Source: Thermodesulfobacteriota bacterium
Lineage (GTDB): Bacteria; Desulfobacterota; Anaeroferrophillalia; Anaeroferrophillales; Tharpellaceae
Assembly: GCA_024762675.1 (NCBI GenBank)
Contig: JANTGZ010000002.1
Coordinates: 1 to 63,117, forward strand
Direction: 5' to 3'
DNA: 63,117 nucleotides
In this document: piece by piece, positions 1-63,117 of the stretch
Numbering within the stretch: the stretch's first letter is position 1
How the letters are laid out: each line of letters opens with the position of its first letter
Program-made: the position numbers and the translations under genes
Notes under the pieces: model-generated
Database searches by the model: none
Told to the model about the DNA's origin: nothing
Seen by the model: the letters and a program-made list of their open reading frames with translations, nothing else

Positions 1-719
1 CCATCGAGAGGGTAGTCAGTCTGGCTTGCGAGATCCTCTTTTAAACTTTCTGTGTTGGTTAACAGCTCTTTGCCTGAGCCCTGCCATCGGGGCAGTTTTT
101 TATAAGGAACAAAAAGAACCGCACCGGCTTTAAGAGCTTTCTCCGCATATGGATTCAGGGTGTCGGAGTTGATAATGCCGACGACCAGATTGCGCGGGTG
201 TTCAAAGTGGGCTGCCAGATACTCTTCAAAATAGGAAGTTGTAATAACAATCTCTCCCAGTCCCTGGCCCCGGCCGCCTAAGGCGACCACCCCTTTAGCG
301 AAAGCCGAACTGATCTCATAGCCGGTTTCGCCATTGCCGCGGGTTGCAAAAATCCGCCCATCGTCACGGGCGGCGAGGCCGTCTAGTTTAGGGGTTAAGC
401 GAAAGCCGGGGATCGGAAGGTGGTTTTCGGCGGCGCTTTTTTTAGCGCGCTCTATAAAACGAGCCAAAGCTTCTTTTGTGTAAGCTTTCTCGGTTGAGAG
501 CATTGGCTGTGGATGGCGGACTTCGCGACGGTCGGAGAACTTCTCCGGTTCGACCTGGTGTAGAAAGGGGTGTTTCGGCGAGAGGTTTCGTAACTCTTCA
601 ACCAGATTGTCATATTCGGTGTCACTGATCAGAGGTTTACCTAGACGGTAGGCGTGGTTATATTTCTGTAGTTTTTCGACAAGTAGTTCCAGCTGGTCAT
701 TTTTCTCTTGCGCTTGCAT
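1..719 (-). CDS. NAD+-dependent DNA ligase, N-terminal part (gene runs off the window)
   Basis: Own translation of the minus strand from ATG at 719: MQAQEKNDQLELLVEKLQKYNHAYRLGKPLISDTEYDNLVEEL...TPKLDGLAARDDGRIFATRGNGETG. It shows the LigA-type N-terminal ISDxEYD region and the KxDG adenylation motif. GAGGA lies ~10 nt upstream. Absent from the ORF track because it is truncated. Confidence 0.7.
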   Translation of the reverse strand, partial: MQAQEKNDQLELLVEKLQKYNHAYRLGKPLISDTEYDNLVEELRNLSPKHPFLHQVEPEKFSDRREVRHPQPMLSTEKAYTKEALARFIERAKKSAAENHLPIPGFRLTPKLDGLAARDDGRIFATRGNGETGYEISSAFAKGVVALGGRGQGLGEIVITTSYFEEYLAAHFEHPRNLVVGIINSDTLNPYAEKALKAGAVLFVPYKKLPRWQGSGKELLTNTESLKEDLASQTDYPLD

Positions 720-787
720 GGGTTCTTCATTCCTCAATTGGTCAAAATCTGATGATTGAAATCAGTCATCAGCCGACTTTCTTCGAT

Positions 788-2098
788 TTAGAAACCAGTT
801 TTTATCTGCTTCTGGCTGTTAGTGCCGGAGTTGATTTCGTTAAGAGAGTAACGCTTTTTATTCTTGAAAATAATAGGATATAGCTGTTTCGAAAACTCAC
901 CATCTTTACTGACCGCGGTTATGCTGGTTACCAGTTTGAGGGGCGGCAGTTTGAGCAGGGCTTCGGAGATGGTGGCGGCCCTGCCGCTGTTAATCAGCTC
1001 CCGGGCTTGGTTGAGAATTGTGATGGTATCGTAAGCGTAGGCATCATAGATAGAGGCTGGTTCTTGGTAGGTTTCCAGGTAGAGATTTTGGTAGTTGAGG
1101 GCCTTTGGCGACGGCTTGGGAAGATTGAGAGATATGTCTAAAAAAATCGCTTCTTCAAGGTCGGCTCCAGCCTCATTTTCGAGGCGGCTGTCATTGCCGC
1201 CTCGCGTGCCGTAAATTTGGCATCGGTCCAGGCCGTGAAAGGTTAGCTGGGGTATGAGAAGTCGCAGGCGAGGGTAGAACTCGGCAATGACCAGAGCTGT
1301 AAATGGATAGTTTGGTATTTGCTGGTCAGTTGCGGGGCTGGAATTGTCCTGTAGGTTTTCAATGGCTGAACTGAAGTCTGTGTTGTGAGGGTTATAGGTG
1401 CCAGTCTTGACAATTGCGGTTTCACCGTTGCGGCATGAATTATTGAAGGCGGCTTTGAAGTCATCGCCAAAGCCGTTATCAGGGTGGAGGAGGCCAACCC
1501 TTTTTTCACCTCTTTGTCGGAGAAATCGAGCCATTTCCCGGGCTTGGTTGGCGGCGCTTAAAAAATGCTGAAAGACATTCTTCCCGAGGCTGGTTATCTG
1601 AGGTTGCGGGGCCCAAAGAATAATCGGCAGTCGGCACTCAATGGCTTTTTCTGCCGCAGACTGAGCCAGTTTACTTTGAACTGGGCCTAAGATAATAGTT
1701 GCATGATCTTCCTTTAGTTGTTTAATGGCTGCAGCAGGAGGGGTTTTGGCTGAATCGACTGGCGCCAGGTGCCATCTGTGGTTGTTATTGGTTATGCCGG
1801 GTTTCAGGGCGAGTGTGAGACCTCGTTGAAAGCGCCGGCCGATTGCTGAATACTCACCAGAAATCGGCAGAAATACGCCAATCGTCCAACCCTTGTCAGT
1901 GTCCGGCAGAGGGCGGCTTTGTCGTGAAGGATATGGGGCTGCGGTCTGGTTTTGTTTTTTTGTTACAGTTTGTTGCGGACGCACCAATTCTCCGTCGGAG
2001 CTTATAGCTTCAGTTGAAGAAACTGTCGCGGCAAGCAAGAGAAAGGCAGAGGTTATGGCGACGAAAATTTTGCTTGTCTTGGCAATCAACTTTATCAC
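788..2098 (-). CDS. Secreted type-1 periplasmic binding protein (LivK/LpoA-like fold)
   Basis: 436 aa with an N-terminal signal peptide (FVAITSAFLLLAATVSSTEA). The segment GVFLPISGEYSAIGRRFQRGLTLAL is typical of Leu/Ile/Val-type binding proteins and the LpoA C-domain. Confidence 0.5.
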   Translation of the reverse strand: MIKLIAKTSKIFVAITSAFLLLAATVSSTEAISSDGELVRPQQTVTKKQNQTAAPYPSRQSRPLPDTDKGWTIGVFLPISGEYSAIGRRFQRGLTLALKPGITNNNHRWHLAPVDSAKTPPAAAIKQLKEDHATIILGPVQSKLAQSAAEKAIECRLPIILWAPQPQITSLGKNVFQHFLSAANQAREMARFLRQRGEKRVGLLHPDNGFGDDFKAAFNNSCRNGETAIVKTGTYNPHNTDFSSAIENLQDNSSPATDQQIPNYPFTALVIAEFYPRLRLLIPQLTFHGLDRCQIYGTRGGNDSRLENEAGADLEEAIFLDISLNLPKPSPKALNYQNLYLETYQEPASIYDAYAYDTITILNQARELINSGRAATISEALLKLPPLKLVTSITAVSKDGEFSKQLYPIIFKNKKRYSLNEINSGTNSQKQIKTGF

Positions 2099-2204
2099 AG
2101 TTTGTAACCGCCGATATTTGTTTGTGTTTGTTTAGACTTGTAGTGATTTTTCTGCTCTGCTGTCAACTGCTTTTCTTGATTTTGGTTAATGGAGATAGGG
2201 TTTT

Positions 2205-2915
2205 ATGAATATCGTGATTGTTGAGGATGTGGATTTTGTTGGTGAACGGCGGGTTGTTCTGGGTGGACGACGAGCCGCCCACATTGTTAATGTTTTGAAG
2301 GCGCAGGTTGGTGATCGCTTGCGCGTTGGTCGCTTGAATGGTGACTTCGGTTTCGGTGTGATCTCTGAAATTGCCAACTTGAGGGTCGAGCTTGAGGTTG
2401 ATCTTGACCGCTCTCCGCCGCCGCCATTACCGGTTAGTCTTTTGCTGGCCCTGCCTCGCCCCAAGGTTCTCAAGAGAGTGTTGGCGGCAGCCGTGACTAT
2501 GGGAGTTAAGGAGATCTTTATCTTTAACTCCTGGCGGGTCGAGAAAAGTTATTGGCAGAGCCCCTGGCTTGGCCCCGAGAGGTTGCGTGAAGTCAGTCTT
2601 TTGGCGCTTGAACAGGCCTGTGATACGAGGTTGCCTGAAATTTTTCTTAAACCTCGTTTTCGACCCTTTGTTGAGGATGAGGTTCCGATTATGGCTAGGG
2701 ATCGAGATGCCTGGTTGTTGCACCCGCAAACCGGGAGCGGATTTCCGGAAATTTCGAGCAGTGCACCTTCGTTGATAGCGGTTGGTCCAGAGGGTGGTTT
2801 TATCCCTTTTGAATTGGAGATGCTGACTGCTGCCGGGTTTGCAATGGTTTCCTTCGGCCCTAGAACCCTGCGGGTGGAGCAGGCAGTGCCTGCAATCCTT
2901 GGTCGTTTTCTTTAG
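2205..2915 (+). CDS. rsmE: 16S rRNA (uracil1498-N3)-methyltransferase RsmE (SPOUT family)
   Basis: 236 aa. PUA-like N-terminus (HIVNVLKAQVGDRLRVGRLNG) and a C-terminal knot motif AVGPEGGF..E...L.....FGPRTLRVEQA. Confidence 0.8.
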   Translation: MNIVIVEDVDFVGERRVVLGGRRAAHIVNVLKAQVGDRLRVGRLNGDFGFGVISEIANLRVELEVDLDRSPPPPLPVSLLLALPRPKVLKRVLAAAVTMGVKEIFIFNSWRVEKSYWQSPWLGPERLREVSLLALEQACDTRLPEIFLKPRFRPFVEDEVPIMARDRDAWLLHPQTGSGFPEISSSAPSLIAVGPEGGFIPFELEMLTAAGFAMVSFGPRTLRVEQAVPAILGRFL

Positions 2916-3068
2916 TGAAATGTTGGGGCGGCTTTGTGTCGGCCCATGTGTTGCTCGTTTGTTGGCTCTAGTGGTTGCCCGGCTCCAACCATGGGGCCAT
3001 TTTTTTGTGAGTGACCGATAAAGTTGATTGCAAGTCATTTTTTAAATTAAAAAAAACTTTTTTTCTCC

Positions 3069-3097
3069 TTGACAAAGGCTGCAGGGGGAGGTAACAA
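3069..3097 (+). promoter_or_regulatory. Candidate dcw (mraZ) promoter
   Basis: TTGACA at 3069-3074, a 17-nt spacer, then a weak -10 TAACAA at 3092-3097. An A/T-rich tract (3040-3065) precedes it. The TTG used by the ORF track as the mraZ start is the first half of this -35 hexamer. Confidence 0.4.
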
Positions 3098-3098
3098 G

Positions 3099-3123
3099 GT
3101 GGGAGAAAGTGGTAGATTGTGGG
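3099..3123 (+). promoter_or_regulatory. MraZ operator: three direct GTGG(G/T) repeats with 10-bp phasing
   Basis: GTGGG at 3099, GTGGT at 3109 and GTGGG at 3119, each exactly 10 bp apart. They sit between the putative -10 and the mraZ start. MraZ is known to bind phased direct repeats of this type upstream of its own operon. Confidence 0.6.
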
Positions 3124-3158
3124 TTAAATATCCTCCTTTGCAGAGGGTGGTGGTTGAG

Positions 3159-3629
3159 ATGTCTTTTCGCGGTCGTTATGAATATTCCCTTGATACCAAA
3201 GGGCGGCTCAATATTCCAGCTAAATTTCGGGAGATCCTGGTTCAGGAGTATAACTCTGAGTTGGTGGTCACGACTGCTCTGGAGGGTTGTCTCGATTGTT
3301 TCCCGCTTGCTGTATGGACTGAGGTTGAAGAGAAACTTAATGCCCTGCCTTCGAGCCGTGTTGAAGTTAAGCGTTTTAAGCGTTTCTATATCTCCGGTGC
3401 GGTAGAATGTTCTCTCGATAAACAGGGCCGTGTGTTATTGCCGCCGACTTTACGCAGTTGGGCCGGGCTTGACCGGAAAGATAACAATGTCGTCATTGCC
3501 GGGCAGATAAATAAGCTGGAATTATGGAGTCAGGAGCGTTGGAGTATTGAGCAGGAAGACACTACCGGTTCATCTGAAGCTATTAAAGGGATTGTCGGGG
3601 TTCTGGAAGAGCTCGGTGTCTCAATCTAG
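3159..3629 (+). CDS. mraZ: Transcriptional regulator MraZ
   Basis: MSFRGRYEYSLDTKGRLNIPAKFRE... matches the two SpoVT/AbrB-like halves of MraZ. ATG at 3159 is preferred over the upstream TTG at 3069. Confidence 0.9.
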   Translation: MSFRGRYEYSLDTKGRLNIPAKFREILVQEYNSELVVTTALEGCLDCFPLAVWTEVEEKLNALPSSRVEVKRFKRFYISGAVECSLDKQGRVLLPPTLRSWAGLDRKDNNVVIAGQINKLELWSQERWSIEQEDTTGSSEAIKGIVGVLEELGVSI

Positions 3630-3702
3630 TTGGCGTTCACTGGAAAGACCTTTGGACTGAACATTATTTTTGCCGGAAGTTGAGCTGGGGTCGGAGTTGC
3701 TG

Positions 3703-4644
3703 ATGGAACATATTCCGGTTCTTCTAAAAGAGAGTATCGATATCCTCTTGGCCGGTAAAGGGGTTGTCGGTGGCGAAGGAGTGCTTGTTGACGCAACCTT
3801 TGGCGGCGGTGGTCATAGTCGAGGTTTGCTGGAAAGCAGTGCTCCCGGGGTTTCGGTGGTGGCTGTTGATCGTGATCCTGAAGCCGTATTAAGAGGCCAG
3901 GCCCTGATTTCGGAGTTTGCCTATCGTTTCAGGTTGCTGGCGGGGAATTATGCTGATTTGACTCGGTTGCTTGATGATGCCGGGATCGGCAAGATAGATG
4001 GCCTGCTGCTTGATATCGGCCTCTCAAGCTATCAGCTTGAAGAGGGCGGTCGAGGCTTCAGTTTCCAGTCTGAGGGGCCGTTGGATATGCGCATGGATCC
4101 GACAACGGGAGAGCCGGCGGCCATGATTGTCAACCAGGCCGACTGCAAAACCCTGACCAAAATTTTTCGTGATTTTGGAGAAGAGCCCTATGCCGCGGCT
4201 ATCGCTCGTAAGATTGTTGAAAGTCGCTCCCAAAAACCATTTTTGACGACTCGCTCACTGGCGGCCCTGATCGAAGAGATGGTGCCGGTCTACAAACATT
4301 CCCGTCGCCATCCCGCTACCCGAGTTTTCCAGGCTCTACGCATTTCCGTTAATGATGAGCTTAGCGCTCTTAGGCGGGTTCTTGAAGCCGGCCTTGAACG
4401 CCTTGAGTGCGGTGCCCGTATGGTGGTCATCTCCTATCACTCTCTCGAAGATCGTCTGGTCAAACAGGTTTTTCGACAGGCCTCTAAAGGCTGTGTCTGT
4501 CCACCGCGGGTTCCGGTTTGTGGTTGCGGCCAAAAGCAGAGGGTTAAAATTCTGACCGGTCGGGGAGTTCGTCCCCAAGACTCGGAAATAGCTCTCAACC
4601 CTCGTAGCCGCAGTGCATGCTTGCGGGCAATAGAGTTATTGTAG
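3703..4644 (+). CDS. rsmH: 16S rRNA (cytosine1402-N4)-methyltransferase RsmH/MraW
   Basis: MEHIPVLLKESIDIL..., DATFGGGGHS, LLDIGLSSYQLE, GPLDMRMD and ISYHSLEDRLVK are canonical RsmH motifs. ATG at 3703 is preferred to TTG at 3670. Confidence 0.9.
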   Translation: MEHIPVLLKESIDILLAGKGVVGGEGVLVDATFGGGGHSRGLLESSAPGVSVVAVDRDPEAVLRGQALISEFAYRFRLLAGNYADLTRLLDDAGIGKIDGLLLDIGLSSYQLEEGGRGFSFQSEGPLDMRMDPTTGEPAAMIVNQADCKTLTKIFRDFGEEPYAAAIARKIVESRSQKPFLTTRSLAALIEEMVPVYKHSRRHPATRVFQALRISVNDELSALRRVLEAGLERLECGARMVVISYHSLEDRLVKQVFRQASKGCVCPPRVPVCGCGQKQRVKILTGRGVRPQDSEIALNPRSRSACLRAIELL

Positions 4645-4653
4645 GGTGTTTTT

Positions 4654-4938
4654 GTGGCTGCGAAAAAAGGCCACCAATCTCAGTGGAGTTGGCTCAATAG
4701 TTGTCTGCTGGTGGTTATGGTGGGGATGATCTTTTATTGTTCCTGGCTCAACAACAAGATTGTGGCCCGGGGTTACCAGCTGAATGATTTGCGGAAAGAG
4801 GAAAAAAACCTCATTGAGGAAAAAGACAAACTGCAGGCCGAATTGGCGACCTTGAAGAGGCCACAGAATCTGGCTCGTCTGGCCCGTTTACTGGGCCTTA
4901 AAGAGCCTCGGCCCGGGCACAAGATGGTTTTACCATGA
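4654..4938 (+). CDS. ftsL: Cell division protein FtsL-like
   Basis: 94 aa with a single TM helix followed by a coiled coil (LRKEEKNLIEEKDKLQAELATLK). Its position between rsmH and ftsI fits FtsL. ATGA overlap with ftsI. Confidence 0.65.
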   Translation: MAAKKGHQSQWSWLNSCLLVVMVGMIFYCSWLNNKIVARGYQLNDLRKEEKNLIEEKDKLQAELATLKRPQNLARLARLLGLKEPRPGHKMVLP

Positions 4939-6938
4939 AGCGTACAAAACGCGAATCCAAAAAAGAACGACGTCGTTTGCGGCTACGAATAGGGTTGGTA
5001 GCCGGCGTCGTCGTTTTTAGTTTGGTCGCGGTTGTCGTTCGCGCCTATTTTTTGCAAATTGTAAAACACGAATACTATTTGGCTCGGCAGCAGCAGCAGC
5101 GCAGTTCAAGTTTGCTGATTAATTGCGAAAGAGGGCAGATTCTAGCGGCTGACGGCGGACGTTTGGCAGTTAATGTCAAAGGGAGCTCTCTATGTGCCGA
5201 GCCCCGGCGGATTGAGGATGGGAAGCGTATTGCCAAAGGGTTGGCGCCAATTTTAAAGGTCAAAGCCTCAACTTTAGAGAGGCGTCTGAGCGGCAAGCGG
5301 GGGTTTGTCTGGCTTAAACGTTCTTTGACCCCGCCCCAGGTAGAGGCTTTGAAGCCCTGGTGTGAGCGAGAGCAGGGTTTGGCTTTTTTAAAAGAGAACC
5401 AGCGGGTTTACCCTAACCGAGCTCTTGCCGGTCAGGTGTTGGGTTTTACAAATATCGATTGCCAGGGGCAGGAGGGTCTTGAACGTCATTACGAAGAGTA
5501 TCTTAAGGGACGTCAGCTCTACCTTGAGTTGGAGCATGATGCTCGGCGTCAGGTAGTTGAGAGTTCTCAATACCCGGAACTCGATTACTATAAAGGTAAA
5601 ACCGTCTATTTGACCATCGATCGACATCTGCAGGCTTTAGCCGAGCAGGAGCTTGAGACGGCGGTCACTGAAAGTCGGGGCAAAGGCGGTATCGCTCTGA
5701 TTATGAACTCAGGTGACGGTTCTATCCTGGCAATGGCTCAATATCCACGTTTTAATCCCAACAGTAAACGGAAAAATAATCCGGCTTTGTGGCGTAATCG
5801 GGCGGTGGCTGACCTCTTGGAGCCGGGTTCAACCTTCAAGGTTTTTACCTTGGTAGCGGCTCTGGAATCAGGTCTTTTCAAGATTGATGATCTCATTGAC
5901 TGTGAAGAGGGAAACTATAAAGTCGGGCGCCGCACAATTCACGATACCCACGAATATGGTCTTTTGCGTCTCGATGAAGTGCTTAAGTATTCCAGTAATA
6001 TTGGTTGTTCGAAGATCGTTGATCGAGTCGGAGCTGAGCGTTTTAACACGGTTTTGAAAAATTTCGGGTTCGGTTCTCGTAGCGGTATAGATTTTCCTCA
6101 TGAGCCCTCCAGTCGTTTACGTCCCTGGCGCAAGTGGCGACCGATTGATCTTAGTAATCTCGCTTTTGGCCAGGGAATCTCTATGACCTCAGTGCAACTT
6201 GTGGCCGCGTACGCGGCTCTGGCTAATGGCGGTTATCGGATAACCCCACATCTGGTTTCTAAGGTTGTCAACGGGGCTGGTTGGACGGTCTATGAATATC
6301 CGGCTAAAAAATCATCACGGCGGGCATGTAGTGCCGGGGTGGCGCAACAGATCGATCAGGCTTTAGCCCTGGTGGTAGAGGATGACGGTACCGCACCTAA
6401 AGCCCGTATTCCCGGTTTCAGGGTCGCTGGAAAAACCGGAACGGCGCAAAAATTTGATTTTACCAGGAAGAGTTATTCTCATAGTGATTACTGGGCTTCA
6501 TTTATCGGATATGTGGACCCACCGGCTGGTGAATCGCGTAAGGTTGTTTACGTGATGGTTGATGAACCTCGTAGTTCAATATATGGCGGTATAGTCGCGG
6601 CCCCGGCCTTTCAGCGTATCAACCGACGCCTGGCAAGTTATCTCAATTATGCTTCAAAAGCTGAATTCGCCAACTTGGAAATGCCGCTGACAGAGGGTAA
6701 TGTAGATCAGAAGGTAGAAGAGCATGGTGATGAAATAGCAGAAAATTTAACGCAAACGGCAAGGATTATGCCGGATTTTAGAGGTCAGACGATTCGGGAG
6801 GCGTTGGCTCTTGTCGGCGGTTACCGCAGAAGTGTCAAGATTTCGGGTCAGGGGCGGATCATTTCTCAAAAGCCCCTACCGGGAACCATGTTAGAGCCCG
6901 GACTTGATTTTGTTTTTCGCCTGAGTAGTGAGATCTGA
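4935..6938 (+). CDS. ftsI: Peptidoglycan D,D-transpeptidase FtsI (PBP3) with a C-terminal PASTA domain
   Basis: 667 aa with an N-terminal TM anchor. Transpeptidase motifs STFK (EPGSTFKVF), SSN (YSSNIG) and KTGT (AGKTGTAQ). The last ~56 aa (from 6768) look like a PASTA domain. Confidence 0.9.
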   Translation: MKRTKRESKKERRRLRLRIGLVAGVVVFSLVAVVVRAYFLQIVKHEYYLARQQQQRSSSLLINCERGQILAADGGRLAVNVKGSSLCAEPRRIEDGKRIAKGLAPILKVKASTLERRLSGKRGFVWLKRSLTPPQVEALKPWCEREQGLAFLKENQRVYPNRALAGQVLGFTNIDCQGQEGLERHYEEYLKGRQLYLELEHDARRQVVESSQYPELDYYKGKTVYLTIDRHLQALAEQELETAVTESRGKGGIALIMNSGDGSILAMAQYPRFNPNSKRKNNPALWRNRAVADLLEPGSTFKVFTLVAALESGLFKIDDLIDCEEGNYKVGRRTIHDTHEYGLLRLDEVLKYSSNIGCSKIVDRVGAERFNTVLKNFGFGSRSGIDFPHEPSSRLRPWRKWRPIDLSNLAFGQGISMTSVQLVAAYAALANGGYRITPHLVSKVVNGAGWTVYEYPAKKSSRRACSAGVAQQIDQALALVVEDDGTAPKARIPGFRVAGKTGTAQKFDFTRKSYSHSDYWASFIGYVDPPAGESRKVVYVMVDEPRSSIYGGIVAAPAFQRINRRLASYLNYASKAEFANLEMPLTEGNVDQKVEEHGDEIAENLTQTARIMPDFRGQTIREALALVGGYRRSVKISGQGRIISQKPLPGTMLEPGLDFVFRLSSEI

Positions 6939-6939
6939 A

Positions 6940-8418
6940 ATGAGTGAGAAAAGAAATCATTTTTGGAAACTTGGGCAGTTGGCCGACCTGCTTCAGGTGA
7001 AGGCCCTACCGACCTGTCGAGAGCTTGATTTTGATCTGACCGGGGTCACAATTGATAGCCGTAAACTTTGCCCTGGTGAACTTTTTATTGCTTTGCGGGG
7101 TGAGCGTTTCGACGGTCATGATTTTATCGATCAGGTGATTGCTAAAGGGGCTGCAGCGGTGGTGGTTGAAGAGGGGGCCGTAGGGCTTTTGAGTCTGGCT
7201 CAGCGCTATCCGCAGATCCTTTTTCTACCAGTCAAACAAAGTCTTAGTGCCTTGGCGACACTGGCCCAGGCACACCTGGAGAAGGTGGCGCCGGTCGTAA
7301 TTGCAGTGACCGGTTCAAACGGTAAAACAACAACCAAAGAGATGCTGGCACATCTTTTAGCTCCCCATTTTCGGGTTCATAAAACTGCAGGAAACTTCAA
7401 TAACCGGATCGGCCTGCCTTTGACCGTCTTGGCAATGCCGGACGATTGTCAGGTGGTAGTCCTTGAAATGGGTATGAATGAGCCTGGTGAAATTGCCACT
7501 CTGGCAGCCGTGGTGCGACCCGATTATGCTGTTTTGACCAATGTCGCTGCAGCCCATCTTCAGGGTCTGGGTTCTTTAGATGCAGTGGCCCGGGCCAAGT
7601 GTGAGGTGATCAGAGAGATTAAACCGGGCGGCTCTGTGATCTATAATGCTGATGACCCTTATCTTGCGCAAATGGTTCCGGCTGTCGTAAGCGAGCGTGT
7701 GCCAGATGGGATCGCTCTTTTGCCGGTTTCATTGCACGGGGCGTATGGGGAGTCGAGTAATTTAGTTAAAGCTTCGGAGATATGGTTGACTCCAGAGGGA
7801 TTAAGTTTTGTCTTTGTAAAGGGTGGTGAAAACGTGACTGTCAAATTGCCCTGCTGGGGCCGCCATAATGTTATGAATGCGGTTTTGGCCGCCGCCGCCG
7901 GTACTTGTTTGACGGGAGTAACACCTGTTTCTGTCGCCGAGGCATTGCAAAATTTTCAAAATTTGCCCGGCCGACTCGAAAAACATGTTCTTGGAAAAGG
8001 GACAGGAGTTTTGGTTCATGATGCCTATAATGCCAACCCCGATTCTATGGAAGCGGCTTTGACAGCGGTGGCCGAACGGCGGGAAAAGCGTTTCCTGGCG
8101 CTGATTTTAGGCGATATGAATGAGTTAGGTCAGGAGAGCCTATCTTTACACCAACGTATCGGGCGGCGGGTAGCTGAATTGCGACCCGATCTCCTGATTC
8201 TGCTGGGTTGTGCCATCAAAGATCTGGCGGCTGCCGCAAAGGATGCCGGTTTGCCGGCCAAGCGAGTCTTTATTTTTCCGGCAGGAGCTCAAGCTGAGGC
8301 CGTTAAATTATTGCAAGAGCGGCTACCGGCCGAACCTTTAGTGCTGGTTAAGGGGTCACGGGCCCTGGCTTTGGAAAAGATTATTGATCCTCTACTGAAC
8401 TATTTTGAGGCGGCTTGA
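6940..8418 (+). CDS. murF: UDP-MurNAc-tripeptide--D-Ala-D-Ala ligase MurF
   Basis: [49 protein letters not shown] and ILGDMNELG are MurF hallmarks, not MurE ones. ATG at 6940 lies just after the ftsI stop. Confidence 0.85.
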
Positions 8419-9494
8419 TGCTTTACCATATTCTTTATCCACTGCATAATTTCTGGTCCGGCTTTAATGTTTTTCGCTACATTACCTTCCGAACCATCTA
8501 TGCCGCTCTGACCGCGTTGTTCCTGGCCTTTTATCTGGGCCCCAAGGTTATTGCCTGGCTTAAAGATCTCCAGATCGGGCAGGTGGTGCGAGAGGATGGT
8601 CCGCAAAGTCATCAGGTCAAGACCGGGACGCCAACTATGGGCGGCGTCCTGATCATCTTTTCGGTTGCGGTTGCTACCCTGCTCTGGGCTGACCTGAGGG
8701 AAATCTATGTCTGGTTGGTTCTGGCCGTGGTTTTAAGTTTTGGTGCGATCGGTTTTGTCGATGATTATCGGAAACTGGTCAAAGGCAATTCGACCGGTCT
8801 CTCCGCCCGTCAGAAACTGGCAGCCCAATTTATTGTTGCTTTGATTTTTGCGATTATAGTCTATCTTTTACCGGGCTACTCAACGACCCTGACGGTGCCT
8901 TTTTTAAAGCGTCTTTTACCCGATTTCGGGGTTTTCTATATTCCGTTCATGGCGATAGTTGTAGTTGGGACATCAAATGCAGTTAATCTGACTGATGGTC
9001 TTGACGGTCTCGCCACCGGGCCTTCCCTGGTTGCCTTTGCCGTCTATATGATCTTCAGTTATGTCGCCGGTCATCGTTTGCTGGCCGAATATCTGCAGAT
9101 TCAGTATGTCGTCGGGGTTGGCGAAACGGCCGTTTTCTGTGGTGCGATGATCGGCGCTGCTTTAGGTTTTCTCTGGTTCAATACCTATCCGGCGGCGATC
9201 TTTATGGGTGATGTTGGTTCCCTGGCCCTGGGCGCCGGTCTTGGGGCGGTGGCGGCGGTTACCAAACAGGAGATTCTGCTTTTTCTGGTTGGCGGCATTT
9301 TTGTTTTAGAGACTTTGTCGGTGATTATCCAGGTGGCCTCTTTTAAGTTGACCGGTAAACGGGTCTTTCGCATGGCCCCTTTGCATCACCATTTTGAACT
9401 TAAAGGCTGGGCTGAGCCCAAGGTGATTGTCAGATTTTGGATTATCGCCCTGATTCTGGCTCTTTTTGCCCTGAGTACATTGAAGTTAAGATGA
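8415..9494 (+). CDS. mraY: Phospho-MurNAc-pentapeptide translocase MraY
   Basis: 359 aa polytopic protein with [30 protein letters not shown] and PLHHHFE motifs. Confidence 0.95.
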
Positions 9495-10894
9495 CACAGG
9501 CACGGATCGATAGCCAAAAGAGAAAGGCTCTGGTCGTCGGTCTTGGAGTCAGCGGAGTTGCTGCAGCCAGGTTTTTACATCTGCAGGGCTGGTTGGTGGC
9601 GGTCAGTGATCAACGTTCTGCGATTGAACTGGAAGAGGTTCTTAAAACTCTGGCCGAAATCGGGATTGCCGATTTTGAGACCGGGGGGCATAGTGAAAAG
9701 TTCTTTCTAAATCGGGATTTGATTGTCGTCAGTCCCGGGGTGCCTTTGGCGTTGCCGATTTTTGAGGTTGCGCGACGAAGCGGTTGCGAGGTTATCGGTG
9801 AAGTTGAGCTTGCGGCACGCCATAGTAGATCCCCACTGGTGGCTTTGACCGGTACTAATGGAAAAACCACAACCGTGACTTTGCTGGGTGAGATTTTTGC
9901 GGCGGCCGGGATTAAGACCTTTGTCGGTGGTAATCTTGGCCGGCCGGCAGTTGAAATGGCGAATGAGCAGTTTGCGTCCGCTATTCTCGAACTCAGCAGT
10001 TTTCAACTCGAAGGCATCGAGAGTTTTCATCCTCGGATCGCAATTGTTTTAAACCTGACTCCCGACCATCAGGATCGTTATCCGGATACAAAAGCCTATC
10101 TTAAGGCCAAAACCGCGATTTGTCGGAATCAGGAGAGACCCGATCTTTTACTGCTTAACCGTGATGATCCGGAACTGGCAGCTTTTGGGGTTCTTATGAA
10201 AACCCGCAGGCAGGCGGGAGAAAATGTACCTGAAATACTCTTTTTTAGTGTTGAGCGCGAAGTCGAAATGGGGGCGAGCTGGTTGGCAGATGAAATAACC
10301 ATCAAGGCAAAATCCCTTGCTGGCAGTAATCTTGAAAGGGAGCTAAAGGCCCCGTTGCCGAAACTGCCGGGTGCCCATAATCGTTCCAATTACTTGGTGG
10401 CTCTGTTGGTGGCTCTGGTTTGGGGGATTAAAAAGGAGATAATCATTTCAACTCTTAATGCCTTTACCGGTATTGCCAATCGACTGGAGTATGTCGGGAG
10501 TCGGGCCGGGGTCGATTTTTACAACGATTCCAAGGCCACCAATATTGATGCAGTGATCAAGGCGGTAAACAGTTTCGACAGACCTCTGGTTCTCTTGTTG
10601 GGAGGTTATGATAAAGGGGCCGATTTTACGGTGCTCGATGGTCTCCTCAAACAAGGTTTGCGCGAGTTGATTCCCTTTGGCCGGGCCGCTAATGAAGTTG
10701 TCCGGCAATTGCCGGCTTACGACAAGGGTTTTAAGGCGCCTGATCTCCAAAGTGCCGTCGACCGGGCCGTGAGCGTGGCCCAATTTGGTGATGTTGTTCT
10801 CCTGGCCCCCGGTTGTGCCAGTTTTGACGAATTCAGGAATTATCAGGAACGCGGTGACGCCTTTCGTGCTCTGGTACGTGAGGCGTCACCGTAG
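9491..10894 (+). CDS. murD: UDP-MurNAc-L-Ala--D-Glu ligase MurD
   Basis: [15 protein letters not shown] Rossmann start and [10 protein letters not shown]-loop. ATG at 9491 overlaps the mraY stop (ATGA) and is preferred to the longer 9437 start. Confidence 0.9.
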
Positions 10895-10904
10895 ATGGTC
10901 AACT

Positions 10905-11984
10905 ATGAAACGCGATGAAATTATTCTATTGACAGTGGTTGGTACACTGCTCTGTCTGGGTTTACTGATGGTTTTTAATGCCAGCAGTATCAAAGCCTTG
11001 CACGCCAATGGACAAAGTAGTTTCTATCTCGGTCGGCAGATGATCTTCGCAATCTTTGGTGCAGTTGCACTCTTTCTTTGCGCCCGGTTTGATTATCACT
11101 GGTGGAGTAAGTTGACATTTCCCCTGGTTTTGCTCAGTCTAGCCATACTGGGGCTGGTTCTGGTGCCGGGAATCGGCCATCAGGTCAAAGGTGCAACACG
11201 TTGGATTAAGACTCCTCTTTTCAATCTTCAGGCCTCAGAGTTTTGTAAATTGAGTTTTATTATCTACCTGTGTGCCTATCTGGCAAAAAAAGGCGAGGAT
11301 ATCCGTGATTTTAAGCGGGGTTTGCTGCCGCCACTGGTTATTCTCGGAATTATGGTCGTACTTCTGATGCAGGAGCCCGATTTTGGTTCTTCCGTGGTTA
11401 TTGCCACCCTGACCGTAGTTCTGGTTTTCGTCTCGGGAGCTCGTTTTAAACACTTACTCCTTCTCGGGTCAGTCGGAGTAGTCGGGATAGTCGCGGCAAT
11501 TGCCGGTCGAGGCTATCGCATGGAACGTTTGATCTCTTTTCTGAATTGGGATGGAAAAGGGATATCATACCAGCTCAAACAATCATTGATAGCATATGGA
11601 TCAGGTGGAATAAGTGGGGTTGGCGCCGGTAACAGCGCCCAGAAGCTGTTCTATTTGCCCGAAGCCTATACCGATTTTATCGTTGCTGTGTGGGCCGAGG
11701 AGTTTGGTTTCATTGGGGTTACTTTACTGGTTTTTCTGATTCTGGCGCTACTTCTGATCGGTCTTAAAATTTCACGTTCAGCACCTGATCGGTTCGGCAC
11801 TCTCTTGGCCTTTGGCTTGACGCTGTTGCTGGTTTTGCAGATGACGGTCAACTATTGGGTTACCCTCGGACTTTTACCGACCAAGGGGCTGACCTTTCCA
11901 TTTTTAAGCTACGGCGGGAGTTCACTCTGTGTCTCTTTGGCCGCTGTTGGGGTATTGTTAAATGTCAGTCGCCAAACTCGCTAA
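10905..11984 (+). CDS. ftsW: SEDS-family peptidoglycan polymerase FtsW
   Basis: Polytopic SEDS protein (QPSEF-like LQASEFCKL, PDFGS, LPTKGLTFPFLSYGGSS). ATG at 10905 is preferred to the 10785 start, which overlaps murD. Confidence 0.9.
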   Translation: MKRDEIILLTVVGTLLCLGLLMVFNASSIKALHANGQSSFYLGRQMIFAIFGAVALFLCARFDYHWWSKLTFPLVLLSLAILGLVLVPGIGHQVKGATRWIKTPLFNLQASEFCKLSFIIYLCAYLAKKGEDIRDFKRGLLPPLVILGIMVVLLMQEPDFGSSVVIATLTVVLVFVSGARFKHLLLLGSVGVVGIVAAIAGRGYRMERLISFLNWDGKGISYQLKQSLIAYGSGGISGVGAGNSAQKLFYLPEAYTDFIVAVWAEEFGFIGVTLLVFLILALLLIGLKISRSAPDRFGTLLAFGLTLLLVLQMTVNYWVTLGLLPTKGLTFPFLSYGGSSLCVSLAAVGVLLNVSRQTR

Positions 11985-13095
11985 GACAGTTACCCCCGTA
12001 AGGACCATTCTTTTTGCCGGCGGCGGTACTGGTGGGCATCTTTTCCCGGGAATTGCTTTGGCCGAAGAATTTCGCCGCCGGCAGCCGGATACCGAGATTG
12101 TCTTTGCCGGCACCCGGCGTGGGTTGGAGGCCCGAGTAATTCCAGAGCTGGGTTATCCTTTGGTTTTCCTCGAGGTTCATGGGCTAGTGGGTGTCAGGGG
12201 AAGGCGTCGTCTTAAGGCATTGTTCAATTTCCCCAAAGCAGTGATTCAGGCTCTGATTCTCTTGGTCCGTTATCGGCCCTCCCTGGTTGTCGGGCTTGGT
12301 GGTTATGCCAGTGCTCCGGTAATGCTGGCCGCCATAGTCGCCGGGCTGCCATGGGTTTTGCAGGAGCAGAATGCCTTCCCCGGTCTGGTTAACCGGATTC
12401 TGGCGCCTTGGGCTGATGCGGTCTTTATCGCTTTTGCCAAAGCGAAAGAACATCTGCGCAGCCGTAAGGTATACGATTTCGGCAATCCTTTGCGGCTTCA
12501 ACTGCAAAGGCCTGGGAGCTCTGAGGTTTCGTCAGAGGAGATGGCCGCGGAAAAAAGATTTAATATCATGGTCGTCGGTGGCAGTCAGGGTGCCGGGATA
12601 CTTAATCGGGTGGTTCCTTTAGCGCTATCAAGGTTGGCGGAGCGTTACTCTGGATTAAAGGTTGTTCATCAGAGTGGCGTTCATGATTTTTCCGAGGTTG
12701 TAAAAGCTTATGACAGTTTGAGTGGGCGGGCTGAGGTGGCTGAATTTATTAGTGATATAGAATCTTACTACAGAGATGCCGATCTGATTATCTGCCGGGC
12801 TGGGGCCTTGACTCTGGCCGAATTGGGAGCCCTTGGAAAACCGGCAATTCTGGTACCTTTTCCCTATGCTGCTCATGATCACCAGACTTTCAATGCCAAA
12901 GCATTTGCAGATTCAGGGGCAGCTTGGTTGAGGCCTGAAAGTGAATTTGAGAGTCAGTCGCTGGCAGAGGATATTGAACGTCTTATCAATGATCCGCAAA
13001 TCTTGGCCAAGATGGCCGAGGCGGCACTTAAACAGGCGCGGCCCGAAGCTCGGGAGAAGATTGTCGATCGTTGCTTACAGTTGATGTCACAATAA
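11962..13095 (+). CDS. murG: UDP-GlcNAc:lipid I GlcNAc transferase MurG
   Basis: FAGGGTGGHLFPGIALAEE, CRAGALTLAELGALGKPAILVPFP and HQTFNA motifs. Confidence 0.9.
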   Translation: MSVAKLAKTVTPVRTILFAGGGTGGHLFPGIALAEEFRRRQPDTEIVFAGTRRGLEARVIPELGYPLVFLEVHGLVGVRGRRRLKALFNFPKAVIQALILLVRYRPSLVVGLGGYASAPVMLAAIVAGLPWVLQEQNAFPGLVNRILAPWADAVFIAFAKAKEHLRSRKVYDFGNPLRLQLQRPGSSEVSSEEMAAEKRFNIMVVGGSQGAGILNRVVPLALSRLAERYSGLKVVHQSGVHDFSEVVKAYDSLSGRAEVAEFISDIESYYRDADLIICRAGALTLAELGALGKPAILVPFPYAAHDHQTFNAKAFADSGAAWLRPESEFESQSLAEDIERLINDPQILAKMAEAALKQARPEAREKIVDRCLQLMSQ

Positions 13096-13135
13096 AATTA
13101 ATCAGGATAATAAAATTTTTTAACAGGGAAGTGAT

Positions 13136-14515
13136 TTGGTGAAAGGTATGCACCATAAGGTTGAGCGGGTTCATTTTGTCGGCATTGGCGGCAGCGGCAT
13201 GTGCGGTATCGCTGAGGTGTTGCTTAATCTGGGTTATCAGGTGCATGGTTCAGATTTGGCGAAGAGTCCGGTAACCGAACGGCTGGAAGGTATGGGTGCT
13301 CGTATATTCTATGGCCATGATCGGAAAAATGTTGGCGATGTTCAAGTGCTGGTTCGTTCGACAGCAGTGAAAGAAGATAATCCTGAAATCGTTGAGGCCC
13401 ATGCCCGGGCTATCCCGGTTATCCCCCGGGCCGAGATGCTGGCCGAACTGATGCGTCTGAAATATGGTATCGCAGTTGGTGGTACCCACGGCAAAACCAC
13501 TACGACGTCGATGATTGCAACTATGCTCAGTGGTACAGATCTTGACCCGACCGTGGTTATCGGAGGCCGACTCAACAGTATTAACAGTAATGCCTGTCTC
13601 GGAGAGGGAGAGATTCTGGTCGCGGAAGCCGACGAAAGTGATGGCTCATTTCTCGCGTTATCGCCGATTATTGCGATAATAACCAATATCGATCGTGAAC
13701 ATCTCGACTATTATCAGGGTGGCTTAAGTGAAATAGAGGATAACTTTGTCGCCTTTGCCAACAAAGTTCCATTTTACGGGTTGGTTGTCCTTTGTCTTGA
13801 TGATGCCCGGGTTCAGGAGATAATTCCTCGCATCGGGCGTCGGGTTTCGACCTACGGTTTTAACCCTCAGGCTGATGTAAGGGCTATTGAGGTAAAGATC
13901 AAAGGTATGCAGAGTTGTTTTAAGGTACTGGTTAAGGGACGGGAGTTGGGAGAATTTGTTATCGACATGCCGGGCCGCCATTATGTTCTCAACTGCCTGG
14001 CAGCGATTGCAACCGGTTTTGAACTGGGCCTCGAATTTTCCGACATTCGGGAACACCTCTCAGGTTTTGCCGGAGTTCAGCGACGTTTGCAGATTCTTGG
14101 GGAGTTTAAGGGAGCCCTTCTGGTTGATGATTATGGTCACCATCCAACCGAGATTCAGGTGACCCTTGAAGCTCTTCGCCAAGCTTGGCCTGAGAGACGT
14201 CTGGTGGCTCTTTTTCAACCCCATAGATATACGCGTACGCAGCATCTTTTTAATGATTTCCTGGTCGCTTTTAACGAGGCCGATATTCTCGTGGTAACAG
14301 CAATTTATGCCGCCGGAGAGACCCCCATTGATGGCATCAGCGGCGAATTATTAGCTGAAGCAATTCGTCAGCATGGCCATAAGCAGGTCTATTATTGTGC
14401 TGACCGCAAAGCTTTAAAAGCACTTGTTTTAGATCAAGTGCAACCAGCCGATCTTATCTTGACATTGGGTGCCGGAGATATCTGTCGTCTGGGGCAAGAG
14501 CTGGCTGAAGTGTAA
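13136..14515 (+). CDS. murC: UDP-MurNAc--L-Ala ligase MurC
   Basis: VHFVGIGGSGMCGIAEVL, GGTHGKTTTTSM and DDYGHHPTE. The start is ambiguous between TTG 13136, GTG 13139 and ATG 13148. Confidence 0.9.
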   Translation: MVKGMHHKVERVHFVGIGGSGMCGIAEVLLNLGYQVHGSDLAKSPVTERLEGMGARIFYGHDRKNVGDVQVLVRSTAVKEDNPEIVEAHARAIPVIPRAEMLAELMRLKYGIAVGGTHGKTTTTSMIATMLSGTDLDPTVVIGGRLNSINSNACLGEGEILVAEADESDGSFLALSPIIAIITNIDREHLDYYQGGLSEIEDNFVAFANKVPFYGLVVLCLDDARVQEIIPRIGRRVSTYGFNPQADVRAIEVKIKGMQSCFKVLVKGRELGEFVIDMPGRHYVLNCLAAIATGFELGLEFSDIREHLSGFAGVQRRLQILGEFKGALLVDDYGHHPTEIQVTLEALRQAWPERRLVALFQPHRYTRTQHLFNDFLVAFNEADILVVTAIYAAGETPIDGISGELLAEAIRQHGHKQVYYCADRKALKALVLDQVQPADLILTLGAGDICRLGQELAEV

Positions 14516-14554
14516 ACGTAGCCTGCTTTAGGGTTTAAAGAGGTTTGTTTTGAG

Positions 14555-14869
14555 ATGCCGAGATTAATTGTTATGAGATTGAGCTTAACTTTCCTGCTCT
14601 TAACATTTTTTCTAATTTCCTGCACGACTCCCGGCGGTCGTCAGGCCGGCGTTGTCTATGATGATACGGTGATTGCGACAAAGGTCAAAGGGCGTTTGAC
14701 CGAGATGATGGGCGCTAAAGTTATCGGTGTCGATGTAGATGTCTATCAGGGAGAGGTTACCCTGCAGGGGCGGGTTCGCAGTCCCAATATGGAGAGTCGG
14801 GTAGTAGCTGTAGTCGCTAGAACTCCCGGAGTTAGGAAAGTTATTAATCTCTTAAAAATTATACCATAG
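14555..14869 (+). CDS. BON-domain lipoprotein (OsmY-like)
   Basis: 104 aa. Signal peptide with lipobox LISC. Single BON-like domain (DDTVIATKVKGRL...VDVDVYQGEVTLQGRVRS...VARTPGVRKVINLL). Confidence 0.7.
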   Translation: MPRLIVMRLSLTFLLLTFFLISCTTPGGRQAGVVYDDTVIATKVKGRLTEMMGAKVIGVDVDVYQGEVTLQGRVRSPNMESRVVAVVARTPGVRKVINLLKIIP

Positions 14870-14876
14870 GCTGCTC

Positions 14877-15791
14877 TTGATTAGCGAAGAACAGAAAGAT
14901 GAGTTGCGTCGGCATTTGGCAGGGTTCCTGATTGAGGAAGAGCCTCTGGCGTTGAAAACTGCTTTCAAGATTGGTGGCGCCGCAGCTTTTTATCTGCAAC
15001 CTGAAACTTTAGAGGATCTCGAACTGACCCTGCGAACTTTAGCAGAGTTGGAGCTGCAATTTGTGATTCTTGGCGGTGGTTGTAATATTCTGGTTGCCGA
15101 CGCAGGGATTCGAGACCAGGTGGTGATCGACCTTGGCAAAGGTTTCAGGCATCTTGAGGTTGTTGGCTCTGACTTCTGGTCGGCAATGCTCAGGGTCGAA
15201 TGCGGAGTTCATATCTCCCAGTTGATTAAACTGAGTGAAGTTGAAGGGTATGGTGGGCTCGAAAAGCTGGCTGGCATTCCGGGAACTGTCGGCGGGGCTC
15301 TGGCTATGAACGCCGGGGCTTATGATGCTACGATCTATGACTGTCTCGGAGCCCTTCAGATTATGGAAAAAGATGGGCTTGTTTGGCGGAGCGCGTCGCA
15401 CTTTAAGCCGAGTTATCGCGATGGTGGTTTGGCGCCGGGGCAGGTACTGATCGCAGCCTATTTTCTGCTTGAACGCAGAGCTCATGTTGAGATTACAACG
15501 GAAATTGCCAGGATTAAGGATTTGCGACGGCAGCGCCTGCCGCGCGGAGCTCATGCCGGTTCGGTATTTAAAAATCCGGCTGGAGATTTTGCCGGTCGTC
15601 TTCTAGAAGAGTCCGGTTGCAAGGGGATGCGTTGCGGGGGCGCATATGTTTCTGAAGAGCATGCCAACGTTATCGTCGCGGACAAGGGTTCACGAGCTGA
15701 TGAGGTTATGGCCCTGATGGAGAGTATGCAGGCCCGGGTATGCGATCGTCATGGGGTCAATCTCGAACCGGAGATCAAGATATACTCTTGA
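14877..15791 (+). CDS. murB: UDP-N-acetylenolpyruvoylglucosamine reductase MurB
   Basis: 304 aa. FAD-binding FKIGGAAAFY..ILGGGCNILV, IPGTVGGALAMNAGAY, and GSVFKNP near the C-terminus. TTG start. Confidence 0.85.
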   Translation: MISEEQKDELRRHLAGFLIEEEPLALKTAFKIGGAAAFYLQPETLEDLELTLRTLAELELQFVILGGGCNILVADAGIRDQVVIDLGKGFRHLEVVGSDFWSAMLRVECGVHISQLIKLSEVEGYGGLEKLAGIPGTVGGALAMNAGAYDATIYDCLGALQIMEKDGLVWRSASHFKPSYRDGGLAPGQVLIAAYFLLERRAHVEITTEIARIKDLRRQRLPRGAHAGSVFKNPAGDFAGRLLEESGCKGMRCGGAYVSEEHANVIVADKGSRADEVMALMESMQARVCDRHGVNLEPEIKIYS

Positions 15792-15803
15792 CCAAGAGAG
15801 GTA

Positions 15804-16736
15804 GTGATGAAATTTGCGCGGAATACAAGGATTGGGGTACTCTATGGCGGACTCTCTGCCGAGCGCGAGGTTTCACTTAAAAGTGGTAAGGCGGTAGGTT
15901 TGGCCCTGCAGGAGCTGGGCTACCTGGTGACCCTGATTGATGTTGACCGCCAGGTTGTTGAACGACTTAAAGAGTCTCGGGTTGAAGCGGTTTTTATCGC
16001 ACTGCATGGGGCTTATGGAGAGGATGGCTCGATTCAGGGGGTTTTGGAATATCTTAAGATTCCCTATACCGGTCCCGGGGTAATGGGTAGCAGTATCGCC
16101 ATGAATAAGGTTATGAGCAAAAGGGTTCTGCTCTCACACAATATTCCGACCCCCGATTATACTGTGCCAGATGTGGATGAAGCTGAGATCGCGGTGCCGC
16201 CGGGCGGTTATCCTCTGGTAGTAAAGCCGGTGGGCGAGGGTTCAAGTCTTGGCTTAAGTATTGTTGCTGATGCTGAACAGTTGCCTGAAGCCTTGGTTAA
16301 GGCTCGTGAATATAGTCGACAGGTGATGATTGAGAGCTATATTCCTGGGCTTGAATTGACTGCAGCGATTTTAGGTGGCGAAGCTCTGCCGTTGATTGAA
16401 ATTAGAGCCCGGGGCGGAGTATACGATTATCAGGCTAAATATACCAAAGGCTACACTGAGTATCTGGTACCGGCCCCGGTAGCTCCGGATATCACCCGAA
16501 GGGTAAAGGATCTGGCTAAATCAAGCGCCCGGGCTTTGGGGTGTACGCGGGGAGCGGTGCGGGTCGATTTTCGTCTTGATATGAAGAACCGGCCCTATGT
16601 GATTGAAGTCAATACGGTGCCGGGGATGACGGAAACCAGCCTCCTGCCGCAGGCTGCAGAGGCTGCGGGGATTGACTTTATAACGTTAATAGATCGCATT
16701 CTTCAAGGTGCCGGTCTTGATCTTGCCCCGTTCTGA
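15804..16736 (+). CDS. ddl: D-alanine--D-alanine ligase
   Basis: 310 aa. VLYGGLSAEREVSL, ALHGAYGEDGSIQG, ATP-grasp VVKPVGEGSSLG, and EVNTVPGMTETSLLP. Confidence 0.9.
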   Translation: MMKFARNTRIGVLYGGLSAEREVSLKSGKAVGLALQELGYLVTLIDVDRQVVERLKESRVEAVFIALHGAYGEDGSIQGVLEYLKIPYTGPGVMGSSIAMNKVMSKRVLLSHNIPTPDYTVPDVDEAEIAVPPGGYPLVVKPVGEGSSLGLSIVADAEQLPEALVKAREYSRQVMIESYIPGLELTAAILGGEALPLIEIRARGGVYDYQAKYTKGYTEYLVPAPVAPDITRRVKDLAKSSARALGCTRGAVRVDFRLDMKNRPYVIEVNTVPGMTETSLLPQAAEAAGIDFITLIDRILQGAGLDLAPF

Positions 16737-17628
16737 TAAGAGTAAGCGGCGTGTACGGATTAGCAATAGTCGTAAAGATGTCCGGCGTGCCCGTCGTCCG
16801 AATTCCAAGAGTGTTAACCGTAAACTCTTGTTGTTTTTGGCGTTTGCTTGTCTTTGCGGGCTTGGTAGTGGAGCTTTGTGGCTCTGGTGGCCGACACTCG
16901 TAACCAGTGTCGATGGATGGTTCAAAGGGCGGGACGGATTTCTGGTCAAAGAGGTTATCGTACAGGGTAACTTTCGCAGCTCCCGTCAGGATATAATTAA
17001 GGCCCTGGGCCTGGCCCCACGGCAATTGATCTTTACCTTTGATCTCAAGCAAGTCCAGAATCGGGTGAATGCCCTGCCTTTTGTCAGGGAGACCCAGATT
17101 CATCGGCGCTGGCCTGACCGTCTTGAAATTATGGTAACAGAACGCCGCCCCAAAGCTCTTTTCTATCTTGACGAACTTTACCTGGTCGATCGGGATGGGG
17201 GGTTGATTGCTCCGGCACCCAAAAATGAGATGCTCGATTTTCCACTCATCAGCGGAGCTTCGGTGACCCAGTGGCAAAATCAACCGGAGGTCTGGATTAG
17301 GTTGTTGAAAAAAGCTCTTACTCTACTCTCTATATGGGAGAAAAGGGGCCGGGATTGGCCCGAAAAAGTTGCCCAGGTTGGGCTTGATGAGGTTTGCGGG
17401 GTAACTGTTTTTACCACCGATAAGGCCTGGGAGTTGCAATTGGGATTAGAGGGTTTTGACGAGCGTCTTAAGCGTTGGCGGCAGGTCTTAGAGGTGCTCG
17501 GGGAGAGAGCGATGGCAGTAAGTTATTTTGATTGTGCCGGGACCGATACGGTAGTGGCCGGCCTTAGGCCGCATCCCAAGGGTACTTTTTCTGAGAAGCT
17601 CAGAGCGCAAACAGATGGCGTCGATTAG
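16708..17628 (+). CDS. ftsQ: Cell division protein FtsQ
   Basis: Basic N-terminus, one TM helix, then POTRA-like VKEVIVQGNFRSSRQDI. Position between ddl and ftsA fits FtsQ. The start (GTG 16708, overlapping ddl) is uncertain. Confidence 0.75.
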   Translation: MPVLILPRSDKSKRRVRISNSRKDVRRARRPNSKSVNRKLLLFLAFACLCGLGSGALWLWWPTLVTSVDGWFKGRDGFLVKEVIVQGNFRSSRQDIIKALGLAPRQLIFTFDLKQVQNRVNALPFVRETQIHRRWPDRLEIMVTERRPKALFYLDELYLVDRDGGLIAPAPKNEMLDFPLISGASVTQWQNQPEVWIRLLKKALTLLSIWEKRGRDWPEKVAQVGLDEVCGVTVFTTDKAWELQLGLEGFDERLKRWRQVLEVLGERAMAVSYFDCAGTDTVVAGLRPHPKGTFSEKLRAQTDGVD

Positions 17629-17641
17629 AAGGCGGAGAAAC

Positions 17642-18871
17642 ATGGCCAAAAATGAACAGATGGTTGTCGGTATTGATCTGGGAACGACGAAAACCTGTGT
17701 CTTAGTGGGTTTGATGGGTGAGGACGGGCTTGAAGTTGCAGGTTTTGGCACTGCCCCTTCGAGCGGCTTGCGTAAAGGGGTGGTTATCAACCTTGACAGT
17801 ACGGTGGAGTCGATCCGTCAGGCTGTCGAAGAGGCGGAAAAGATGTGCGGCCAGAGAATCAAGGTCGTTCAGACAGGCATAGCCGGTAGTCATCTTCAAG
17901 GTCTTAACAGCCACGGGATTATCGGAGTTAAGGACCGTGAAGTAAGCGTTCGCGATGTCGAACAGGTGTTGGATGCGGCTCGGGCCGTGGCAATTCCGCT
18001 TGATCGTGAGGTTATCGATACCATTCCTCAGCAGTTCTTTCTCGATGATCAGGAGGGTGTGGTTGATCCGGTTGGTATGTCCGGGGTGCGTCTTGAGGTT
18101 GATGTTCATATTGTCACAGCGGCAGCGGCCTCTTTGCAGAATATCTATCGCTGCTGTAACCGGGCCGGACTTGACGTTAGAGGGGTGGTTTTACAGCAAC
18201 TAGCTTCAAGCCGGGCGGTTTTGACTGCTGAAGAGCGTGAATTAGGGGTTGTTCTGGTCGATGTCGGTGGAGGAACCACTGATATTGCAATCTTTATTAA
18301 TGGTACTATCTGCTACACGGCTTCTCTCCCTCTTGGAGGGAATCAGGTGACCAGTGATATCGCAATCGGCTTGCGAACGCCGATGGAGGCAGCCGAAAAG
18401 ATTAAACGTAATTATGGCTGTACGACGACACGAGTTATTGATCAGGATGAAGCGATAGAGGTGCCGAGTGTTGGCGGACGGCCACCCAGGAAGTTGTCGC
18501 GCCAGATCTTGGGTGAAATTATCGAACCGCGCTTGGAAGAGATTTTTGAGCTGGCAAATCGTGAGCTGCATAAATCGGGCGTTTATGACCAGGTTGTTTC
18601 CGGGGTGGTTGTCACCGGAGGTACCGCATTGTTGTCGGGAACCGCAGAACTGGCGGAAAAAGTTTTTGAACTGCAGGCTCGTGTCGGTTTTCCCGAAGGC
18701 AAAGGGAGTGGTTTTGAAGCTGTTAAAAACCCGATGTACGCGACCGCTGTTGGCCTGCTCCAATACGCCGCCGAGAAACATCCAGCAGGGCGTAGCAACA
18801 GTAATCTCAGTCGTTTGGAGATGGGCAGTTTTTTTAATAAAGTTATGACCTGGTTGAAGGACTTTTTCTAG
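17642..18871 (+). CDS. ftsA: Cell division protein FtsA
   Basis: Actin fold (VVGIDLGTTKTCVLVG, VDVGGGTTDIAIF, VVTGGTALLSG). ATG at 17642 is preferred to the 17615 start. Confidence 0.9.
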   Translation: MAKNEQMVVGIDLGTTKTCVLVGLMGEDGLEVAGFGTAPSSGLRKGVVINLDSTVESIRQAVEEAEKMCGQRIKVVQTGIAGSHLQGLNSHGIIGVKDREVSVRDVEQVLDAARAVAIPLDREVIDTIPQQFFLDDQEGVVDPVGMSGVRLEVDVHIVTAAAASLQNIYRCCNRAGLDVRGVVLQQLASSRAVLTAEERELGVVLVDVGGGTTDIAIFINGTICYTASLPLGGNQVTSDIAIGLRTPMEAAEKIKRNYGCTTTRVIDQDEAIEVPSVGGRPPRKLSRQILGEIIEPRLEEIFELANRELHKSGVYDQVVSGVVVTGGTALLSGTAELAEKVFELQARVGFPEGKGSGFEAVKNPMYATAVGLLQYAAEKHPAGRSNSNLSRLEMGSFFNKVMTWLKDFF

Positions 18872-18954
18872 GCGAACTACAAATATGTATTAAGTTTTCA
18901 GGTATTTATTTAGGGCGTGATGGCATCTTTAGGGGCAAGAAGGGGGAGAGAACG

Positions 18955-20220
18955 ATGACATTTGAATTTGAAGAGAGTGGAAGTCTGGCGGCTGATATCA
19001 AGGTGATCGGAGTTGGCGGCGGTGGTGGCAATGCGGTTGACAATATGATTATGTCGGGCTTGGAAGGGGTTGGTTTTATCGTTGCGAATACTGATGCACA
19101 AGATCTTAATGCATCGCAGGCACCGTTCCGGATACAGCTTGGCAGTCGTATGACCAAAGGTTTAGGAGCTGGTGCCAATCCTGATACCGGACGCAGTGCG
19201 GCTTTAGAGGATGCGGAACAAGTTTCTGAACTCATTGCCGGAGCCGATATGGTTTTTGTGACAGCCGGTATGGGTGGGGGCACGGGAACCGGAGGGGCGC
19301 CGGTGGTTGCCCAGTTGGCTCGAGAGGCCGGAGCGTTGGTGATTGGCGTGGCGACCAAGCCTTTTAGTTTTGAAGGTAAAAAGAAGATGCGGGTTGCCGA
19401 AGAGGGGCTGGAAAAATTGCGGGAAAATGTTGATGCACTGATAACAATTCCCAATCAACGTCTGCTCAATACGGTCTGCAAAGAGACGACGGCCGTTGAT
19501 GCCTTTAAGAAGGCTGATGATGTGCTGCTTCAGGCGGTGCGCAGTATCTCGGACCTGATTAATGTGCATGGTCAGATAAACCTCGATTTTCAGGATGTCA
19601 AAACGGTTATGGGTAACACCGGTATGGCTCTTATGGGAACCGGCATGGCGAGCGGTGAAAATCGTGCCTTGGAGGCGGCCCAGAAGGCGATCGCATCACC
19701 GTTATTGGAAGATTTGAGTATTCAGGGAGCCCGCGGGGTAATCATTAATATTGCAGCAGCAACCGAGGTGACTCTGCATGAGATCAGTGAAGCCGCCACC
19801 CTGATTCAAGAGGAGTCGGATGAAGATGCCGAGGTTATCTGGGGGGTCGTACTCGATGATTCATTGGGTGAAAATCTTCGAGTTACGGTGATTGCAACAG
19901 GTTTTGACTCGGGACAGCGAACCGTTTCGTCAGTAGCCAAGGGGCCGGGTCTCGGGTTGGCCGGCAAATATCCGATCGGTACCCGGCGTGATAACCTTGA
20001 TCGTCCCGCATTTCAGGCGCGTCAGGAAGAGACTGCATCTTTTGAGAATAAATATGAAGCGGTCGATTGTGACCGGACGGCAAACCATATGACACCTGTT
20101 GATGACATTCAGGATCTTCCGCAGATGATGAAGAAGGTCGTGGGCTCCTCTGAAGGTGAGTTTGCGGGCGGGGTGGATGATTATGATATTCCGGCATTTA
20201 TCCGCCGTCAGTTAGACTGA
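18955..20220 (+). CDS. ftsZ: Cell division GTPase FtsZ
   Basis: GVGGGGGNAV, tubulin signature GMGGGTGTGGAPV, NTDAQDL, and the C-terminal conserved peptide DIPAFIRRQ. Strong GGGGAG Shine-Dalgarno sequence. Confidence 0.97.
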   Translation: MTFEFEESGSLAADIKVIGVGGGGGNAVDNMIMSGLEGVGFIVANTDAQDLNASQAPFRIQLGSRMTKGLGAGANPDTGRSAALEDAEQVSELIAGADMVFVTAGMGGGTGTGGAPVVAQLAREAGALVIGVATKPFSFEGKKKMRVAEEGLEKLRENVDALITIPNQRLLNTVCKETTAVDAFKKADDVLLQAVRSISDLINVHGQINLDFQDVKTVMGNTGMALMGTGMASGENRALEAAQKAIASPLLEDLSIQGARGVIINIAAATEVTLHEISEAATLIQEESDEDAEVIWGVVLDDSLGENLRVTVIATGFDSGQRTVSSVAKGPGLGLAGKYPIGTRRDNLDRPAFQARQEETASFENKYEAVDCDRTANHMTPVDDIQDLPQMMKKVVGSSEGEFAGGVDDYDIPAFIRRQLD

Positions 20221-20321
20221 AATAAAAACTAAAATGTGAAAATGATATTGGAAACCACACATCAGAGTAAAAAGCTGACCCGATCGATGAATGCATATTT
20301 ACTGAAACCGGCGGTATCGTC

Positions 20322-20999
20322 GTGAATATTACTCCCCTTGAGAGTAAAGTCAATGGCGTCATTTGTCAACTTGAGGCGACGAATACCGGGGTTGGTATAG
20401 CAGGACACTACAATGACGCTGACACCAGTGTGCATAGCTGGAGGATGGCAGCCTATGTCGGAGCTATCGCCCGCGGTATTGGGTGGAAGGTGGAAAAGGT
20501 GGAAATGCTGGAACTGGCAGCCCCTATGCACGATGCCGGAAAAATTGGAATTCCGGACTCAGTGTTGAAAAAACCAGCCAGTCTGGACCCTGAAGAGTGG
20601 AAGATTATGAAGACCCATCCGGTCTTGGGGCATCGTATTCTATCCAAGAGTGATGCCCCGCTTTTTAAGATGGCGGCGGATATTGCCCTCTACCATCACG
20701 AAAAATGGGATGGTTCCGGCTACCCGGAAGGGTTGGCCGGGACAGAGATTCCACAAAGCGCCAGGATTGTTGCTATTGTCGATGTTTTTGACGCTTTAAC
20801 TATGAGACGCCCCTACAAAGAACCCTGGTCAGAGAAGTCCGCGTTTTCCGAAATCAGAAAATGTGTAGGCAGCCATTTTGATCCGGAACTGATGGCCTGT
20901 TTTTTTGATGTTCAGGAAGAGATACAGGATTTGAAAGCAAAGTGGGATGAGAAAGAAAGATTTGAAGATAAGGAAAAGGTGAACCGGGTCATGATCTGA
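20322..20999 (+). CDS. Stand-alone HD-GYP domain protein (putative c-di-GMP/cGAMP phosphodiesterase)
   Basis: HSWRMAAY..., HDAGKIGIP and HHEKWDGSGYPEGL motifs. No receiver or sensor domain is visible in the 225-aa ORF. Confidence 0.8.
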   Translation: MNITPLESKVNGVICQLEATNTGVGIAGHYNDADTSVHSWRMAAYVGAIARGIGWKVEKVEMLELAAPMHDAGKIGIPDSVLKKPASLDPEEWKIMKTHPVLGHRILSKSDAPLFKMAADIALYHHEKWDGSGYPEGLAGTEIPQSARIVAIVDVFDALTMRRPYKEPWSEKSAFSEIRKCVGSHFDPELMACFFDVQEEIQDLKAKWDEKERFEDKEKVNRVMI

Positions 21000-21048
21000 T
21001 TGAAAGATTACTAATAGCTTGATAGAAGCCTTTCAAAAAAGGCTAATG

Positions 21049-21480
21049 CTAGAGTGTGTGGATGACATTGGTAACCACGCCCCAGATTTCGAAACTCATC
21101 TCCCCGGTTATCTCGGTGGGGTTGTAATCATGGTTTTCCGGAAGCAGTAAAATCTTTCCTTCGCTTATCCTGATTCTTTTCACAGTCAATTCACCATCGA
21201 TTACGGCAATGACCACCTTTTTATCAGTTGCTTCCAACGCCCGGTCGACAATCAAAATGTCGCCGGAGTGAATGCCGGCTTCAATCATTGAATCACCCTT
21301 GACCTTAACAAAGAAGGTTGCCGCCGGGTGTTTGATGAGGTGTTTGTTCAAATCGAGCCGGTTTTCAACGTAGTCATCAGCCGGTGATGGGAAACCAGCT
21401 GAAACCGGGACCAGAAAAAGGTGACGTTTGTACTCGGTCGACTGGTCCGGTTGGTATATTGTTTCGATTGTCGTCTTCAT
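21049..21480 (-). CDS. umuD: UmuD/LexA-like S24 peptidase (Pol V accessory subunit-like)
   Basis: 143 aa. GDSMIEAGIHSGDILIVD (Ser nucleophile) and ELTVKRI (Lys general base) motifs. The size fits UmuD rather than LexA, and there is no HTH domain. Confidence 0.8.
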   Translation of the reverse strand: MKTTIETIYQPDQSTEYKRHLFLVPVSAGFPSPADDYVENRLDLNKHLIKHPAATFFVKVKGDSMIEAGIHSGDILIVDRALEATDKKVVIAVIDGELTVKRIRISEGKILLLPENHDYNPTEITGEMSFEIWGVVTNVIHTL

Positions 21481-21591
21481 GATACCCAGAAGTTTTGAGA
21501 AGGTTTTCCTGCCTTAAGTTTACGGGATGCTTTTTCCCGAATAATTATCACCATAACACAAAAAAACTGCTGGTTTCAAAAAAATATCATA

Positions 21592-21628
21592 AGGCCTGCG
21601 CTGACTCAGTAAGTGCAGGCCTTTTTTT
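21592..21628 (+). terminator. Orphan intrinsic-terminator-like hairpin
   Basis: AGGCCTGC (21592-21599) / GCAGGCCT (21615-21622) with a 15-nt loop, followed by TTTTTT on the plus strand. An A-run precedes it. No annotated plus-strand gene ends here. Confidence 0.4.
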
Positions 21629-21796
21629 ATGTGCTCGGCGCCATAACCCATAGGGATTTCCAATGCGATATGCTGTTAAATCCATAATAACGATTGGATT
21701 TTTTAATAAAAATCTAATAATTACCAATCTCTTAATTCTTTTCAGACGACTGAAAATCAATCTGAAATCCTAACGCATTACCGTGGAGAAAAAGAG

Positions 21797-22621
21797 ATGA
21801 AGGGCAAAGCTATTGTTTTTATTGCTGCTTTGTTGTTTATGGCATCGGGCAATCTGGTTTTTGCCGGGGCCTGGACCTCCAAACAGGGCGGCATGTACAA
21901 TAAACTGGCATTTAACTACTTCGAAAGCAAACATTACTACGATGATGACGGTGATCGCCATCGCCTTGCTTACGACGGCCAATATAGCGATACCAACCTT
22001 AATTGGTATCTCGAATATGGTCTCAGCGATCAGCTCACGCTGATCGGATCATTTTACTATAAGTGGCTGGAGCAGGAGAATGACTATTTCATTGCCAAGA
22101 GCGAAGGGGTCGGCGATTTCGAGGTCGGCCTTAAGTGGAGGATTCTCGATGAACCGGTGGTTCTGGCGATTCAGGGTCTGACAAAAATTTCAGGCCCTTA
22201 TGACGATAACGAGGTTCCGGGGCTCGGCAACGATCAGACCGATTTTGAACTGCGTCTGTTGCTTGGGAAATCTCTCTATCCGTTGCCCCTCTACATGGGG
22301 CTTGAAGCGGCCTATCGCTGGCGGACTAAAGCTCCTTCAGACGAGTGGCGCCTGCTCGCCGAACTGGGAGGTAATGCCGGAAAATATTTTTATGGCCGCA
22401 TAAAACTTGATTGTCTGTTCAGCGCCAACAATGCTGACAGCGGTGCCGGCTTCACCAATATCACATTGACTCCTGAGTATGACTTAATCACATTAGACAC
22501 CACTGTCGGTGTCAATATCAATAAACATTTAAGTCTGGAGCTCTCATATACCCCGACCATCCATGGTGAAAATACGGCGGCCGGCTACACTGTCAGTTCA
22601 GCCTTGATCTACTCATTTTAG
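21797..22621 (+). CDS. Outer-membrane beta-barrel protein (MetA-pathway/transporter-like OMP family)
   Basis: 274 aa. Signal peptide ending VFAGA, alternating amphipathic strands, aromatic C-terminus (ALIYSF). Confidence 0.55.
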   Translation: MKGKAIVFIAALLFMASGNLVFAGAWTSKQGGMYNKLAFNYFESKHYYDDDGDRHRLAYDGQYSDTNLNWYLEYGLSDQLTLIGSFYYKWLEQENDYFIAKSEGVGDFEVGLKWRILDEPVVLAIQGLTKISGPYDDNEVPGLGNDQTDFELRLLLGKSLYPLPLYMGLEAAYRWRTKAPSDEWRLLAELGGNAGKYFYGRIKLDCLFSANNADSGAGFTNITLTPEYDLITLDTTVGVNINKHLSLELSYTPTIHGENTAAGYTVSSALIYSF

Positions 22622-22641
22622 TCGCTACAGGAGTAACAAAA

Positions 22642-25600
22642 ATGTCGCGCACATTATCTCTTATCATTTTCTTGGTTCTGGTTTTGGCCGTCGCTAAGGC
22701 TCAGGCTTTCGACTTAAGCTCTTCAAGTATCAAGATCAAAAACCCACCACCGATCCACTTAAGCCATCAGGCTTTTGATCTGCTCGATATTGCTCGTCTG
22801 CCTCTTGCTCCTGGGGTCCAGCAGATTGGGGTTATTGACGATCTTGTTAAACGTCTCGGTGATTACCTGGCCGGTGCCGGTCATGAAGTTTTAGGAACCT
22901 CCGGTATCGCTGCTAAACCTTTGGCCGCTGACGGCTCGATTAAGTACGCCTACGGCAACTGGATGGTCAAAACGGCTGAATCAACCGGGATCCGACTGCT
23001 CGAAGTCAGAATCAGTGAACTTGAGGAGATTATTCTTGAAAAAGCCCCGTTGGCGGCGGCAGGGCTCCCTTTTCGTTTTATCATCATGCCGGATACTTTT
23101 TACGGTCAGACCTTTATCCACATCTGCCTGGTCGACCCCCTCCTCTTTACTTCGCAATTTGTCAACTGTGATTCAAGCTTGCAAGAAACTTTGATTAGAT
23201 CCCGTCAACTTCTCTGCGGCTATGTCCGCAAGGCTTTCCCCGAAGCTTTTTACGATCCTCAACTTCCGCTCTACGATCCACCTGTCGTCGGTTTGCCGGT
23301 TCTGAACCGGGTCGCTCAGGTTGATGTTGGTGACAATCAATATTTCACTACCTTGGAAGATGTCGTCAGCGCCGTCCAGAAAGGTGGTGTCACCCTTTTT
23401 TCCGAGACTCCGGATGAACATCCCTATACGGTCAATGGCACTTTTGCTGATTACACATATCTTGACGATGAAAAGAGTTCTTTTTCAGGTGTCCTCTCTT
23501 TCCCTCTCTTTTCAATGATCAAGGATGGCTGGAAAAAAATAGATGGCGTTAAAACTTTTTTCCCAGAATGGAAACTGCAAAACCACTCACCGGCTATCGA
23601 GGCGTTGATTCAACAAAGTTTCATTCATGTTTACGGCTCCAGCTCCGTTGATCCACAGCAGCGTTTGAAATTTACTACCGCCGCCGGACCGATCTACTCT
23701 CTTCAGGTTTTTGATGCCTACACCAATCCTTTGCTGCTTCATTCCGGACTCTGGCACTATCAGGCTTTACCAACCACCATCCTCTTTCATGAAGCTACTC
23801 CCGGGCTTGTCGATATCTGGATTCAGGATCCGGCTGCCACCACCATCCGTTACTATGCCGATGTCAGTGATGTGTTGCTGGCTTCTTTCAAGGAAGCCTG
23901 GGACGCCAACCCCAGCAACAAAACCGATTGGCCTGCATGGGGTAAAGTTGCAATGGCAGAGCATAGTCGCGATAACCTGATCCGGGTAATTAAAAATTCC
24001 GTGGCCCCCCGTGTTGATCAAGGAGTGTTGCTGAGCCCGGAAAGCTTGGTCCGAAAACTTGATGACCCTGATGTTAGAGTAATTGACGCCCGTAGTGTTG
24101 GCTACGAATCCGGCCATATTCTAAAAGCGATCTCCCTGCCTCATACAGAAATCTCCGATGCCGGTATGAATCTGAAGACTGTCGCTGAACTTGAAGAGCT
24201 TTTGACCAGTAAAGGGATTCATCAAGCCCAGACCATCGTGATCTACGATGGCGGCAGCAAAGATCTTGGTGCTGCCGCCCGTCTCTTCTGGATGTTTGAG
24301 TATCTTGGCTGCGAGAATGTTCATCTTCTGGATGGCGGCTGGCAAGGCTGGTTGGATAATGAACTTCCTTCTGAAATCGTAACCCCGGAACCGTCTTTAA
24401 ACACTTCACCGTTCCAGGCTAACCTACGCCCCGAAGTTGTGACAACCGGTATGGGTTTGAGCCGACAACGGGAAGATAACTATATTGCCATTGTTGACTG
24501 TCGCAGCGACGAAGAGTACAATGGCTGGGTTCTGAACGGAGAGGCGTTGGGCGGCCATATCGCCAGCGCTCTCCATCTGCCCTATAGCTGGCTCTTTCGC
24601 GATGAGCACCATCTTCAGGATTACGGGACCCTGAAAGACCTTTTCTCGAGTAAAGGGTTGGTCTCAGATAGTCCCATAACTGTCTACTCCAGTGCCGGGA
24701 TTCAGAGTTCTATGACCTATTTTGCTTTGCGTCTGCTTGGTTACCAGAATATTGCCAACTACGATGGCTCTTACCTGGAGTGGAGCGGTTTCAGTTATTT
24801 CGATCCCGTAAACTTTCCGATCGAAAAATTACAGAATTATAACCGTCTGGTCAATCCTCAATGGGTACAAGATGAGTTATTGATAAATAATAATAACGGA
24901 CACCCCTTTCTCATCGTTGATACAGGCTGGGGGCCGGCTGGTGACGCCTATCTTGAAGCCCATATTCCCGGTGCCATCCATGTTAACACTGATGAGATTG
25001 AGTATGATGATTTTTATGCGCGCAACGATCCGCCGGCCGATATCTGGTTCGGACGCAGTACGACCGCTGAAGAGGATTTCGCCAAAGGTTTAACCGGCGA
25101 TGACACTTTGCCGAAAAACTACTGGAATATCTATCCCTATCACTATCTCCTGCCGGCAATTGCTAATATGGGGATTACGACCGAGACCACAGTTGTTGTT
25201 TACGGTGCTGATGTTACCGCCGCCGCCCGCGTGATCTGGACCCTGATGTACGCCGGAGTCGAAGATGTGCGCTTGCTCAACGGAGGTCTCAAAGCTTGGC
25301 AGCAAGCTGGGTATGATACTGAAAGCGGTCTGATTCCGCATTCACCGGTGGCCTGGTTTGGCAGTGATGAGCCGTTGCACCCGGAATATCTGGTCGATAC
25401 CGAATATATTGGCGAGGTTGTCGCCGGGGTACATTCTGACGCCGTTATCGCTGATATTCGTACTTGGGATGAGTATATAGGGGCAACCGCCCCTTACTCA
25501 TATATTCCCACCGACGGCCGTATCGAAGGCGCTCTCTGGGGTCATTCCGGTGAGGGCCCCTGGAGCATGGAGGAGTATGTTGACTTTGACGGTACTCTGC

Positions 25601-25836
25601 GCAGCTATACTGAAGTCGAGGAGATGTGGCACCAAGAGGGTATTACCGCCGATAAAAACGTCAGCCACTATTGCGGCACCGGTTGGCGCGCTGCCTTAAC
25701 CTTTCTCTACGGTTATATGATGGGTTGGGATCGGGTCAATCTCTACGACGGCGGCTGGTACGAATGGAGTTTGGGCGATAACGCGGCAGATAATCCGATT
25801 ATCGACGACAGTCCGGGACTGCCGATCTACGATTGA
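22642..25836 (+). CDS. Secreted 1064-aa protein: unknown ~450-aa N-domain plus four rhodanese domains
   Basis: Signal peptide (VLVLAVAKAQA). There are four rhodanese-like repeats. Only the last carries an active-site Cys loop (HYCGTGWRAAL). The equivalent loops of the others read DGGSKDLG, SSAGIQSS and GADVTAAA. Confidence 0.75.
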   Translation: MSRTLSLIIFLVLVLAVAKAQAFDLSSSSIKIKNPPPIHLSHQAFDLLDIARLPLAPGVQQIGVIDDLVKRLGDYLAGAGHEVLGTSGIAAKPLAADGSIKYAYGNWMVKTAESTGIRLLEVRISELEEIILEKAPLAAAGLPFRFIIMPDTFYGQTFIHICLVDPLLFTSQFVNCDSSLQETLIRSRQLLCGYVRKAFPEAFYDPQLPLYDPPVVGLPVLNRVAQVDVGDNQYFTTLEDVVSAVQKGGVTLFSETPDEHPYTVNGTFADYTYLDDEKSSFSGVLSFPLFSMIKDGWKKIDGVKTFFPEWKLQNHSPAIEALIQQSFIHVYGSSSVDPQQRLKFTTAAGPIYSLQVFDAYTNPLLLHSGLWHYQALPTTILFHEATPGLVDIWIQDPAATTIRYYADVSDVLLASFKEAWDANPSNKTDWPAWGKVAMAEHSRDNLIRVIKNSVAPRVDQGVLLSPESLVRKLDDPDVRVIDARSVGYESGHILKAISLPHTEISDAGMNLKTVAELEELLTSKGIHQAQTIVIYDGGSKDLGAAARLFWMFEYLGCENVHLLDGGWQGWLDNELPSEIVTPEPSLNTSPFQANLRPEVVTTGMGLSRQREDNYIAIVDCRSDEEYNGWVLNGEALGGHIASALHLPYSWLFRDEHHLQDYGTLKDLFSSKGLVSDSPITVYSSAGIQSSMTYFALRLLGYQNIANYDGSYLEWSGFSYFDPVNFPIEKLQNYNRLVNPQWVQDELLINNNNGHPFLIVDTGWGPAGDAYLEAHIPGAIHVNTDEIEYDDFYARNDPPADIWFGRSTTAEEDFAKGLTGDDTLPKNYWNIYPYHYLLPAIANMGITTETTVVVYGADVTAAARVIWTLMYAGVEDVRLLNGGLKAWQQAGYDTESGLIPHSPVAWFGSDEPLHPEYLVDTEYIGEVVAGVHSDAVIADIRTWDEYIGATAPYSYIPTDGRIEGALWGHSGEGPWSMEEYVDFDGTLRSYTEVEEMWHQEGITADKNVSHYCGTGWRAALTFLYGYMMGWDRVNLYDGGWYEWSLGDNAADNPIIDDSPGLPIYD

Positions 25837-27095
25837 TGGCTTCATTAAAAAAGCCCTTTGCGGCCTATGAGTCTACTTTCGGCATTGTTCTTTATGCTCT
25901 CTCTATAGTCTTCTTAAGCCGCTTTACCAGGTTCTCTTATCTCCCTTTTATCACAGTCTACCTGGGAGCTTTGGGAGCCTATTTTATAATTCTTAAAAAA
26001 CTTCCAACACTCTCCCGCAAAAAACTGCTCGTTCTTCTTTTTTTTGGTCTCGTCTCAAGGTTGTTATCTATCTTCCAGGAGCCGCTACTCTCAGGTGATC
26101 TCTACCGTTGTCTCTGGGAGGGAATTGTCACTCTGCACGGCAAAAATCCCTACCTGATCTCTCCGGCTGACCCTGAGCTGGAAAACTTACGCCCGGTCTG
26201 GCACCATCTTATAAACCATGCCGAATATCCGGCCCTCTATCCGCCTTTAACAACTCTTTTCAATACCCTGGTCGCCTTTATCAAGCCAACCCCGCACTTT
26301 TATAAAGGTTGTCTCACCCTGGTTGATCTCTCTTTGACCTTGGTCATCGGCCTGCGTCTTACGTCTCTCAAAAAACCGCGTCGCTTCCTGTTCCTCTACT
26401 TTCTCCACCCTTTACCAATCATCGAAATCAGCGGCAATGGTCACCATGAAGCTCTGGTTCTGCTGGCTATTATGACCGCTTTTTACCTTCTTGACCAAGA
26501 CAAGCTGAGTGCCGCAGCCGCCTGGTTTTCCGCTGCAGTGCTGAGCAAATACTTTTTTCTGATCTTGATCTCCGAATTTCGCAATTGGCGGACTTTGTTG
26601 ATTCTGCTGGTTTTTAGTCTATCTCTTTTTGCGCCTTTCTATTCTACACAAGGAAATATATTTTTTTCGCTTGGGGCTTACCTTGAACACTGGGAATTTA
26701 ATGCATCACTTTATCGTCTGGGTACTCTGCTGATTACCGACCACGGTTACCTGCGCCTCCTTTTAGTTTCAGGCTATCTGTTTTTCTGGTTCTATATAAA
26801 CCTCAGAGTTGAGTTGCCGGATCATCAGCGTTCGGTGATTCTTTTAACCGGTTTGCTCCTGATTTCGCCCACAGTTCATCCCTGGTACGGACTCTGGTTG
26901 TTGCCATTTCTGGTTTTTTACCAATATCGCGCGGGCCTGCTTTTTATCTCTTTATTGCCGCTTTCTTACATTGTTTTGGAAGGTTTTCAGGCAAGTGGCA
27001 TATGGCGGGAAAATTACTGGATCACAACCTTGATTTACAGTCCTCTGGCTTTCGATCTGGGGCGCAAAATTCAAAAGCGTTGTTACGCTAGATAA
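25836..27095 (+). CDS. Polytopic membrane protein, GT-C-like (DUF2029/GT87-like) candidate glycosyltransferase
   Basis: ~419 aa with >10 predicted TM helices. Start overlaps the rhodanese stop (TGATG). The family call is from overall architecture only. Confidence 0.4.
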   Translation: MASLKKPFAAYESTFGIVLYALSIVFLSRFTRFSYLPFITVYLGALGAYFIILKKLPTLSRKKLLVLLFFGLVSRLLSIFQEPLLSGDLYRCLWEGIVTLHGKNPYLISPADPELENLRPVWHHLINHAEYPALYPPLTTLFNTLVAFIKPTPHFYKGCLTLVDLSLTLVIGLRLTSLKKPRRFLFLYFLHPLPIIEISGNGHHEALVLLAIMTAFYLLDQDKLSAAAAWFSAAVLSKYFFLILISEFRNWRTLLILLVFSLSLFAPFYSTQGNIFFSLGAYLEHWEFNASLYRLGTLLITDHGYLRLLLVSGYLFFWFYINLRVELPDHQRSVILLTGLLLISPTVHPWYGLWLLPFLVFYQYRAGLLFISLLPLSYIVLEGFQASGIWRENYWITTLIYSPLAFDLGRKIQKRCYAR

Positions 27096-27290
27096 TTTTA
27101 CACTTCGGGGTGTAGCGAAAAAATCTGATCAGAGCGCAAGCTAAAGATCTGTCCCAGCTCCGCCGGGTTAGAGTGTAACAATCAACTCTACCAAAATAAT
27201 TACAATTTCACTGCCAAACAGCAAAAACTGCCCTTTTGTTACATTGTCGCTGAGAAGGTCAGGCTGGAAGAAATTGGTTGTAAAGAGACA

Positions 27291-27345
27291 TTTCCAATGG
27301 CAATGTTAAATTGCTACTTTTCTCCAGAGATTTGAAAGCAAGCGG
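27291..27345. repeat. Degenerate copy (A0) of the A-repeat core
   Basis: CCAATGGCAAT...CTACTTTTCTCCAGAGATTTGA resembles the A1 core CCAATGGCAATCTCTACTTTTCAGCCAG...TAGAGATTGA, with a 9-nt insertion. It lies ~80 nt 3' of the tail-fibre-like gene. Confidence 0.4.
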
Positions 27346-27421
27346 GGAAAAGATCTGAAAACCACCAAATTCGTACAGGCAATACTGATCCTGAGGTGAT
27401 TGGCTAGTCACAAGTTTCCAT

Positions 27422-29080
27422 TCAGCTTGCACCATCCTGATTATGTTCTTGTATCAATTTCTTGAGACTTTCTTTCAGAGTATCGATTTCTTTACGCTGT
27501 TCTTCAAGCCTTCTCTGTTGTTCTTTCATCCCCTCCAGAAGAACCGGGATAAGCTGGATGTATTCAACCGATTTATAACCCTTGGCATCCGTGTTAACCA
27601 ACTCTGGCAGAACTTTTTCCACCTCCTGGGCGATAAATCCCAACTGGCGACCTTGAGCAAACCAACGATCAGGGAACTTATCCTTACGCCATTGAAAACT
27701 GACGCCCTCAAGTGCTTGAATTTTCTCTAGAGCATTTTCAATGGGATCTATCTCTTTTTTTAAACGGCGATCAGAAGGGCTGCTGATACTTGAAATTTCA
27801 AGCGTTCCATTAACCCGAAGTAAATCGTGGTCAAACTCTCCGTAGACAAGTGGCGTTAAAGTATTACTGTTATCAATATATAGCTTGTTTGAGCCTGTTT
27901 CATTCCCCCCAGCTAGATACCCAACAAAAACATTGCCAGCACCACTTGTATTGTTGTTCCCGGCAAACGCCCCTAAAAATGTGTTAAGTGATCCTGATGT
28001 GTTCTTGAGTCCGGCTTCGTGACCTAAGAAACAATTGTACATTGCGCCCGAAACTACTTTTCCAGCTCGGGAGCCAAGCAGTGTGTTGCCAAAATATGGA
28101 TGGTCCATCCCGGCTTCAAAACCCATGCAAACATTGTAAGATCCATCAGCAGAATCTCGGCCGGCATCGACACCGACATAGGTATTCCACTTTCCAGTAG
28201 TATTGTCATTGCCGGCCACCGCTCCGACGAAGGTATTACGATGTCCAGTAGTATTTTTTTCCCCGGCTTGTGCTCCAAGAAAAGTATTATAATCCCCGGT
28301 TATGTTATTTTGTCCTGATCCATCACCAATAAAAGTATTCAATTGTCCCGAAGTCGTTTTGTTCCCAGCACCATAACCAAAGAACGAATTGTAGAGTCCA
28401 CCAGAATTAACATCCAAAGAATCACCAGCATAAATGCCAAAAAAGGTATTATTAAAAGTCTCCCCTTCTATTGTTCCCCGGAGCAAGGGCGTGGTCTCAC
28501 TCTCCGTAGTCAAAACACCACTAACGTCAGTTTGTTGATTTTCAAAAAGATCATGCATTAAAGTAGTAAAAGTTAGTAGCCCAGAATCAGAAGTCATTTC
28601 ACCGGCATTGAAAGCCTTAATTTCGTCTGATAAAGCCTTGTCAAAAAGACCGATTGTCTGAGCTGGATCTATCTTGAAAAAAGCTCCTTGCGACCAAGGC
28701 CCGACACCCAGTTCATCATAGGCCTGCACGTACCAGACGTATGTATTACCGGACTTCAGGCCGGTATCAACTGAACCGGGTATCCAAGTCGTGGCGGGTG
28801 CAGGAATAAGCGCCTGTAAAACCGGTTCAGACTGAACCTGCATCTCATCGTAACTGATGAAATTCTCATCTTCCACCTGAAAAATCCTGATTTTATATCC
28901 CTGAGTATCACTATCTGCCGACCAGCTGAAAGTAGGTCGGCAACTTTCGCAGACAGCCACACCTTCGGACAAAACCGGTGAGACAGGTATTACTTCTGCA
29001 GAACTTGCTGAAATGGTTCCTGAAAAGCAAAATATCAACAATAAACAAAACATTTTGAAACTGTAGATTCGATATCTCAT
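27422..29080 (-). CDS. Secreted tail-fibre-domain protein with C-terminal S74 intramolecular-chaperone domain
   Basis: 552 aa with a signal peptide and an Fn3-like N-domain. Many NTF.G..AG..NT.G-type repeats. C-terminal SDRRLKKEIDPIENALEKIQALEGVSFQW...GFIAQEVEKVLPELV is typical of the endosialidase-chaperone (peptidase S74) domain, followed by a coiled coil. Confidence 0.75.
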   Translation of the reverse strand: MRYRIYSFKMFCLLLIFCFSGTISASSAEVIPVSPVLSEGVAVCESCRPTFSWSADSDTQGYKIRIFQVEDENFISYDEMQVQSEPVLQALIPAPATTWIPGSVDTGLKSGNTYVWYVQAYDELGVGPWSQGAFFKIDPAQTIGLFDKALSDEIKAFNAGEMTSDSGLLTFTTLMHDLFENQQTDVSGVLTTESETTPLLRGTIEGETFNNTFFGIYAGDSLDVNSGGLYNSFFGYGAGNKTTSGQLNTFIGDGSGQNNITGDYNTFLGAQAGEKNTTGHRNTFVGAVAGNDNTTGKWNTYVGVDAGRDSADGSYNVCMGFEAGMDHPYFGNTLLGSRAGKVVSGAMYNCFLGHEAGLKNTSGSLNTFLGAFAGNNNTSGAGNVFVGYLAGGNETGSNKLYIDNSNTLTPLVYGEFDHDLLRVNGTLEISSISSPSDRRLKKEIDPIENALEKIQALEGVSFQWRKDKFPDRWFAQGRQLGFIAQEVEKVLPELVNTDAKGYKSVEYIQLIPVLLEGMKEQQRRLEEQRKEIDTLKESLKKLIQEHNQDGAS

Positions 29081-29135
29081 ACATAACCCCCTTTTTATTG
29101 TGTTTACTTCCCAGATTCACCCTGTATCTACTAAC

Positions 29136-29163
29136 ATAATATCGCAAATATTCAGGCAGTCAA
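29136..29163 (-). promoter_or_regulatory. Candidate sigma70 promoter of the tail-fibre-like gene
   Basis: Minus strand: TTGACT (29163-29158), a 16-nt spacer, then TATTAT (29141-29136). It lies ~55 nt upstream of the ATG at 29080, which has a GGGGG Shine-Dalgarno sequence. Confidence 0.45.
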
Positions 29164-29182
29164 CAAGCTTTACTTACCGTTC

Positions 29183-29291
29183 ACAAAAAAAGACAACCAA
29201 GCTGCTCTTTAAAATAAGCAACTCGGCTGTCTTTGATGCTTTTAGAAACAAGACCCGTGGTTTTCCGACCCTGCCTTTCGACAAGTGTGGC
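29183..29291 (-). ncRNA. Structured RNA element B1 (GEMM-I-like features, ends in an intrinsic terminator)
   Basis: Minus strand: GCCACACTTGTCGAAAGGCAGGGTCGGAAAACCACGGGTCTTG...AAAGACAGCCGAGTTGC...GCAGCTTGGTTGTCTTTTTTTGTG. It has a GAAA-tetraloop hairpin (29270-29285) and a ~17-bp terminator stem (29188-29234) followed by a T7 run. It is a paralogue of B2, with compensatory changes in the tetraloop stem. Confidence 0.55.
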
Positions 29292-29356
29292 TTTTTCAGT
29301 TATTCATTTGATTCTACATACAATCATTAGGCATAAAGCAGTATAAAAAGCAATGC

Positions 29357-29509
29357 CTATTTTCTGATTTTAACTCAAAACACAACCTACCAAACAAGTG
29401 AGGTATGCGTCAAATATACCCAATGGCAATCTCTACTTTTCAGCCAGCCCGCAAAATAGAGATTGATCGTAAATCTTTTTTAATCACAAGCCTTATTTAA
29501 AAGCAATAA
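29357..29509. repeat. A-repeat unit A1 (~153 bp)
   Basis: Hairpin GGTAT(29402-06)/ATACC(29416-20). Core arms CAATCTCTA(29427-35)/TAGAGATTG(29457-65), with interleaved TGGC/GCCA. Confidence 0.7.
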
Positions 29510-29663
29510 CTATTTTGGGACTTATGCTTAAAAAATAATTCAGCAAATAGGTGCGGTACCTCTTATAAGGTATCCACTGGCAATCTCTACTTTTCTGCCA
29601 GCCTGTAATGTAGAGATTCATCGTAACCATTTCTTATCACATATCACAGATCGATGCAATGAT
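29510..29663. repeat. A-repeat unit A2 (~154 bp)
   Basis: Head-to-tail with A1. Hairpin GGTACCT/AGGTATC (29555-29574). CTGGCA(29577-82)/TGCCAG(29596-601) is interleaved with AATCTCTAC(29582-90)/GTAGAGATT(29610-18). Confidence 0.75.
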
Positions 29664-29785
29664 TATTTTGCGATTTATACTTGATAAATAATTTGGTAAA
29701 CAGGTGCGGTATTCCTCGAATATATCCACTGGCAATCACAACATTCTTGCCAAACAACAAGCTTAACATTCATCGTAATAGGATG
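29664..29785. repeat. A-repeat unit A3 (3' part degenerate)
   Basis: The 5' part aligns with A2 (TTATTTTGCGATTTATACTTGATAAATAATTTGGTAAACAGGTGCGGTA...). Its hairpin is TATTC/GAATA, covarying with A2. TGGCAA/TTGCCA is retained, but the second stem has decayed. Confidence 0.65.
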
Positions 29786-29810
29786 TTTGCAATGTCTTAT
29801 TTTGAATCAC

Positions 29811-30110
29811 TTAATGCAAGCGACTATGCCACTTTTGGGGATCTTTTGCAGTATGAAAAACACTATAAATTGTTACTTTTTCATCTAGATGTTCGTAGAA
29901 TATAGCATAAGGAAATCGCCTCAACAATGCTCGGCGGTATTCTTCATGAACCTTCACGTAAATCTCTGGCGTACGAATTATTGCTTGAATACAAGCTTCC
30001 ATACAAGACAAAAACTCCTCCCCCAAACCAGGACGTCGTTCCTCATACCAGGAATATGCCTCATCAATATCCCGCTTTACCTCAGGAGCTATTATTAAAT
30101 CAACGGCCAT
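29811..30110 (-). CDS. Type II toxin, ParE/RelE family
   Basis: ~99 aa from ATG 30110: MAVDLIIAPEVKRDIDEAYSWYEE...RRFPYAIFYEHLDEKVTIYSVFH. It overlaps the upstream antitoxin gene by 11 nt. Confidence 0.8.
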   Translation of the reverse strand: MAVDLIIAPEVKRDIDEAYSWYEERRPGLGEEFLSCMEACIQAIIRTPEIYVKVHEEYRRALLRRFPYAIFYEHLDEKVTIYSVFHTAKDPQKWHSRLH

Positions 30111-30330
30111 AACGACTACGAACCTGACGCTTAACTTCATCCCATGAAAGATTCGACGCCGTGCTCTTCATCAAGTTGGATTTTCGTCTTGCCAGTTCTT
30201 TTTTTTGCCACTCATGCACTGGTACTGATGAAGGGTTAGCTGCCAAATCATCCCACAGATCTTCAACTAATTGAAGTTTTTCAGGCGGGCTCAAATCAAA
30301 AATTGATATAGTATTTAAATTCATTTTCAC
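30100..30330 (-). CDS. Type II antitoxin (putative addiction-module component, Unstab_antitox-like)
   Basis: 76 aa. LSPPEKLQLVEDLWDDLAANP...WQKKELARR...W.EVK pattern. Its position directly upstream of the ParE/RelE gene fits an antitoxin. Confidence 0.7.
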   Translation of the reverse strand: MKMNLNTISIFDLSPPEKLQLVEDLWDDLAANPSSVPVHEWQKKELARRKSNLMKSTASNLSWDEVKRQVRSRYGR

Positions 30331-30412
30331 CTCCGAGTAAAAATCGAAACATTTGGCATTACAAAGAAATAAGGTTTGCTCGTAAACTCGCCTGTGACAA
30401 TATCAATTAAAC

Positions 30413-30475
30413 TTGCTAATGGCAACCTCAACCTTTACGCCAAATTGCCAGTTTGAGATTGATCGTAAGAACCTT
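30413..30475. repeat. A-repeat core copy A4
   Basis: AATGGCAACCTCAACCTTTACGCCAAATTGCCAGTTTGAGATTGATCGTAAGA. TGGCAA/TTGCCA is interleaved with CCTCAA/TTGAGATT, and it shares the GATTGATCGTAA tail with A1. Confidence 0.6.
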
Positions 30476-30492
30476 ATTTCGAGTCACCGCTC

Positions 30493-30602
30493 ACAAAAAA
30501 AGACAGCTAAGCTGCTCTTTATTAAAGAGGCAACCCGGCTGTCTTTTAGGTTTTGGAGACAAGACCCGTGGCTTTCCGACCCCGTCTTTCGGCGGGAGTG
30601 GC
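30493..30602 (-). ncRNA. Structured RNA element B2 (paralogue of B1, ends in an intrinsic terminator)
   Basis: Minus strand: GCCACTCCCGCCGAAAGACGGGGTCGGAAAGCCACGGGTCTTGTCTCC...AAAAGACAGCCGGGTTGCCTCTTTAATAAAGAGCAGCTTAGCTGTCTTTTTTTGTG. Tetraloop hairpin at 30581-30596; terminator at 30498-30546 plus a T7 run. A possible promoter lies just upstream: TTGTGC, 17 nt, TAGATA. Confidence 0.55.
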
Positions 30603-30660
30603 GTTTACAATTATCTAAGATAGCCACTTTATAAGCACAAGCAACAACTCTTAGCAACAC

Positions 30661-30775
30661 CTATTTTGCGATTTATACCTTTCAGATAACTTATCAAATA
30701 GATGCGGCATCCCGGAGGTGTCCACAGGTAATCTCTTCTTTTTAACCAGACCCCAAAGTAGAGATTCATTCTTTA
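30661..30775. repeat. A-repeat unit A5
   Basis: CTATTTTGCGATTTATACC...AGATGCGGCATCCCGGAGGTGTCCACAGGTAATCTCTTC...GTAGAGATTCATTC aligns with A2 and A3. Its hairpin is CATC/GGTG, a third covarying version. Confidence 0.65.
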
Positions 30776-30854
30776 AATCACAACATCGACTTGAACGCAA
30801 TACCAATTTGGTTCCGGCTCTGCCGGATTATGGTATTAAAAAAGGTTTGATAAA

Positions 30855-31778
30855 TTATCGCTGGTTAACCGGTAGTTCAGGTAACGTAGCCCATTCCCAG
30901 AAGCCGTTGTCATAATTTTCAACTTCTGGATAACCGAGCCAGTGCAAGACAAACCAGGCGAAACCGGAACGGATACCTCCGGTGCAGTAGGGTACGATCA
31001 GTTTCCCTCCGGCTTGCTCCGGCAGGGGCAGGCCGGCCTTTGTGAGTCGGGACCGTAACTCCTCCCTCGATTTAAGTGTGTAATTATCATTCCATAAATC
31101 TTGCCAGTGGAGGTGCAGAGCTCCTGGCAGATGGCCGCCGCGCTGTTCGCGATAGAGTATCTCCCCTTCATATTCAGCCCGGGTGCGAACATCTAAAAAG
31201 ATGAGATTATTCTTTTGATGGCGGGATTGGAGGTCAGTGGCACCCAAATAGGCTTGTTGCAGTTTGTCAATGGCCAAGTGTTGCATGTTCGAAGCTTTAC
31301 AGGCTTCCATATGGTTGGCAAAGAGGGCACCGGTTGGTCCCGAGATATGCTGCCAGCGATCATAGCCGCCATCAAGCAGGGCGATTTTGCTGAAGCCCAG
31401 TTTTTTCAGTATCCAGAAAAGACGTCCTTCTGCACCCCAGGCGTCGCGGTCGCCATAAACTACCACGCTTAGATCCGGGCAGAGACCCTTTTTTCTCAAT
31501 ACATTTACAATTTCGTCAGGATCTCGCAAAGAGCAGGGAACTTTCCCAGACTGGTGAACTAGAGGTCCACTACAGCCGGCATCAAGGTGGACTGCCCCCT
31601 TGATATGGCCTTTGCGGTAGGCTAAGGCATTGCGGGTATCAACTATGACCAGGTTGGGTTTATTGAGTCGGGTCAGCAGTGTTTCAGCTGACCAAAGCTG
31701 TGGAATATTTCCAGCCCGAGCGGAAAAAGGTAACAGGCAGCACGATAGAAAAAGAGTTATAGATATGATATTGGACAT
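30855..31778 (-). CDS. Secreted two-domain rhodanese (thiosulfate/3-mercaptopyruvate sulfurtransferase-like)
   Basis: 307 aa with a signal peptide (ITLFLSCCLLPFSARA). The first domain is inactive (VVYGDRDAWGAE). The second has a catalytic loop PYCTGGIRSG. Confidence 0.8.
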   Translation of the reverse strand: MSNIISITLFLSCCLLPFSARAGNIPQLWSAETLLTRLNKPNLVIVDTRNALAYRKGHIKGAVHLDAGCSGPLVHQSGKVPCSLRDPDEIVNVLRKKGLCPDLSVVVYGDRDAWGAEGRLFWILKKLGFSKIALLDGGYDRWQHISGPTGALFANHMEACKASNMQHLAIDKLQQAYLGATDLQSRHQKNNLIFLDVRTRAEYEGEILYREQRGGHLPGALHLHWQDLWNDNYTLKSREELRSRLTKAGLPLPEQAGGKLIVPYCTGGIRSGFAWFVLHWLGYPEVENYDNGFWEWATLPELPVNQR

Positions 31779-31845
31779 CTCGACACCATCAAATTGTTTG
31801 ACAAAATTAAAAGTAGCTCAGATGTTCCGATGCTACCAAAAGACG

Positions 31846-32913
31846 TCAACTGTCTCCAAGCTTTTTTGCATAATTTTTCAGGGCCCGACGGTTGAACCAG
31901 GTACGCCAACTCGGGTAATGGTTTTCCGGGCCTAAGACAAGTTCCAGAATATGTTTAATCCCGTATTCTTGTTTGGGGTCGAGAAAATCACGGCAGGCGT
32001 AACAGTAAACCACCATCGGTGCAGTACAGCCCTGCATGCGACGTTTGCGATAGCGGGTGGGTAGATCTTTGTCGAGACACCCGGCGGCGCCGCCTTCGCC
32101 ACAGCAGACGGTGTGTTTGCCCTCCATAGGTAAGGGTGCAAGTGTTGCTCCTCTTTCCGTAAGCAGGCGACGAACCGCGGTCTGGGTCTCCGTATCCCGG
32201 CGCAGGACACAGGCATCGTGAACCGCAAATTGAGCCGCCGGCAAAGGTTCTGTAGTCATATTATCATCGGCCAGATGCCGATAGGCCGGGGTCACAACAA
32301 AATCGCTGTAATTGCGAAAAACCTCAGTACAGCTCGGGCACATGGTAACCACTTCGGTTATTCCAGCAGCTTGCAGGCGTTTTCGTAAAATAGAGTACTG
32401 TTTTTCAAAAAAATCCCGGCGGCCAAGGTCATGAGAGATTTTCAGGCAACAGTCGAGCACCAGACCCAAGGGTTCCTCCCATCTCTGTTGCAACTTCGTG
32501 TAGAGTTTTTTTATCGTCTGTGGAGCTTTGCCGATCGCTGCGCAACCGGGAAAGAGTACGCGACGAGCGCCGGTCGGCAGAAAATAGGAGGTAAAAAGAG
32601 TTGATGAGACCAGGCGTTCATACACAAGCAGACCTCGATGCTCCGGCAGTGGTCCTTGACCTGTTGCCACATACTCTTGCCGGCGGGCCAGAAAGTAATC
32701 TTTGATTGGAACATCGACCGGGCAGACGGCTTCACAAGCCGAACAGAGAGAGCAGGAATACGGGATCTCGGGGGCCAGGGAGTCGGCCAGCCGAGCATCT
32801 ATCTCCTTGGGGTTGCCGTAATTGGTAAGAAAATCGCATTCATTGACGCAGAGGTTACATTCAATACAGTTTTCAAGCAGACTTGTGCCGTTGTTTTTCA
32901 TACTGTCCGCCAC
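31846..32913 (-). CDS. (Fe-S)-binding protein with two 4Fe-4S ferredoxin motifs and CCG domains (HdrD/GlpC-like)
   Basis: CIECNLCVNEC and CSLCSACEAVCP cluster motifs. Cys-rich CCG-type segments follow (DCCLK, MCPSC, VCCGEGG, YCYACRDF). Confidence 0.7.
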   Translation of the reverse strand: MADSMKNNGTSLLENCIECNLCVNECDFLTNYGNPKEIDARLADSLAPEIPYSCSLCSACEAVCPVDVPIKDYFLARRQEYVATGQGPLPEHRGLLVYERLVSSTLFTSYFLPTGARRVLFPGCAAIGKAPQTIKKLYTKLQQRWEEPLGLVLDCCLKISHDLGRRDFFEKQYSILRKRLQAAGITEVVTMCPSCTEVFRNYSDFVVTPAYRHLADDNMTTEPLPAAQFAVHDACVLRRDTETQTAVRRLLTERGATLAPLPMEGKHTVCCGEGGAAGCLDKDLPTRYRKRRMQGCTAPMVVYCYACRDFLDPKQEYGIKHILELVLGPENHYPSWRTWFNRRALKNYAKKLGDS

Positions 32914-34376
32914 CTCCAGAAGCGGCGTTTGCCGTGGATCAGGCTCAAAATACCATTGCCGGTAAAACCGCAGGCAAATAGGGCAAGAAATGGCAACAGG
33001 GCAAATTTGCCGAGATTGACAGCCACCGCCATGATCAGCAAAAAATAGAGACCGACAAAAATTTCCAGGGTTGGAACGGCATAGAGAGGCTGACGGTATG
33101 TCGGACTCAGGTTTGCGCCTTCTGAAAGATTGAATTTAGGGGTGCGAACGAATGGGGTACGATAGTTAAAAAAGGCTTCAAAGACGGCTTTGCCGTTATT
33201 GACGGCCAAACCGACGCCGACGGCCAGAGTTAGAGGCAAGGTGATAAGGGTACGTCGACTATAATGGCCGTTCTCCCATTGAGAAACCAGAAAAAAAAGT
33301 GACACGGCACAGCTTGTCGCCAGAAAAAGGGGGACATCAATAAGCAAAAGTTGCTGCCAGGGCAGATTGAAACGGCCAATCAGGGAAGGGTACATAATTA
33401 AAGCCAGAGCGAGTAGCAGCAGGTAGGCAAAATTTCCGGCCATATGGAAGAAGGCCTCAATCTTTACCTTGCCGGGCAATGAACTTTTCAATAGCGGCCG
33501 GGTCAGTTTCAAAAGGGTCTCGGCCGAGCCTTTAGCCCAACGATGCTGCTGGGTCTTAAAGGCGTTGATATCTTCCGGTAACTCGCTGTCGACAGTTAGA
33601 TCTTTGAGGTAGAGAAAATGCCAGCCCTGCATCTGAGCCCGATAACTTAAATCAAGATCTTCGGTCAGGGTGTCGGCCCGCCAGCCGCCGGCATCGACAA
33701 TGGCAGTGCGGCGCCAGATTCCGGCGGTGCCGTTAAAATTAAAAAAACGTCCGGAGCGGTTACGGGCCGCATGCTCAATCACAAAATGGCCATCTAAAAG
33801 CATGGCCTGAACTTGGGTCAGCCAGGAGTAGTTACGATTGATAAACTCCCAGCGGGCCTGGACCATACCGAGCTCAGGCTCTTTAAAATAGGGCACGGTA
33901 CGTCGTAAAAAATCGGGTGAAGGAAGAAAGTCTGCATCAAAAACGGCCACCAGTTCACCTTGACAAAGGCTCAGCCCGATCGCCAGGGCCCCCGCTTTGA
34001 AACCGCTACGCTGATCTCGGTGGAGATGGGTTATCGTTAAACCTTCTTTCCGTAATTCGGAAACCAGACCGGCCACCAGCGCGGTAGTTTCATCGGTTGA
34101 ATCATCGAGCACCTGAATTTCCAGCTTCGCGGCCGGATAGTCAAGGGCTGCAGTCTGCCGCAGAAGTCGTTCAGCTACATATTTTTCATTAAACAAAGGA
34201 AGCTGAACGGTGACCATGGGCCAATCATCGGGATCCATAACCGGCAGTTTAGGGTCTCGGCGTCGAGTTTGAAAGTAGATATAGACAAGAAAAAAACGAT
34301 GCAGACAGAAAATCGCCAGGAGGAAAAGCAACCCATAATAGAGCGCTACCGAAAGTGTAAGAAAATCATATTTCAC
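32898..34376 (-). CDS. Processive family-2 glycosyltransferase (membrane-embedded synthase, CslA/NodC-like)
   Basis: 492 aa. VQLPLFNE, QVLDDSTDET, FDADF, TEDLDLSYR and QQHRWAKG (QxxRW) motifs, with TM helices at both ends. It overlaps the downstream Fe-S gene by 16 nt. Confidence 0.85.
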   Translation of the reverse strand: MKYDFLTLSVALYYGLLFLLAIFCLHRFFLVYIYFQTRRRDPKLPVMDPDDWPMVTVQLPLFNEKYVAERLLRQTAALDYPAAKLEIQVLDDSTDETTALVAGLVSELRKEGLTITHLHRDQRSGFKAGALAIGLSLCQGELVAVFDADFLPSPDFLRRTVPYFKEPELGMVQARWEFINRNYSWLTQVQAMLLDGHFVIEHAARNRSGRFFNFNGTAGIWRRTAIVDAGGWRADTLTEDLDLSYRAQMQGWHFLYLKDLTVDSELPEDINAFKTQQHRWAKGSAETLLKLTRPLLKSSLPGKVKIEAFFHMAGNFAYLLLLALALIMYPSLIGRFNLPWQQLLLIDVPLFLATSCAVSLFFLVSQWENGHYSRRTLITLPLTLAVGVGLAVNNGKAVFEAFFNYRTPFVRTPKFNLSEGANLSPTYRQPLYAVPTLEIFVGLYFLLIMAVAVNLGKFALLPFLALFACGFTGNGILSLIHGKRRFWRWRTV

Positions 34377-34758
34377 GCTAATATAGGTCCTTCAAGGGTG
34401 ATATTGGTTGGGGGCGGCTTGACTTAAAGTCGGTTCGCATCGGGAAGATAGCAAAAAGTTCTCTTTAAAGCCAATACGATTTTTCAATGCGCGGACGGCA
34501 AAGTAAAGGGAAAGCCGATGAGAGTGGGCCGTTGGGGCTTGCTGTCTGGATGATTTTAAGGCCTCTTGCTGCTGACACTCAACTTGACTTATGTTTGAAA
34601 AGTGATATTTTGTGATTCAAGTTCTGGTGCATTCGTAAAAAAAAGTCTCGGAATTTTTGCTTAGCCATCAAGTTCTTGTTTCAAACATAATCAGGTGCTA
34701 CAAATACATATCTGATTTTACGTTTTTGAAAAGATATCTATGTCCGGAGGGTAAGGCG

Positions 34759-35457
34759 ATGACTCAGAATTCTCCCGCGTCGGCATTAAAAGATGAGAAA
34801 CCGCGTATCAGTTGGTTCAAGCTTTTTTTTGTGATCACGGTTGCGACGGCAATCGGCTGTGCCATTGCCGTGTGGCTTGTTACTATTTTTCTTTTTCCTC
34901 GAGAGTTTAAACCTGTTACTCTGAACCCGTCTGAAGAAAAGGTTCTACAAACCAAACTCAGCCATTTGGAGGCAAAACCTCGGCAAACGGTTGACGGAAA
35001 AAGGGTAAAACAGAGAAATGGAAATGACAAGTTAGCCCCGAAGGCTTACAGCGAAGTAGGTGCTCGGCGTGAAATAACATTTACTGAAAGAGAGGTTAAT
35101 GCCCTGTTGGCCAGAAATACCGAACTTGCCAAAAAACTGGCTATCGATTTTTCTGATGACTTGGCCAGCGCCAGGCTTATAGTACCTCTCGACAAGGATT
35201 TACCGGTCATGGGGGGCAAGACCATTAAGGTCAGTGCTGGGCTTAAACTGAAGTACAGCCATGGTAAACCGACTGTAATCTTAAAAGGTATAAGCCTCTG
35301 GGGCGTATCGGTTCCGAATTCTTGGTTGGGCAATCTGAAAAATGTTGATCTAGTGGAAAAATTTGGTGAAGAGAATGGGTTTTGGAAAGCTTTTGCGGCC
35401 GGGGTTGATGATATCAAGATCAGTGAAGGCTCTTTACGCTTCAAACTAAAGGAGTAA
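34759..35457 (+). CDS. Hypothetical membrane-anchored protein
   Basis: ATG 34759 with a GGAGGG Shine-Dalgarno sequence. One N-terminal TM helix (LFFVITVATAIGCAIAVWLVTIFLF). No recognisable motif. Confidence 0.5.
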   Translation: MTQNSPASALKDEKPRISWFKLFFVITVATAIGCAIAVWLVTIFLFPREFKPVTLNPSEEKVLQTKLSHLEAKPRQTVDGKRVKQRNGNDKLAPKAYSEVGARREITFTEREVNALLARNTELAKKLAIDFSDDLASARLIVPLDKDLPVMGGKTIKVSAGLKLKYSHGKPTVILKGISLWGVSVPNSWLGNLKNVDLVEKFGEENGFWKAFAAGVDDIKISEGSLRFKLKE

Positions 35458-35518
35458 CGAGCTGGTTTTAACAACTGGCGTGAACTTCCCATTGATTTTT
35501 TCGTTGAGCCATAAAAAA

Positions 35519-35550
35519 GCGGGCTGTTTCCGAGGAAGGAAACAGCCCGC
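35519..35550. terminator. Bidirectional intrinsic terminator
   Basis: 13-bp perfect stem GCGGGCTGTTTCC / GGAAACAGCCCGC with a 6-nt loop. It is flanked by A6 on one side and T4AT5 on the other, and sits between convergent genes. Confidence 0.8.
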
Positions 35551-35605
35551 TTTTATTTTTGGTGTTGCAAACGGGATGAATTTTTTACATTACAGGCATC
35601 AGGAA

Positions 35606-38600
35606 CTATTTTAGAAAAGCTCCCCAGAGGTCATAAAGCAACTCGTTGCCGCCACCGGCCCCCTGTTCAACTGCAACATATTCACCCGCTTCATAGACTT
35701 TTATCAGAACGTAGCCGCCCTGATAACCAACTACTTCAGCTTCGCGATCAAACTTGTAGAAAGTATCATCCTCACCCATACTCCAGATCTCTGGTTCTGT
35801 TCCAGCAAATGGCAGCCGGAGAATTGAGCCGAGTTCGCATTCATGTGCGTACTCATACTGCAGAGGATGAGCGATTGCAAACCCTCGTCCTTCAAGATAA
35901 ACGCTTTCATCACTGCCAACCGTAAAGCCGCAGGCTTGAAGGTGGTTTTTAAGCTCGGCTGGGACATAAAAATACATTTTATCCATCCATGGGCCGTTAA
36001 CTACCTGTTTGATATATTCGGCATTTTGTTCCGAATGAGTCAACAGATTGGGGTCAATGTCTGGAATTTGATTGCCTATGACTGAACCTTCACCCGCCAT
36101 TTTAAAGAGCTCTTCAGCATGATGATGGCTTAATTTAAGAACCTCATCAGCCCTGGCACCCAGGAAACGCAACCCATTGGCTTCCATTGGTTTAAGATAG
36201 TCAATTTCACCATCGACGACAAACAAACCGTCGGGGTTTGCCATCTCCATCATGCCGCTATCATGGCTGTAGCGCATGAAGCGATTCTCTTCAGTAAACC
36301 ATGGTGGTGACCATGGCATAAACATAATATTTCGGTCGGTTACGCGGTGGGCTCCGGCCGAAGTTGCGGAATCACCATGACAATCATTACATGATTTTGA
36401 ACCTAAGGCCTTTTCCGCAGGCTTAATACCATGGCTGTCAGAGAAATAATGCGCAGCGATAAATAGTACCGGATGGGGATCACTCTCGCCTTCGGCCTTT
36501 AGTACGGTTGTTAAAGCAGCTTGTACAGCTCTGACATCCTCATCCCACCAGATATCGGGAAACATATCTCCGGTATGATCGAAGAGGACATAACCGCTAT
36601 CTTTCAAAACAACGCGTCCGATATTGGGGTTTTCGGCCCAGGTTGGATCGTTAGGTGGAATCATAGCCATTTCCATGGGTGAAACCACGCCCAATTGAAT
36701 TGGTCGTTTATATGTTTTTATAGCTGCATTGAGTTCCTTTACATAGAGAACCTTTGCCCCACCATATGGGAGATCCGACATGTCGGCGTCTGGTTGAGGG
36801 TTAACATCGACCCAGGTCATGACTGTAATCGGGTTCCCGATTACGACTTGGGGGTAGCCATTAATACCGCTGGCATAATATAAGGGTGGAAAGTTCAAGT
36901 TGGGTTGCTGCGGATCATAGTCGAGCGGCACACCCATTTGCTTGTAGCCTTCGTAGCTGACCTGGAGAAAATAGTTCCAGAAATCAAATTTAAAATTGGT
37001 CGGCATGCCATTGACTAAACGACCGGGATCAGCTTCACCGTCCATGTTGAAGTAATTGACCATCTGGGAGACAAAATCCATCGATTGGACTCCCTTACCA
37101 TCGGCGTCAATTTGCTGGCTGACCATGTTGAAATGAGGAATTCCGTAACCCGGGGAAGTACCGTAAACCGGTTGCAGTGCGTATGGAGGTCCAGGAAAGG
37201 CCATTCCCTTACCGTCACCGACAACCCCGGCGACCTGATCAGCAAGGACATTATAGCCCATCAGGTTGTCAAAATTGGTGTAGTATCCCAGCGTATCATC
37301 AAAGGTTCTAAAGCGCCAGGTTTTGCGATAAGGGGAATGGCAGGCTTGACAGGAGACTACGGCCAGGTGACGTCCGGTAGTTTCCCCAAAAGTCTCTTCA
37401 TGTTTAGCTATGGGGCTTGGTGCATTGGCATCTTCTCCAGCCAGGTGACAGCCTTCACAACTTTTGGGGCGGGGGTTGGCATCAAGATCATTACGAACCA
37501 TATGGGCCGTATCGACTCCTTTGAGAAAATTATGTTTATCTTCTTTGCTGCCGCTTGCGCGCAAATGGCAGGTACCGCAACCTATTTTCTGACTCGACAT
37601 ATGGACATCATAGCCCATTGCTTCAGGGTCGTCTGTAAAGTTAACGTAGTTGCCATTTTTTACCCAGTCCGCCGGCATGCCCAGCATATAGGTCCGGCCT
37701 CGGGTCCATTCACTGTTGCCATGATCCTTAGTCATGACATGGCACTGGCCGCAAACTTTGACCCATTTAGAACTGTTAATGTCGTTCTGGCCACCAAACA
37801 TTTCAGCAATGGGGATGGCACCATTACTGTCAAGGTCACTGGTGTTATAATAAGCTTTAGGTTGCCATTCATCACCGTCACGGTCAATCGTTATATATGT
37901 TGCAGGTGAGCCGTCATGGTCAAAATCAAGGCCCATGAGACCGGCTGTCGGCACCATATCAAAAAAGCTGGGTAAAAGATCGTGTAGCGTGGGGCTCACC
38001 TTGCCTTCTGGAATGGCACCTTCTTGAATATCTTTAATTACCAGGGAGAGATCAACCTGTCCGGTGTCGGGGTTGATATATGTAGTATCACCCTGCATGA
38101 ACAAGCCCATGGCGTATATGGAGCCACTGTATTCCTCACCGACCTTCCCAGTGTAGGGTATACCTTCCCCTTCAATTACACCGACTCGGATAAAATCACG
38201 CACAGAAGCATCACAGCTATCCCAGTTGCTATAGAACTTACCCGGCTCATAGGCTCGCAAACCGTAAGGCACCGGCAGAAACATATTACTGCCCGGCATA
38301 TTGAACTTAATCTGGTAAGCAAAAACAAAATCGTTGAACATAAAGCCCATCAGCATGTTCATGTCACCTTCTGACGGCATCAGGCCTTTGTCCTTGAAAT
38401 ATTGGAGAAAACCCGTAAAAAATTGTTCCAGAGCTGCTTGGGATGCCTGTAGACGACTCATCTCATCGGCAACACCATTGGGGTTGCCGCAATATTCCGC
38501 CCTCAACATACCCGTTGCCGGGTCCCAGATTTTAGGTACATTCTGGCCATACAGAGCGTAAGGCAGTGGAACGCCGCTGTCTTCAATCTGCTTAAGGCCA

Positions 38601-39634
38601 TCAACCCACATCTGCATCATTTCACCAACGATTTCCTTGGGTAGTTGGGCCATCGCCATAAATGGGGTTGGTCGACCCATGCGTTGGGGGCCATCGGTAT
38701 AATTCATGGCCGTGCTGTTTTCAAGGCCAACTTTGGTGGGCATGCCGAAAGAGATTTTTTCAATTTTCTGAGTCTGTGGGTTTCGATCAGCGAAAATCAT
38801 CATCCGTGGTCGAAAGGGTTGAACTTTAAGACCATCAGCAGCCTGGTAAGTATAACTGCTGTCGGGGTCGATATGGCAAAGTAGACAGTCGGCTTCCATG
38901 ACACCGGATTTACTCCAGTCATGGGGGCGGGGCTCGCCGATTAAGGCCATAGTTTCATCAATGGTCTCTGCACCATATAAGGCTTTGACGAGATCATTGG
39001 AGTCGTAGCCGTAGAAGTCACGGTCATAGGTGTGCAGAGGGGATAATGTTTCATCTGTGAAAGGAGTTACTGTGTTATCATCGTTGACAACTCCTTCAAC
39101 CGGGCCGCCGCCGGGATGGCAGGAGTAACATGTAGCCATATGGTCGGCGGTTCCGATATCAAAGAAATAGGGTTTTCCTTCAGATGTGAAAGAAGCATCC
39201 TTGCTGCCGCGAACCCCTTTTGCCGCCAACTGGCGGTAAGAGGGGGGTCACCATGCTCCAAACTGGCCCGGACTCAAAAGATGGCCATAGGCATGGGTAA
39301 GATATTTCTGCAGGTTATTATCTTTATTTTCACTGACCCAGGTATCGCTGGCGCCGCCATTAACTCCAGGGGTTGTCCCTTCGCGAAAATGATAGGCTTT
39401 AGTGATTGAGTTGTAATCATGACACTTGCCGCAGGTCTGTTTAGGACTGTAGGCGGGCCCCTGTTTGTAGATAGCACCGCTGGCAGCAGTCGTTGTATCG
39501 TTATCATTTAACTGGTCAATAATGCGGTTGCCTTGTGTGTCGTAAAGGACTACCGGGGGATGGGCTGCCGTCGCCAGTAAGGGGGTAAGGGCCAACAGTA
39601 AGGCTCCCAGGATAAGGGTTTTGACTTTTCTCAT
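35606..39634 (-). CDS. Very large secreted multihaem c-type cytochrome; one reading frame with a single in-frame UGA at 39250-39248
   Basis: ORF 39634-39248 has a signal peptide plus CGKCH. ORF 39229-35606 has 7 CXXCH motifs: CYSCH, CLLCH, CGQCH, CGTCH, CEGCH, CQACH and CNDCH. The two are in the same frame, separated only by TGA plus six sense codons (PPSYRQ). The downstream ORF has a TTG start, no Shine-Dalgarno sequence and no signal peptide. The alternative readings are two separate genes or a pseudogene. Confidence 0.55.
39214..39245 (-). promoter_or_regulatory. SECIS-like hairpin downstream of the in-frame UGA
   Basis: Minus strand: UGA CC CCCCUCUU A CCGCC AGUU GGCGG C AAAAGGGG. The upper stem CCGCC/GGCGG starts 11 nt after the UGA. 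The apical loop AGUU contains GU. The lower stem is CCCCUCUU/AAAAGGGG with one mismatch. Confidence 0.45.
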
Positions 39635-39698
39635 TGAACTACCTCCAAAGGATAGAGAAATATTTTAAAAGTTAAATAATTCGTTAGGTTTATTTTTG

Positions 39699-40598
39699 TT
39701 ATTTGCGTAAAATTATGCCTTTGTGGCATTGCATGCACTCTCCCGTTTCATGGCAGACGTTACAGCTGCGGAAATTACGTCGAGCGGCTTCTCCATGTCC
39801 ATTATCACGTTGATAGGAGATCCAATCACCACGGAAATGAGAGACCGGTTTCTGGTGTTTATGGCAATCGACGCAATAACCGGCTGAATGACAGGTGGCA
39901 CAGGTGCGGCGATCATGGGTCGCCTCAACCCCGTGACCGGTTGTTTTCCAGCCAAAGTTGTGATCCCTTGGCTTTTCAGTCTCGTGACATTTCTCGCAGA
40001 AAGCTTGGCGATTGGGATGGCAATAGCCACAAGAAGTTGAGAGGCGGCTGGCAAAGCCATGTTTTGTTTCCCAGTCCTGGTTATGGCTTTCAGGGGCTTG
40101 CTCGGCTCTGATTTCACTATGACAGGCTTCGCAATCGGTTGGTCCTTCCTGTTTTTTGTGACATTTTAGACAGAGTCCCATCTTCGGGCCGTTTTCCAGG
40201 CCGCGCTCCTTATTGAGCGATTGATGGCATGAGTAACAGGTAATATCACTGTGTACTTCATGATTGAAGATTAGGTCGGCAAAGCTCTTAGGTTTAACAC
40301 TTTTCTCAATCTCATAATCCTTGTCGGCGCTTTCCGGGGAATGGCAGAGAAGGCACTCATCAGAAGGTTCATCAAGGTTTATTTCGTGACATTCCTGGCA
40401 ATCTGCCATCGTGGCGGCGGCAAAATTCCCCTCAGCATCTTTTTGATGACATTGGTCGCAGGTAGCTTCCTGCTCCATTATATGGAAACGGTGACTGAAT
40501 TTAAGACCTACTGAAGTTTTACAGGCTCCGAGAACCAGAGCCCCAAGGGCGATTGCAGCAAGTCCGACCCAGAATAATTTTCTTTTTTGCTTACTCAT
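39699..40598 (-). CDS. Dodecahaem c-type cytochrome (periplasmic, possibly lipid-anchored)
   Basis: 12 CXXCH motifs in ~299 aa. N-terminus MSKQKRKLFWVGLAAIALGALVLGAC is a signal peptide with a possible lipobox. ATG 40598 is preferred to TTG 40667. Confidence 0.85.
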   Translation of the reverse strand: MSKQKRKLFWVGLAAIALGALVLGACKTSVGLKFSHRFHIMEQEATCDQCHQKDAEGNFAAATMADCQECHEINLDEPSDECLLCHSPESADKDYEIEKSVKPKSFADLIFNHEVHSDITCYSCHQSLNKERGLENGPKMGLCLKCHKKQEGPTDCEACHSEIRAEQAPESHNQDWETKHGFASRLSTSCGYCHPNRQAFCEKCHETEKPRDHNFGWKTTGHGVEATHDRRTCATCHSAGYCVDCHKHQKPVSHFRGDWISYQRDNGHGEAARRNFRSCNVCHETGECMQCHKGIILRK

Positions 40599-40650
40599 AG
40601 AAATAGCCTGTTTAGTAAGGTTGTTAGTAGCTTGAAGATCTCTTCCCGCA

Positions 40651-42048
40651 TTAGAAATTGAGGTCAAGGGTGATTGTTAGAGAGTTGATGTAGTCAACCC
40701 CGAGCTCATCTTCATAGAAATCATCTTGCGCGTATTCATAGGCGAATTCGATCCGTGAGTGGTCACAGAGTCGGTAGGCGACCGCTGCCCGATAGCTGGT
40801 TGAGGCTTCATCTTCGAGGAGGCTGTTGACATCTTCAGTTTTATGGTAGTAGCCGGCTTCAAGTTCCAATTTATGAAATAACTCCTGCTCCAGGTCAACA
40901 AACCAGGAGGTCGACTCAGCTTCGTAAAACTTATCCCGATCCTCCCACCATTGACTGATTCCGGCACTGCAACGAAATCCTTGCCAGCCGAAACATTGAT
41001 CGAGGTCAAAGCCCGCGGTAACCCTTTCAAAATCGGTGTTGTAGAGATTTTCGTCTTCACCATGAGCGAGACTGCGGTTAGTATAGCGACCGAATAGGGT
41101 AAGTCCCTTGATTATAGAGATTGGCTGGCTGATGCGAATGTCAAACTCAAGATAGCCTTGCTCCTGCATAAGATAGAGGCGGTTCATCTCAGAACTTAAG
41201 GCTTCATCCAGGGTATAACTGAAGTCAAAAAGGAAATCGGCATCCGAGGCGATGGCGTAACGGCGGTAGAATGAAAAGTCGAGAACCGTGCCGGTGGCAG
41301 CGATTGTGGTTTCGAGGCCGCTTTCGAAAAAACGGGTATGGTCATTGATAAAGGCGATGCGGCTGCGGAATTTCCAGAGGTCAGAAGGTTGCCAGTAGAT
41401 TGATGATTCCCATGAGGTCTCTTCAAAGATCACGGCATTTACATCAAGTGCCAGTCCCGGTAGGGGACGGACTCTTAAGTTGGCTCCGCCAACCCCGTCG
41501 GGTCCGAGGTCGCTGTAATGCTGGACCGCGAGGCCGCCAAAAACTTCGATTTCCATACCCATCCATTGAGGCCGGTCATAATGTGCCCAGATCCCGTCTA
41601 ACTGTACGGTTTCAGCCCCATAAGCATATTGGCGACCAGCTCTTATGGTAAGATCGTCAGTAAAAAGCCCAGTTTTTTCCAGGTAAGCGTAGTAGCATTC
41701 GAAATCCTGGCGATGACTACCACGGCTGTCGGTATAATCCTGGAAAATCGAGCCCTGACGAGTGCCGTCCAGATCTTTGGCATAGGTGGCCATCGAAAAG
41801 AAGGTCAGTCCTAAGCTTTGCCAGTTGGCATCAATCGCCAGGGTCTCAAAGATATCCTGATCCTGGTCCTCATCGACAGTCATAAAGCTTGCCGGACTGT
41901 CTGACCATTGCAGTCGATATTCTGTGGTACTTCTGATTGAGATATCGGCCCCGCCTAATTCCAGTGCAAATCCGGATGTTGTCAGCAGGCAACATCCCAA
42001 TATCAGCCCGGTCCCAAGCTTCAGTTTTCGCCATTGTAATCCAGCCAT
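40651..42048 (-). CDS. Outer-membrane beta-barrel (porin-like) protein of a porin-cytochrome cluster
   Basis: 465 aa. Signal peptide, many alternating Y/F/W-rich strands, and a C-terminal ...ITLDLNF. It is the first gene of the cytochrome operon. Confidence 0.65.
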   Translation of the reverse strand: MAGLQWRKLKLGTGLILGCCLLTTSGFALELGGADISIRSTTEYRLQWSDSPASFMTVDEDQDQDIFETLAIDANWQSLGLTFFSMATYAKDLDGTRQGSIFQDYTDSRGSHRQDFECYYAYLEKTGLFTDDLTIRAGRQYAYGAETVQLDGIWAHYDRPQWMGMEIEVFGGLAVQHYSDLGPDGVGGANLRVRPLPGLALDVNAVIFEETSWESSIYWQPSDLWKFRSRIAFINDHTRFFESGLETTIAATGTVLDFSFYRRYAIASDADFLFDFSYTLDEALSSEMNRLYLMQEQGYLEFDIRISQPISIIKGLTLFGRYTNRSLAHGEDENLYNTDFERVTAGFDLDQCFGWQGFRCSAGISQWWEDRDKFYEAESTSWFVDLEQELFHKLELEAGYYHKTEDVNSLLEDEASTSYRAAVAYRLCDHSRIEFAYEYAQDDFYEDELGVDYINSLTITLDLNF

Positions 42049-42383
42049 CTAAAATCCCTCTGTTGTAAGTTGACCAATGATCTTTTTTAATAATGGTCTA
42101 AAGGTTGCGGTATCTTAAGAAGCGAAAGATCCCTGTGGAATATTGGGAGCCACAAGAATTATTAAAGTTATAAACCTATAAGCCTATTACCTTATTAGGT
42201 TATATTAATCGACTTGTTTGGTCAAGCAAAACTATGGGAAAACCACGAGAAAGGGTATTCTACTTATATAAATATGGCCTTTAATGACGGTTGCCACCTA
42301 TATATGGTTTTTTTGTATTGTCGGGTAGGGTCAAAACTTAAGCAAACTTCAGAACGTAAAGTGAGAGATTAATGAACAAAAAA

Positions 42384-42413
42384 AGCACGTCCAACATTAA
42401 AGTTGGACGTGCT
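42384..42413. terminator. Bidirectional intrinsic terminator
   Basis: 12-bp perfect stem AGCACGTCCAAC / GTTGGACGTGCT with a 6-nt loop. An A7 run lies upstream and a T5 run downstream. It follows the 42443 gene on the minus strand. Confidence 0.75.
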
Positions 42414-42442
42414 TTTTGAAAAGTGTTGTGCGGGTTTTGTTT

Positions 42443-42868
42443 TTAGCGTTGCCCAACCGCAAGTGGGATGATAGTTGCGGAGTACTCTTCTTGTTGATCA
42501 AGCTCATGTAAAAGCTGATCTTTTAACTCTGGGCTCTCCTCAATCATGGAGGAAATTACGTCCATCTTCTCTTTGTTGCTCTCTAGTTTTTTCTTGCGGA
42601 AGTGGTCGACTGAACAGAGAGCTATGGAGACAAATACGAAAGATCCCCAAACTATGATTAAAGGGACAACCAGAATGTTGAGTGAGGGGATAAAGGCTGC
42701 TGGTATCGCCAGGATGCCGAAGAATTTGCCCATGACTAAACAGATGGCGCCAATCTTGGTCAATGTTGGAATCTTTTGGATGTTCTCCAGTATATCGGTT
42801 GAGTTGACGCTGTGGTGGGCGTAATTACGACTGTAAGTTCTGATTTGGCTGGGAGTCATGCTATTCAC
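42443..42868 (-). CDS. Small membrane protein (2 TM helices, acidic coiled C-tail)
   Basis: 141 aa. Hydrophobic segments IGAICLVMGKFFGILAIPAAFI and LVVPLIIVWGSFVFVSIALC. It has its own consensus promoter. The start could be GTG 42868 or ATG 42859. Confidence 0.5.
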   Translation of the reverse strand: MNSMTPSQIRTYSRNYAHHSVNSTDILENIQKIPTLTKIGAICLVMGKFFGILAIPAAFIPSLNILVVPLIIVWGSFVFVSIALCSVDHFRKKKLESNKEKMDVISSMIEESPELKDQLLHELDQQEEYSATIIPLAVGQR

Positions 42869-42905
42869 CGGTAAAGTTTGAATTTTAGTGGTAATTCTAC
42901 TCGAT

Positions 42906-42948
42906 TAACTAATGTATATATTATACATTAGTTATCTCAGATTGTCAA
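42906..42948 (-). promoter_or_regulatory. Consensus sigma70 promoter overlapped by a 13-bp perfect inverted repeat (operator-like)
   Basis: Minus strand: TTGACA (42948-42943), a 17-nt spacer, then TATAAT (42925-42920). The palindrome TAACTAATGTATA-TAT-TATACATTAGTTA (42906-42934) covers the spacer, the -10 and the likely transcription start. Confidence 0.65.
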
Positions 42949-43052
42949 GTATTTTGAATGGTTTTTATTAGTGAGAATCAAATGGGGTGTTTTTCAAAAA
43001 ACTAATTTGCGACACGTGTAAGGTTTTAATTTTTATTACTTTTTCACCCGAT

Positions 43053-43250
43053 TTAAGAGCCGGACACATTTTCTTCTTGTTTGATCTCTTCGGCCAAATA
43101 GTATTCGCTGGTCAGGGTGCGTTCAATGATTTCATTGCCGAGCAGGGTTTCCAGGACTTTTGTGACCTCCATGCATTTGCCACCTTCAAATCCTGCCAGT
43201 TGAAGGTTCACGGCGCCATCTGAGCCGATTGTTATATTGATTTTTTCCAT
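43053..43250 (-). CDS. DUF2997-like small protein
   Basis: 65 aa: MEKINITIGSDGAVNLQLAGFEGGKCMEVTKVLETLLG.... The pattern matches my memory of DUF2997; no profile search was run. Confidence 0.45.
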   Translation of the reverse strand: MEKINITIGSDGAVNLQLAGFEGGKCMEVTKVLETLLGNEIIERTLTSEYYLAEEIKQEENVSGS

Positions 43251-43330
43251 GATCTATTTATCTCCTGATAATTTATATATCAATAAGTATTAGATTTTAT
43301 CCCTTTTCACATAAGCTCGGATCTTTTTCT

Positions 43331-43708
43331 TTAAAGATCTCGGCTTAAGGTCATATTAATGGTGCCGGCCTTATTCTCCTCATCGGTGAGGAGAAAACCT
43401 TGTTGGGTCAAGGTATCCTTGACGACATTGTAGGCATAGCGTTGATTTAAAGTATCCATGAAGGTGGACTGGTCAACGTCCTGAATAGAGTCCCAGTCGG
43501 CAACCACATCATAAGTTTTTCCATTAAAGCGAAAACCGATATCGTAGCCGCTCTTAGTTGGGATGATAATGTCGGCTTTCTCTTTTTTCCAGAGCCAGCC
43601 TTTGGCTTTTAATTTGCCTTCCTGGTACTCCAGTTCCATATCACTGATCGTTTTTTTAAGAAAGACCTTGTCGGCAATTTTGCTTTTGATTTTGGTAAAG
43701 TGGGACAT
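43331..43708 (-). CDS. DUF1257 (Ycf35-like) small protein
   Basis: 125 aa with an N-terminal MSHFTKIKSKI... signature typical of DUF1257/Ycf35. Recognised from memory. Confidence 0.5.
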   Translation of the reverse strand: MSHFTKIKSKIADKVFLKKTISDMELEYQEGKLKAKGWLWKKEKADIIIPTKSGYDIGFRFNGKTYDVVADWDSIQDVDQSTFMDTLNQRYAYNVVKDTLTQQGFLLTDEENKAGTINMTLSRDL

Positions 43709-43741
43709 GGCAACTCTCCATTGTACAGGTTAAGCTGTTAG

Positions 43742-45235
43742 TTATAATTCACTATTGGCTTTGCGGGTTCGTTGGGCGGCCCAGGCTTTAAGGGCGTCGA
43801 TTTTCTCGCTCATCAAGCGAGAGATCGGAATGATCTCAGTGACACTGGCAAGGATATCTGCCTCGGTGAATTCACGTTGATTATCGTCAAAAGCGTTGAA
43901 CATGGCATCATAGATAATCTGTTCAATCTCGGCACCGCTATAATCTATTGTTGCATCCGCAAGTTTTTCAAGGTCGAACTGGCGAATGACGGGCCTGACT
44001 TTTTCCAACAACACTTTAAAGATCGCCTGCCGTTCTGAAGTTGAGGGCAGGTCAACAAAAAAGATTTCATCAAAGCGGCCTTTACGCATCAGCTCGGGAG
44101 GGAGTTGGGCAACATCGTTGCCGGTGGCTATTATAAAGACGGGTTTGGTTTTTTCCTGCATCCAGGTCAGAAAAGTGCCAAGAATCCGAGCTGATGTGCC
44201 GCCGTCGCCAGCCGAACCGGAACTGCCGGCAAAGGCTTTTTCTAGTTCATCGACCCATAGGATGCAGGGTGAAATGGTCTCCGCCAGGTGAATGGCCTGG
44301 CGCAGGTTCTGCTCCGACTCACCCAGCAGGCTACCGAAAACTTTGCCTAGATCCATACGCAACAGGGGCAGTTTCCAAAGTCCGGCGGTGGCTTTAGCGG
44401 TTAGGCTTTTGCCGGTTCCCTGAATGCCGATAATCAGAATCCCCTTGGGAGCCGGCAGGCCGTAATCTTTGGCTTTATGAGTAAATACCTGACTGCGTTT
44501 ACGCAACCAGGTCTTGAGGTTTTCAAGACCACCGATATCGTTAAGGCTCTCTTGGACTGGGAAAAACTCGAGTATTTCACCTTTTTTTATGATTCCACGT
44601 TTCTCTTGAAGAATGATTTCGATGGCGCGTTCGTCGATGGAGCCATGTGCGATGATGATCTTGGAAAAAAGGTTCTTGATATTGACAATTGAGAGCCCTA
44701 GGGTCGACTCAACGATCTTCTCTTTAAGTTGTGGGGTTGGGGGTTTGCCTTGAGCGGCACTGACGACGACGCTGTCGAGCTCTTTTTCAATCTCAGGGTA
44801 GCCCGGGAGTTCGAGCTCAATCTGGCAGATGTCTTCGCGCAACTCAACCGGCAGTGCGGAACTGGGTGTAGTCAGGATAATAGTCTTCTTGGTGAACTGG
44901 AGATCGTGGTTAAGGTTTCTTAAGGAACGTAAAATAATGCTCTCGCGGAAATGGAGGTGGAAATCCCGCAGGATAAAGATGGCATTACCGCCGAATTTGC
45001 TGATTTCTTTAAGGCAGTTTATAGGGTCGGGTCGATCCTTGTTCTTGATCCCGCCCATCTCGCCCTTGATTGGTTTAAAGCCGTCCCCCAGGTCCCATAT
45101 GATTATGCTTTTGTCTTTGAACAGAGGGGATTCGGCCATCATCGAGAGAAAACGGGATTCTTCGTAGGTGACCACATTGATCAGTGAGTGGTTGCTGCGG
45201 ATTGTGGTGTTGAAACGATCTAAAAAAGTCATCAC
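43742..45235 (-). CDS. Ycf46-type AAA+ ATPase
   Basis: 497 aa. N-domain SLINVVTYEESRF, Walker A GIQGTGKS, Walker B ILWVDELE, sensor-1 ATGN, and Arg-finger region MRKGRFDEIFFVDLP. Confidence 0.8.
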   Translation of the reverse strand: MMTFLDRFNTTIRSNHSLINVVTYEESRFLSMMAESPLFKDKSIIIWDLGDGFKPIKGEMGGIKNKDRPDPINCLKEISKFGGNAIFILRDFHLHFRESIILRSLRNLNHDLQFTKKTIILTTPSSALPVELREDICQIELELPGYPEIEKELDSVVVSAAQGKPPTPQLKEKIVESTLGLSIVNIKNLFSKIIIAHGSIDERAIEIILQEKRGIIKKGEILEFFPVQESLNDIGGLENLKTWLRKRSQVFTHKAKDYGLPAPKGILIIGIQGTGKSLTAKATAGLWKLPLLRMDLGKVFGSLLGESEQNLRQAIHLAETISPCILWVDELEKAFAGSSGSAGDGGTSARILGTFLTWMQEKTKPVFIIATGNDVAQLPPELMRKGRFDEIFFVDLPSTSERQAIFKVLLEKVRPVIRQFDLEKLADATIDYSGAEIEQIIYDAMFNAFDDNQREFTEADILASVTEIIPISRLMSEKIDALKAWAAQRTRKANSEL

Positions 45236-45288
45236 TCTCCTCTTGCCTGGGGTTTATTTCGAATAAATCTCCGGGAAACTTGTCAGCT

Positions 45289-45492
45289 TCAGCCGCACAA
45301 ATTATATGACATAGCCTTACATTTACTAACCAAATCGAGATTTCCGGTCAAGCTCAAAATCTGCTCTTCACCATTCTGGTCGAGACCCCAGGCACAGATT
45401 TCACCCTTTTCCGTAATTCGGATGTAAATTTGTGGCTCTTTTTTCGTAGTTTGGCTGGATCTTAAATCTGTTTTATGTGCCTGTTTATTCAT
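45289..45492 (-). CDS. Hypothetical 67-aa protein
   Basis: Co-directional ORF filling the gap between the Hsp70-like and AAA+ genes. Basic N-terminus, weak ribosome-binding site, no motif. Confidence 0.3.
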   Translation of the reverse strand: MNKQAHKTDLRSSQTTKKEPQIYIRITEKGEICAWGLDQNGEEQILSLTGNLDLVSKCKAMSYNLCG

Positions 45493-45541
45493 CCCGGCAT
45501 TCCAGATGGTATCGTACTGTTTTAAATTATAATGGCGGCCA

Positions 45542-47059
45542 TCATTCCAGGCGTACCGATTTTTTTCGTTTCCAGATAGTCTGATTTCGGCGCAGATCCT
45601 TTACCGTAATCAGCAGATCGCAGTTTAAGTTGATATCAAAAGTGATCTCCAGGCGTTGTTCGTTGTCTAAGGCCGGGGGGTCTAGAGAGATGATTTCCGG
45701 GCGCGCTTCATTGATGAACGATTGTTGCTCATCTCCGAGGTTCTCTTCCAATTGCATACGGCCTGTATCATCGACAACAATCTCTCGGTCACTGCTGCTT
45801 TCGGGACGGTCCATGCGGAAGATGTCGAGTTCAACTTCAAGTTGACCGGCAAAAAAACCGTTGGCAACGATGCTGGTAATGCCTTGTTGGGTCGGATAGG
45901 GAGTGCCTTTAGGAACGATGATGTCGTAACGGTAGCCATCACCTTTAGCCGTGCGGCTGCGGATCGCGTAATTGGCCTTGATTGTGGCTTGGATTCCGCC
46001 TTTTTTCAGGTAACGCAAGGCCCCTATCGGGATGGCCTCATGGGCTTTGTTGCTCAGGAGCTTGGGCCCGAAAAATTTCCTCATGATGTCGTTGTAATAG
46101 TGGGTTGGCAGGCTTAAGCCGCTGCCCAGAACATAGCCGACATTTTCATAGGTGACACCAAAGCCGGAAGCAAGATCAAAGAGGTCGCGTAAAAGAACTT
46201 TAAGTTCTCGGCCATAACCTTTTTGGTCGAGCATTTTATGGAGATCGCTACGCGAAAGACGAAGTTCCACCCCATCGAGCGTCTCCTGGTACTGCGGTTT
46301 CAGGTTTAGTTTACCCCTGATTTGCCGGGCCTTACTCATGTTTATAGGGATCTTATCGGTAAAGTAGTTCTGGATTACCTTGTCGATATCAGCTCCGCCA
46401 TAGTTTTTATGCATACTGCAGATAATTACACTCTGGAGTCTGGGTTCGCGATTACTTTCGACTATTTTGAGCAGGTAGAGATCAAAAGTCGTGTAGCCAA
46501 AATGAAGATAGATCAGGTGCTGGTTTATCTGGTTGGCAAGATCGTAAGCTAAAAGAGCGCATACCGCCTCATCGACAACCTTGAAATTGATCAGGCCGAT
46601 CCGCAGGCAGAACTCTTCGATTGTTGCAGCAAAAACCGAAAAGTTGAGGGGCTCTACGATGAAGACGATCATTGCCACCTGATCTTTACCGTAGAGTTCG
46701 TGGATGCGGTCGATGATATTGATCAGTAGGTCGGTGGCGGCCTGGAAGGTACTTATCTCCTGGTCACCGATGATCCGGGGTAGGTATTGCTTTTTGCCCA
46801 TATACTGTTTCATGTATTTGAAGGTTGCCGGGGAGTTAAACTTTTTTTGGCTGAAGACCTCCTGGCCGCAATAGATGCGGTCGGCATAGCAGATCATGGC
46901 GGGGACCAGATGGATTTTTTCCGGGCCCTTGGGTGTGTTCATCTCGACGGTTGTCGAAATCTCTCCGAGATGAACCGACTCAATGTGCCCGCTCTCCTCA
47001 TCCTGGCTGTAGATCTGCAGGTTGACATTGTTAAAGAAGATGGAGACTGTTTTAGCCAT
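45542..47059 (-). CDS. Hsp70/DnaK-fold paralogue lacking the helical lid and carrying degenerate phosphate-binding loops
   Basis: Collinear with DnaK by eye: VDEAVCALLAY ~ INEPTAAALAY; HFGYTTFD ~ DLGGGTFD; GGADIDKVIQNYF ~ GGEDFDSRLINYL; GSGLSLP ~ GGQTRMP; IVPKGTPYPT ~ IAKNTTIPT; ITFDINLNCDLLITVKD ~ VTFDIDADGILHVSAKD. The N-terminal GIDLGTT loop is replaced by SIFFNNV. Confidence 0.75.
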   Translation of the reverse strand: MAKTVSIFFNNVNLQIYSQDEESGHIESVHLGEISTTVEMNTPKGPEKIHLVPAMICYADRIYCGQEVFSQKKFNSPATFKYMKQYMGKKQYLPRIIGDQEISTFQAATDLLINIIDRIHELYGKDQVAMIVFIVEPLNFSVFAATIEEFCLRIGLINFKVVDEAVCALLAYDLANQINQHLIYLHFGYTTFDLYLLKIVESNREPRLQSVIICSMHKNYGGADIDKVIQNYFTDKIPINMSKARQIRGKLNLKPQYQETLDGVELRLSRSDLHKMLDQKGYGRELKVLLRDLFDLASGFGVTYENVGYVLGSGLSLPTHYYNDIMRKFFGPKLLSNKAHEAIPIGALRYLKKGGIQATIKANYAIRSRTAKGDGYRYDIIVPKGTPYPTQQGITSIVANGFFAGQLEVELDIFRMDRPESSSDREIVVDDTGRMQLEENLGDEQQSFINEARPEIISLDPPALDNEQRLEITFDINLNCDLLITVKDLRRNQTIWKRKKSVRLE

Positions 47060-49080
47060 CAGAGTTTCTTTACTTTGAAAATTTTCAGTTCCCGGGTTTG
47101 GGAGGCTTCATTTAAAACCTTAAGCTCTGTGCAGTTGCGCGTGATCTGGGCGATTCGGACAAGGATTCTTTGCCTTAATTCATCATAATGGGGTCGGCCT
47201 CGGATGAAGTCAATAATTATGTACAAGATCGGTAAGCTCTGAAAACTGTCGAGCTCATTTTTCTTGTCGAGCAGATGGTTGAGAGCGCTGTTGATGCTCT
47301 GGCGGAAGAAACCACTGTAACGGCGTGTTCGATGTACTACTATCGCAAAACAATCACTGCCGTCAACCTCGATTTCAGAGAGCAGGCGCATAACCAACAG
47401 CAGTGGGAAGCCTCGGCTGGCAGCAGTACCGGGGTTGCTATTGGGGCCGAGAACAAGTTCGACTAATTCTTTTGGCTGATTTCTGATGTCCGTAAAAAGT
47501 TCTTCATATGAAGGCAGGGTAGCTGTACTGACTTTAGTCATCAGGGTTTCAATAGTTAGGTTGGCGATTTCAGGGTGCTGCTCAAAGAACTCCGCCAAAG
47601 CTTCGTTCATGCGTTCTAGATCCTGGCCTTTGGTGAGGCGCTCTTTGATAGTCAGGGCGCGGCGTTCTTCACGGTCCTTGAGCAGGCCCAGCAACAGGGG
47701 GACATCCTCGCTCTTAAGCCATGGGGATAGAAGGTTTAAAAGGCTGTAGGAAAAAGACCAGTCGATGTCGTTTGTCAGGGCCAGCAGGTTTTGGCGGATT
47801 TTGGGACGATCGGCAAAACGGCACATGAAGAGGGCGATCTCCCGGTAGTGCGGTTTTAGAACCGGGATCTTTATTTTATCTAAAATGTAAGTCCATTTAT
47901 CTCCATGATCTAGTGTCGCTAAAGCGTTAAGCAACTCCGGGTAGAGCTCGATTTTTTCCGACCATTGGGCCAGATGGTTGGCGACTTCCCGGCTTTCACC
48001 AGGCCAGGGTGTTCCTGCCAGAGCTTGCAGAAGTAGCTTGAGTTCCTCTTTTTTGTTGGTTTTATTGAGCAGCTCGAGGAAGGCTTTCAAGGCCTGCGGG
48101 CTTCGCATTTCTCCAAGTGCTTCCAAGGCTTCGCGGCGTTCGCTAAGATTGCCTTGTCGGGCTCGATTCTGTAGTAATTCAAGGGCTTCCGGGTTTTGGC
48201 ATCCAGCCAGTTCAGAAAGGGCCGAGGTTCTTTTTTTGCGGCGCCAAGACTTGCCTGATTTAATAAGCCTTTTGCAGCCCTCCTCATCTCCGAGACGGGC
48301 CAGGGCTCCAGCGGCTGATGGGACGTCATCAAGTAGTTTGTGCAATCGTGGCCGGCAGTTTTCAAGTTTTAGACGGCCGGCGGCTCGAATCGCATACTCT
48401 TCGGCAAAAGTGTTGCTGGAGAGCAGGTTTAGAGTCAAATCAGCAACTATGCTCTCTTTTTCAGGGTTTAAGGATGGGCCGATGAAGTCTAAAAGTTCCG
48501 GTTTTTCTTTAAGGAGTGAAAGATCATTGTCAAGCAGGAGATCATTAAAGAAAGTTCGCGGATAAAGCGTCTTAAGAAGGGTGAGACCGGAAAGTCGCGG
48601 TTCACGCTCAGGGATGGCGCAGATTAAGGGCAGACTAAGATTTGGCGGAAAGATTCTGACGGCGGTTGCAGTGGCCGCATCTACTGCTTTATTACGTCTT
48701 AAAAGAGAGTGAAAATAGTCGAAAAAAGAGGCTTCCGAATGGTTGTTGATGAGTGGTTTTTTCAGGCGTTGAGTTTCGAGGTCACCGGTCTCCGGAGCAT
48801 CAACTCCGATCACCTCCAAGGCCAGCAGCAAGAAATGGTTGCTTCCTAAAAACCAAGCCGCCGTTAAGATCAGGTGGAGGTTTACATCACTGGCACCATT
48901 GAGACGTCCCGCCATCTCTCTGCACAAGGCGCGAGCCTGTTTATGTTCACCCGAGGAGCAGGCAAAATCGCGTAACTCCAGTTGGGTTTGGTGAAAAATT
49001 TCAAGAACCCGCCAGCGCAACTCCCAGTTTTCCGCGAGCAGGTCATTGATAATGTTGGATGAGGGAACCAGTTGTCTCAT
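47059..49080 (-). CDS. HEAT/PBS-lyase-repeat protein (673 aa)
   Basis: All-helical sequence with repeats such as AAGALARLGDEEGCKRLIKS, SALSELAGCQNPEALELLQ and RREALEALGEMRSPQALKAFLELL. There is a 1-nt stop/start overlap (TGATG) with the Hsp70-like gene. Confidence 0.6.
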   Translation of the reverse strand: MRQLVPSSNIINDLLAENWELRWRVLEIFHQTQLELRDFACSSGEHKQARALCREMAGRLNGASDVNLHLILTAAWFLGSNHFLLLALEVIGVDAPETGDLETQRLKKPLINNHSEASFFDYFHSLLRRNKAVDAATATAVRIFPPNLSLPLICAIPEREPRLSGLTLLKTLYPRTFFNDLLLDNDLSLLKEKPELLDFIGPSLNPEKESIVADLTLNLLSSNTFAEEYAIRAAGRLKLENCRPRLHKLLDDVPSAAGALARLGDEEGCKRLIKSGKSWRRKKRTSALSELAGCQNPEALELLQNRARQGNLSERREALEALGEMRSPQALKAFLELLNKTNKKEELKLLLQALAGTPWPGESREVANHLAQWSEKIELYPELLNALATLDHGDKWTYILDKIKIPVLKPHYREIALFMCRFADRPKIRQNLLALTNDIDWSFSYSLLNLLSPWLKSEDVPLLLGLLKDREERRALTIKERLTKGQDLERMNEALAEFFEQHPEIANLTIETLMTKVSTATLPSYEELFTDIRNQPKELVELVLGPNSNPGTAASRGFPLLLVMRLLSEIEVDGSDCFAIVVHRTRRYSGFFRQSINSALNHLLDKKNELDSFQSLPILYIIIDFIRGRPHYDELRQRILVRIAQITRNCTELKVLNEASQTRELKIFKVKKL

Positions 49081-49431
49081 TTTTGCAGATATTTACAAAT
49101 AAAAAACACCATCTTTGTAATAATGATCCATTTCAGCCTATATCCAGTTTTGGACATATTGAAGCAGGATTTATTGGCGATTGTCAATATTGATGGGTTC
49201 TGCGAGAAAGCTGTTTATGGTTGTGTGTCAAAGCCGTTAGTTGAGAGCTCTTGTTTTTTGTTTTACTAAAATAATTGGGTTGGTATTTTAAATGTTTTTT
49301 GTTATGGTTTGGGGGTCTGGATCAGTATGCACTGACAAGCTTTTCACTTCTATAGTAATCATACACTAAGAGGTGATCTGTAACAACTGTAAACTTTATA
49401 CTTATTTTTTTAATAAGGGATTGTACCGTTA

Positions 49432-49791
49432 ATGGGGAATGAAGTCATGGAATTTGACCGGGGTTTTTTGGCCCATCTTTTGACAGATGACTTGGTGGCG
49501 ATGGGTTTTGACCTAGACGATGGGAGTGAGGTTGTCGAGGCTTTTTGTGAAGCGCTTGAAGAGTACCTTCCTGAATTAAGAAGCGCAGTGGCTGCTGCTA
49601 AGATTCAGGAGGTTGGTTTTTTTGCTCACGCTCTGAAAGGGACCTTCAATAATTTTAGTGTTCCTCAATTTGTTTGTTTGGCGGAACTGTTTAAAGATAT
49701 GGAAGAAGAAGCTGGAGGTGACGGTAGTTTTGAGATTATCACTGCTTTGATGGGTCAGATTGAGAGTGAGTTGAAGGTCTGCATTAAGTGA
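49432..49791 (+). CDS. Stand-alone HPt (histidine phosphotransfer) domain protein
   Basis: 119 aa. The FFAHALKGTFNNF motif (H-x-x-KG) sits in a four-helix-bundle-sized protein. Confidence 0.7.
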   Translation: MGNEVMEFDRGFLAHLLTDDLVAMGFDLDDGSEVVEAFCEALEEYLPELRSAVAAAKIQEVGFFAHALKGTFNNFSVPQFVCLAELFKDMEEEAGGDGSFEIITALMGQIESELKVCIK

Positions 49792-49796
49792 CTGAA

Positions 49797-51101
49797 TCAA
49801 TAAACCGAAGCCGCCGGCCATAGAATTAATTGAGGGAAGATTTCGAGCAGGATTATGGTGATGATGTAGGTTGGCAGGAAATAGGCGATACCTTTGAATA
49901 TAGTAGTCAGCGGAATGTCTTCGGCAATGCCGGCGACGACATAGGCGTTGACGCCAACCGGTGGAGTGATAGCGCCCATGGTCGTTACTATGGTAATCAA
50001 AACCCCGAACCAGATCGGGTCGAAGTTGAGCTTTACGGCCAAAGGACAGAAAATTGGGATTGTGATCAGCAGCAGGCCCAGAGCGTCCATGATGGCGCCG
50101 CCGATGATAAAGACCAGGATGATGATCCACAGGATAAAAACCGGTGCTACCGGCAGGGAGGCGGCCCATTCGGCAATTGCGTAAGGCAACCTGGTTAAAG
50201 CCAGAAAACGGCCGAAGATGACGGCGCCGGCAATAATAATGACAATAAAGCTTGAGATTTTCAGGGTATCATTTATTGCCGTAACGAATTTTTCATAAGA
50301 GAGAGAGCGACGAAAAAGAGTTAAAATCAGGGCGCAGAATGAACCAACGGCCCCGGCCTCACTAGGAGTGAAGAAGCCGACAAAGAGCCCGCCCATGACC
50401 AGGCCGAAGAGGAGCAGCATCTCGAAAGAGCCTTTAAGCGAGAAGATTTTTTCTTTAAAGGTGGTTTTCTCACCTGGTGGCCCCCAGTCGGGGTGACGAC
50501 GGCAGATGACAATGATAGTTATAATTAGAAGGGCTGCGAGTATCAGGCCGGGAATGATACTGCCGAAAAAAAGTTTGGCGATCGATTGTCCTGTGTAGAT
50601 TCCGTAAACAACCAGGACAATGCTCGGCGGGATGACAACGCCCAGAGTCGACCCGGCTGCTATTGAACCGGTAATCAGGGTTGGGTTGTAGCCATATTTT
50701 CGCATTGAAGGCAGGGCCACCGAGGTCATGGTGGCGGCGGTGGCCGTGTTGGAGCCGCTGATTGCGGCAAAACCGGCACAGGCAGCGACCGTTGCCATCG
50801 CCAGCCCTCCGCGAGTCGCCCCCAGCCAGGCATAGGCACAGCTGTAGAGTCGGTTGTTGACATTGCTGTGAAAACAGATATGACCCATAAAGATAAAGAG
50901 TGGGATAATGGTTAGACCATAGGAGGAGAAGGTTGTCCAGAGGTCATTGCCGATCAGGGCCAGGGCGGCATCTAAAGAGATCAGCCAGGCGACTCCGGCA
51001 AAACCGGTGAGGGCCATCGCAAAGCCGACCGGAATCTGGAGCAGCAGCATGCCTGCCATCATTAAAAAGAGACCAATGATGCCGACGGTTTCAGGACTCA
51101 T
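49797..51101 (-). CDS. dctM: TRAP transporter large permease (DctM family)
   Basis: 434 aa and ~12 TM helices. Overlaps the dctQ-like gene by 4 nt. Confidence 0.85.
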   Translation of the reverse strand: MSPETVGIIGLFLMMAGMLLLQIPVGFAMALTGFAGVAWLISLDAALALIGNDLWTTFSSYGLTIIPLFIFMGHICFHSNVNNRLYSCAYAWLGATRGGLAMATVAACAGFAAISGSNTATAATMTSVALPSMRKYGYNPTLITGSIAAGSTLGVVIPPSIVLVVYGIYTGQSIAKLFFGSIIPGLILAALLIITIIVICRRHPDWGPPGEKTTFKEKIFSLKGSFEMLLLFGLVMGGLFVGFFTPSEAGAVGSFCALILTLFRRSLSYEKFVTAINDTLKISSFIVIIIAGAVIFGRFLALTRLPYAIAEWAASLPVAPVFILWIIILVFIIGGAIMDALGLLLITIPIFCPLAVKLNFDPIWFGVLITIVTTMGAITPPVGVNAYVVAGIAEDIPLTTIFKGIAYFLPTYIITIILLEIFPQLILWPAASVY

Positions 51102-51604
51102 GGTCGCTCTTTAAGGTTAGTGGGAAGTTTTTGCAGACTTAAGCCCAGGTCTGAAAAGAGTACCAGGGCGAGAAATGCGAAACCAAAAGCGGTCAGGTAG
51201 ATAAAGGGATAGAAGGTCAGGTGCAGGGTTTCCGAAGTCTCGCCGGAGCGGCGGACAGTATCTCCCCAGGCCCAGGTCTGCCAAGCGGCCAGACTAAAAA
51301 AGAGGGCTCCGCAGAAATGGCCGATCGTGGTGGTCAATCGGCGCCAGCCGGGAGTGTATTTACGCGTTATTATATCAACAATAATATGTTTTTTTTCGAG
51401 TTGCGCACTGCCCAAAGAGAGCGCGATGGTGATAGCCCCGAGATAGCCGATTATCTCAAAAGAACCCTTTAACGGATGCCATAAATTGCGGCAAACAACG
51501 TTGGCAAAACCGATGACCACCATCAGTAATAGTGAAATTCCGGCCAGGAGTAGTTTTATTTGCTGAAACTTGATTAGAAAACTACGAAAGTTATCGTTTT
51601 TCAT
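51098..51604 (-). CDS. dctQ: TRAP transporter small permease (DctQ family)
   Basis: 168 aa with 4 TM helices, positioned between the DctP and DctM genes. Confidence 0.8.
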   Translation of the reverse strand: MKNDNFRSFLIKFQQIKLLLAGISLLLMVVIGFANVVCRNLWHPLKGSFEIIGYLGAITIALSLGSAQLEKKHIIVDIITRKYTPGWRRLTTTIGHFCGALFFSLAAWQTWAWGDTVRRSGETSETLHLTFYPFIYLTAFGFAFLALVLFSDLGLSLQKLPTNLKERP

Positions 51605-51666
51605 CTTTTCTATCCCGGCTTAGCCGAAATCAGTCAGGTGCTTTTTAAAGAGTTAAGAAGACACAA

Positions 51667-51703
51667 AGAGCACGAAGTTAAGAGATACCTTTCTTCGTGC
51701 TCT
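51667..51703 (-). terminator. Intra-operon hairpin (attenuating terminator) between the dctP-like and dctQM genes
   Basis: 11-bp stem AGAGCACGAAG / CTTCGTGCTCT. A T-rich tail follows on both strands. Confidence 0.5.
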
Positions 51704-51731
51704 TTTTTGTCTTCGCAGTGAAAAATATTAA

Positions 51732-52769
51732 CTATTTTCCGAACTCTTTTTCGTATTTGACCCTGAAGGTTTGGAGATCTTTGAGAAACTCTTTGCCGGG
51801 CAGTCCGGCTTTGGCGGTCTTGCTCAGGTAGGCATCGGTCATGAAGCGTACCTTTTCAGTAATAACGCTTTTTTCCGCCGGCGTGATAGTCTTGATCTTG
51901 ACCTGGTGGGTATTTTCCGACCAAGCCAGGGCTTCCTTAACATGATCATCTTCATAGTTACCGGTCCATAGTGCTTGTTCGCGACCCAAGTCGTTGAAGA
52001 TCTTTTGCAGTTCGGGACTTAATGACTGCCATTTTTTCAGGTTCATGACGACAGCAAATGAAGTTGTCGGACCGTTGACAATCGTGACATGGCCGCAGAG
52101 TTCGGCAAATTTGAAATCCTTCATGATTTCGAGTGAGGAAAAAATACCTTTGACGACCCCCTTCTGCAGGGCTTCCGGCGCGGCCGACATCGGCATGGCA
52201 ACCGGTACAGTTCCCATCGCTTCAAGGTAGCGTCCGGAGATGCCGGTTCCCCTAATTTCCATCCCTTTAAGTTCCTCAAGGTTCGCTCCGGAACTTTTGA
52301 GCATCAGGTTGGCCGGGGCGCATGTGAACATAGTCAGAACCTTGACTCCTTTGAGGCTCTCCGGTTGATATTTTTCATAGAGGTCCCAGAGAGTGGCACT
52401 GGCAACCGCAGCACTTGTAAAACCGACCGGCAGGTCGGCCCCTTCCATCAAAGGGAAACGGCCCGGCAGGTAGGGCGGACAGAAACAGCCGATATCGGCG
52501 AGGCCTTTTTTTACTCCGTCAAGCATGTTTTTGGCGCCGAGCAGGGTGCCTCCGGGAAAGGTCATGACTTTGACCTGACCGTGGCTGCGTTTCTCTACCT
52601 CTTTGGCCCAGCGCTCCATCTGAACACAGGGAAAGGTCGGGGCCGGGGGAAAATTGGCGTAATTTAAGGTCAGGGTTCCGGCCCCGGCTACGGGAGCCAA
52701 ACTCAACATGATACCGGCAAGGGCAATTAAAGCAGTGATTTTTTTGGTGATGCTGGATAGTTTCGTCAT
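51732..52769 (-). CDS. dctP: TRAP transporter substrate-binding protein (DctP family)
   Basis: 345 aa with a signal peptide. Typical NYANFPPA...ERWAKEVEKRSHGQVKV start of family-7 solute-binding proteins. Confidence 0.8.
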   Translation of the reverse strand: MTKLSSITKKITALIALAGIMLSLAPVAGAGTLTLNYANFPPAPTFPCVQMERWAKEVEKRSHGQVKVMTFPGGTLLGAKNMLDGVKKGLADIGCFCPPYLPGRFPLMEGADLPVGFTSAAVASATLWDLYEKYQPESLKGVKVLTMFTCAPANLMLKSSGANLEELKGMEIRGTGISGRYLEAMGTVPVAMPMSAAPEALQKGVVKGIFSSLEIMKDFKFAELCGHVTIVNGPTTSFAVVMNLKKWQSLSPELQKIFNDLGREQALWTGNYEDDHVKEALAWSENTHQVKIKTITPAEKSVITEKVRFMTDAYLSKTAKAGLPGKEFLKDLQTFRVKYEKEFGK

Positions 52770-53011
52770 GGCTTCTTCCTTCTCATTTTTAAAGCGGTGA
52801 TCTTTTCACCTTGAGGTTTCTATAAACCGCCTCCCATACTTTCTTTTGAGAGATGATGCAACTATTTTCTAGCTGTAGCATCTACTTAGGTGAATGCTGT
52901 GTTGTGATGGTGGAGAATCGTCGGTTGACAAAAAAAGGGAGATGTTTTAGAGCTTGGCCCGCTTGTTGGAGTATTACAGTGTACTTTTTGAAAATGAGAA
53001 TGAGAGGAAAG

Positions 53012-54304
53012 ATGTTAAAGAGATATGCCCCCAAAGTTAAAAGTCACAAGGAGCTGGTTGGGCTTCAGCTTGAACGGCTCTCCTGGACTTTAAATCATGT
53101 CTATAGCCATAGTGATTTCTATCGCCGTCATTTTGCTGCGGCCGGCGTTTCTCCTGAGGAGTTTTCGTCGCTGGACGATTTTCGACGTTTCCCTTTAACC
53201 ACTGCCGATGATTTTCGGGACGGCTACCCATTGCCGTTTCAAGCGGTTAGCAACCGAGAAATTGTACGGATTCATGCCTCTTCCGGAACCACTGGCAAGC
53301 GCAAGGTCGTTGCCTATACGCAAAAAGATATCGATGACTGGCTGGAGATGTTTTGTCGTTGTTATGAGATGGCCGGCCTGAGCGAAGAGGATCGAGTGCA
53401 GATCTGTGTCGGATACGGGGTCTGGACGGCAGGGGCTGGTTTCCAGCTCGCCTGTGAGCGCTATGGGGCGATGGCTCTGCCGACCGGGCCGGGAAATCTT
53501 GACATGCAATGTACCTTCCTGGTAGATTTTTCGACTACGGTACTCTGCTGTACTTCATCAATGGCTCTGCTCTTGGCGGAGGAGGTACACCGTCGAGGCT
53601 TGCGTGACCAGATAAGTTTGCGCAAGGTTATCTGCGGCTCTGAACGAACCAGTAAGGCGATGCGTCGGCGTATTGTTGAACTTTTAGGGTTGGAGGAGTT
53701 TTACGACATTCCGGGTTTGACTGAAGTCTACGGCCCTGGTACCGGTTTGAACTGTAGTCAAAGTAGCAATATTCACTATTGGGCTGATTACTATTTCCTC
53801 GAATTTCTCGATCCCGAAACCCTGGAACCGGTGGCTGAAGGCGAAGTCGGTGAGATGGTTTATACAACTCTTTACAAGGAGGCGACCCCACTGGTCAGAT
53901 ATCGCTCTCGTGACCTGGCCCGAGCTGTTCCAGGGCCTTGTCCCTGCGGCTCTATCATGCCGCGACACAGTGAAATTTTAGGGCGTAGTGATGATGTTTT
54001 TATTATTAGGGGGGTCAATGTCTATCCCAGTGAGATCGATTCTGTTCTCTCCGGCATAGCGGGGCTTGGCAGTGAATACCAGATCCACCTTGACCATCAG
54101 GAAGATGGCCGTGATTATTTGAAGCTCAAGGTTGAACGTCAAGTGGGAATAGTCGCAGATCAAGATGGCTCTTTGAGTGGGGAGTTGATAAGTCGCATCA
54201 AGCATCGCCTCATGGTTACCCCTAAGGTCGAGTTGCTGGCTTACGGAGAGCTGCCCCGCAGCGAACGTAAAACCAGAAGAGTTTTTGACCGGCGTTATGA
54301 TTAG
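53012..54304 (+). CDS. paaK: Phenylacetate-CoA ligase-like adenylate-forming enzyme (PaaK / F390 synthetase family)
   Basis: ATG 53012 with a GAGAGGAAAG ribosome-binding site. Motifs IHASSGTTGKRKVV, GPGTG, VRYRSRDL and FIIRGVNVYPSEI. The 52853 start would add an implausible 53-aa leader. Confidence 0.8.
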   Translation: MLKRYAPKVKSHKELVGLQLERLSWTLNHVYSHSDFYRRHFAAAGVSPEEFSSLDDFRRFPLTTADDFRDGYPLPFQAVSNREIVRIHASSGTTGKRKVVAYTQKDIDDWLEMFCRCYEMAGLSEEDRVQICVGYGVWTAGAGFQLACERYGAMALPTGPGNLDMQCTFLVDFSTTVLCCTSSMALLLAEEVHRRGLRDQISLRKVICGSERTSKAMRRRIVELLGLEEFYDIPGLTEVYGPGTGLNCSQSSNIHYWADYYFLEFLDPETLEPVAEGEVGEMVYTTLYKEATPLVRYRSRDLARAVPGPCPCGSIMPRHSEILGRSDDVFIIRGVNVYPSEIDSVLSGIAGLGSEYQIHLDHQEDGRDYLKLKVERQVGIVADQDGSLSGELISRIKHRLMVTPKVELLAYGELPRSERKTRRVFDRRYD

Positions 54305-54325
54305 AGAAAAGGTATTTAGAAGGAA

Positions 54326-54370
54326 GGCCTGCATCCCGGTAAATTTGTTACTTGTGCCGGGACGCAGGCC
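54326..54370. terminator. Long hairpin between convergent genes
   Basis: GGCCTGCATCCCGG / CCGGGACGCAGGCC, 13 of 14 bp paired, with a 17-nt loop. The T-tract is weak. Confidence 0.5.
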
Positions 54371-54393
54371 GCGGGTTTATGAGATTAAGGGTG

Positions 54394-54876
54394 TTACGGA
54401 CTGTCGGATTCAAAAACCTGGTAGGCAAATCCTCCATCGGGACCGCCAACGAAAGCGGTTACGTAGAACTCTTCATCGCCGGTATGAGAAAAAATTACGG
54501 AGCCCCTGTCTGAAGGCAGGGTTTTGGTGCCTTCGCCAGTGTATAGGGTAGAAAGCAGGTCAACCTGCATGGCGTGTCCTGCTATTTCATCGAGGTTGGT
54601 AGAGTAGGTGATGAAGATACCAGGGATTGCAGTTTTGACTGGGGGGTCAAATGACGGTAGATTGTAACCCGAAACTCCTTCATCCGTCGTGAAAGAGAGC
54701 TTCATGTCGGTAATCGGGTCGCCGCTTTTGTTGGTAATCGCAATGCCGGTCCACCAACCATCTCCAGAGACAACATAGGGAACTTCAACCTGTTGTGCCG
54801 AAAGGGCATAGGAGCTGCTCAAAATCAGGGCACACAATAGTGTGGCAGCGATCAACAAAGTCCGTTTTTTCATCAT
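54394..54876 (-). CDS. Secreted hypothetical protein
   Basis: 160 aa. Signal peptide (LLIAATLLCALILSSSYALSA). Beta-rich, with no recognisable motif. Confidence 0.5.
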   Translation of the reverse strand: MMKKRTLLIAATLLCALILSSSYALSAQQVEVPYVVSGDGWWTGIAITNKSGDPITDMKLSFTTDEGVSGYNLPSFDPPVKTAIPGIFITYSTNLDEIAGHAMQVDLLSTLYTGEGTKTLPSDRGSVIFSHTGDEEFYVTAFVGGPDGGFAYQVFESDSP

Positions 54877-55026
54877 TCTTTTCTCCTTTTGCTTTAAAAA
54901 CGTTGATTGATCTTATGAGGTTAATGTATCATAAAAACCTGTGAATGCAACTTTTTTTGTTGAAAACTGCAATGAAATACAAAAAACTAAGCCAGTAAAT
55001 TCAATATCATAATAGGGAGATGAGTT

Positions 55027-55218
55027 ATGCCATACGTCAATATCCGGGTAGCCGGGCAGCTTGAACGTGAACAGAAAGCCGAAATTTGTGAAGGGGTGAC
55101 TGAGGTGATTTCCAGAGTAGCCAATAAACCTAAAGAGTCGATTATAATCTTTATTGATGAAGAGGAGAGTGATAATATCAGTAAGGGTGGGGTGTTGCTT
55201 TCCAGCCTTTCGCAGTAA
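55027..55218 (+). CDS. 4-oxalocrotonate tautomerase family protein
   Basis: 63 aa, MPYVNIRVAG.... Catalytic Pro1 follows the initiator Met, and the size is typical. GGGAGA Shine-Dalgarno sequence. Confidence 0.75.
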   Translation: MPYVNIRVAGQLEREQKAEICEGVTEVISRVANKPKESIIIFIDEEESDNISKGGVLLSSLSQ

Positions 55219-55460
55219 ACTTTAGTGCCTTACAGATTATTTTCTGCACAAAAAAACAAGATTTAATAATCAGAAAATGTTCTGATAAAAGCACTTATTT
55301 GCGGGCCGATAAAGCCCATTTGGGTTGCGGGATAAGTCCCCGCATTCGACCCTTTGCTGCGGTGGAAAAAGGTGTAGCCGATTTTTTTCTTGCAATCCGG
55401 ACAAAATGTGTTATGTTTAATGGGTAGGTCACGAATGTGAACTTATAAAGGGAGTCAGGC

Positions 55461-57266
55461 ATGAAAAAACTGTTCAAATTTTTGTTTATTGCAGGATTGC
55501 TTTTTGTCGGTTTACTTGTCATTGCCGGAATTGTTCTCAAAGTTTATCTTAGCGAAGAGCGTCTGCGTACTCTGATCTTGCCGCCTATGCGTGAGGCTTT
55601 AGGGCGTGAAGTTGAGGTTGCCTCTTTAAAAGTCGATCTTTTCAGTGGCATCAAGGTTGCCGGGATGGTTGTTAAAGAGGCCGACGGCAAAGCTGACTTT
55701 GTTACCGTTAAAGAGTTCAGTCTGGGGTATAGCCTCTGGCCTTTGCTCGAGAAAAGATTGGAGATTAGTCGGGTCAGGATTGACCGGCCATCTATTAAGG
55801 TCTGGCGTAATCAGGAAGGCCTTTACAACTTTAGCAATTTGAGGCCTCTTCAGACTGGAGATAAATCTTCCGGCAGCGAATCGGACAAAAAATCTGCACA
55901 GCCGAAGGAGGCCTCTGACGCCTTGCCCTTGGCCCTGGTGGTGCAACACTGTGAAATTACAGATGCTTCCCTCTCATTTTATGATGAGATGGGAGAGCTT
56001 CCCAAAGTGGATCTGGAAGCAACCCTGAAAAGCCGGTTGGATCTTGGGGACCTCAAACCTGAGTCGATCAACGGTGAAGGCAACCTCAACTTTTCTCTGA
56101 CCGCTGAATACCAATCCCTGACCCCTGAAGTTCAAGGCACGATCGAGTTTGACCGGCAGAAAATGGTATACCGGGTGCTTATCAAGCAGGCAAATGAGGA
56201 GTGTACCGTAAGTGGTTCGGTGAGCGATTTTATGGCGGTCAAGCCGGCGCTAGTTCTTAATCTCGATTCACCTCGACTTGATCTTGCCTATCTTGCGGCG
56301 CTTGGTCAGAAACTTTCAGCTTCCGGCAGTGCCGGCGGGAAACAAGCCCCAGCTAATGCGGGGGCAGCTGTTAATTCCGCTCCGTCGTCCCCGCCGTCAA
56401 TAACGGCCCGCGGAGCGATAGATATAAAACAAGCTGTTTATGAAAACTACAAGGTCGAAAATTTTATCTTGAGCTATAAGTACCAGGATGCTCTTGTGAC
56501 GATAAGTGACCTGCAAGGAGATGTGGCCGATGGTTCAATTGCGGCTGCGGCCACTATCCAACCATTTCTTTCGCAACCCGACTTTCAAGGGAACTTCTCT
56601 TTTTCCGATCTTCAGATGTCCGCTTTAATGGCGATGGCAAAACCTGCTTTAAAGGATAATCTGAGTGGAGCCGGGCATGGTCAATTCAAGTTCAGTGGTC
56701 GGGGGGTTGAAGCCGCAGCCCTTAAAAAGAGTTTATCTGTTGAAGGTGATTACGGTCTACGTCAGGGCGGTCTCGATAAGCTTCCTTTAACCAGGAGCCT
56801 CTCTCAACTTTTAGGACTGCCGGAGTTGGAAAATCTCAAGGTTGCCGATCTGACTGGTAATCTGCGGCTTAAAGATGGTCAGATCGACCTTAATAATTCC
56901 TGGAGTGGAGATCAGCTCAGCGGTCAGGCGCAGGGTAAAATAGGTCTTGATGGTGGTCTCGATCTGCCTCTTAGCCTGGTTTTGAGTAGCTCACTCAGTG
57001 CCAAGATGGCCCAGCGTTATCCATGGGTCAAAGAGACTTTTAATGACAAGCAGGAAGCCGCTGTCAGTCTCGGTTTGGCGGGAACTTTGTCAAGTCCTCG
57101 ATTAAAGCTTGACGAAAAAATGCTACAGGAGCAATTACAGAAAAAGTTGGAGAAAAAACTATTCGAAAAACTGGATGAAAAACTTTCCGGTAAAGAGGGT
57201 GAGGCCGGCAACAAGGCCGGTGAAACTAAGCCTGAGGATGTTTTGCGTCAATTCTTGAAGAAGTAG
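55461..57266 (+). CDS. AsmA-family outer-membrane biogenesis protein
   Basis: 601 aa. N-terminal anchor, long beta-rich repetitive body, and a C-terminal segment (GNLRLKDGQIDLNN...GLAGTLSSPRLKLD) typical of AsmA/AsmA_2. Confidence 0.65.
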   Translation: MKKLFKFLFIAGLLFVGLLVIAGIVLKVYLSEERLRTLILPPMREALGREVEVASLKVDLFSGIKVAGMVVKEADGKADFVTVKEFSLGYSLWPLLEKRLEISRVRIDRPSIKVWRNQEGLYNFSNLRPLQTGDKSSGSESDKKSAQPKEASDALPLALVVQHCEITDASLSFYDEMGELPKVDLEATLKSRLDLGDLKPESINGEGNLNFSLTAEYQSLTPEVQGTIEFDRQKMVYRVLIKQANEECTVSGSVSDFMAVKPALVLNLDSPRLDLAYLAALGQKLSASGSAGGKQAPANAGAAVNSAPSSPPSITARGAIDIKQAVYENYKVENFILSYKYQDALVTISDLQGDVADGSIAAAATIQPFLSQPDFQGNFSFSDLQMSALMAMAKPALKDNLSGAGHGQFKFSGRGVEAAALKKSLSVEGDYGLRQGGLDKLPLTRSLSQLLGLPELENLKVADLTGNLRLKDGQIDLNNSWSGDQLSGQAQGKIGLDGGLDLPLSLVLSSSLSAKMAQRYPWVKETFNDKQEAAVSLGLAGTLSSPRLKLDEKMLQEQLQKKLEKKLFEKLDEKLSGKEGEAGNKAGETKPEDVLRQFLKK

Positions 57267-57364
57267 TGGGCTAAGGCTTGGTGGGGCGGAGGTTTTTTCA
57301 TGTTTACTTTCGCTTTTGCTGACCTTATTAAGAATAGTACTAATTTTTTAAAGGAGGTTAGATC

Positions 57365-57538
57365 ATGGCATTAAGACTCTTATGTATGGATTGTGACTAT
57401 GAAAAACATTTAACTCCGGATCAAAAAGATATCAAAGTTTGTCCCAAATGCGGCAAGACCAATATCCAGGTTTATGATGACGAACTCGACAAAGGAGCCC
57501 ACTGTGCCGGAACGATTAATCCGGTAACCAGAAAGTAG
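57365..57538 (+). CDS. Small zinc-ribbon protein (57 aa; below the ORF-track cut-off)
   Basis: Own translation: MALRLLCMDCDYEKHLTPDQKDIKVCPKCGKTNIQVYDDELDKGAHCAGTINPVTRK. It has a CxxC...CxxC pair, a strong AAAGGAGG ribosome-binding site 7 nt upstream, and a terminator after it. Confidence 0.6.
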   Translation: MALRLLCMDCDYEKHLTPDQKDIKVCPKCGKTNIQVYDDELDKGAHCAGTINPVTRK

Positions 57539-57571
57539 ATTTACAATCAAGGTAGCCTCAATTATTTTGAC

Positions 57572-57604
57572 AAAAAAAAGCGGGTAATTTACCCGTTTTT
57601 TTTT
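57572..57604 (+). terminator. Intrinsic terminator
   Basis: A8 GCGGGT aattt ACCCG T9. A short GC stem flanked by complementary A and T runs. Confidence 0.7.
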
Positions 57605-57816
57605 GTCATCTTGGTTATATCGATTCCAATCTCCAGACCTTCTTATGGTCAACAACAAAAACCGTTGTTACGCCTTTTCTCACTCAGAAGGGTGCAACTG
57701 CAAAACCACCTTTACTTATTTTGGGAAATTTGCTAGTTCTGCCGGCCTGATTGCAATAGTTGCGGGGGAAATTAAACTTCGATCATGTTAGATGTCAGAT
57801 TTTTAGGAGAGATAGA

Positions 57817-58170
57817 ATGGCCGTTATTGTGCAATACATCGTGGTCAGAAATGGAGAGCAGAAGATGACTTTCACCTCCAAGAAAGAGGCCGATGCTTAT
57901 GATAAAATTCTCGATATTTCCGATCAGATGTACACTTTTTTAGAGTCTTCAAAACTTGAGATGAGTGCTGAGCAACTTGAGGAATTATCTTTTTATCTGG
58001 CCAAGAATCGTGAAGCGGCCGTGGGCCTGCTGCGAGGTGGGAAAGCGAAAAGTGATCCGGCTGCAGTTCCGGTTGGCAAACGGGTAGGGTCCAGCCGAAA
58101 AACCGCAAAAACCGCAAAAGCCAAAAAGGCGGCGGCCCCTGCTGCGGGATCGGTTTTGAGCGGAGCATAG
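57817..58170 (+). CDS. yebG: YebG-family DNA-damage-inducible protein
   Basis: MAVIVQYIVVRNGEQKMTFTSKKEADAYDKILD is near-identical in pattern to the E. coli YebG N-terminus. ATG 57817 has a GGAGAG ribosome-binding site. The tail is Lys/Ala-rich. Confidence 0.8.
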   Translation: MAVIVQYIVVRNGEQKMTFTSKKEADAYDKILDISDQMYTFLESSKLEMSAEQLEELSFYLAKNREAAVGLLRGGKAKSDPAAVPVGKRVGSSRKTAKTAKAKKAAAPAAGSVLSGA

Positions 58171-59061
58171 TTGGTTAAGATCTTTAATCTGTATAAAACA
58201 GTCTTGTTGGCGGTTTCTATCTTGCTTGTCTGGGGTGGCAGTGCTTGTCGTCAGCAAGATGCCAAGGCCGATTTTAATTTGAGAAACTTCGTCGATCTGG
58301 CTGGTGCTGGAGTTCGGGTCGGGATTGTCGATCCCGAATTGGGCCCTGCCGGTCGTTATGCCCGGCAGGTTCTGGAAAAGATGCACCCGGCGGAGTCGGA
58401 AACCGCGACGGCCATAGAAAATAATATTGTCACCTATGAGAGCCATGTTCGGGCTCTACTTGATAAGGTTTTACGGCATGAAATTGATGCCGGGTTTGTC
58501 TATCGCAGTGATACCCTGAAGGTTAAGGACGAAATCTCTATTATTGAGGTCCCTGCGCCTTTTACGGTCTCTCCTGAATATGCCCTGGCCCGCATGAAAG
58601 GGGCTGTAGCCCCGGCGGCGGCACTTAATTTTATTAACTGGCTGCTGCTGTCAGAACGAAAAGGCCTCTGGCAGGAGTACGGTTTTCGCCCTCTCTCTGC
58701 ACAATCTCAAAATATCCCGTCTGTCGTGCCAACCTCAAGTACAAGCGATGTTCATGTTGAATTATCAGGCGAGAACCTAAAAGAGCCGCTTAGGATTTTT
58801 GCAGCGGCGGTTTTCTATGATGTTCTGCCGCAATTGGCTAAAGAGTATCGAAATGAGAGCGGGGTTGAAGTAGAATGTGAGTTTGCCGGTTCCGGAAAAC
58901 TCTATCAAAAGCTTCTTCAGGGGGCGGTTGGTGCATGTGGTGCCGATATTTTTCTTTCGGCCGCACCCTCCTATGTTGTTGAGTTGGAACGGCAGGGGCT
59001 GGCCGATAGCGCCCGAATCTTTATGGGGAATGATCTTGTAGTCGCGGTTTCCAGTCGATGA
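58171..59061 (+). CDS. modA: Molybdate/tungstate ABC substrate-binding protein ModA, apparently circularly permuted
   Basis: Residues ~40-165 (VGIVDPELGPAGRYARQVLEKM...IDAGFVYRSD...WQEYGFRP) match the C-terminal half of ModA. Residues ~205-296 (LRIFAAAVFYDVLPQLAKEYRNESGVEVECEFAGSGKLYQKLLQGA..ADIFLSA...GNDLVVAV) match the N-terminal half. A lipoprotein-like signal precedes both. Confidence 0.7.
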   Translation: MVKIFNLYKTVLLAVSILLVWGGSACRQQDAKADFNLRNFVDLAGAGVRVGIVDPELGPAGRYARQVLEKMHPAESETATAIENNIVTYESHVRALLDKVLRHEIDAGFVYRSDTLKVKDEISIIEVPAPFTVSPEYALARMKGAVAPAAALNFINWLLLSERKGLWQEYGFRPLSAQSQNIPSVVPTSSTSDVHVELSGENLKEPLRIFAAAVFYDVLPQLAKEYRNESGVEVECEFAGSGKLYQKLLQGAVGACGADIFLSAAPSYVVELERQGLADSARIFMGNDLVVAVSSR

Positions 59062-59831
59062 AAATCTCCGCCTTTTCCGCCTTCATGACGCTGATCGTGC
59101 TGCTGGCGGGACTCTTTTTCAGTTCGCCTTTTGCCGCCCTGCTTAACTCTTTTGCGGCTGCTGACAGCTTAGGCCAGCTTTTTAACCGTCAGATCTTTAT
59201 TGTGGTTACCACCAGCCTGGTGACAGCTTTGCTGGCAACCGGGTTGGCTGCAGTTGTCGGGACGGTTCTGGGGTACCATTTTACATTTCGCAAAAAGGCC
59301 GGCGGCCGCTGGTTGAAAACCTTCTTTTCTCTGCCTTTAGTCTTGCCGCCGTCGGCAGCCGGTTATATGCTGTTACTCGCATTTGGCCGCTATGGCCTAA
59401 TAGGTGCGCCCCTCTATCAAGCCTTTTCTCTGCAGATAATGTTCACCACAGCGGCCCTGGTTCTGGCTCAGTTTTTTGTTATTACGCCATTGATGATGCA
59501 GGCCGCAAGCTCCGCCTTTCAGCAGGTGCCGGAATCGTTGGTTAAAGCCAGTCACTCTTTGGGTGCAAATGAGTATACGACGTTTGTCAAGGTTCTATTG
59601 CCGCTGTCGCGGCCGGTGCTGGTGGCCGGCGTGATTACCGCTTTTGCCCGGGCAATTGGCGAGTTCGGGGCGACCATGCTGGTGGCCGGGCGCTTGAAAA
59701 CCATACCGATCATGATCTATGTCAAAGCGATGGGTGGTGATGCGGGAGTTGCCGATGGTCTCTCGCTGTTGCTCGTGCTGCTATCATTTATGGTGCTCTT
59801 GCTGGTTAACTTTCTTGGGGAGAAGCGCTGA
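59058..59831 (+). CDS. modB: Molybdate ABC transporter permease ModB
   Basis: 257 aa with 5-6 TM helices and an EAA-like loop (ASHSLGANEYTTFVKVLLPLSRP). ATGA overlap with modA. Confidence 0.8.
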   Translation: MKISAFSAFMTLIVLLAGLFFSSPFAALLNSFAAADSLGQLFNRQIFIVVTTSLVTALLATGLAAVVGTVLGYHFTFRKKAGGRWLKTFFSLPLVLPPSAAGYMLLLAFGRYGLIGAPLYQAFSLQIMFTTAALVLAQFFVITPLMMQAASSAFQQVPESLVKASHSLGANEYTTFVKVLLPLSRPVLVAGVITAFARAIGEFGATMLVAGRLKTIPIMIYVKAMGGDAGVADGLSLLLVLLSFMVLLLVNFLGEKR

Positions 59832-60985
59832 TGGCTCTGATCCTTGAAAATGTTTCACTTGCAATTGACCGGCATCAGATTTTGGAGCAAATCAGTTTTA
59901 AGTTGCCAATTGGTCAGTCGTTGGTGGTCTTGGGGAATTCTGGAGCCGGTAAGAGTAAATTGCTGGAAGTGGTCGCCGGTCTGATCAGTAATCAGGGGGG
60001 TCGGATCATTTTTGCGGGACAAGATATTGGGGCACTCTCTCCGCAGGAGAGAAAGATCGGCTTTGTGTTCCAGGATTATGCCCTCTTTCCAAATTTGACG
60101 GCCGAGGCGAATATTCTTTTTGGTCTGCAGGCTCGCCACGCTCCGGTTCGGGAGCAGGATAGATGGCTTAAGGCCGTTTCCATCGAACTTAAGATTGATC
60201 ACCTGCTTAAGCGTTTTCCGGCCGAGCTCTCCGGTGGTCAGCAGCAACGGGTCGCTCTGGCTCGATGTATGGTGTTACGGCCGGATGTTCTTTTGCTGGA
60301 TGAACCGCTCTCCGCCCTTGATGCCGCCAGTCGTGAGCGATTGGCTCTGCTCATGAAAAAAATTCAGAAAAAATATCGGGTGACGATGCTCTATGTCACC
60401 CATGACCATAATGAAGCCCGCTATATGGGTGATCAAGTACTGGTTATAGACCAGGGCCGGGCCGTTCAGATGGGGCGGCCGGAGGAGATCTTTGCCCGTC
60501 CGGTTTCCCGTTTTGTTGCCCATTTTACAGCGACCAGAAATATTCTGCCGGGACGGATCAAGGAGCGTTGTGGAGATGGCATGGCCCTGGTGAAGGTTGC
60601 CGGTTGCCAGCTCTTGTCAACTTCTTTTCCGGCCCGGGGAGAGGATGTCTGGGTTTGTATGCGGCCGGAGCATCTCAGTTTGATTGGGGCTTTGCCTGAC
60701 ATATCAAATGAATTATCAAATGAAATTTCGGGTGAAACGTTTGATAAAACATCTGGTGATAATCTTATTTCCGGTTATCGAATTTGCCAGATTATTCCCC
60801 AGAGTGGGGCCGCGGTGCTGGTTGAGTTGATGAGACGGGGAGAGCGCTTGATGGTGTTTGCTTCCAGCCGCAGAATTGAAAATCAGGGTCTCCTCAGCAA
60901 TACCGAAGTCGAGCTCGCCGTGGCTGCCCGCCACGTTCACTGCCTGCCGCGGCAACCGGAGGATATTTACTGCCGGCCGGAGTAG
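59831..60985 (+). CDS. modC: Molybdate ABC transporter ATP-binding protein ModC with a C-terminal TOBE-like region
   Basis: Walker A GNSGAGKS, Q-loop, signature LSGGQQQRVALAR, and Walker B LLLDEPLSALD. The C-terminal domain contains a low-complexity insert (DISNELSNEISGETFDKTSGDN). Confidence 0.8.
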   Translation: MALILENVSLAIDRHQILEQISFKLPIGQSLVVLGNSGAGKSKLLEVVAGLISNQGGRIIFAGQDIGALSPQERKIGFVFQDYALFPNLTAEANILFGLQARHAPVREQDRWLKAVSIELKIDHLLKRFPAELSGGQQQRVALARCMVLRPDVLLLDEPLSALDAASRERLALLMKKIQKKYRVTMLYVTHDHNEARYMGDQVLVIDQGRAVQMGRPEEIFARPVSRFVAHFTATRNILPGRIKERCGDGMALVKVAGCQLLSTSFPARGEDVWVCMRPEHLSLIGALPDISNELSNEISGETFDKTSGDNLISGYRICQIIPQSGAAVLVELMRRGERLMVFASSRRIENQGLLSNTEVELAVAARHVHCLPRQPEDIYCRPE

Positions 60986-62041
60986 TTAACGTTTATTATA
61001 CATTTCTTGGTAATACTTTCTATAACTGCCGTCGCGGACCTGGTTGAGCCACTCCTGGTTGTCGAGGTACCAATCGATGGTCATCTCCATACCTTTGGCT
61101 AAATCGGTTTGGGGTTCCCAATCCAGATCCTTTTTAATCTTTTCCGCATCGATGGCGTAGCGCTGATCATGTCCCTGGCGATCACCGACAAACGTGATCA
61201 GCTCCTGGCGTGAACGACCATCAGGCAAAGGCCCTAAGCGGCGATCCAGGGATCTGCATAAAAGTCTGACCAGTTCGATGTTTTCCATCTCATTATGGCC
61301 GCCGATGTTGTAGGTTTCACCAGAGTTGGCAGCTCGCAACACAAGTTCCAGAGCCCGGCAATGATCCTCTACATAGAGCCAGTCGCGGACATTCTTCCCG
61401 TCCCCATAAACCGGCAGGTCGCGCCCCTCGAGGGCGTTGCTGATCATCAGTGGTATCAGTTTTTCAGGAAACTGGTAAGGACCGTAATTGTTTGAACAGT
61501 TGGTGATTAAGGTGTCGAGCTTGTAGGTGTGATGATAGGCTCGAACCAGATGGTCGGCTGAAGCCTTGCTGGCCGCATAAGGGCTGTTGGGGCTGTAGGG
61601 AGTTTCTTCAGTAAAGTAGCCTTCCGCTCCCAGCGAACCGTAGACTTCATCGGTTGAGACCTGAAGAAAACGACACTTGTTGCCTGCCGCACAGTAAGCT
61701 CGAAAGGCCTCCAGCTCTGTAAAAGTGCCGACGATATTGGTCTCGATAAAGGCAGCCGGTCCGGTAATGCTGCGGTCAACATGAGATTCAGCAGCAAAGT
61801 TTACAATAAAGTCCGGTCTCTCCTTCTCCAGCAGTTCATCAATTAGTTTCCGGTCGCCGATATCGCCATGGGCGAAAGTGTAACGGGAATCGTTTTCCAG
61901 ATCCTTGAGGTTTTCAGGGTTGCCGGCGTAGGTGACAGCGTCGAGGTTGATAACCTGATAGTCTGAAAAATCGTCAATCAGCAGGCGGATGAAGTTACTG
62001 CCGATAAAACCAAGCCCACCGGTAACCAGAATTGTTTGCAT
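60986..62041 (-). CDS. rfbB: dTDP-glucose 4,6-dehydratase
   Basis: 351 aa. VTGGLGFIGSNF, STDEVYG and YAASKASADHLVRAY (YxxxK) motifs. Confidence 0.9.
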   Translation of the reverse strand: MQTILVTGGLGFIGSNFIRLLIDDFSDYQVINLDAVTYAGNPENLKDLENDSRYTFAHGDIGDRKLIDELLEKERPDFIVNFAAESHVDRSITGPAAFIETNIVGTFTELEAFRAYCAAGNKCRFLQVSTDEVYGSLGAEGYFTEETPYSPNSPYAASKASADHLVRAYHHTYKLDTLITNCSNNYGPYQFPEKLIPLMISNALEGRDLPVYGDGKNVRDWLYVEDHCRALELVLRAANSGETYNIGGHNEMENIELVRLLCRSLDRRLGPLPDGRSRQELITFVGDRQGHDQRYAIDAEKIKKDLDWEPQTDLAKGMEMTIDWYLDNQEWLNQVRDGSYRKYYQEMYNKR

Positions 62042-62096
62042 GACTTTTGTTATCCTTTTTTGGTTGTAACTTAATTATTGAATTGGGGTTATTACC

Positions 62097-62978
62097 CTAT
62101 ACTTCTCTCTCTTCCTGGAGAATCTCTTCAAGGTAGCTCCGGTAAGGGGAGTTCGGCATCTTTCGCAGGACATTTTCAAGGCCATTCTGGTCAATGAAGC
62201 CCATGCGCCAAGCGACCTCTTCGAGACAGCCGAATTTTAAACCCTGGCGCTGCTCCAGAGTGCCGATGAAGTGGCTCGCTTCGAGCAAGCTTTGATGGGT
62301 TCCGGTATCGAGCCAGGCAACGCCGCGGCCGATCTTTCTGACATTGAGCTCATTTTTTTCGAGGTAGATTCGGTTTAAGTCGGTAATTTCCAGTTCGCCG
62401 CGGGCCGAAGGCTGCATGGCGGCGGCCAGGTCGGCAACCTGGTGGTCGTAGACATAGAGGCCGGGAACCGCGAAATTCGACTTTGGCTGTTGAGGCTTCT
62501 CCTCCAGGCTTATGGCCCGGCCGGTCCGGTCGAATTCAACCACGCCATAGCGTTCCGGGTCTTTGACATAGTAACCGTAGATCAGGGCTCCGCTGGAAAA
62601 GTTGCGAATAGGTTCAAGAAAAAGGTATTTCCCATAGAAGATATTGTCACCAAGAATCAGGCAGACCGGCTGTTTGTCGATGAACTCGCGACCCAGGATA
62701 AAAGCCTGGGCAATGCCTTCAGGTTTATCCTGGACAGTGTAGGATATCTCAATGCCGAGATCGGAGCCGTCACCTAAAAGATCTTTGAAACGTGGCAGGT
62801 CATGAGGGGTTGAGATGATCAGAACCTCGCGGATACCAGCCATTATGATGGTTGACAACGGGTAATAGATCATGGGTTTGTCATAAATCGGCATTAACTG
62901 CTTACTTGCAACTTTTGAAAGCGGGTATAGTCGACTGCCGGCTCCGCCGGCCAGGATAATTCCTTTGCTTACAGACAT
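62097..62978 (-). CDS. rfbA: Glucose-1-phosphate thymidylyltransferase
   Basis: 293 aa. [24 protein letters not shown] and [16 protein letters not shown] motifs. Confidence 0.9.
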
Positions 62979-63038
62979 ATTTGATCTTGCTCCTTAAAAA
63001 ATTTGCTATCCATCAGGCAAATTCTTAACTTAATCTTC

Positions 63039-63058
63039 ATTCCGGCAAAAGCCGGAAT
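63039..63058 (-). terminator. Short hairpin after a truncated upstream gene
   Basis: ATTCCGGC aaaa GCCGGAAT, an 8-bp stem. It follows a minus-strand reading frame that enters from the window edge and stops at 63079-63081. There is no clear T-run. Confidence 0.3.
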
Positions 63059-63117
63059 CCAGTGATTTCAATACCTCTTTATTTGCCACAGAATTCGGGC
63101 TTCTCTTTTTTCAGAAA

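Follow-up and report, generated by a model that had tools for sequence, protein, structure and literature searches.

The stretch of DNA analyzed here (63,117 nucleotides [nt] from a Thermodesulfobacteriota bacterium, GCA_024762675.1 JANTGZ010000002.1; referred to as the window) carries on its minus strand, upstream of a gene for a tail-fiber-like protein, a structured RNA element (B1), for which an earlier note made from the sequence had offered several readings: a GEMM-I-related riboswitch with a competing terminator, a new aptamer class whose ligand specificity may differ, or an independent small RNA. We asked to which family B1 and its paralogue B2 belong, which ligand they are likely to bind, and whether they would act on the genes behind them. 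B1 and B2 are genuine riboswitches of a known family, with the standard terminator-based ON layout and the typical kind of target gene; they are a new example and not a new aptamer class. From the sequence evidence, we consider it very likely that both are c-di-GMP-I (GEMM-I) riboswitches controlling transcription as an ON switch.

Family assignment of B1 and B2

When the window was searched with Rfam 15 at the gathering thresholds, exactly two matches were obtained, B1 and B2. The best model for both was RF03167, designated c-di-GMP-I-GGC (64.7 bits, against a gathering score of 59), and the aptamers lie on the minus strand at 29213..29300 for B1 (E = 5.3e-13, full model 1-80) and at 30525..30611 for B2 (E = 5.1e-13). 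The check with cmscan that the earlier note had proposed thus gave a significant match for both copies (E of approximately 5e-13). For each copy, one more family of clan CL00126 scored above its own gathering threshold and was suppressed in the clan competition. An indirect measure of how B1 and B2 fit RF01051, the c-di-GMP-I model, comes from near-identical relatives, which score 53.7 to 59.5 bits on it (gathering score, 35); a B2-like relative reaches 58 bits. Sister sequences are assigned to RF03167 if they score at least 59 bits on it and otherwise to RF01051 at 50 to 59 bits, so that only a few bits decide between the models. The RF03167 matches, together with the suppressed matches from the same clan, identify B1 and B2 as GEMM-I-clan aptamers and not as a new fold. 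That B1 is a GEMM-I-related aptamer with a competing terminator, as had been proposed, is therefore backed by covariance-model matches above the gathering scores.

The minus strand of 29185-29305 reads GAATAACTGAAAAAGCCACACTTGTCGAAAGGCAGGGTCGGAAAACCACGGGTCTTGTTTCTAAAAGCATCAAAGACAGCCGAGTTGCTTATTTTAAAGAGCAGCTTGGTTGTCTTTTTTT. Over the aptamer and terminator, B1 and B2 have the same nucleotide at 99 of 123 aligned positions (80.5%), in line with the 80% previously estimated by eye, and their likeness extends about 200 nt farther upstream. The 126-nt region of B1 folds at -42.1 kcal/mol (z = -4.0 versus shuffled sequences) and that of B2 at -39.9 kcal/mol (z = -3.0). By Rfam E values and folding z-scores, the element is well beyond chance.

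All of the sequence features that the earlier note had listed were recovered. The hairpin CTTGTC-GAAA-GGCAGG is present at 29285-29270 on the minus strand and forms, as CUUGUC-GAAA-GGCAGG, helix P1a of B1 with its GAAA tetraloop (29270..29285), as seen in both the sequence and the fold. The corresponding stem of B2 reads CCCGCC-GAAA-GACGGG with one C-A mismatch, exactly as described. The junction and P2 segments were found as GGTCGGAAAACCACGGGTCTTG...AAGACAGCCGAGTTGC, with GGTCGGAAAACCACGGG as the junction. Two readings had to be amended. The element that had been placed at 29183-29291 is real, but its 5' end at 29291 was too short: the aptamer reaches 29300, and the junction upstream of G20 had been cut off. 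Likewise, the junction reading TCGGAAAGCC is correct for B2, but B1 reads TCGGAAAACC. The structure lines of cmscan show a two-hairpin aptamer with a GNRA-capped P1a, a P2 (P1b) with a bulged A, and a two-pair closing helix at the junction. The same two-hairpin aptamer with a GNRA-capped P1a, and the same conserved P2 sequence, AGCCACGGGUC...GACAGCCGGGUUGCC, are found in c-di-GMP-I (GEMM-I, RF01051; Vibrio cholerae Vc2). The absence of an evident P1, which had been read as a departure from the family, is no such departure, since RF01051 itself models no P1 in its consensus structure line.

Relatives and covariation

The search for further copies, another step that the earlier note had proposed, was made in genome_contigs with the pattern GTCGGAAARCCACGGGTC and returned more than 116 loci, with approximately 90 genuine aptamers among the matches listed. 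Among these matches, the relatives with the flipped pair described below come mostly from Desulfobulbaceae, including the cable bacteria Electrothrix and Electronema; other carriers are Ca. Tharpella, MAGs (metagenome-assembled genomes) labeled "Deltaproteobacteria" and "Thermodesulfobacteriota," Methylophaga, Methylobacter, Gallionellaceae, and further groups. By a rough regular-expression count among the matches listed, position 20 is G in 83 of 88 scorable flipped-pair aptamers and position 92 is C in 85 of 90.

A tight group of 19 sequences, B1 and B2 included, has a common P2 loop and terminator (the B-type group). In the alignment of B1, B2, and the 17 other loci (A2), the covariation sought in homologues was found in P1a, where five of the six pairs change on both sides. 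The closing pairs are C-G in 19 of 19 sequences. P2 is 98% paired; its invariance stems from the search pattern, which had selected that sequence. In the terminator, 92% of cells are paired and variation lies almost wholly in the 3' arm as exchanges between G-U and G-C, the 5' arm being held fixed by the constraint of the aptamer. The distal loop of P2 is conserved in sequence across many MAGs.

A candidate 4-bp P1 (A2 columns 6-9 with 92-95) was rejected, with 49% of cells paired in the 19 relatives. Beside the GAAA loop in P1a, the C-A mismatch of B2 (30592/30585; A2 columns 25/32) falls at a pair that is unpaired in 8 of the 19 sequences, most of which, by eye, read C opposite A; this recurrent C-A may be a conserved noncanonical pair rather than a sign of decay.

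Ligand-binding pocket and choice of model

In the published c-di-GMP-I pocket, the two bases of the ligand are paired to G20 (G-alpha) and C92 (G-beta), with A47 positioned between them. Ligand pairing by G20 and C92 and a backbone contact by A47 have been described (PMC5888326, PMC6140456), and cGAMP riboswitches have A at position 20 (PMC6140456). The cmscan alignments place the equivalents on the minus strand at 29291 (G20), 29264 (A47), and 29218 (C92) in B1 and at 30602, 30575, and 30530, respectively, in B2: there is a G at model position 10 (G20), a GC at the 3' junction (C92), and an A after the closing pair. Both copies read G...CC/GG-AAA...GC and so have the same G20, A47, and C92 pocket as RF01051. 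Since these three positions are canonical, we file B1 and B2 as c-di-GMP-I RNAs and not as the GGC variant, and the predicted ligand of both is c-di-GMP; the earlier suggestion that ligand specificity may differ gains no support from the pocket.

A cGAMP-sensing riboswitch like GEMM-Ib of Geobacter would use the same scaffold (c-AMP-GMP riboswitch, Geobacter Gs1761). The Geobacter GEMM-Ib RNA is itself a transcriptional ON switch built on an intrinsic terminator; moreover, the lineage is deltaproteobacterium-like, and two genes for MtrC/MtrF-like multiheme cytochromes lie in the same window. This reading is nonetheless extremely unlikely, given that the A at position 20 of cGAMP riboswitches (A14 in Gs1761; PMC6140456) is absent from B1 and B2, both of which carry G20, as do the great majority of the scorable relatives counted above.

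The designation of the best-scoring model has to be set against the canonical pocket. RF03167 is reportedly an orphan variant from the work of Weinberg et al. in 2017, and we take GGC to mean G20/G47/C92, going by the model consensus. The consensus line of RF03167 (...GGCAAACC...GACGCGAAgCcAcGG...) and that of RF01051 (...GGCAAAcc...GACGCAAAgCcAcgG...) differ in the junction at a single unpaired position after the closing G-C, which is A in RF01051 and G in RF03167 and which corresponds to A47 in Vc2 numbering. Here (RF03167 model position 37), the RF03167 consensus has G (GCGAA), whereas B1 and B2 have A (GGAAA) and the match line is blank; in the RF01051 alignment, A47 of the B1/B2 type is a match (CG:AAA:CC; RF01051 consensus, GCAAA). 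The G47 that marks RF03167 versus RF01051 is thus absent from B1 and B2.

The two copies do differ from c-di-GMP-I (RF01051) next to the pocket. The pocket-adjacent pair G21-C46 is replaced by C-G in a compensated flip, A43 is replaced by U, and the internal loop reads ACA or ACU instead of AAA; the closing pair in the RF03167 consensus is likewise G-C, against C-G in B1 and B2. In B1, C29290-G29265 and C29289-G29266 (minus strand) are the pairs listed as flipped from a reading of the sequence. Both RF01051 and RF03167 mark the flipped pair with a colon, which in Infernal denotes a non-negative score. The claim of a new aptamer class had its counterpart in TCGG versus ACGC and GCC versus GGC; these amount to a compensated flip of one pair in an RNA that matches a known clan, and the claim is not supported.

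The other difference lies in distal P2, where B1 and B2 have a loop of 19 to 21 nt in place of the tetraloop-receptor stem. RF01051 models a stem there (<<<<____>>>> flanked by CUAA/AuG), which we take to be the 11-nt tetraloop receptor in P2. No such receptor was found in the distal P2 of these RNAs, the modeled stem carrying the "vv" marks of noncanonical pairs, although the GAAA loop is present. Docking of tetraloop and receptor belongs to the type 1 architecture only and is not required for membership in c-di-GMP-I. RF03167 has the same architecture with the distal receptor stem left unmodeled, and it probably outscores RF01051 because the stem that it omits is missing in these RNAs.

We therefore weighed whether B1 and B2 could be true members of the orphan c-di-GMP-I-GGC group or of a related subclass, sensing a ligand other than c-di-GMP. 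Such a reading would account for the top score of RF03167 above its gathering score, for the flipped pair, U43, and altered internal loop beside the pocket, and for a distal P2 loop that is conserved in many MAGs while the canonical tetraloop receptor is absent. We hold it to be very unlikely, as the copies have A at the very position that distinguishes RF03167 from RF01051, sister sequences fall to RF01051 once they drop below 59 bits on RF03167, and the win of RF03167 probably stems from the unmodeled receptor stem. Moreover, G47 on the same P2 sequence (GGGACGCGAARCCACGGGTC) gave two matches in 185,579 species genomes, which we regard as chance matches, both being in coding-like sequence and without an Rfam match. 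We accordingly retain the assignment to c-di-GMP-I.

Eleven aptamers (in L004, L007, L009, L011, L013, L018, L023, L025, L048, L089, and L117) were assigned to RF03167 at its gathering score; the pattern that retrieved them all prescribes A at A47, and the B-type members checked among them also have G20 and C92. The label GGC would fall on such canonical-pocket RNAs because RF03167 fits the receptor-less architecture. The RF03167 threshold is apparently low enough to let in ordinary c-di-GMP-I RNAs in which the distal receptor stem is missing, and automated annotation could in this way overstate the frequency of the GGC variant.

Terminators and predicted switching

The earlier note had described a terminator stem of about 17 bp followed by seven T residues. 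Terminator scans and minimum-free-energy (MFE) folds place the B1 intrinsic terminator at 29185..29234 on the minus strand, with a stem of 19 bp (29234-29189) and a T7 run (29191-29185); folds and alignment place that of B2 at 30495..30547, with a T7 run at 30501-30495. It has the features of a terminator expression platform, namely, a G+C-containing hairpin and a U-run that share a strand with the aptamer: the 5' arm of the B1 terminator (29234-29212) consists of the 3' strand of P2, the junction with C92, and the 3' side of P1. The aptamer and terminator are for this reason mutually exclusive. The competition that had been pointed out, in which AAGACAGCC pairs either with GGGTCTT (which is aptamer helix P2) or inside the terminator, was thus recovered.

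The terminator fold is the MFE fold of the full transcript (-41 to -42 kcal/mol), and the canonical aptamer folds have -15.5 kcal/mol (B1) and -19.4 kcal/mol (B2). A terminator far more stable than the aptamer is what is expected of a kinetically controlled ON switch. In the aptamer-only transcript of B2, the MFE fold contains the GEMM-I helices P1a and P2. The canonical fold of B1 lies 2.4 kcal/mol above the MFE fold of its aptamer-only transcript; B1 differs from c-di-GMP-I by one C-A mismatch in P2 (C29259 opposite A29223), which may weaken it.

In the mechanism that we propose, the nascent minus-strand RNA would first fold into the two-hairpin aptamer, with P1a bearing the GAAA loop and P2 formed by AAAACCACGGGUCUU...AAGACAGCCGAGUU. 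Binding of c-di-GMP at the junction (G20, A47, and C92) would keep the 3' strand of P2 locked in the aptamer, and the 19-bp terminator, deprived of its 5' arm, would be unable to form. RNA polymerase would then read through into the gene for the secreted tail-fiber-like Peptidase_S74 protein; when the ligand is absent, the terminator would form and transcription would end at the T7 run. For B1 and B2 alike, we infer which ligand is bound, which way the switch works in vivo, and where transcription begins. Most likely, high c-di-GMP turns on the secreted tail-fiber-like surface protein via B1.

Genes behind B1 and B2

The putative regulated gene of B1 (27422..29080, minus strand) encodes a protein of 552 amino acids (aa). 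By Pfam, PHROGs tail-fiber families, and its translation, this protein has a signal peptide, an Ig/fn3-like domain, NTxxG repeats, and a C-terminal Peptidase_S74 intramolecular chaperone, and its C-terminal half matches phage tail-fiber and tail-spike families in PHROGs. The gene product thus resembles a tail fiber but is putatively secreted. The neighbors of the gene encode rhodanese-domain proteins, a glycosyltransferase, and an Fe-S protein and are not phage genes. An exact-protein look-up gave a 2-kb Logan contig as the sole match. The orthologue in locus L004 is 76% identical and likewise lies behind a B-type riboswitch.

The genes behind 16 B-type riboswitches match families common among secreted or surface proteins (Lcl_C, Peptidase_S74, PEP-CTERM, IPTL-CTERM, LVIVD, beta-helix, Chlam_PMP, Big_5, and beta-propellers), and most of the N termini of these proteins are signal-peptide-like by eye. 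This is the same placement upstream of genes for surface or "environment" proteins as that of c-di-GMP-I (RF01051), and it fits the classic GEMM association and the role of c-di-GMP in promoting surface structures. B1 and B2 are thus supported by family homology, secondary structure, a mutually exclusive terminator, a canonical pocket, and an association with secreted or surface protein genes. A c-di-GMP riboswitch before a secreted S74 protein suggests c-di-GMP control of surface fibers or adhesins in an uncultured lineage, as elsewhere.

B2 has the same architecture and is followed by a degenerate copy of the upstream element U (described below) and then by an Unstab_antitox/ParE-type toxin-antitoxin pair (29811-30330, minus strand), which has the B2 terminator on one side and the U array of B1 on the other and carries a promoter-like site of its own. 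In relatives, a secreted-protein gene stands where the toxin-antitoxin pair is found here. L048, the nearest relative, has such genes behind its B2-like copy and its B1-like copy alike, and B2 may therefore have lost its original target by insertion; it may be orphaned or may now read through into the toxin-antitoxin operon.

Promoters

The leader between the B1 terminator and the start codon (29081..29184, minus strand; approximately 100 nt) contains a promoter-like match, TTGACT-16-TATTAT (29163-29136), which scores 10/12 and had given rise to the caveat that B1 might be independent of the gene. We considered the corresponding possibility that B1 is mainly an independent short RNA, ended by the riboswitch terminator and perhaps acting in trans, with the fiber-like gene expressed from its own promoter at 29163-29136. 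The match itself, the strength of the terminator, and the situation behind B2, where a toxin-antitoxin pair with its own promoter-like site takes the place of a surface-protein gene, would agree with this. The caveat proved weak: promoter-like sites number 2 in the 2.1-kb region, versus 5.2 ± 2.6 in shuffled sequence, and the orthologous leader in L004 has 24 nt inserted between the hexamers and TATGGG as the -10. In many relatives, an open reading frame (ORF) starts 16 to 60 nt after the T-run, too close for a promoter to fit in between, and the consistent link to secreted-protein genes argues for action in cis. An independent short RNA is accordingly unlikely in our view. The candidate promoter after the B1 terminator was rejected, with no enrichment over shuffles and neither spacing nor -10 conserved in L004; an independent promoter at 29163-29136 is possible but unsupported.

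Upstream of B1 and B2, no sigma70 promoter scoring at least 9/12 was found. In six relatives, there are sigma70-like sites of which the -10 hexamer ends 21 to 30 nt upstream of G20, and three of these score 10 to 12/12; at this distance, the aptamer would be at the 5' end of the transcript. By eye, a candidate -10 (TAGAAT) can be seen in B1 approximately 19 nt upstream of G20.

A repeated element upstream of the riboswitches

Directly 5' of B1 are three tandem copies, of approximately 153 nt each, of an element that we call U (29306..29785, minus strand), recognized from the direct-repeat families D1/D2, BLAST, conservation, and hairpin covariation. A single copy, also recognized from direct repeats, lies 5' of B2 (30617..30783, minus strand), and the degenerate copy after B2 is at 30413-30478. 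Among relatives, U copies were found in L007 (295-469), L048 (1345-1515 and 2394-2560), L063 (1545-1710), and L106 (2835-2998). The conserved blocks of U are TTACGAT, AAAGTtGAGATTGCCAGTGGATA, AAATCGCAAAATAGGTATTGC, and GGTTTGTGCTTAA. U usually precedes B-type riboswitches, and a strict U pattern occurs at only four loci in species genomes, all four of which adjoin riboswitches.

U had no Rfam match. Two U hairpins of our own choosing show covariation, one of them being 97% paired and rich in G-U pairs, of a kind that only minus-strand RNA can form. RNAalifold on nine U copies gave a weak consensus (-5.0 kcal/mol) with an unfavorable covariation term. U is probably a promoter and/or 5'-leader module, and as such it could be a promoter or activator or else a structured 5' leader; it is the least explained feature of the neighborhood.

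A further reading would take the B-type RNAs, with their C21-G46 flip, U43, receptor-less P2 loop, and terminator, as a distinct subclass in which specificity or affinity has shifted away from c-di-GMP or in which U serves as a second structured domain of a composite leader. The lineage in question would be poorly known and uncultured, related to Tharpella and CSMAG_305. We give this reading little credence and prefer c-di-GMP-I riboswitches of the ordinary kind.

Genomic context and side observations

FtsZ of the window shares 92% identity with that of the MAG CSMAG_305 and no more than 64% (best segment) with that of the other 79 of the 80 best pattern-matched loci, a gap that may be overstated because the scan finds only relatives that match the pattern. 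This suggests a sparsely sampled lineage, with a taxon that FtsZ places imprecisely. B-type riboswitches also occur in Ca. Tharpella, of the phylum Tharpellota.

After the T-run of most B-type elements, there is a semiconserved motif, GTG-N3-GG(T/C)AA, located in the window at 29184-29172 and 30494-30482.

Many copies of flipped-pair GEMM-I aptamers are present in cable-bacterium genomes (Ca. Electrothrix, Electronema, and Desulfobulbaceae S24.Bin023), with at least five loci on the E. laxa chromosome and at least eight contigs in S24.Bin023. These copies (including L002, L005, L008, L017, L022, L027, L035, L039, L042, and many others) have GYRA loops and lack the terminator; a Shine-Dalgarno sequence and a start codon come immediately after the aptamer, an arrangement suggestive of translational control in cable bacteria. 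In the literature covered, cable bacteria and riboswitches were mentioned together only in an unrelated review on metal recovery from phones. The flipped-pair copies in cable bacteria and the U element are to be taken as leads and not as findings.

The window also contains a dcw cell-wall and cell-division cluster on the plus strand (4935-20220), running from a penicillin-binding transpeptidase and Mur ligases to FtsA and FtsZ. The two multiheme cytochrome genes are on the minus strand (35606-39229 and 39699-40667); one product has MtrC/MtrF-like domains II/IV, and the other is of the c7/c3 type with a weaker match to an MtrC domain. One ORF of the window (among those of at least 200 aa) matches PF13487 (HD_5), a family that includes HD-GYP c-di-GMP phosphodiesterases.

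Follow-up and report, generated by a model that had tools for sequence, protein, structure and literature searches.

To our knowledge, capture and reordering of single-gene cassettes are well established for a single system, the integron, whose defining elements are the integrase IntI and folded attC sites. An attC site is 57 to 141 bp long, has the motifs RYYYAAC (R'') and GTTRRRY (R') as its outer ends, and is cut between the G and TT of the latter motif. The structure of attC sites is kept while their sequence varies, and their paired R and L boxes carry extrahelical bases. Here, we analyzed a window of 63,117 nucleotides, meaning the whole stretch of DNA under study, from a hydrothermal-vent metagenome (run X1), in which a 59-bp core sequence occurs in five copies. 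We propose, with a probability of roughly 0.64, that this core is a DNA recombination site bounding swappable gene cassettes in an integron-like system, and that the corresponding integrase is a Xer-like enzyme of the Desulfobulbales. This reading is based on the anatomy of the core, its occurrence in arrays, the adjacency of an integrase gene in three loci, the homologous sites upstream of related integrase genes, and switches of the sequence joined to the right box of the core.

All five cores in the window lie on the plus strand, with start-to-start distances of 154, 152, 690, and 306 nt. A repeat search delimited them as a 66-nt family starting at positions 29417, 29571, 29723, 30413, and 30719, with 62 to 82% identity to the first copy (A1), and nhmmer detected them with E values of 2e-14 to 2e-10. 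Core A1 (29414 to 29472; E 2e-14) consists of the left box TGGCAA-TCTCTAC, a 19-nt spacer, the arm ATAGAGATT, and the right box GATCGTAA. A2 (29568 to 29626) was recovered both by nhmmer and by the gapless family alignment described below. A3 (29720 to 29778; E 1.4e-10) has a degenerate arm and an intact right box CATCGTAA. A4 (30410 to 30468; E 1.2e-13) stands without a leader, and A5 (30716 to 30774; E 2e-10) carries a degenerate right box, CATTCTTT instead of CATCGTAA. Tandem Repeats Finder reported nothing at A1 to A3, because the copies are less than 70% alike. A second family of ∼87 nt was found by the repeat search directly 5' of four of the five cores. The A unit is composite, comprising the 59-bp core and a ∼90-nt leader with a short hairpin. 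The leader of A1 (29320 to 29405, plus strand) holds the AT-rich part and the 5' hairpin arm, and the other leader copies are located at 29474 to 29558, 29626 to 29711, and 30624 to 30709, giving four in the window. An nhmmer model built from these four copies found those four only and none in ∼110 related loci. The core is therefore the sole part of the A unit that recurs outside the window, the AT-rich leader and the hairpin being locus specific.

The initial annotation of this DNA, made from the sequence alone, had listed copies A0 to A5 of a three-part unit, i.e., an AT-rich 5' part, a hairpin, and a core ending in GATT(G/C)ATCGTAA. Copies A1 to A5 were confirmed on the plus strand, and the end motif occurs four times in the window, compared to 0.5 occurrences expected by chance. 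A0 (27291 to 27345, plus strand) is doubtful: it consists of a left half only (AATGGCAATGTTAAAT), lacks the right box, and did not reach significance (E 0.19 to 6.3). It is similar to left-half-only sites found 3' of the integrase gene in three related loci (L063, L067, and L130). The core, the leader, and the short hairpins can each be read in the window, the latter two being confined to the four leader-bearing copies.

Alignment of 28 family copies from 13 contigs was gapless over 77 columns and yielded the core consensus A.ATt.C.A.TGGCAAyCTCAAC-N19-GTTGAGATT(C/G)ATCGTAA, the end of which can also be written (g/c)TTGAGATT(c/g)ATCGTAA. The core thus begins with the left box TGGCAA-YCTCAAC, continues with 19 bp of variable spacer and the inverted arm GTTGAGATT, and closes with the invariant right box (C/G)ATCGTAA; the distance from TGGCAA to GAGATT is exactly 29 nt in all copies. 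Information content is 1.4 to 2.0 bits at the last 16 positions of the core (alignment positions 53 to 68) and at most 0.3 bits from position 69 on; i.e., conservation stops abruptly directly 3' of CGTAA. YCTCAAC occupies positions 26 to 32 and GTTGAGA positions 52 to 58, with conserved TGGCAA and TT(S)ATCGTAA outside both. The ends of the core, ATATCCAC.. and ..CATCGTAA, are not mutually inverted, and the inverted repeat is internal. Its geometry, with two 9-bp arms 19 bp apart, is unusual for the core site of a tyrosine recombinase. The arm GTTGAGATT together with (C/G)ATCGTA would suit one Xer/dif half-site plus the center; an arm to the right of ATCGTAA was weakly enriched (4.9 versus 4.2 matches of 9), by a measure that is biased. 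When the core was compared by eye with the consensus spacings of sigma-54, ECF, and sigma-70 promoters, none of these readings fitted.

If each core is taken as the right end of a unit, the array in the window divides into five putative cassettes, flanked on both sides by rhodanese genes on the minus strand. The first, c1 (∼27244 to 29472), ends with A1 and contains a gene on the minus strand (27422 to 29080) for a secreted, tail-fiber-like protein of 552 amino acids with a Peptidase_S74 intramolecular chaperone domain (PF13884, E 1.6e-19). Upstream of this S74 gene lies a c-di-GMP-I-GGC riboswitch aptamer with a terminator (B1; 29213 to 29300, minus strand; RF03167, 64.7 bits versus a gathering threshold of 59), which is followed by the leader and the core. 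Both c2 (29473 to 29626, 154 bp), with A2 at its right end, and c3 (29627 to 29778, 152 bp), which ends with A3, are devoid of open reading frames (ORFs). The fourth, c4 (29779 to 30468, 690 bp), carries a toxin-antitoxin pair on the minus strand, namely a ParE-family toxin (29811 to 30140; PF05016, E 9.6e-10) and an antitoxin of the Unstab_antitox type (30100 to 30330; PF09720, E 1.6e-15), and is closed by A4. In c5 (30469 to 30774, 306 bp), which also lacks an ORF, a second aptamer of the same class with its terminator (B2; 30525 to 30611, minus strand; RF03167, 64.7 bits) precedes a leader and A5. Since the first ∼90 nt of c1 are common to c2, c3, and c5, these three are probably nested truncated copies of a riboswitch-plus-S74-type cassette such as c1. 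A5, which lies beside the chromosomal rhodanese gene and to which that gene appears fixed, looks like the terminal junction of the array, with its degenerate right box. On the minus strand, riboswitch B2 and its terminator are followed by core A4 and then by the toxin-antitoxin operon. Read-through at B2 at high ligand levels could possibly drive the neighboring c4, which would make c5 a possible regulatory cassette.

Related copies were sought in several collections. A first pattern scan of species-representative genomes gave 46 matches, about the number expected by chance, of which the loci L019 and L026 alone were genuine. In metagenomes, a fixed-gap scan yielded 19 contigs, on which further copies were identified by nhmmer, and no core match was present in viral contigs. 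L019 has a ∼70% identical core in the same position as A4, beside a toxin-antitoxin pair; of this pair, ParE is 33% identical to that of the window and the antitoxin is unrelated, so that conservation of the core does not depend on the cargo. Arrays of cores in a single orientation were found on other contigs: five cores on one strand in L063 (at 209, 4395, 7078, 8498, and 10654), five in one orientation in L067 (at 963, 2365, 4693, 7277, and 9693), three in L059, and two each in L055 and L048. The cores of these arrays are 1 to 4 kb apart and are separated by unrelated single genes or short operons, encoding, among others, DUF6994, EEP nuclease, MopE-repeat, fn3, CHAP-Lcl, and Fib_succ proteins, a methyltransferase, an alcohol dehydrogenase, and a TPR-MshEN protein. 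Nearly all cargo genes are antisense to the core (∼23 genes versus 1), the exception being a sense gene between the two cores of L055. In the related loci, the core separates the terminator of a gene from the promoter-like region of the following gene. Read on the gene strand, a hairpin with a T-run terminating the preceding gene lies just before the core in several loci, and a TTGAC box lies ∼20 nt past it in several loci as well, forming a good promoter (TTGACT-N18-TATAAT) in L060. A c-di-GMP riboswitch lies between core and gene twice in the window and also in L067 and L130. tRNA genes were observed in L059 (9878 to 9950, ∼116 nt past the last core at 9686 to 9762) and in L130 (6797 to 6869, ∼700 nt before a left-half site at 7553), and some arrays may be anchored at tRNA genes. 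A few kilobases from its array, L067 also contains a group II intron (15661 to 17512; Rfam D1-D4 and domain V-VI matches) with a reverse-transcriptase ORF.

In three independent loci (L063, L067, and L130), a tyrosine recombinase gene is located 3' of the last full core and shares its orientation, followed by the left-half-only site mentioned above. The integrase gene of L063 (3470 to 4285, minus strand) starts ∼100 nt after the core at 4395; as it points in the direction of the core, it is divergent from the cargo. In L067, which belongs to the same assembly as L019, the gene lies 3' of the core at 9693. In L130, a metagenome-assembled Desulfobulbaceae genome, a full core (9851 to 9906) is followed by the integrase gene (10001 to 10835), a left-half-only site (10928), an antisense gene of 913 amino acids with a riboswitch, and another full core (13908 to 13973). 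Within the 63-kb window, tblastn found no integrase gene. Relatives of the L063 integrase numbered 4455 at an E value of 1e-10 or better, most of them ∼278 amino acids long and many on contigs of 1 to 3 kb. Among species representatives, the family is represented by 477 loci, nearly all in Desulfobulbales and with several copies per genome, and it is also found in the cultured Desulfopila sp. IMCC35008, Desulfosediminicola flagellatus, and Desulfogranum marinum.

The integrase matches PF00589 (E 1.9e-19), and its catalytic residues R142, K165, H224, R227, H251, and Y260, i.e., the R-K-H-R-H-Y set of tyrosine recombinases, are invariant in eight homologues. Against the integron integrase model TIGR02249 it scored 54 bits (cutoff, 265), aligned over residues 13 to 182 only, and it lacks the IntI-specific insertion. 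The best curated model was that of XerA-like proteins (NF040815, 118 bits versus 220), and its relatives in the PDB were XerA and XerD and included no IntI. The linked enzyme is thus a Xer-like tyrosine recombinase and not IntI. Many related integrase genes have a homologous site, TGGCA(A/G)..AAC-N-GTTnA..TTCCTGA, ∼145 nt upstream of their start. A strict pattern recovered it from 8 of 68 loci, where 0.6 would be expected, and a site of this kind can be seen in roughly half of them. The left box and the arm of this site are as in the core, and the right box differs (TTCCTGA), as would be expected of related recombinases with diverged crossover sequences. Direct repeats of ∼85 nt of the TTCCTGA type (4080 to 4165 and 12884 to 12970, ∼93% identical) flank an integrase gene and 7.7 kb, including genes for EcsC, an MFS transporter, and a TRAP transporter, in L070; judged from this arrangement, the segment has the appearance of an integrated element belonging to this recombinase family. 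At about codons 19 to 21 (4230 to 4260 in L063), the integrase gene contains a homopolymer that is in frame as A8 (..NSKKNT..), the form seen in P0018 and P0011, which are full length. Variants carry A9 (L066, L067, and L075), A10 (L078), an extra C (L063), or A7 with loss of the start (L076). Because of these variants, many database products of the family are cut to 224 to 256 amino acids. The homopolymer looks like a phase-variable or slippage-controlled switch.

Variation within natural populations was examined by comparing Logan contigs from X1 and from two other vent samples, X2 and X3. Contigs of X1 and X3 are identical to the window through position 29626, the last A of CATCGTAA in A2, and then continue in either of two ways with sequence absent from the window. 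Contigs of X1 and X2, conversely, match the window exactly from 29616 onward, and what lies ahead of that point is the left part of another core, ..TCAACTTTTCCACCAGCCAGGATTGATAAC joined directly to ATTCATCGTAA. The partner switch is thereby placed inside the 11-nt right box of A2 (29616 to 29626), equivalent to alignment positions 58 to 68. An assembly unitig break was also found inside the right box of A1, at 29466. Logan contigs extend 30 letters past a break, so that allelic variants are indistinguishable from paralogous copies in these comparisons. Sequencing depth was ∼10 to 12 for the S74 cassette (12.4), A1, and the start of the antitoxin gene with A4, compared to 20.5 to 23 for the chromosome flanks. 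The partner switches and the cassette depths together indicated that cassette content is polymorphic, with the 11-nt right box as the switch point. A5 is not polymorphic, because it lies with the rhodanese gene on one unitig of chromosomal depth (21.7). Between L053 and L067, the core and the 72 nt to its left are 96% identical, and this similarity stops exactly at CGTAA.

Two further candidates were rejected. L058 and L059 do not form a clean junction, since similarity of ∼60% continues past CGTAA in BLAST; the core is better conserved there than either flank, and conservation is not one-sided. Two joints in X1 (29212 to 30524 and 29303 to 29788) that could have been taken for core-to-core deletions are due to the B1/B2 repeat and to a second toxin-antitoxin haplotype. 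No direct recombination product, i.e., a circle or an empty site, was observed in the Logan contigs. At the left end of the array, the assemblies of four runs branch at the 30-mer 27244 to 27273, and the variable segment starts at 27244. The end of the S74 cassette (27244 to 27433) is also joined to a different left flank, ATCCAACGCTGAGCTCTTGCGTAGTCCAAG, which is absent from the genome collection. An 844-nt unitig (depth, 10.6) ends at the same point. A second ParE/antitoxin haplotype (29819 to 30170), of about equal depth (21 of 42) and with ∼30 substitutions over ∼350 nt is present in the source metagenome. Exact lookups of the S74 protein and of ParE led to no sequence beyond the source unitig. 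The conserved part of the c-di-GMP-I-GGC aptamer (30549 to 30605) reached a summed contig depth of >400 in the source metagenome, compared to ∼21 for the chromosome, and this riboswitch class is therefore very abundant in the vent community.

The initial annotation had favored a multicopy structured noncoding RNA, or else a single strand in folded form, that would combine a hairpin with an H-type pseudoknot and whose covarying stems would reflect selection on structure. The interleaved stems can be drawn in the window copies, RNAalifold predicted an 11-pair hairpin for the four leaders, and three of its pairs are changed on both sides among these four related copies (none outside the window). 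In addition, CGGCAA/TTGCCG in L055 versus TGGCAA/TTGCCA in A3 and A4 provides a single compensatory example. Over the 28 copies, however, the pseudoknot stem S1 is not conserved, with 48% of cells paired, and S2 reaches 70% because it is the conserved inverted repeat. The combined S1+S2 structure is paired in 61.0% of cells, compared to 60.3% after shuffling (137 of 500 shuffles were equal or higher), and the covariation score of 0.111 versus 0.099 was reached by 72 of 500 shuffles, revealing no covariation beyond column composition. Wobble-compatible mismatches (16 versus 13) favor neither strand, and single-sequence folds of the A units are ordinary (z, +0.9 to −2.6). In agreement with the remark in the annotation that no known RNA family fits, Rfam gave no match to the units on either strand even up to an E value of 5 and recognized the neighboring riboswitches only. 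Moreover, the locus was in none of the RNA runs searched. What is conserved is the sequence and not the structure; the structured-RNA reading is not supported, and we regard it as very unlikely. The same property speaks against ordinary integron attC sites in a cluster without an IntI gene (CALIN). It is true that a site of 59 bp has a size possible for attC, that the cores form direct repeats of two to five copies in one orientation, that YCTCAAC agrees with RYYYAAC, and GTTGAGA with GTTRRRY, at 6 of 7 positions, and that toxin-antitoxin and ORF-less cassettes are present in the array. Yet the AAC and GTT motifs are internal, 19 nt apart, with conserved sequence beyond both sides, and the junction falls 4 to 14 nt 3' of GTT, with switches at positions 58 to 68. 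Pairing is at the level of shuffled sequences, no L boxes are identifiable, and the linked integrase remains far below the IntI cutoff, with no match to a solved IntI structure. Hence, we consider attC sites highly improbable.

A role in transcription has more in its favor, and a transcriptional element would also be compatible with the strict orientation that the core shows toward genes. The core could be the upstream binding site of a dimeric transcription factor or activator of an accessory-gene regulon, with the tandem units as duplicated promoter regions. It lies 60 to 350 nt upstream of gene starts with near-fixed polarity, contains an inverted repeat, and is followed in several loci by the TTGAC box and in L060 by the promoter described above. 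We nevertheless judge this explanation unlikely, as such a site would have to be kept over 59 bp at 65 to 90% before unrelated genes in different organisms and to end abruptly on one side. Tandem copies without a gene, the sense gene between the two L055 cores, the partner switches at the right box in natural populations, the recombinase gene beside the core in three loci, and the homologous sites upstream of related recombinase genes all point away from it. The annotation had also suggested a mobile DNA element and advised a search for an associated recombinase. This search was productive, as a tyrosine recombinase gene adjoins the array in the three loci above, and the DNA alternative held insofar as the core behaves as a site-specific recombination site; the MITE-like form of it did not, since terminal inverted repeats are absent. 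A small nonautonomous repeat of the MITE or REP/REPIN type, with a transposase or Y1 enzyme elsewhere and no cassette-bounding role, would account for multicopy, short, intergenic sequences with hairpin potential. It would not account for a fixed length with one sharp and one soft end, one orientation throughout an array, a regular spacing by whole genes, or the association with a tyrosine recombinase, and an unsystematic look gave no sign of target duplications. This explanation therefore seems quite improbable to us. Several points count against the cassette reading itself: the window holds no integrase gene, the contigs showed neither a circle nor an empty site, the arm geometry is unusual, the L058/L059 comparison is not one-sided, and the circles of ∼153 bp that would arise from the ORF-less units are very small for excision.

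On the recombination-site reading, which we prefer, direct-orientation cores would mark cassette borders, so that each cassette would end on the plus strand with its own core and carry its cargo on the opposite strand. The cognate enzyme would be the ∼278-amino-acid Xer-like tyrosine recombinase family of the Desulfobulbales, subunits of which are predicted to bind the inverted arms and to exchange strands within the ATCGTAA block. Recombination between two direct sites would excise a circle with one site, which could reenter at any resident site, and cassettes might in this way be gained, lost, and reordered. They would be self-expressed from their own promoters, some of them under control of a c-di-GMP riboswitch. 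The window, which lacks an integrase gene over its 63 kb, would then represent a five-cassette array that either is supplied with the enzyme in trans or has been orphaned recently. At somewhat less than even odds, we further suggest that the Desulfobulbales possess a second, independently evolved integron-like capture system, characterized by a Xer-derived integrase, an A8/A9/A10 homopolymer acting as an on/off switch, self-expressing cassettes, including purely regulatory ones (promoter plus c-di-GMP riboswitch), and a double-stranded 59-bp site. In a full-text search of the literature, the coverage of which is incomplete and which thus gives a weak negative, no description of such a system was found. 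If it exists, platforms for cassettes have arisen at least twice in evolution, in this case from another recombinase clade and with another kind of site, and the search space for them would be wider, as tools of the IntegronFinder type would probably miss this one. It would also help to account for accessory-gene turnover in the Desulfobulbales of vents and sediments, an order to which cable bacteria belong. Two of its traits would be novel among cassette systems: the promoter and c-di-GMP riboswitch that cassettes bring with them, with riboswitch-only units standing before other cassettes, and the homopolymer switch within the gene of the integrase. The relatives in cultured strains make the system testable.

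Compared with integrons, the arrays described here share single-gene cassettes, sites of ∼60 bp in one orientation, a tyrosine recombinase gene at one end and divergent from the cargo, toxin-antitoxin and ORF-less cassettes, some arrays without an integrase, and a cassette content that varies within the population. In contrast to integrons, the integrase is Xer-like and ∼278 amino acids long, and the site, which is conserved in sequence and not in structure, occupies the end of each cassette that is nearest the promoter. Several cassettes appear to have their own promoter, riboswitch, and terminator, which would remove the dependence on a common promoter, and the integrase-proximal site is an ordinary core instead of a distinct attI. 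A second group of relatives comprises Xer/dif and the elements exploiting it, namely IMEX and the pdif modules of Acinetobacter plasmids, since XerA, XerD, and XerC are the nearest solved or curated relatives of the integrase and short sites there, too, bound discrete modules, including toxin-antitoxin pairs. Unlike dif (28 to 31 bp, with 11-bp arms and a 6- to 8-bp center), the core has two 9-bp arms 19 bp apart and a separate invariant 8-bp block. All sites are direct, whereas those of pdif modules are inversely oriented, and the enzyme is a multicopy accessory gene product, unlike housekeeping Xer. Site-specific accretion, as in tandem islands, cis-mobilizable elements, and tycheposon-like arrays, likewise produces direct att-type repeats by serial integration and units that lack an integrase and are mobilizable in trans, and it is matched by the integrase and 7.7 kb between 85-nt direct repeats in L070. 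The units described here differ from it in being integron sized (0.15 to 2.7 kb, with one gene or none), and the site in the window is not a tRNA 3' end, although a tRNA gene adjoins the L059 array. By analogy, accretion of integrative elements is probably the nearest mechanism, operating here at the scale of integrons.

Follow-up and report, generated by a model that had tools for sequence, protein, structure and literature searches.

Does the in-frame UGA at this locus end a small cytochrome, or does it encode a residue within one large gene? On the minus strand of the window, the 63,117-nucleotide stretch of a Thermodesulfobacteriota contig analysed here, two open reading frames share a single frame: a 128-aa ORF (39634-39248) with a signal peptide, one CGKCH motif and a stop at TGA 39250-39248, and a 1207-aa ORF that runs from a TTG at 39229 to 35606 and contains seven CXXCH motifs. 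Only six sense codons, encoding PPSYRQ, separate the TGA from the TTG, and the joined product (128 + 1 + 6 + 1207) comprises 1342 aa, with CXXCH motifs at residues 68, 169, 250, 628, 686, 726, 762 and 1082. A scan of the window for in-frame TGA codons between long open stretches left the TGA at 39250 as the only case after adjacent genes and antisense noise were discarded. For the 128-aa ORF, signal peptide cleavage is predicted between MRKVKTLILGALLLALTPLLATAA and HPP. We sought a purine-rich Shine-Dalgarno sequence upstream of the TTG at 39229 (CCCTCTTACCGCCAG-TTG) and found none, and the N-terminus beginning there (LAAKGVRGSKDASF...) is not a signal peptide. The preliminary description had reported both the shared frame of the two ORFs, with TGA plus six codons between them, and the missing Shine-Dalgarno sequence and signal peptide of the downstream TTG, and our inspection agrees on each count. 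The features of the locus are collected in Table 1.

Table 1. Features of the cytochrome locus, in window coordinates and in order of transcription.
Feature	Position	Strand	Remarks
First operon gene, 465-aa secreted protein	40651..42048	minus	C-terminus ...TLDLNF; conserved in 41 loci
12-CXXCH lipoprotein cytochrome, upstream partner	39699..40667	minus	Directly upstream in 43 loci
Shine-Dalgarno GGAGG	39642..39646	minus	7 nt 5' of ATG 39634; read from sequence
Complete gene of the proposed selenocysteine cytochrome	35606..39634	minus	1342 codons including UGA; eight CXXCH
Signal peptide MRKVKTLILGALLLALTPLLATAA, signal-peptidase I type	39563..39634	minus	Similar N-terminus in homologues with upstream DNA available
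Haem motif 1, CGKCH, residues 68-72	39419..39433	minus	Invariant in 47/47 joined sequences
In-frame UGA, proposed selenocysteine codon, residue 129	39248..39250	minus	TGA in 58/58 stop-containing loci
SECIS-like hairpin	39214..39247	minus	Upper stem-loop CCGCC-AGUU-GGCGG at 39236-39223, 11 nt after UGA
Protein part after the proposed selenocysteine, haem motifs 2-8	35606..39247	minus	Separate ~1200-aa protein in GenBank records

On the comparative sequence evidence, we consider it very probable that the two ORFs are one gene, and that a single polypeptide is made from it through selenocysteine (Sec) recoding of the UGA. Among homologous loci of Desulfobacterota, every one of the 58 that contain a stop has TGA at the identical codon, and neither TAA nor TAG occurs at this position. 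The residues on both sides of the TGA are near-identical (...SPGQ[FY]GAW-U-PPSYRQ[LV]AAK), at an overall protein identity of 48-89%, and the single frame is kept in these 58 loci as well as in three loci with a sense codon. Aligned to the UGA is Cys in two loci, L057 (TGT) and L060 (TGC), which share the junction W-C-PVSFRQLAA, and in the distant protein P0157, whose junction reads W-C-SPAPLYRQLAAK; a search with the Cys-form junction as query returned three proteins. Residues other than Cys or Sec also occur, namely Leu in P0068 and L058 (CTG), Asp in P0146 and Gln in P0085, and position 129 is therefore dispensable in some relatives. Outside the 16 motif cysteines, residue 129 is the sole conserved Cys/Sec position (46 of 47 sequences). 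In these alignments, MAFFT misplaced the N-terminal fragments once more than ~20 full-length sequences of the downstream part were included. Homologues encoded as two independent genes were also looked for, and in ~58 loci none has a separate start and a signal peptide of its own for the second part, which leaves the reading of a continuous gene standing.

The hairpin that had been described 3' of the UGA folds as proposed, with an invariant upper stem flanked by a variable lower stem (UGA-CCCCCCUCUUA-CCGCC-AGUU-GGCGG-C-AAAAGGGG). Taken alone, the hairpin of the window is unremarkable, with a z-score of -1.6 and 15 of 200 shuffled sequences folding equally well; its significance derives from the comparison with homologues rather than from the single sequence. 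The homologous hairpins follow the consensus CCGCC-AGKU-GGCGG, in which the apical loop is AGUU or AGGU, and synonymous sites within them are fixed: TAC, CAG, KTG and GCG each occur in 57 of 57 sequences, while the Arg codon is CGC in 53 and CGT in four, the latter keeping a G-U pair. A control Tyr/Phe column nearby contains seven TAC and 19 TAT, in contrast to the invariant Tyr codon of the hairpin; likewise, a control Arg column elsewhere uses six different codons, and an upstream Ala column is mixed where the hairpin has only GCG. Across the homologues, 86% of cells are paired, and sliding the partners lowers this figure to 30-56%. As the upper stem does not change, the alignment shows modest covariation; at the pair 12-38 we counted 33 CG, nine UA and five UG. 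Scored with a covariance model of the hairpin, every TGA locus reaches 55-84 bits; the Leu form L058 drops to 31 bits, and L057 and L060, which encode Cys, give no match. When the same model was used to look for further selenoprotein genes, only orthologous sites were matched. No Rfam SECIS family matched the hairpin; the coverage of bacterial SECIS elements in Rfam is poor. Codon 136, which lies in the hairpin loop, is always TTG or GTG, either of which is a possible start codon. A conserved UGA, aligned Cys homologues and a 3' stem-loop under selection, three sequence features of a UGA-Sec gene, are thus found in this family.

In the recoding that we propose, ribosomes would initiate at the ATG at 39634, and the hairpin located 11 nt past the UGA (39250-39248) would recruit SelB with Sec-tRNA(Sec), so that selenocysteine would be inserted as residue 129 and translation would continue to 35606. 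The 1342-aa product would then be exported by its lone N-terminal signal peptide, and eight c-type haems would be attached in the periplasm. Under selenium limitation, termination at the UGA may leave only the 128-aa fragment with one haem. The genes selA, selB, selC and selD are absent from the 63-kb window and from the locus flanks, and no tRNA-Sec was found in the window or in 70 locus flanks. Cultured relatives possess 8-15 selenoproteins each (Peng 2016 Table S2). In one carrier genome (L042), an MtrB/PioB gene located 3 kb from the homologue is interrupted by TGA, and the MtrB/PioB family beta-barrel is a listed selenoprotein family (Peng 2016; Zhang 2022).

Three other explanations of the UGA have to be weighed against recoding. 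That it is a nonsense mutation or a miscalled base in an ordinary cytochrome gene is what any in-frame stop in a single sequence might suggest, and one homologue (L070) does have an extra premature stop 159 codons downstream. The TGA, however, recurs at an identical position in 58 independent assemblies from several orders, strong purifying selection acts on both sides of it, and no lesions other than that of L070 are seen, so that a pseudogene or sequencing error is, on these sequences, effectively refuted. According to the GenBank records there are two genes, a short one for a one-haem cytochrome that ends at the UGA and a long one that starts independently at the TTG/GTG corresponding to 39229; the split appears in all public annotations examined (for example, the consecutive ENN66_00770/00775 and KAI46_10800/10805), and codon 136 is invariably a usable start. 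This arrangement is nevertheless very improbable, given that the TTG has no Shine-Dalgarno sequence and that the second part, whose seven CXXCH motifs need periplasmic haem attachment, lacks a signal peptide in ~58 loci; moreover, the PPSYRQ between TGA and KTG is invariant, and the Cys and Leu homologues are one uninterrupted ORF.

If the hairpin instead stimulated a near-cognate tRNA for Trp, Cys or Arg to read through the UGA, the same fusion protein would be made with no selenium. This model also predicts an in-frame TGA followed by a hairpin, and it agrees with the occurrence of Leu, Asp or Gln at position 129 in some relatives. Against it stand the pattern of TGA alone in all 58 loci and Cys in the divergent homologues, which is the classical signature of Sec, a hairpin whose 11-nt distance from the UGA is that of SelB-type elements and whose apical loop contains G-U, a host clade rich in selenoproteins, and the precedent of the cytochrome MccSep, in which Sec was proven by mass spectrometry. 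In addition, we know of no established bacterial mechanism for efficient read-through driven by a hairpin of this kind. We therefore regard read-through as improbable, if somewhat less so than the two-gene arrangement, and retain Sec recoding as the best explanation. The exported cytochrome of ~1342 aa with a recoded UGA, which the preliminary description had put forward, has thus gained the backing of a conserved TGA, Cys homologues, a constrained hairpin and a single signal peptide.

In the part of the protein that follows the proposed Sec, one region resembles MtrC/MtrF domain II/IV, and a beta-sandwich lies at the C-terminus. The first of these matched PF22113 with 39.7 bits, compared with a gathering cut-off of 30 (E = 4.8e-10). 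Matches to octahaem tetrathionate reductase (TIGR04315; 27.6 bits versus a cut-off of 375) and to the NrfH family lay far below their cut-offs and were rejected, and searches of the cytochrome for TIGR03507 and PF13435 gave no match. An AF2 model from PPSYRQ onward, built with 80 sequences, reached a mean pLDDT of 88.5, with values below 50 for its first nine residues; a Foldseek comparison of this model with the PDB returned nothing below E = 0.03 and no match to MtrC/OmcA. The model of a substring of the Leu form P0068 was poor, with a mean pLDDT of 57 and values of ~27 around the Sec position. Some homologues have C-terminal extensions of DUF1566 and Cys-rich repeats, which are typical of surface proteins.

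The cytochrome is encoded last in a three-gene operon, after a putative beta-barrel protein and a 12-haem lipoprotein cytochrome, and this order is kept in ~41 loci. The true start of the 12-haem cytochrome is likely Met24 at 40598, which gives a lipobox LGAC. A signal peptide and a terminal Phe, the two sequence features on which the assignment is based, suggest that the 465-aa protein is an outer-membrane beta-barrel; it matched no family, MtrB/PioB and other barrel families included. Together, these partners suggest a conduit that would comprise the putative barrel, the 12-haem lipoprotein cytochrome and, as its terminal redox subunit, the proposed Sec cytochrome, which would probably face outward. 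Neighbouring rhodanese, GT2 and Fer4 genes were considered as parts of the system and rejected, as homologues of the 307-aa rhodanese, GT2 and Fer4 proteins occur in none of the loci. The suggestion that the nearby rhodanese genes point to a sulfur- or selenium-handling context accordingly finds no footing in conservation; for the 1064-aa rhodanese protein there is one weak match among the loci (L017). The rhodaneses of the window remain an intriguing parallel to ExtH of Geobacter, a rhodanese encoded beside MccSep.

The carriers of the gene belong to Desulfobulbales, Dissulfuribacterales, Thermodesulfatator-like and related lineages, and come from vents, seeps and sulfidic caves. A cultured isolate, 'Thermodesulfobacteriota bacterium B35' (L029), appears to carry the gene as well. 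On the strength of the MccSep analogy and of these sulfur-cycling hydrothermal Desulfobacterota carriers, we tentatively suggest that Sec129 might act on sulfur, polysulfide or selenium substrates, either as a catalytic nucleophile or as a redox residue close to a haem, although we lean slightly against taking this as the actual role. A broader reading, which we hold to be rather unlikely, is that the protein could be the catalytic subunit of an unrecognised selenium-dependent machine spanning the outer membrane, in which a 12-haem cytochrome would feed, through a new type of barrel, a channel-facing or surface eight-haem selenoenzyme that would act on insoluble or polymeric chalcogens (S8, polysulfide, metal sulfides, selenium) in hydrothermal Desulfobacterota and would have arisen independently of MccSep. 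In such a machine, Sec itself would be the haem-proximal nucleophile or axial ligand, because there is no partner Cys. Sec-haem catalysis would in that case have arisen convergently in sulfur respiration or disproportionation. The enzymes that act on elemental sulfur and polysulfide in vents, seeps and sulfidic caves are poorly defined, and the operon is a concrete candidate.

In public records, at least ~60 genomes and ~100 protein clusters contain the gene in two pieces, a 'hypothetical protein' of ~130 aa and a protein of ~1200 aa annotated as 'hypothetical' or 'cytochrome c3 family', and the larger piece makes no sense as a stand-alone cytochrome because it lacks a signal peptide. To our knowledge, no haem selenoenzyme was known before the 2025 preprint and the 2026 paper on MccSep. 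A second family, which differs in architecture, lacks a partner Cys and has a probable outer-membrane setting, would indicate that the pairing of Sec with c-type haem is recurrent, and offers a different active-site design to study.

Comparison with known systems places these features in context. In SECIS elements of the E. coli fdhF type, the upper stem-loop starts 11 nt after the UGA. The present hairpin, a candidate SelB site, resembles them in lying within the coding sequence, in this 11-nt spacing, in the G-U of its apical loop and in a bulged base below the upper stem; its primary sequence, by contrast, is unrelated, and its bulged base is a 3'-side C. The operon resembles MtrCAB and other porin-cytochrome (Pcc, Ext) conduits in combining a barrel-like protein, here putative, with a periplasmic multihaem lipoprotein and a large cytochrome, the latter with its PF22113 match. 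Unlike in MtrCAB, the large cytochrome has eight haems rather than 10, carries a signal for signal-peptidase I in place of a lipobox and contains a proposed Sec residue, and no match links its 465-aa partner to the MtrB/PioB or other barrel families.

Predicted Sec-containing cytochromes and outer-membrane components of Desulfobacterota have been catalogued before, including 'Cytochrome c family protein 1' (pfam13435, WP_013164579.1), a predicted Sec protein (Peng 2016; Zhang 2022). This entry probably belongs to the MccSep family, as judged from the Desulfurivibrio alkaliphilus homologue named in the MccSep paper; our genome scan yielded no Desulfurivibrio locus of the present family. MccSep of Geobacter sulfurreducens (GSU2937-2936 / ExtKL) is a five-haem selenoenzyme that acts as a polysulfide reductase (Mihara et al., Sci Adv 2026, PMC13510729); its Sec was proven by mass spectrometry, and both its biochemistry and its structure (PDB 9wt8, 9wt9, 9wta, 9wtb and 9wtc) have been characterised (PMC13510729). 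The preliminary description was thus mistaken in supposing that a Sec-containing multihaem cytochrome would be undescribed, since MccSep is published (PMC13510729) and a 'cytochrome c family protein' has been listed as a selenoprotein since at least 2016. The published MccSep search dropped N-terminal fragments shorter than 200 aa (PMC13510729), and would therefore have missed the 128-aa fragments of the present family.

In several respects the two systems are alike: both are exported c-type multihaem proteins annotated as two ORFs, with an in-frame UGA between them and a SECIS-like hairpin downstream; both exist in Sec and Cys forms and occur mainly in sulfur-cycling Desulfobacterota; the outer-membrane barrel gene extI adjoins MccSep, and a putative barrel gene belongs to the operon here; and Pro follows Sec in each (D-G-U-P-T-P-N-R in MccSep, A-W-U-P-P-S-Y-R here). 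Profile A1 (downstream part, E<=1) and profile A4 (UGA-spanning, E<=10) did not match 9wt8 or 9wt9, both present in our copy of the PDB, and searching PDB sequences with A1 and A4 retrieved no relative. The cytochrome described here very probably represents a second haem-selenoenzyme family beside MccSep, with no detectable sequence relation to it in these comparisons. MccSep has ~450 aa and five haems, compared with 1342 aa and eight haems here, and its Sec lies at residue 325 in a C-terminal Ig-like domain, whereas the proposed Sec of the present protein is residue 129, near the N-terminus. MccSep also has a strictly conserved haem-ligating Cys239, while only residue 129 is conserved outside the haem motifs of the present family. 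Finally, MccSep is a periplasmic tetramer, whereas the operon partners of the present cytochrome suggest a complex that crosses the outer membrane.

The locus is organized as a single reading frame with a conserved UGA, the pairing of Sec with Cys, a constrained hairpin linked to the UGA and only one export signal, and it is part of a three-gene operon that is itself conserved. The two same-frame ORFs noted in the preliminary description, of 128 codons and 1207 aa, lie on either side of the TGA, and the PPSYRQ stretch encoded between the TGA and the TTG leaves the frame unchanged. Joined, they encode a protein of 1342 aa, the Sec cytochrome, with the UGA at residue 129 and eight CXXCH motifs at residues 68, 169, 250, 628, 686, 726, 762 and 1082; outside the 16 motif cysteines of the family, residue 129 is the only conserved Cys/Sec position. 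Attachment of c-type haem requires export. No Shine-Dalgarno sequence was found upstream of the TTG and no signal peptide in the sequence that follows it (LAAKGVRGSKD...), as had been described. The predicted mature N-terminus starts with His (His25) in many homologues, with AHPPV/AHPAV right after the cleavage site, and this residue could act as a ligand; Desulfobulbaceae-type homologues have Gly-rich N-termini, and His25 is not conserved among them.

Features of the Sec cytochrome gene and its surroundings in the window
Feature	Position	Strand	Remarks
Start ATG	39634	-	opens the 128-codon ORF
GGAGG before the ATG	39646-39642	-	read from the sequence
Signal peptide of the 128-codon ORF		-	typical; MRKVKTLILGALLLALTPLLATAA|HPP
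His25	39560-39562	-	
CGKCH haem motif	within the 128-codon ORF	-	single motif in that ORF
In-frame TGA	39250-39248	-	ends the 128-codon ORF
TTG	39229	-	taken as start by ORF finders; in frame, after PPSYRQ
Downstream stretch	39229 to 35606	-	1207 aa, seven CXXCH
Four-rhodanese-domain protein	22642-25836	+	1064 aa
Two-rhodanese-domain secreted protein	30855-31778	-	307 aa
Complete dcw cell-division/cell-wall cluster	3069-20220	+	mraZ, mraW, ftsI, murE, mraY, murD, ftsW, murG, murC, murB, ddl, ftsQ, ftsA, ftsZ
Two c-di-GMP-I-GGC riboswitch aptamers	30525-30611, 29213-29300	-	RF03167; each scores 64.7 bits, over the gathering score

With the joined sequence as query, a protein search retrieved 85 homologues (39-79% identity), nearly all of 1170-1210 aa and with a common starting point (LAAK, MAAK or MRGS), which implies that every one of them has an upstream stop. 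A genome scan of one genome per species yielded 70 loci, almost all in MAGs of Desulfobacterota, with Desulfobulbaceae, Desulfobulbia, Dissulfuribacterales, Thermodesulfatator, Desulfuromonadaceae, Ca. Tharpella aukensis and Desulfocapsa represented; one isolate, 'Thermodesulfobacteriota bacterium B35', makes experiments possible in a cultured carrier. The DNA upstream of each match was translated in the matching frame. Wherever such DNA was available it encodes the module with signal peptide and CGKCH, and in all but three loci, which have a sense codon, a stop follows at the identical codon (...SPGQ[FY]GAW-stop-PPSYRQ[LV]AAK...). The stop is TGA in 58 of 58 stop-containing loci, and never TAA or TAG. 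The exceptions carry Cys (TGT in L057 and TGC in L060, W-C-PVSFRQLAA) or Leu (CTG in L058, the same type as protein P0068). Cys is also found in P0157, a more distant fragment at 34% identity (GGSW-C-SPAPLYRQLAAK), and relatives beyond that distance have Asp (P0146) or Gln (P0085). At the level of sequence, TGA-only stops together with Cys homologues are the classical Sec/Cys signature.

In SelB-dependent insertion of Sec, the UGA is directly followed by a hairpin. The hairpin drawn in the preliminary description was reproduced on folding the window RNA (CCGCC-AGUU-GGCGG 11 nt after the UGA, above the lower stem CCCCUCUU/AAAAGGGG); by itself this fold is unremarkable (z = -1.6), so that the original observation was accurate yet not decisive alone. 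Across 57 sequences, synonymous sites 3' of the UGA are fixed. The Tyr codon is TAC in 57/57 (7 TAC and 19 TAT in a nearby Tyr/Phe column), the Arg codon is CGC in 53 and CGT, which keeps a G-U pair, in 4 (six codons in another Arg column), and the Ala codon is GCG in 57/57 (GCG 13, GCC 14 and GCA 29 three codons upstream); with no comparison column, Gln is CAG in 57/57, and Leu/Val is TTG in 45 and GTG in 12, never CTN or TTA. These fixed bases coincide exactly with an invariant upper stem-loop, CCGCC-AGKU-GGCGG, starting 11 nt after the UGA. The lower stem is variable (for example CUCUUA/UAAGAG, CUUCUUA/UAAGAAG, CUCCU/AGGAG), and some of its changes are compensatory; at pair 12-38, CG occurs 33 times, UA 9 times and UG 5 times, and pairing holds in 86% of cells overall, compared with 30-56% when the partners are slid. 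A covariance model of the element gave scores of 55-84 bits at all TGA loci and of about 31 bits at L058, the Leu form, and had no match in the Cys forms, where the sequence is TTC AGG CAG CTT GCT; the hairpin thus co-occurs with the UGA, as expected of a SECIS. No Rfam family matched the hairpin, a result that is weakly informative for bacterial SECIS elements.

Taken from these sequence patterns, recoding of the UGA as Sec in the cytochrome gene is very likely. Read-through of the UGA without Sec would join the same two ORFs, and appears improbable beside the Sec/Cys pairing and the hairpin that accompanies the UGA. Two independent genes is how databases present the locus: the N-terminal parts appear as 'hypothetical proteins' of ~130 aa in ~109 separate clusters, ending in ...GAW in every inspected sequence, and several GenBank records give the halves consecutive locus tags (ENN66_00770/00775, KAI46_10800/10805). 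The preliminary description had named two-gene homologues as one possible refutation; in no homologue does the second part have a start and signal peptide of its own, and separate genes are more improbable still. A lesion at the UGA, a codon shared by all stop-containing loci, is hardly credible. The gene is real, widely conserved, uniformly mis-annotated and a predicted selenoprotein.

Several homologues depart from this layout. A sub-family with an extra multihaem domain of ~540 aa fused N-terminally (L058, P0068, P0298, P0299) has a Sec form (P0298 and P0299, ending ...GAW) and a Leu form (P0068 and L058, CTG at L058:5980; GGW-L-PYPYRQ), whose degraded hairpin, still scoring 31.5 bits, suggests that Sec was lost recently. 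The Cys-form homologues L060 (3355-10311, 2319 codons) and L057 are much longer. At L070:5980-6459 a further stop ends the frame 159 codons past the TGA, and similarity to the large downstream part picks up at 6456; a frameshift, an assembly error or a true pseudogene would each account for this appearance. P0070, P0074, P0082 and P0083 have C-terminal extensions with DUF1566 (PF07603), and all of these except P0074 also have repeated Cys-rich 'CGVCDDDPTNDC' modules; DUF1566 and Cys-rich repeats are typical of cell-surface proteins.

The two genes directly upstream on the same strand keep their order in about 41-43 loci; neither lies upstream of the Cys forms L060 and L057. The first encodes a 465-aa secreted protein (C-terminus ...TLDLNF) with no family match, which we tentatively infer to be an outer-membrane beta-barrel, and the second a cytochrome with 12 CXXCH and a lipobox. 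This three-gene layout is similar to that of porin-cytochrome conduits, and the large protein matches PF22113 (MtrC/MtrF domain II/IV) above the Pfam cut-off. The Sec cytochrome probably works in an outer-membrane context. By analogy with MccSep, the multihaem cytochrome c selenoprotein of Geobacter, and given the sulfur-cycling, hydrothermal provenance of the carriers, it may be the terminal subunit of an envelope-spanning conduit, with Sec129 as its putative reactive centre, acting on sulfur, polysulfide or selenium; the specific catalytic role is somewhat less likely than not. In L042, ~1.25 kb downstream of the Sec-cytochrome homologue, an MtrB/PioB-family barrel gene (L042:10905-13286, plus strand; PF11854, E = 9e-10) is broken by an in-frame TGA (...SVALYGG-stop-GGHAFTDRVGSAC...) followed by 159 open codons and a weak hairpin; selenoprotein catalogues include an 'MtrB/PioB family beta-barrel' (PMC9312934).

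Among the window genes close to the operon, those for rhodanese, GT2 and Fer4 proteins had no clear homologue in the other loci, apart from one weak rhodanese match in L017. The nearby rhodanese genes had been read as a hint of sulfur/selenium handling; they are not conserved neighbours of the operon in other genomes. The remainder of the window is ordinary chromosome (dcw cluster, TRAP transporter, ABC transporter), and the complete dcw cluster places the window on the chromosome; sel genes and tRNA were not found in it. One riboswitch aptamer precedes the gene at 27422-29080, whose secreted product of 552 aa has a Peptidase_S74 domain ('chaperone of endosialidase'), and the other lies upstream of a region holding only a 109-aa ORF (29811-30140).

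The predicted structure of the window protein from PPSYRQ onward, obtained with 80 sequences, is confident (mean pLDDT 88.5, pTM 0.88), with helical and beta-rich domains between the haem-binding regions and a beta-sandwich at the C-terminus; the nine residues adjoining Sec have low confidence, and a model of the natural Leu form P0068 that spans the Sec position was poor in its vicinity. Foldseek gave no significant match of the PPSYRQ-onward model in the PDB, and sequence profiles found no solved relative there.

The preliminary description regarded a Sec-containing multihaem cytochrome as undescribed, a view overtaken by work on MccSep, which showed that GSU2937-2936 (ExtKL) of Geobacter make up a single protein (Mihara et al., Sci Adv 2026, preprint November 2025; PMC13510729). 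MccSep is a periplasmic tetramer with five haems, and the D-G-U-P loop that contains its Sec325 is next to a haem with His/Cys239 ligation; it reduces polysulfide, is required for S0 respiration, and has 637 homologues in five clades collected by its authors (PMC13510729). Possible joining of ExtK and ExtL by UGA was already noted in 2018, and their operon also includes the rhodanese lipoprotein ExtH and the barrel protein ExtI (2018); the window's rhodanese arrangement is reminiscent of ExtH, encoded beside MccSep. 'Cytochrome c family protein 1' is an entry of selenoprotein catalogues, recorded for 22 organisms. Between 8 and 15 selenoproteins are known per cultured member of the Desulfobulbaceae (Peng 2016). 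No description of the Sec cytochrome family was found in open-access papers and preprints; the MccSep pipeline discarded N-terminal fragments <200 aa (PMC13510729), which would exclude the 128-aa pieces of this family.

Membership of the MccSep family was rejected. Neither profile A1, made from the large downstream part, nor profile A4, which spans the UGA, matched the MccSep entries 9wt8 or 9wt9, both present in the searched PDB copy, and the Sec cytochrome differs from MccSep in haem number (8 versus 5), size (1342 versus about 450 aa) and Sec position (residue 129 versus 325), with no counterpart of Cys239. With no detectable sequence relation, an independent origin is suggested, though not proven. 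The Sec cytochrome very probably belongs to the multihaem cytochrome c selenoproteins, a kind known only since very recently, and is not categorically new; what is unusual is its design, with Sec near the N-terminus and the partner Cys absent.

Follow-up and report, generated by a model that had tools for sequence, protein, structure and literature searches.

A 63,117-nucleotide stretch of DNA from a Thermodesulfobacteriota bacterium (the window) carries a compact block of genes encoding a HEAT-repeat protein, an Hsp70 paralogue, a Ycf46-type AAA+ ATPase, and several small proteins. The locus raises the question of whether these genes constitute one conserved module and, if so, what the module does.

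Composition of the gene block

The original prediction described six minus-strand genes, and all six ORFs were found where it had placed them (Table 1). The gaps between them are short (−1, 49, 53, 33, and 80 nt), and the stop codon of the HEAT gene and the start codon of the Hsp70-like gene share TGATG with a 1-nt overlap; the 673-aa HEAT protein is translationally coupled to the Hsp70-like gene. Pfam profile searches upheld the proposed domain assignments. Nucleases, proteases, toxins, and transporters had been claimed to be absent, and indeed the profile searches gave no model match of these kinds for any component. The block consists of the six predicted genes and a seventh encoding a small membrane protein, TM141, which is a conserved member of the unit in the window's clade. 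The gene order is the same in relatives at 54–81% identity, with differing flanking genes. The cytochrome and HPt genes flanking the block, which had been raised as context, are not conserved neighbors and carry no weight. A strong terminator-like hairpin downstream of TM141 is the predicted end of the unit. The promoter-like site upstream of the HEAT gene is no stronger than chance matches in shuffled sequence, and promoter-like sites within the block are not more frequent than in shuffled sequence.

Table 1. Features of the gene block and their positions in the window
Feature	Position	Strand	Basis
673-aa alpha-solenoid with HEAT/PBS-type repeats in its center, partner of the Hsp70-like protein	47059..49080	-	ORF, Pfam HEAT_2
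505-aa lid-less Hsp70 paralogue, probable pseudo-ATPase	45542..47059	-	Pfam HSP70, AF2, Foldseek
67-aa orphan, clade-specific	45289..45492	-	ORF
Ycf46-type AAA+ ATPase	43742..45235 (likely ATG 45232)	-	Pfam AAA and AAA_lid_3
DUF1257/Ycf35-family protein, 125 aa	43331..43708	-	Pfam
DUF2997 protein, 65 aa	43053..43250	-	Pfam
141-aa membrane protein (TM141), two predicted TM helices and a charged tail	42443..42868	-	ORF
Sigma-70 promoter-like site TTGACA-17-TATAAT, DUF2997/TM141 intergenic region	42920..42948	-	12/12 consensus match only
Intrinsic terminator-like hairpin, 16-bp stem with 7 GC pairs, T-run	42380..42417	-	26 nt 3' of the TM141 stop codon
Weak promoter-like site preceding the HEAT gene	49358..49386	-	9/12 match

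Properties of the encoded proteins

The Pfam HEAT_2 match of the 673-aa protein (5e-12, 46.3 bits) is limited to residues 282–354, and residues 216–351 match alphaRep structures in the PDB. Its orthologs occupy the equivalent position in the related loci L001–L004 and L139.

The Hsp70-like product was recognized by Pfam HSP70 (4e-6), and the profile of the lid-less Hsp70 family matched residues 1–449 of DnaK at 2e-55. The best NCBIfam match was HscA, far below the cut-off. The AF2 model (pLDDT 89) consists of an NBD and an SBDbeta beta-sandwich without the helical lid, and a Foldseek search with this model found lid-less DnaK/BiP at 1e-28; DnaK, lid-truncated BiP, and Ssz1 were matched with a probability of 1.0. 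The ATPase motifs have decayed throughout the window's clade, where all 36 of the 36 members carry the replacements D8F, G10N, D186H, and GG to YT while the remainder of the protein is conserved; in the whole family, Asp occupies positions 8 and 186 in 95–98% of the members. These replacements suggest that the window protein has lost its ATP-binding site and is probably a pseudo-ATPase. The prediction of two chaperone-class ATPases therefore does not hold; of the two ATPase folds, only that of the AAA+ protein is likely to be active.

The AAA+ product (Pfam AAA, 2e-28, and AAA_lid_3) is composed of a family-specific N-terminal domain of approximately 225 aa and one classical Cdc48-D2-like AAA module, residues 228–445 matching p97 D2 at 1.5e-53. 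Full-length homologs were found in several phyla at 44–54% identity. The predicted gene span was confirmed except for the start, which is probably ATG 45232 rather than GTG 45235 (497 aa) and would yield a 496-aa product, the length of its homologs. The motifs claimed to be intact are so (Walker A GTGKS, Walker B DELEKA, and RKGRFD), and the Walker A, Walker B, and Arg fingers are conserved in the family together with the pore loop FGSLVGESE. The pore loop (SLVGESE) has no aromatic residue of the usual kind, and therefore substrate threading by the AAA+ protein is not assured.

Both DUF proteins scored well above the Pfam cut-offs: 83.9 bits against 22.2 for DUF1257 (1e-23) and 50.5 bits against 24.1 for DUF2997 (2e-13). 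In DUF1257, the N-terminal MSHFT motif is invariant, and alignment A5 showed invariant Asp, Gln, and Tyr residues in addition to the invariant MSH N-terminus; the MSH motif of Ycf35 has also been noted independently (PMC13060386). The AF2 model of DUF1257 (pLDDT 92) had no fold match in the PDB or BFVD. The DUF2997 motif G..C...T...E..LG is conserved over 43 sequences, with an invariant Cys. DUF2997 is an obligate partner of DUF1257, directly adjoining it in 49 of 49 IMG/VR contigs, and the cyanomyophages P-SSM2 and P-SSM5 encode the pair. DUF1257 was found in three of 72,556 plasmid records.

In the 67-aa protein, the core I.I...G.I.AWGL..EE.IL..TGN is conserved and the C-terminal LCG is invariant. 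Profile searches gave no family match, and a relation to DUF2997 was not demonstrable (hhalign probability 5.9%). Its orthologs are found in L001, L003, L139, and L140, with the Hsp70-like gene on one side and the AAA+ gene on the other. TM141 is homologous to the products of one or two downstream genes in L001–L004 and is absent at L139; in L007 and L144, unrelated small 2-TM proteins are encoded downstream of the Hsp70-like gene.

Conservation of the cluster across phyla

The lid-less Hsp70-like family comprises 256 clusters at 50% identity from at least 573 species genomes in about ten phyla. Among 14 well-flanked loci of the closer Hsp70 subfamily, DUF1257 and DUF2997 were nearby in all 14 and the Ycf46-type AAA+ gene in 13, and all six sampled relatives of the AAA+ protein had the cluster. 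Among the more distant Hsp70-like genes of cyanobacteria, roughly two thirds had no nearby trio. Linkage of the Hsp70-like, AAA+, DUF1257, and DUF2997 genes was observed in Chloroflexota, Planctomycetota, Verrucomicrobiota, Armatimonadota, Cyanobacteria, Actinomycetota, Thermodesulfobacteriota, and archaea. The association of HEAT and Hsp70 likewise recurs elsewhere: HEAT genes adjoin the Hsp70-like gene in L053, L070, and L144, in other genomes the family has HEAT or WD40 next to it or joined to it, and some family members are Hsp70-HEAT or Hsp70-WD40 fusion proteins. The block had been proposed to be one conserved module, and its linkage is indeed conserved in other genomes.

The invariant core of the cluster is the Ycf46-type AAA+ protein, the DUF2997-DUF1257(Ycf35) pair, and the dedicated lid-less Hsp70. 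In its usual form, the cluster further encodes two repeat proteins, a HEAT/WD40 protein whose gene directly precedes that of Hsp70 and a second WD40 protein, together with an NrdG-like radical-SAM protein and, frequently, its own GrpE. Of 52 loci, 23 have a GrpE-like gene immediately 5' of the Hsp70-like gene, none of them in the window's clade, and the cyanobacterial loci L076, L078, and L079 carry AAA+, DUF1257, DUF2997, GrpE, and Hsp70-like genes in a row. In the deltaproteobacterial clade of the window, WD40 is replaced by HEAT, the 67-aa orphan and the small 2-TM protein are added, neither a radical-SAM nor a GrpE gene is present, and the nucleotide site of Hsp70 has decayed.

The genes around the clusters are housekeeping genes, with stable synteny with glmS, AFOR, and MFS genes in Anaerolineae, and the cluster is nearly absent from plasmids. 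The phage-borne DUF2997-DUF1257 pair, the rarity of DUF1257 on plasmids, the housekeeping flanks, and the PADLOC result described below count in favor of a stress-related role.

Possible function and comparison with known systems

The most likely role of the module is stress-linked protein remodeling or quality control, where the stress link comes from cyanobacterial data and hence from another organism. We give about an even chance to the full proposal that the locus represents a derived, lineage-specific form of the widespread cluster, driven by the AAA+ protein and serving such stress-linked remodeling or quality control rather than phage defense. The statement in the original prediction that Ycf46 occurs in cyanobacterial stress operons agrees with a preprint (10.1101/2025.07.21.665879), in which severe oxidative stress, darkness, and (p)ppGpp induced the ycf46 operon of S. 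elongatus; for cyanobacterial ycf46, the reported stress signals are redox, darkness, and starvation. Red-algal plastids keep or lose ycf35 and ycf46 jointly (PMC5940233). In the proposed mechanism, the AAA+ hexamer would be the sole motor, and the HEAT/pseudo-Hsp70 pair would act as a static adaptor or holdase, whose beta-sandwich domain may clamp onto a peptide stretch from a client or partner protein. A precedent is Ssz1 in the ribosome-associated complex, which is lid-less and ATPase-inactive. The DUF2997-DUF1257 heterodimer may be the core cofactor or the client acted on by the ATPase; client or adaptor roles for this pair, and any role for the 67-aa and 2-TM proteins, are guesses. Gene neighborhood and fusion would support a physical association of the proteins only indirectly.

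A conflict, anti-phage, or anti-mobile-element system, in which an AAA+-Hsp70 chaperone pair gates HEAT/WD40 sensor or effector modules and small 2-TM proteins or the radical-SAM protein serve as effectors, comparable to what Kaur et al. 2020 reported for MoxR-vWA and GTPase-Hsp70 systems, seems unlikely to us. Such a role would account for the HEAT/WD40 superstructure repeats being swapped between lineages and fused to the NTPase, a theme of variable partners described in PMC7159879, and for the enrichment of the cluster in filamentous or multicellular lineages, its distribution being rich in filamentous Chloroflexota, cyanobacteria, Planctomycetota, and one actinomycete. The flanks differ even among close relatives, one locus adjoins type I R-M genes and RadC, a Pseudanabaena plasmid copy lies amid toxin-antitoxin genes with an AbiEii-like ATPase inserted, the phage-borne pairs could be decoys, and a canonical Hsp70-like protein weakly matched PADLOC PDC-M61B (28.8 bits). 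However, no recognizable effector (nuclease, protease, TIR, or pore-former) occurs in any variant, the Hsp70-like gene is absent in IMG/VR, and plasmid rarity and the stable Anaerolineae synteny point the other way. The defense option of the original prediction is not supported by PADLOC, whose matches were limited to the generic AAA domain, by the chromosomal housekeeping contexts, or by the persistence of ycf46 and ycf35 in the genomes of plastids and streamlined picocyanobacteria.

Handling of a metal or an Fe-S/redox cofactor appears quite doubtful. Here, the heterodimer would bind a metal or Fe-S center in the manner of Grx-BolA through the invariant DUF2997 Cys and the invariant N-terminal Ser-His of DUF1257, and the Hsp70-like protein, in an HscA-like role, and the AAA+ protein would load, extract, or repair the center, with a ferredoxin or the NrdG-like radical-SAM protein as the client. 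The invariant residues of both proteins, the HscA match, the cyanobacterial DUF2997-ycf35-fed7 (ferredoxin) cluster (PMC4284462), the NrdG/PFL-activase-like [4Fe-4S] protein within the canonical cluster, the plastid co-loss with ycf34, grx, and pbsA (PMC5940233), and the AhpC, desulfoferrodoxin, and flavodoxin genes neighboring L001, L002, and L007 are consistent with this role. All of this support is nevertheless circumstantial. A single Cys and a single His in each heterodimer make a thin ligand set, the HscA match reflects general Hsp70 similarity, the window cluster has no Fe-S protein, and no IscU-/SufU-like scaffold or J-protein was found at any locus. That unrelated genes lie side by side by chance, or that the ORFs were mis-called, with no joint function, is hardly credible. 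The unremarkable frequency of promoter-like sites within the block would fit this reading, but the gene order kept amid unrelated flanks, the cross-phylum linkage, the fusion proteins, and the 1-nt overlap do not, and the neighborhood data effectively refute it.

The preferred reading, stress-linked remodeling or quality control, can be set against known systems. In line with the original prediction, no system of this composition was found in the literature covered. PADLOC models of IetA, the ATPase partner of the IetS protease in IetAS, match the window AAA module at 96 bits, but the resemblance does not extend beyond the generic AAA domain (NCBIfam IteA gives 87 bits, with a cut-off of 510), and the locus has no IetS-like serine protease. 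Kaur et al. 2020 described NTPase-chaperone conflict systems (MoxR-vWA ternary; DO-GTPase/tubulin/Hsp70; GAP1-N2 with Hsp70 and GrpE) that share with the cluster a chaperone-type NTPase, Hsp70, sometimes with GrpE, HEAT/WD40/TPR partners, and an occurrence mainly in multicellular prokaryotes. The locus differs from them in lacking MoxR, vWA, GTPase, tubulin, and effector-associated domains, and Ycf46 and DUF1257 are unmentioned there. The DnaK-ClpB and Hsp70-Hsp104 bi-chaperone disaggregases similarly combine an Hsp70-type substrate binder with an AAA+ unfoldase, whereas the window AAA+ protein is a single Cdc48-D2-like module with an inactive N-domain and no ClpB M-domain, the window Hsp70 has neither lid nor ATPase motifs, and both share an operon with small obligate partners.

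Ssz1, the atypical Hsp70 of RAC, has a lid-less Hsp70 fold (the Foldseek matches include 6sr6, 5mb9, and 7x3k), and a segment of its partner sits as a pseudo-substrate in its substrate-binding domain, within a stable, non-cycling hetero-complex. Its partner is the J-protein zuotin, whereas the locus has no J-protein partner and the HEAT protein takes that place; there is no specific sequence relationship, and the ATP motifs are destroyed in the window protein, whereas Ssz1 still binds ATP. Also close are the Ycf46/Ycf35 ORFs of cyanobacteria and red-lineage plastids and the cyanobacterial DUF2997-ycf35-fed7 cluster, of which the window AAA+, DUF1257, and DUF2997 proteins are full-length family members, although the window organism is a non-phototrophic deltaproteobacterium. 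Published descriptions treat them as isolated ORFs with no assigned function or as a three-gene stress operon, and the literature covered does not connect them with a dedicated Hsp70, GrpE, HEAT/WD40, or radical-SAM partner. Through the cluster, two cyanobacterial and plastid proteins that have long lacked an explanation, Ycf46 and Ycf35, are tied to a dedicated lid-less Hsp70 and to a HEAT/WD40 partner.

Gene unit and its conservation

ORF calling recovered the six minus-strand ORFs of the original prediction at exactly its coordinates (see table), and profile searches (Pfam and NCBIfam) upheld its domain calls. They likewise bore out its claim that the unit lacks a nuclease, protease, toxin, or transporter, as no such model matched any component. 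The intergenic gaps from the HEAT gene to the DUF2997 gene are -1, 49, 53, 33, and 80 nt, the first being the predicted 1-nt stop/start overlap of the HEAT and Hsp70-like genes (TGATG) and the last placing the DUF2997 gene downstream of the DUF1257 gene. The AAA+ gene itself stood, but its predicted length of 497 aa with a start at position 45235 was corrected to 496 aa: the sequence favors ATG at 45232 over GTG at 45235, because the homologs are 496 aa long and because of the Shine-Dalgarno spacing.

A seventh gene, which has one or two homologs at the equivalent position in relatives, is also part of the unit. The perfect sigma-70 consensus site preceding it suggests that it may be transcribed separately from the six upstream genes, and a terminator-like hairpin lies 3' of it. 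No structured RNA was matched by Rfam within 41500-50000. The GC content falls to 0.41 at window positions 42001-44000, which span the small genes and intergenic regions, compared with approximately 0.48-0.50 in the adjoining parts.

Neighboring the unit are genes for MtrC/F-like multihaem cytochromes and a TRAP transporter, together with an Hpt gene. The cytochrome and Hpt flanks are thus present as predicted, but none of these neighbors is kept in relatives. The cytochrome cluster looks like an extracellular electron-transfer module; it encodes multihaem cytochromes of 1207 and 322 aa with MtrC/MtrF-like domains and a 465-aa protein with no Pfam match, possibly an outer-membrane partner.

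Coordinates of features in the window and in comparison loci
Feature	Sequence	Coordinates	Strand	Remarks
HEAT gene	window	47059-49080	-	673 aa
Hsp70-like gene	window	45542-47059	-	505 aa
67-aa protein gene	window	45289-45492	-	67 aa
AAA+ gene (Ycf46-type)	window	43742-45235	-	ATG at 45232 favored as start
DUF1257 (Ycf35) gene	window	43331-43708	-	
DUF2997 gene	window	43053-43250	-	
Sigma-70 consensus site	window	42948-42920	-	12/12 match to TTGACA-17-TATAAT
Seventh gene	window	42443-42868	-	141 aa, two TM
Terminator-like hairpin	window	42417-42380		16-bp stem
Cytochrome cluster	window	35606-42048	-	
HEAT remnant	L140 (relative, 72% identity)	9643-10001		upstream of Hsp70-like gene
454-aa and 322-aa protein genes	L005/L006 (Dactylosporangium)	4905-7452		between AAA+ and Hsp70-like genes
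Full cluster with dedicated GrpE	L145 (Pseudanabaena galeata plasmid pPg_01)	4864-13021		
Overlapping DUF2997-DUF1257 genes	L141 (Prochlorococcus phage P-SSM2)	3802-4381		PSSM2_178/179
DUF1257-domain gene	L146 (Treponema succinifaciens plasmid pTRESU01)	7001-7408		Pfam 5.8e-14

The gene linkage was found to be conserved outside this genome, in relatives, in a GTDB species scan, and in the neighborhoods of AAA+ genes. The order HEAT, Hsp70-like, small protein, AAA+, DUF1257, and DUF2997 recurs in loci L001-L004 (Hsp70-like identity of 54-57%) and L139 (81%), whose flanking genes are unrelated. In the next relatives, from the actinomycete Dactylosporangium, the Hsp70-like gene (24% identity) is again accompanied by DUF1257, DUF2997, and AAA+ genes. 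A scan covering each GTDB species with a single genome, and using an alignment of 12 closer sequences as the query, confirmed at least 573 Hsp70-like loci in Armatimonadota, Chloroflexota, Planctomycetota, Verrucomicrobiota, Cyanobacteria, Thermodesulfobacteriota, Acidobacteriota, Chlorobi-type bacteria, and Methanolinea.

The neighborhoods of 80 retained loci were annotated using HMMs built for this analysis, and a locus was regarded as well-flanked if 4 kb or more was available on either side. Among the 14 well-flanked loci of the closer subfamily, DUF1257 and DUF2997 were found in all 14, the Ycf46-type AAA+ in 13, a radical-SAM gene in eight, and WD40 genes in eight. In the distant, mostly cyanobacterial subfamily, part of the trio (AAA+, DUF1257, and DUF2997) was found nearby in 8/26 loci; nothing of it was found near the remaining 18 of the 26 well-flanked loci, pointing to a second context for the Hsp70-like family. 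One cyanobacterial MAG (JBFLZA01) carries two paralogous lid-less Hsp70 copies (L058 and L077). In the reverse check, all six fetched AAA+ relatives (44-54% identity) shared a cluster with Hsp70-like, DUF1257, and DUF2997 genes.

The canonical order is AAA+, an approximately 880-aa protein (HEAT-like repeats in the N-terminal part and a beta-propeller in the C-terminal part), Hsp70-like, DUF1257, DUF2997, an approximately 190-aa radical-SAM protein, and a WD40 protein. The radical-SAM protein displays the NrdG/PFL-activase signature (NGPGxRxVxWxQGCxxxCPGCFNPxTH and SGGEP; Pfam Fer4_12, 2.4e-27), and such a glycyl-radical-activase-like gene with the CxxxCxxC motif in the setting NGPGxRxxxWxQGCxxxCxxCxN occurs in 19 related loci; the window and its deltaproteobacterial clade yielded none. 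Clustering of all ORFs showed that, in 23 of the 52 loci examined, the Hsp70-like gene is immediately preceded by a GrpE-like gene, and the Pseudanabaena protein matches Pfam GrpE (3.7e-11). The Pseudanabaena plasmid cluster lies amid toxin-antitoxin genes (RelE/ParE and PIN), and its DUF1257 and DUF2997 genes are separated by two insertions, an AAA_21/AbiEii-like ATPase gene and a 167-aa gene. Taken together, the locus is very probably a derived member of a conserved multi-gene module.

The Hsp70-like protein and its repeat partners

The Hsp70-like protein showed a weak but significant match to Pfam HSP70 (PF00012); in NCBIfam, HscA and DnaK were the best models, both far below their cut-offs. 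The AF2 model (38-sequence alignment; pLDDT 89, pTM 0.81) was aligned by Foldseek over approximately 540 columns with DnaK, lid-truncated BiP, and Ssz1 at a probability of 1.0, and the family profile matched DnaK over residues 1-449 (2e-55). The architecture is that of Hsp70: a two-lobed actin-like nucleotide-binding domain, a linker, and a beta-sandwich substrate-binding domain (SBDbeta). The helical lid is absent, as the protein stops at the last beta-strand (residue 505) and DSSP assigned no helices beyond residue 353. Because the protein ends after SBDbeta, its description as a lid-less Hsp70 paralog was correct.

A profile search over 1.84 billion representative proteins (E<1e-30) delineated a distinct family comprising 256 clusters, most members being 505-550 aa long. 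The family consensus retains the canonical ATP-binding motifs (AIDFGTSNT, DExTAAALGY, VFDFGGGTLD, and VGGSSLIP). At these positions the window protein reads SIFFNNVNL, DEAVCALLAY, YLHFGYTTFD, and LGSGLSLPTH, and the Mg-ATP motifs of Hsp70 (DxGTT, DxGGGT, and GGxxxxP) are not present. The phosphate-1 Asp, 98% conserved in the family, is replaced with Phe (D8->F) in all 36 clade members, among which the phosphate-2 Asp is freely variable (H/N/L/I/M) and the Gly-rich loops are occupied by bulky residues; outside the ATP motifs, the sequence is well conserved. From the decayed motifs and the conserved remainder, we infer that the window protein is a pseudo-ATPase that keeps its fold and peptide-binding domain.

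Neither a J-domain gene nor a GrpE gene is present in the window unit, and the GrpE-like HMM matched none of the window proteins, so the idea that the HEAT protein ends in a fused remnant of GrpE was rejected. Across all loci, a single J-domain ORF was found, 6 kb away on the opposite strand. A phage origin of the Hsp70-like family was rejected, as the family is absent from IMG/VR. The analysis defines a distinct bacterial Hsp70 family that apparently works without a J-protein encoded nearby. The window's clade is a clean evolutionary experiment, having kept the Hsp70 fold, the HEAT partner, and the AAA+ despite decay of the Hsp70 nucleotide site, which implies that its Hsp70-like protein may act as a scaffold or holdase independent of its own ATP turnover.

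The window HEAT protein contains tandem HEAT/PBS-type hairpins, but the HEAT_2/HEAT_PBS match (PF13646; 46.3 bits vs 27.7) is restricted to residues 282-354 of 673 and the PDB alphaRep matches to residues 216-351, and approximately 500 other residues have no family assignment. Its link with the Hsp70-like protein is independently backed by other lineages. HEAT genes of 374-387 aa lie directly 3' of the Hsp70-like gene in two Anaerolineae loci (L053 and L070), and a second deltaproteobacterial clade (L144) is ordered differently, as AAA+, DUF1257, DUF2997, HEAT (584 aa), Hsp70-like, and small 2-TM protein genes. Moreover, the long Hsp70-like members are C-terminal fusions to HEAT repeats (P0225, P0229, P0235, P0253, and P0272) or to WD40 propellers (P0230 and P0298). 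Since the fused repeat domain sits where the Hsp70 lid is missing, there is good indirect evidence that the HEAT and Hsp70-like proteins form one functional unit.

The window HEAT protein was also considered as an ortholog of the HEAT/WD40 protein upstream of the canonical Hsp70-like gene or of the L144 HEAT protein. This was rejected, as the similarity is at the repeat level only (hhalign probability of 2-3%, blastp E >= 0.1), and no orthology with the L144 protein was detectable. In L140, the HEAT gene is reduced to a C-terminal remnant, either by natural partner decay or as an assembly artifact. In Dactylosporangium, the 454- and 322-aa proteins, which have no Pfam match, take the position of the HEAT/WD40 proteins of other lineages, with a NUDIX gene on the opposite strand.

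The AAA+ ATPase and the small proteins

The AAA+ protein matches Pfam AAA and AAA_lid_3, and its single C-terminal classical AAA module resembles p97/Cdc48 D2 (1.5e-53). Comparison of 120 homologs confirmed the predicted intact Walker A, Walker B, and Arg finger: these elements (GTGKS, DELEKA, and RKGRFD) and sensor-1 are conserved. The pore loop of the family (FGSLVGESE) is without the usual aromatic residue. The N-terminal 225 residues are family-specific; they resemble the AAA lid region of the protein itself, which suggests that they are a first AAA module that has degenerated. Homologs from many phyla, including cyanobacteria (Nodosilinea), share 44-54% identity at 97-100% coverage. The N-domain HMM matches AAA+ genes adjoining DUF1257 in Nostocales loci, and the window protein may align over its full length with cyanobacterial and plastid Ycf46.

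The DUF1257/Ycf35 protein (PF06868) scored 83.9 bits vs a gathering threshold of 22.2. The family is invariant in its N-terminal MSHFT and in the YDIGF, ADxW, QxYA, and QGF motifs (alignment A5); the MSH motif has been noted independently for plastid Ycf35, called functionally uncharacterized in a 2026 preprint (PMC13060386). Despite a confident AF2 model (pLDDT 92), no fold match was found in PDB (best E 0.18) or BFVD, and PDB sequence searches with DUF1257 and DUF2997 gave nothing significant. The DUF2997 protein (PF11211) scored 50.5 bits vs 24.1 and carries the conserved motif G..C...T...E..LG, including one invariant Cys.

In all 49 DUF1257-bearing IMG/VR contigs (L090-L138), the DUF2997 gene either directly precedes DUF1257 or overlaps it, and neither an AAA+ nor an Hsp70-like gene accompanies the viral pair; this co-occurrence indicates that DUF2997 and DUF1257 are an obligate pair. 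The cultured cyanomyophages P-SSM2 and P-SSM5 also carry the pair. Overlapping DUF2997 and DUF1257 genes thus occur in T4-like cyanomyophages and many marine viral contigs, in which they could serve either as auxiliary metabolic genes or as a decoy. An unexpected context for DUF1257 is a contractile-tail/eCIS-like cluster of the Treponema plasmid, in which the gene lies between sheath and tube genes on one side and Tail_P2_I and baseplate-V genes on the other.

The 67-aa protein gave no family match in profile searches and is limited to the window's clade, with the core I.I...G.I.AWGL..EE.IL..TGN and an invariant C-terminal LCG. Its assignment as a DUF2997 paralog was unsupported (hhalign probability of 5.9% over 13 columns).

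Possible function and relation to known systems

Beyond family membership and gene linkage, the functions proposed here are what we infer. In our model, an AAA+ hexamer would be the motor, the DUF2997-DUF1257 pair would be its core cofactor or client, and the Hsp70-like protein would be a peptide clamp anchored to a solenoid or propeller scaffold. The clamp would cycle with ATP in canonical clusters, often with its own GrpE, and would have turned into a static adaptor in the window's clade. Taken whole, this model has about an even chance of being correct.

The defense option of the original prediction, a conflict system, seems unlikely. It would fit the variable repeat partners, the distribution favoring filamentous lineages, one cluster adjoining a type I R-M system, and the Pseudanabaena plasmid copy amid toxin-antitoxin genes with its AbiEii-like insertion. 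However, PADLOC, applied to the window and one canonical cluster, gave only a generic AAA domain (IetA) apart from a 28.8-bit PDC-M61B match, and NCBIfam IteA scored 87 bits vs a cut-off of 510, so that a known defense system was rejected. No effector-like domain was found anywhere, the Anaerolineae copies are in stable synteny with glmS, AFOR, and MFS genes, DUF1257 occurs in 3/72,556 plasmid records, and plastids retain or lose their ycf35 and ycf46 genes jointly (PMC5940233). A stress role is favored by AhpC, desulfoferrodoxin, or flavodoxin genes adjoining some clusters and by the ycf46 operon of S. elongatus, a unit of three genes that severe oxidative stress, darkness, and (p)ppGpp reportedly induce (preprint 10.1101/2025.07.21.665879).

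A metal or Fe-S/redox cofactor role of the DUF2997-DUF1257 pair, which overlaps our model, is improbable. Equally doubtful is a broader proposal that Ycf46, DUF1257, DUF2997, and the Hsp70-like protein constitute an unrecognized ancient machine, in which Hsp70/GrpE and a Cdc48-like AAA+ act on a metal- or radical-bearing heterodimer. It would be a multi-subunit machine in a class of its own, shared by bacteria, archaea, and plastids, its DUF2997-DUF1257 part also occurring in cyanophages, and its dedicated Hsp70/GrpE pair would be anchored to solenoid or propeller scaffolds. The DUF2997-DUF1257 pair would be a small heterodimer of novel fold with a metal or radical center, which is proposed because of the invariant N-terminal Ser-His and Cys and the NrdG-like activase in the full cluster; the window's clade would represent a natural 'ATPase-dead Hsp70' variant. 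If true, this would at last give a biochemical role to ycf35 and ycf46, conserved cyanobacterial and plastid ORFs without a known function for decades. In many phyla the two are joined in the larger cluster by the lid-less Hsp70, often GrpE, HEAT/WD40 proteins (some fused to Hsp70), and the NrdG-like radical-SAM protein, a membership that names specific partners for testing and offers a series of natural variants.

A limited search of the literature on DUF1257 or DUF2997 found no description of the cluster, which we provisionally regard as undescribed so far. The systems of Kaur et al. 2020 (PMC7159879) are thematically similar NTPase-chaperone systems, some with Hsp70 and GrpE, but they rest on MoxR-vWA or GTPases and share only the repeat-partner theme, and the paper makes no mention of Ycf46 or DUF1257; MoxR, vWA, GTPase, and tubulin models matched neither the window components nor the proteins scanned from L005, L009, L016, L053, L070, and L145. 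IetAS differs in that the AAA+ does not reach IetA at the equivalog level and in that its IetS is a serine protease, whereas the window unit has no protease. Within the preferred motor, cofactor, and clamp model, the clade Hsp70-like protein can be likened to Ssz1, a non-hydrolyzing, lid-less Hsp70 built into the ribosome-associated complex as a fixed subunit.
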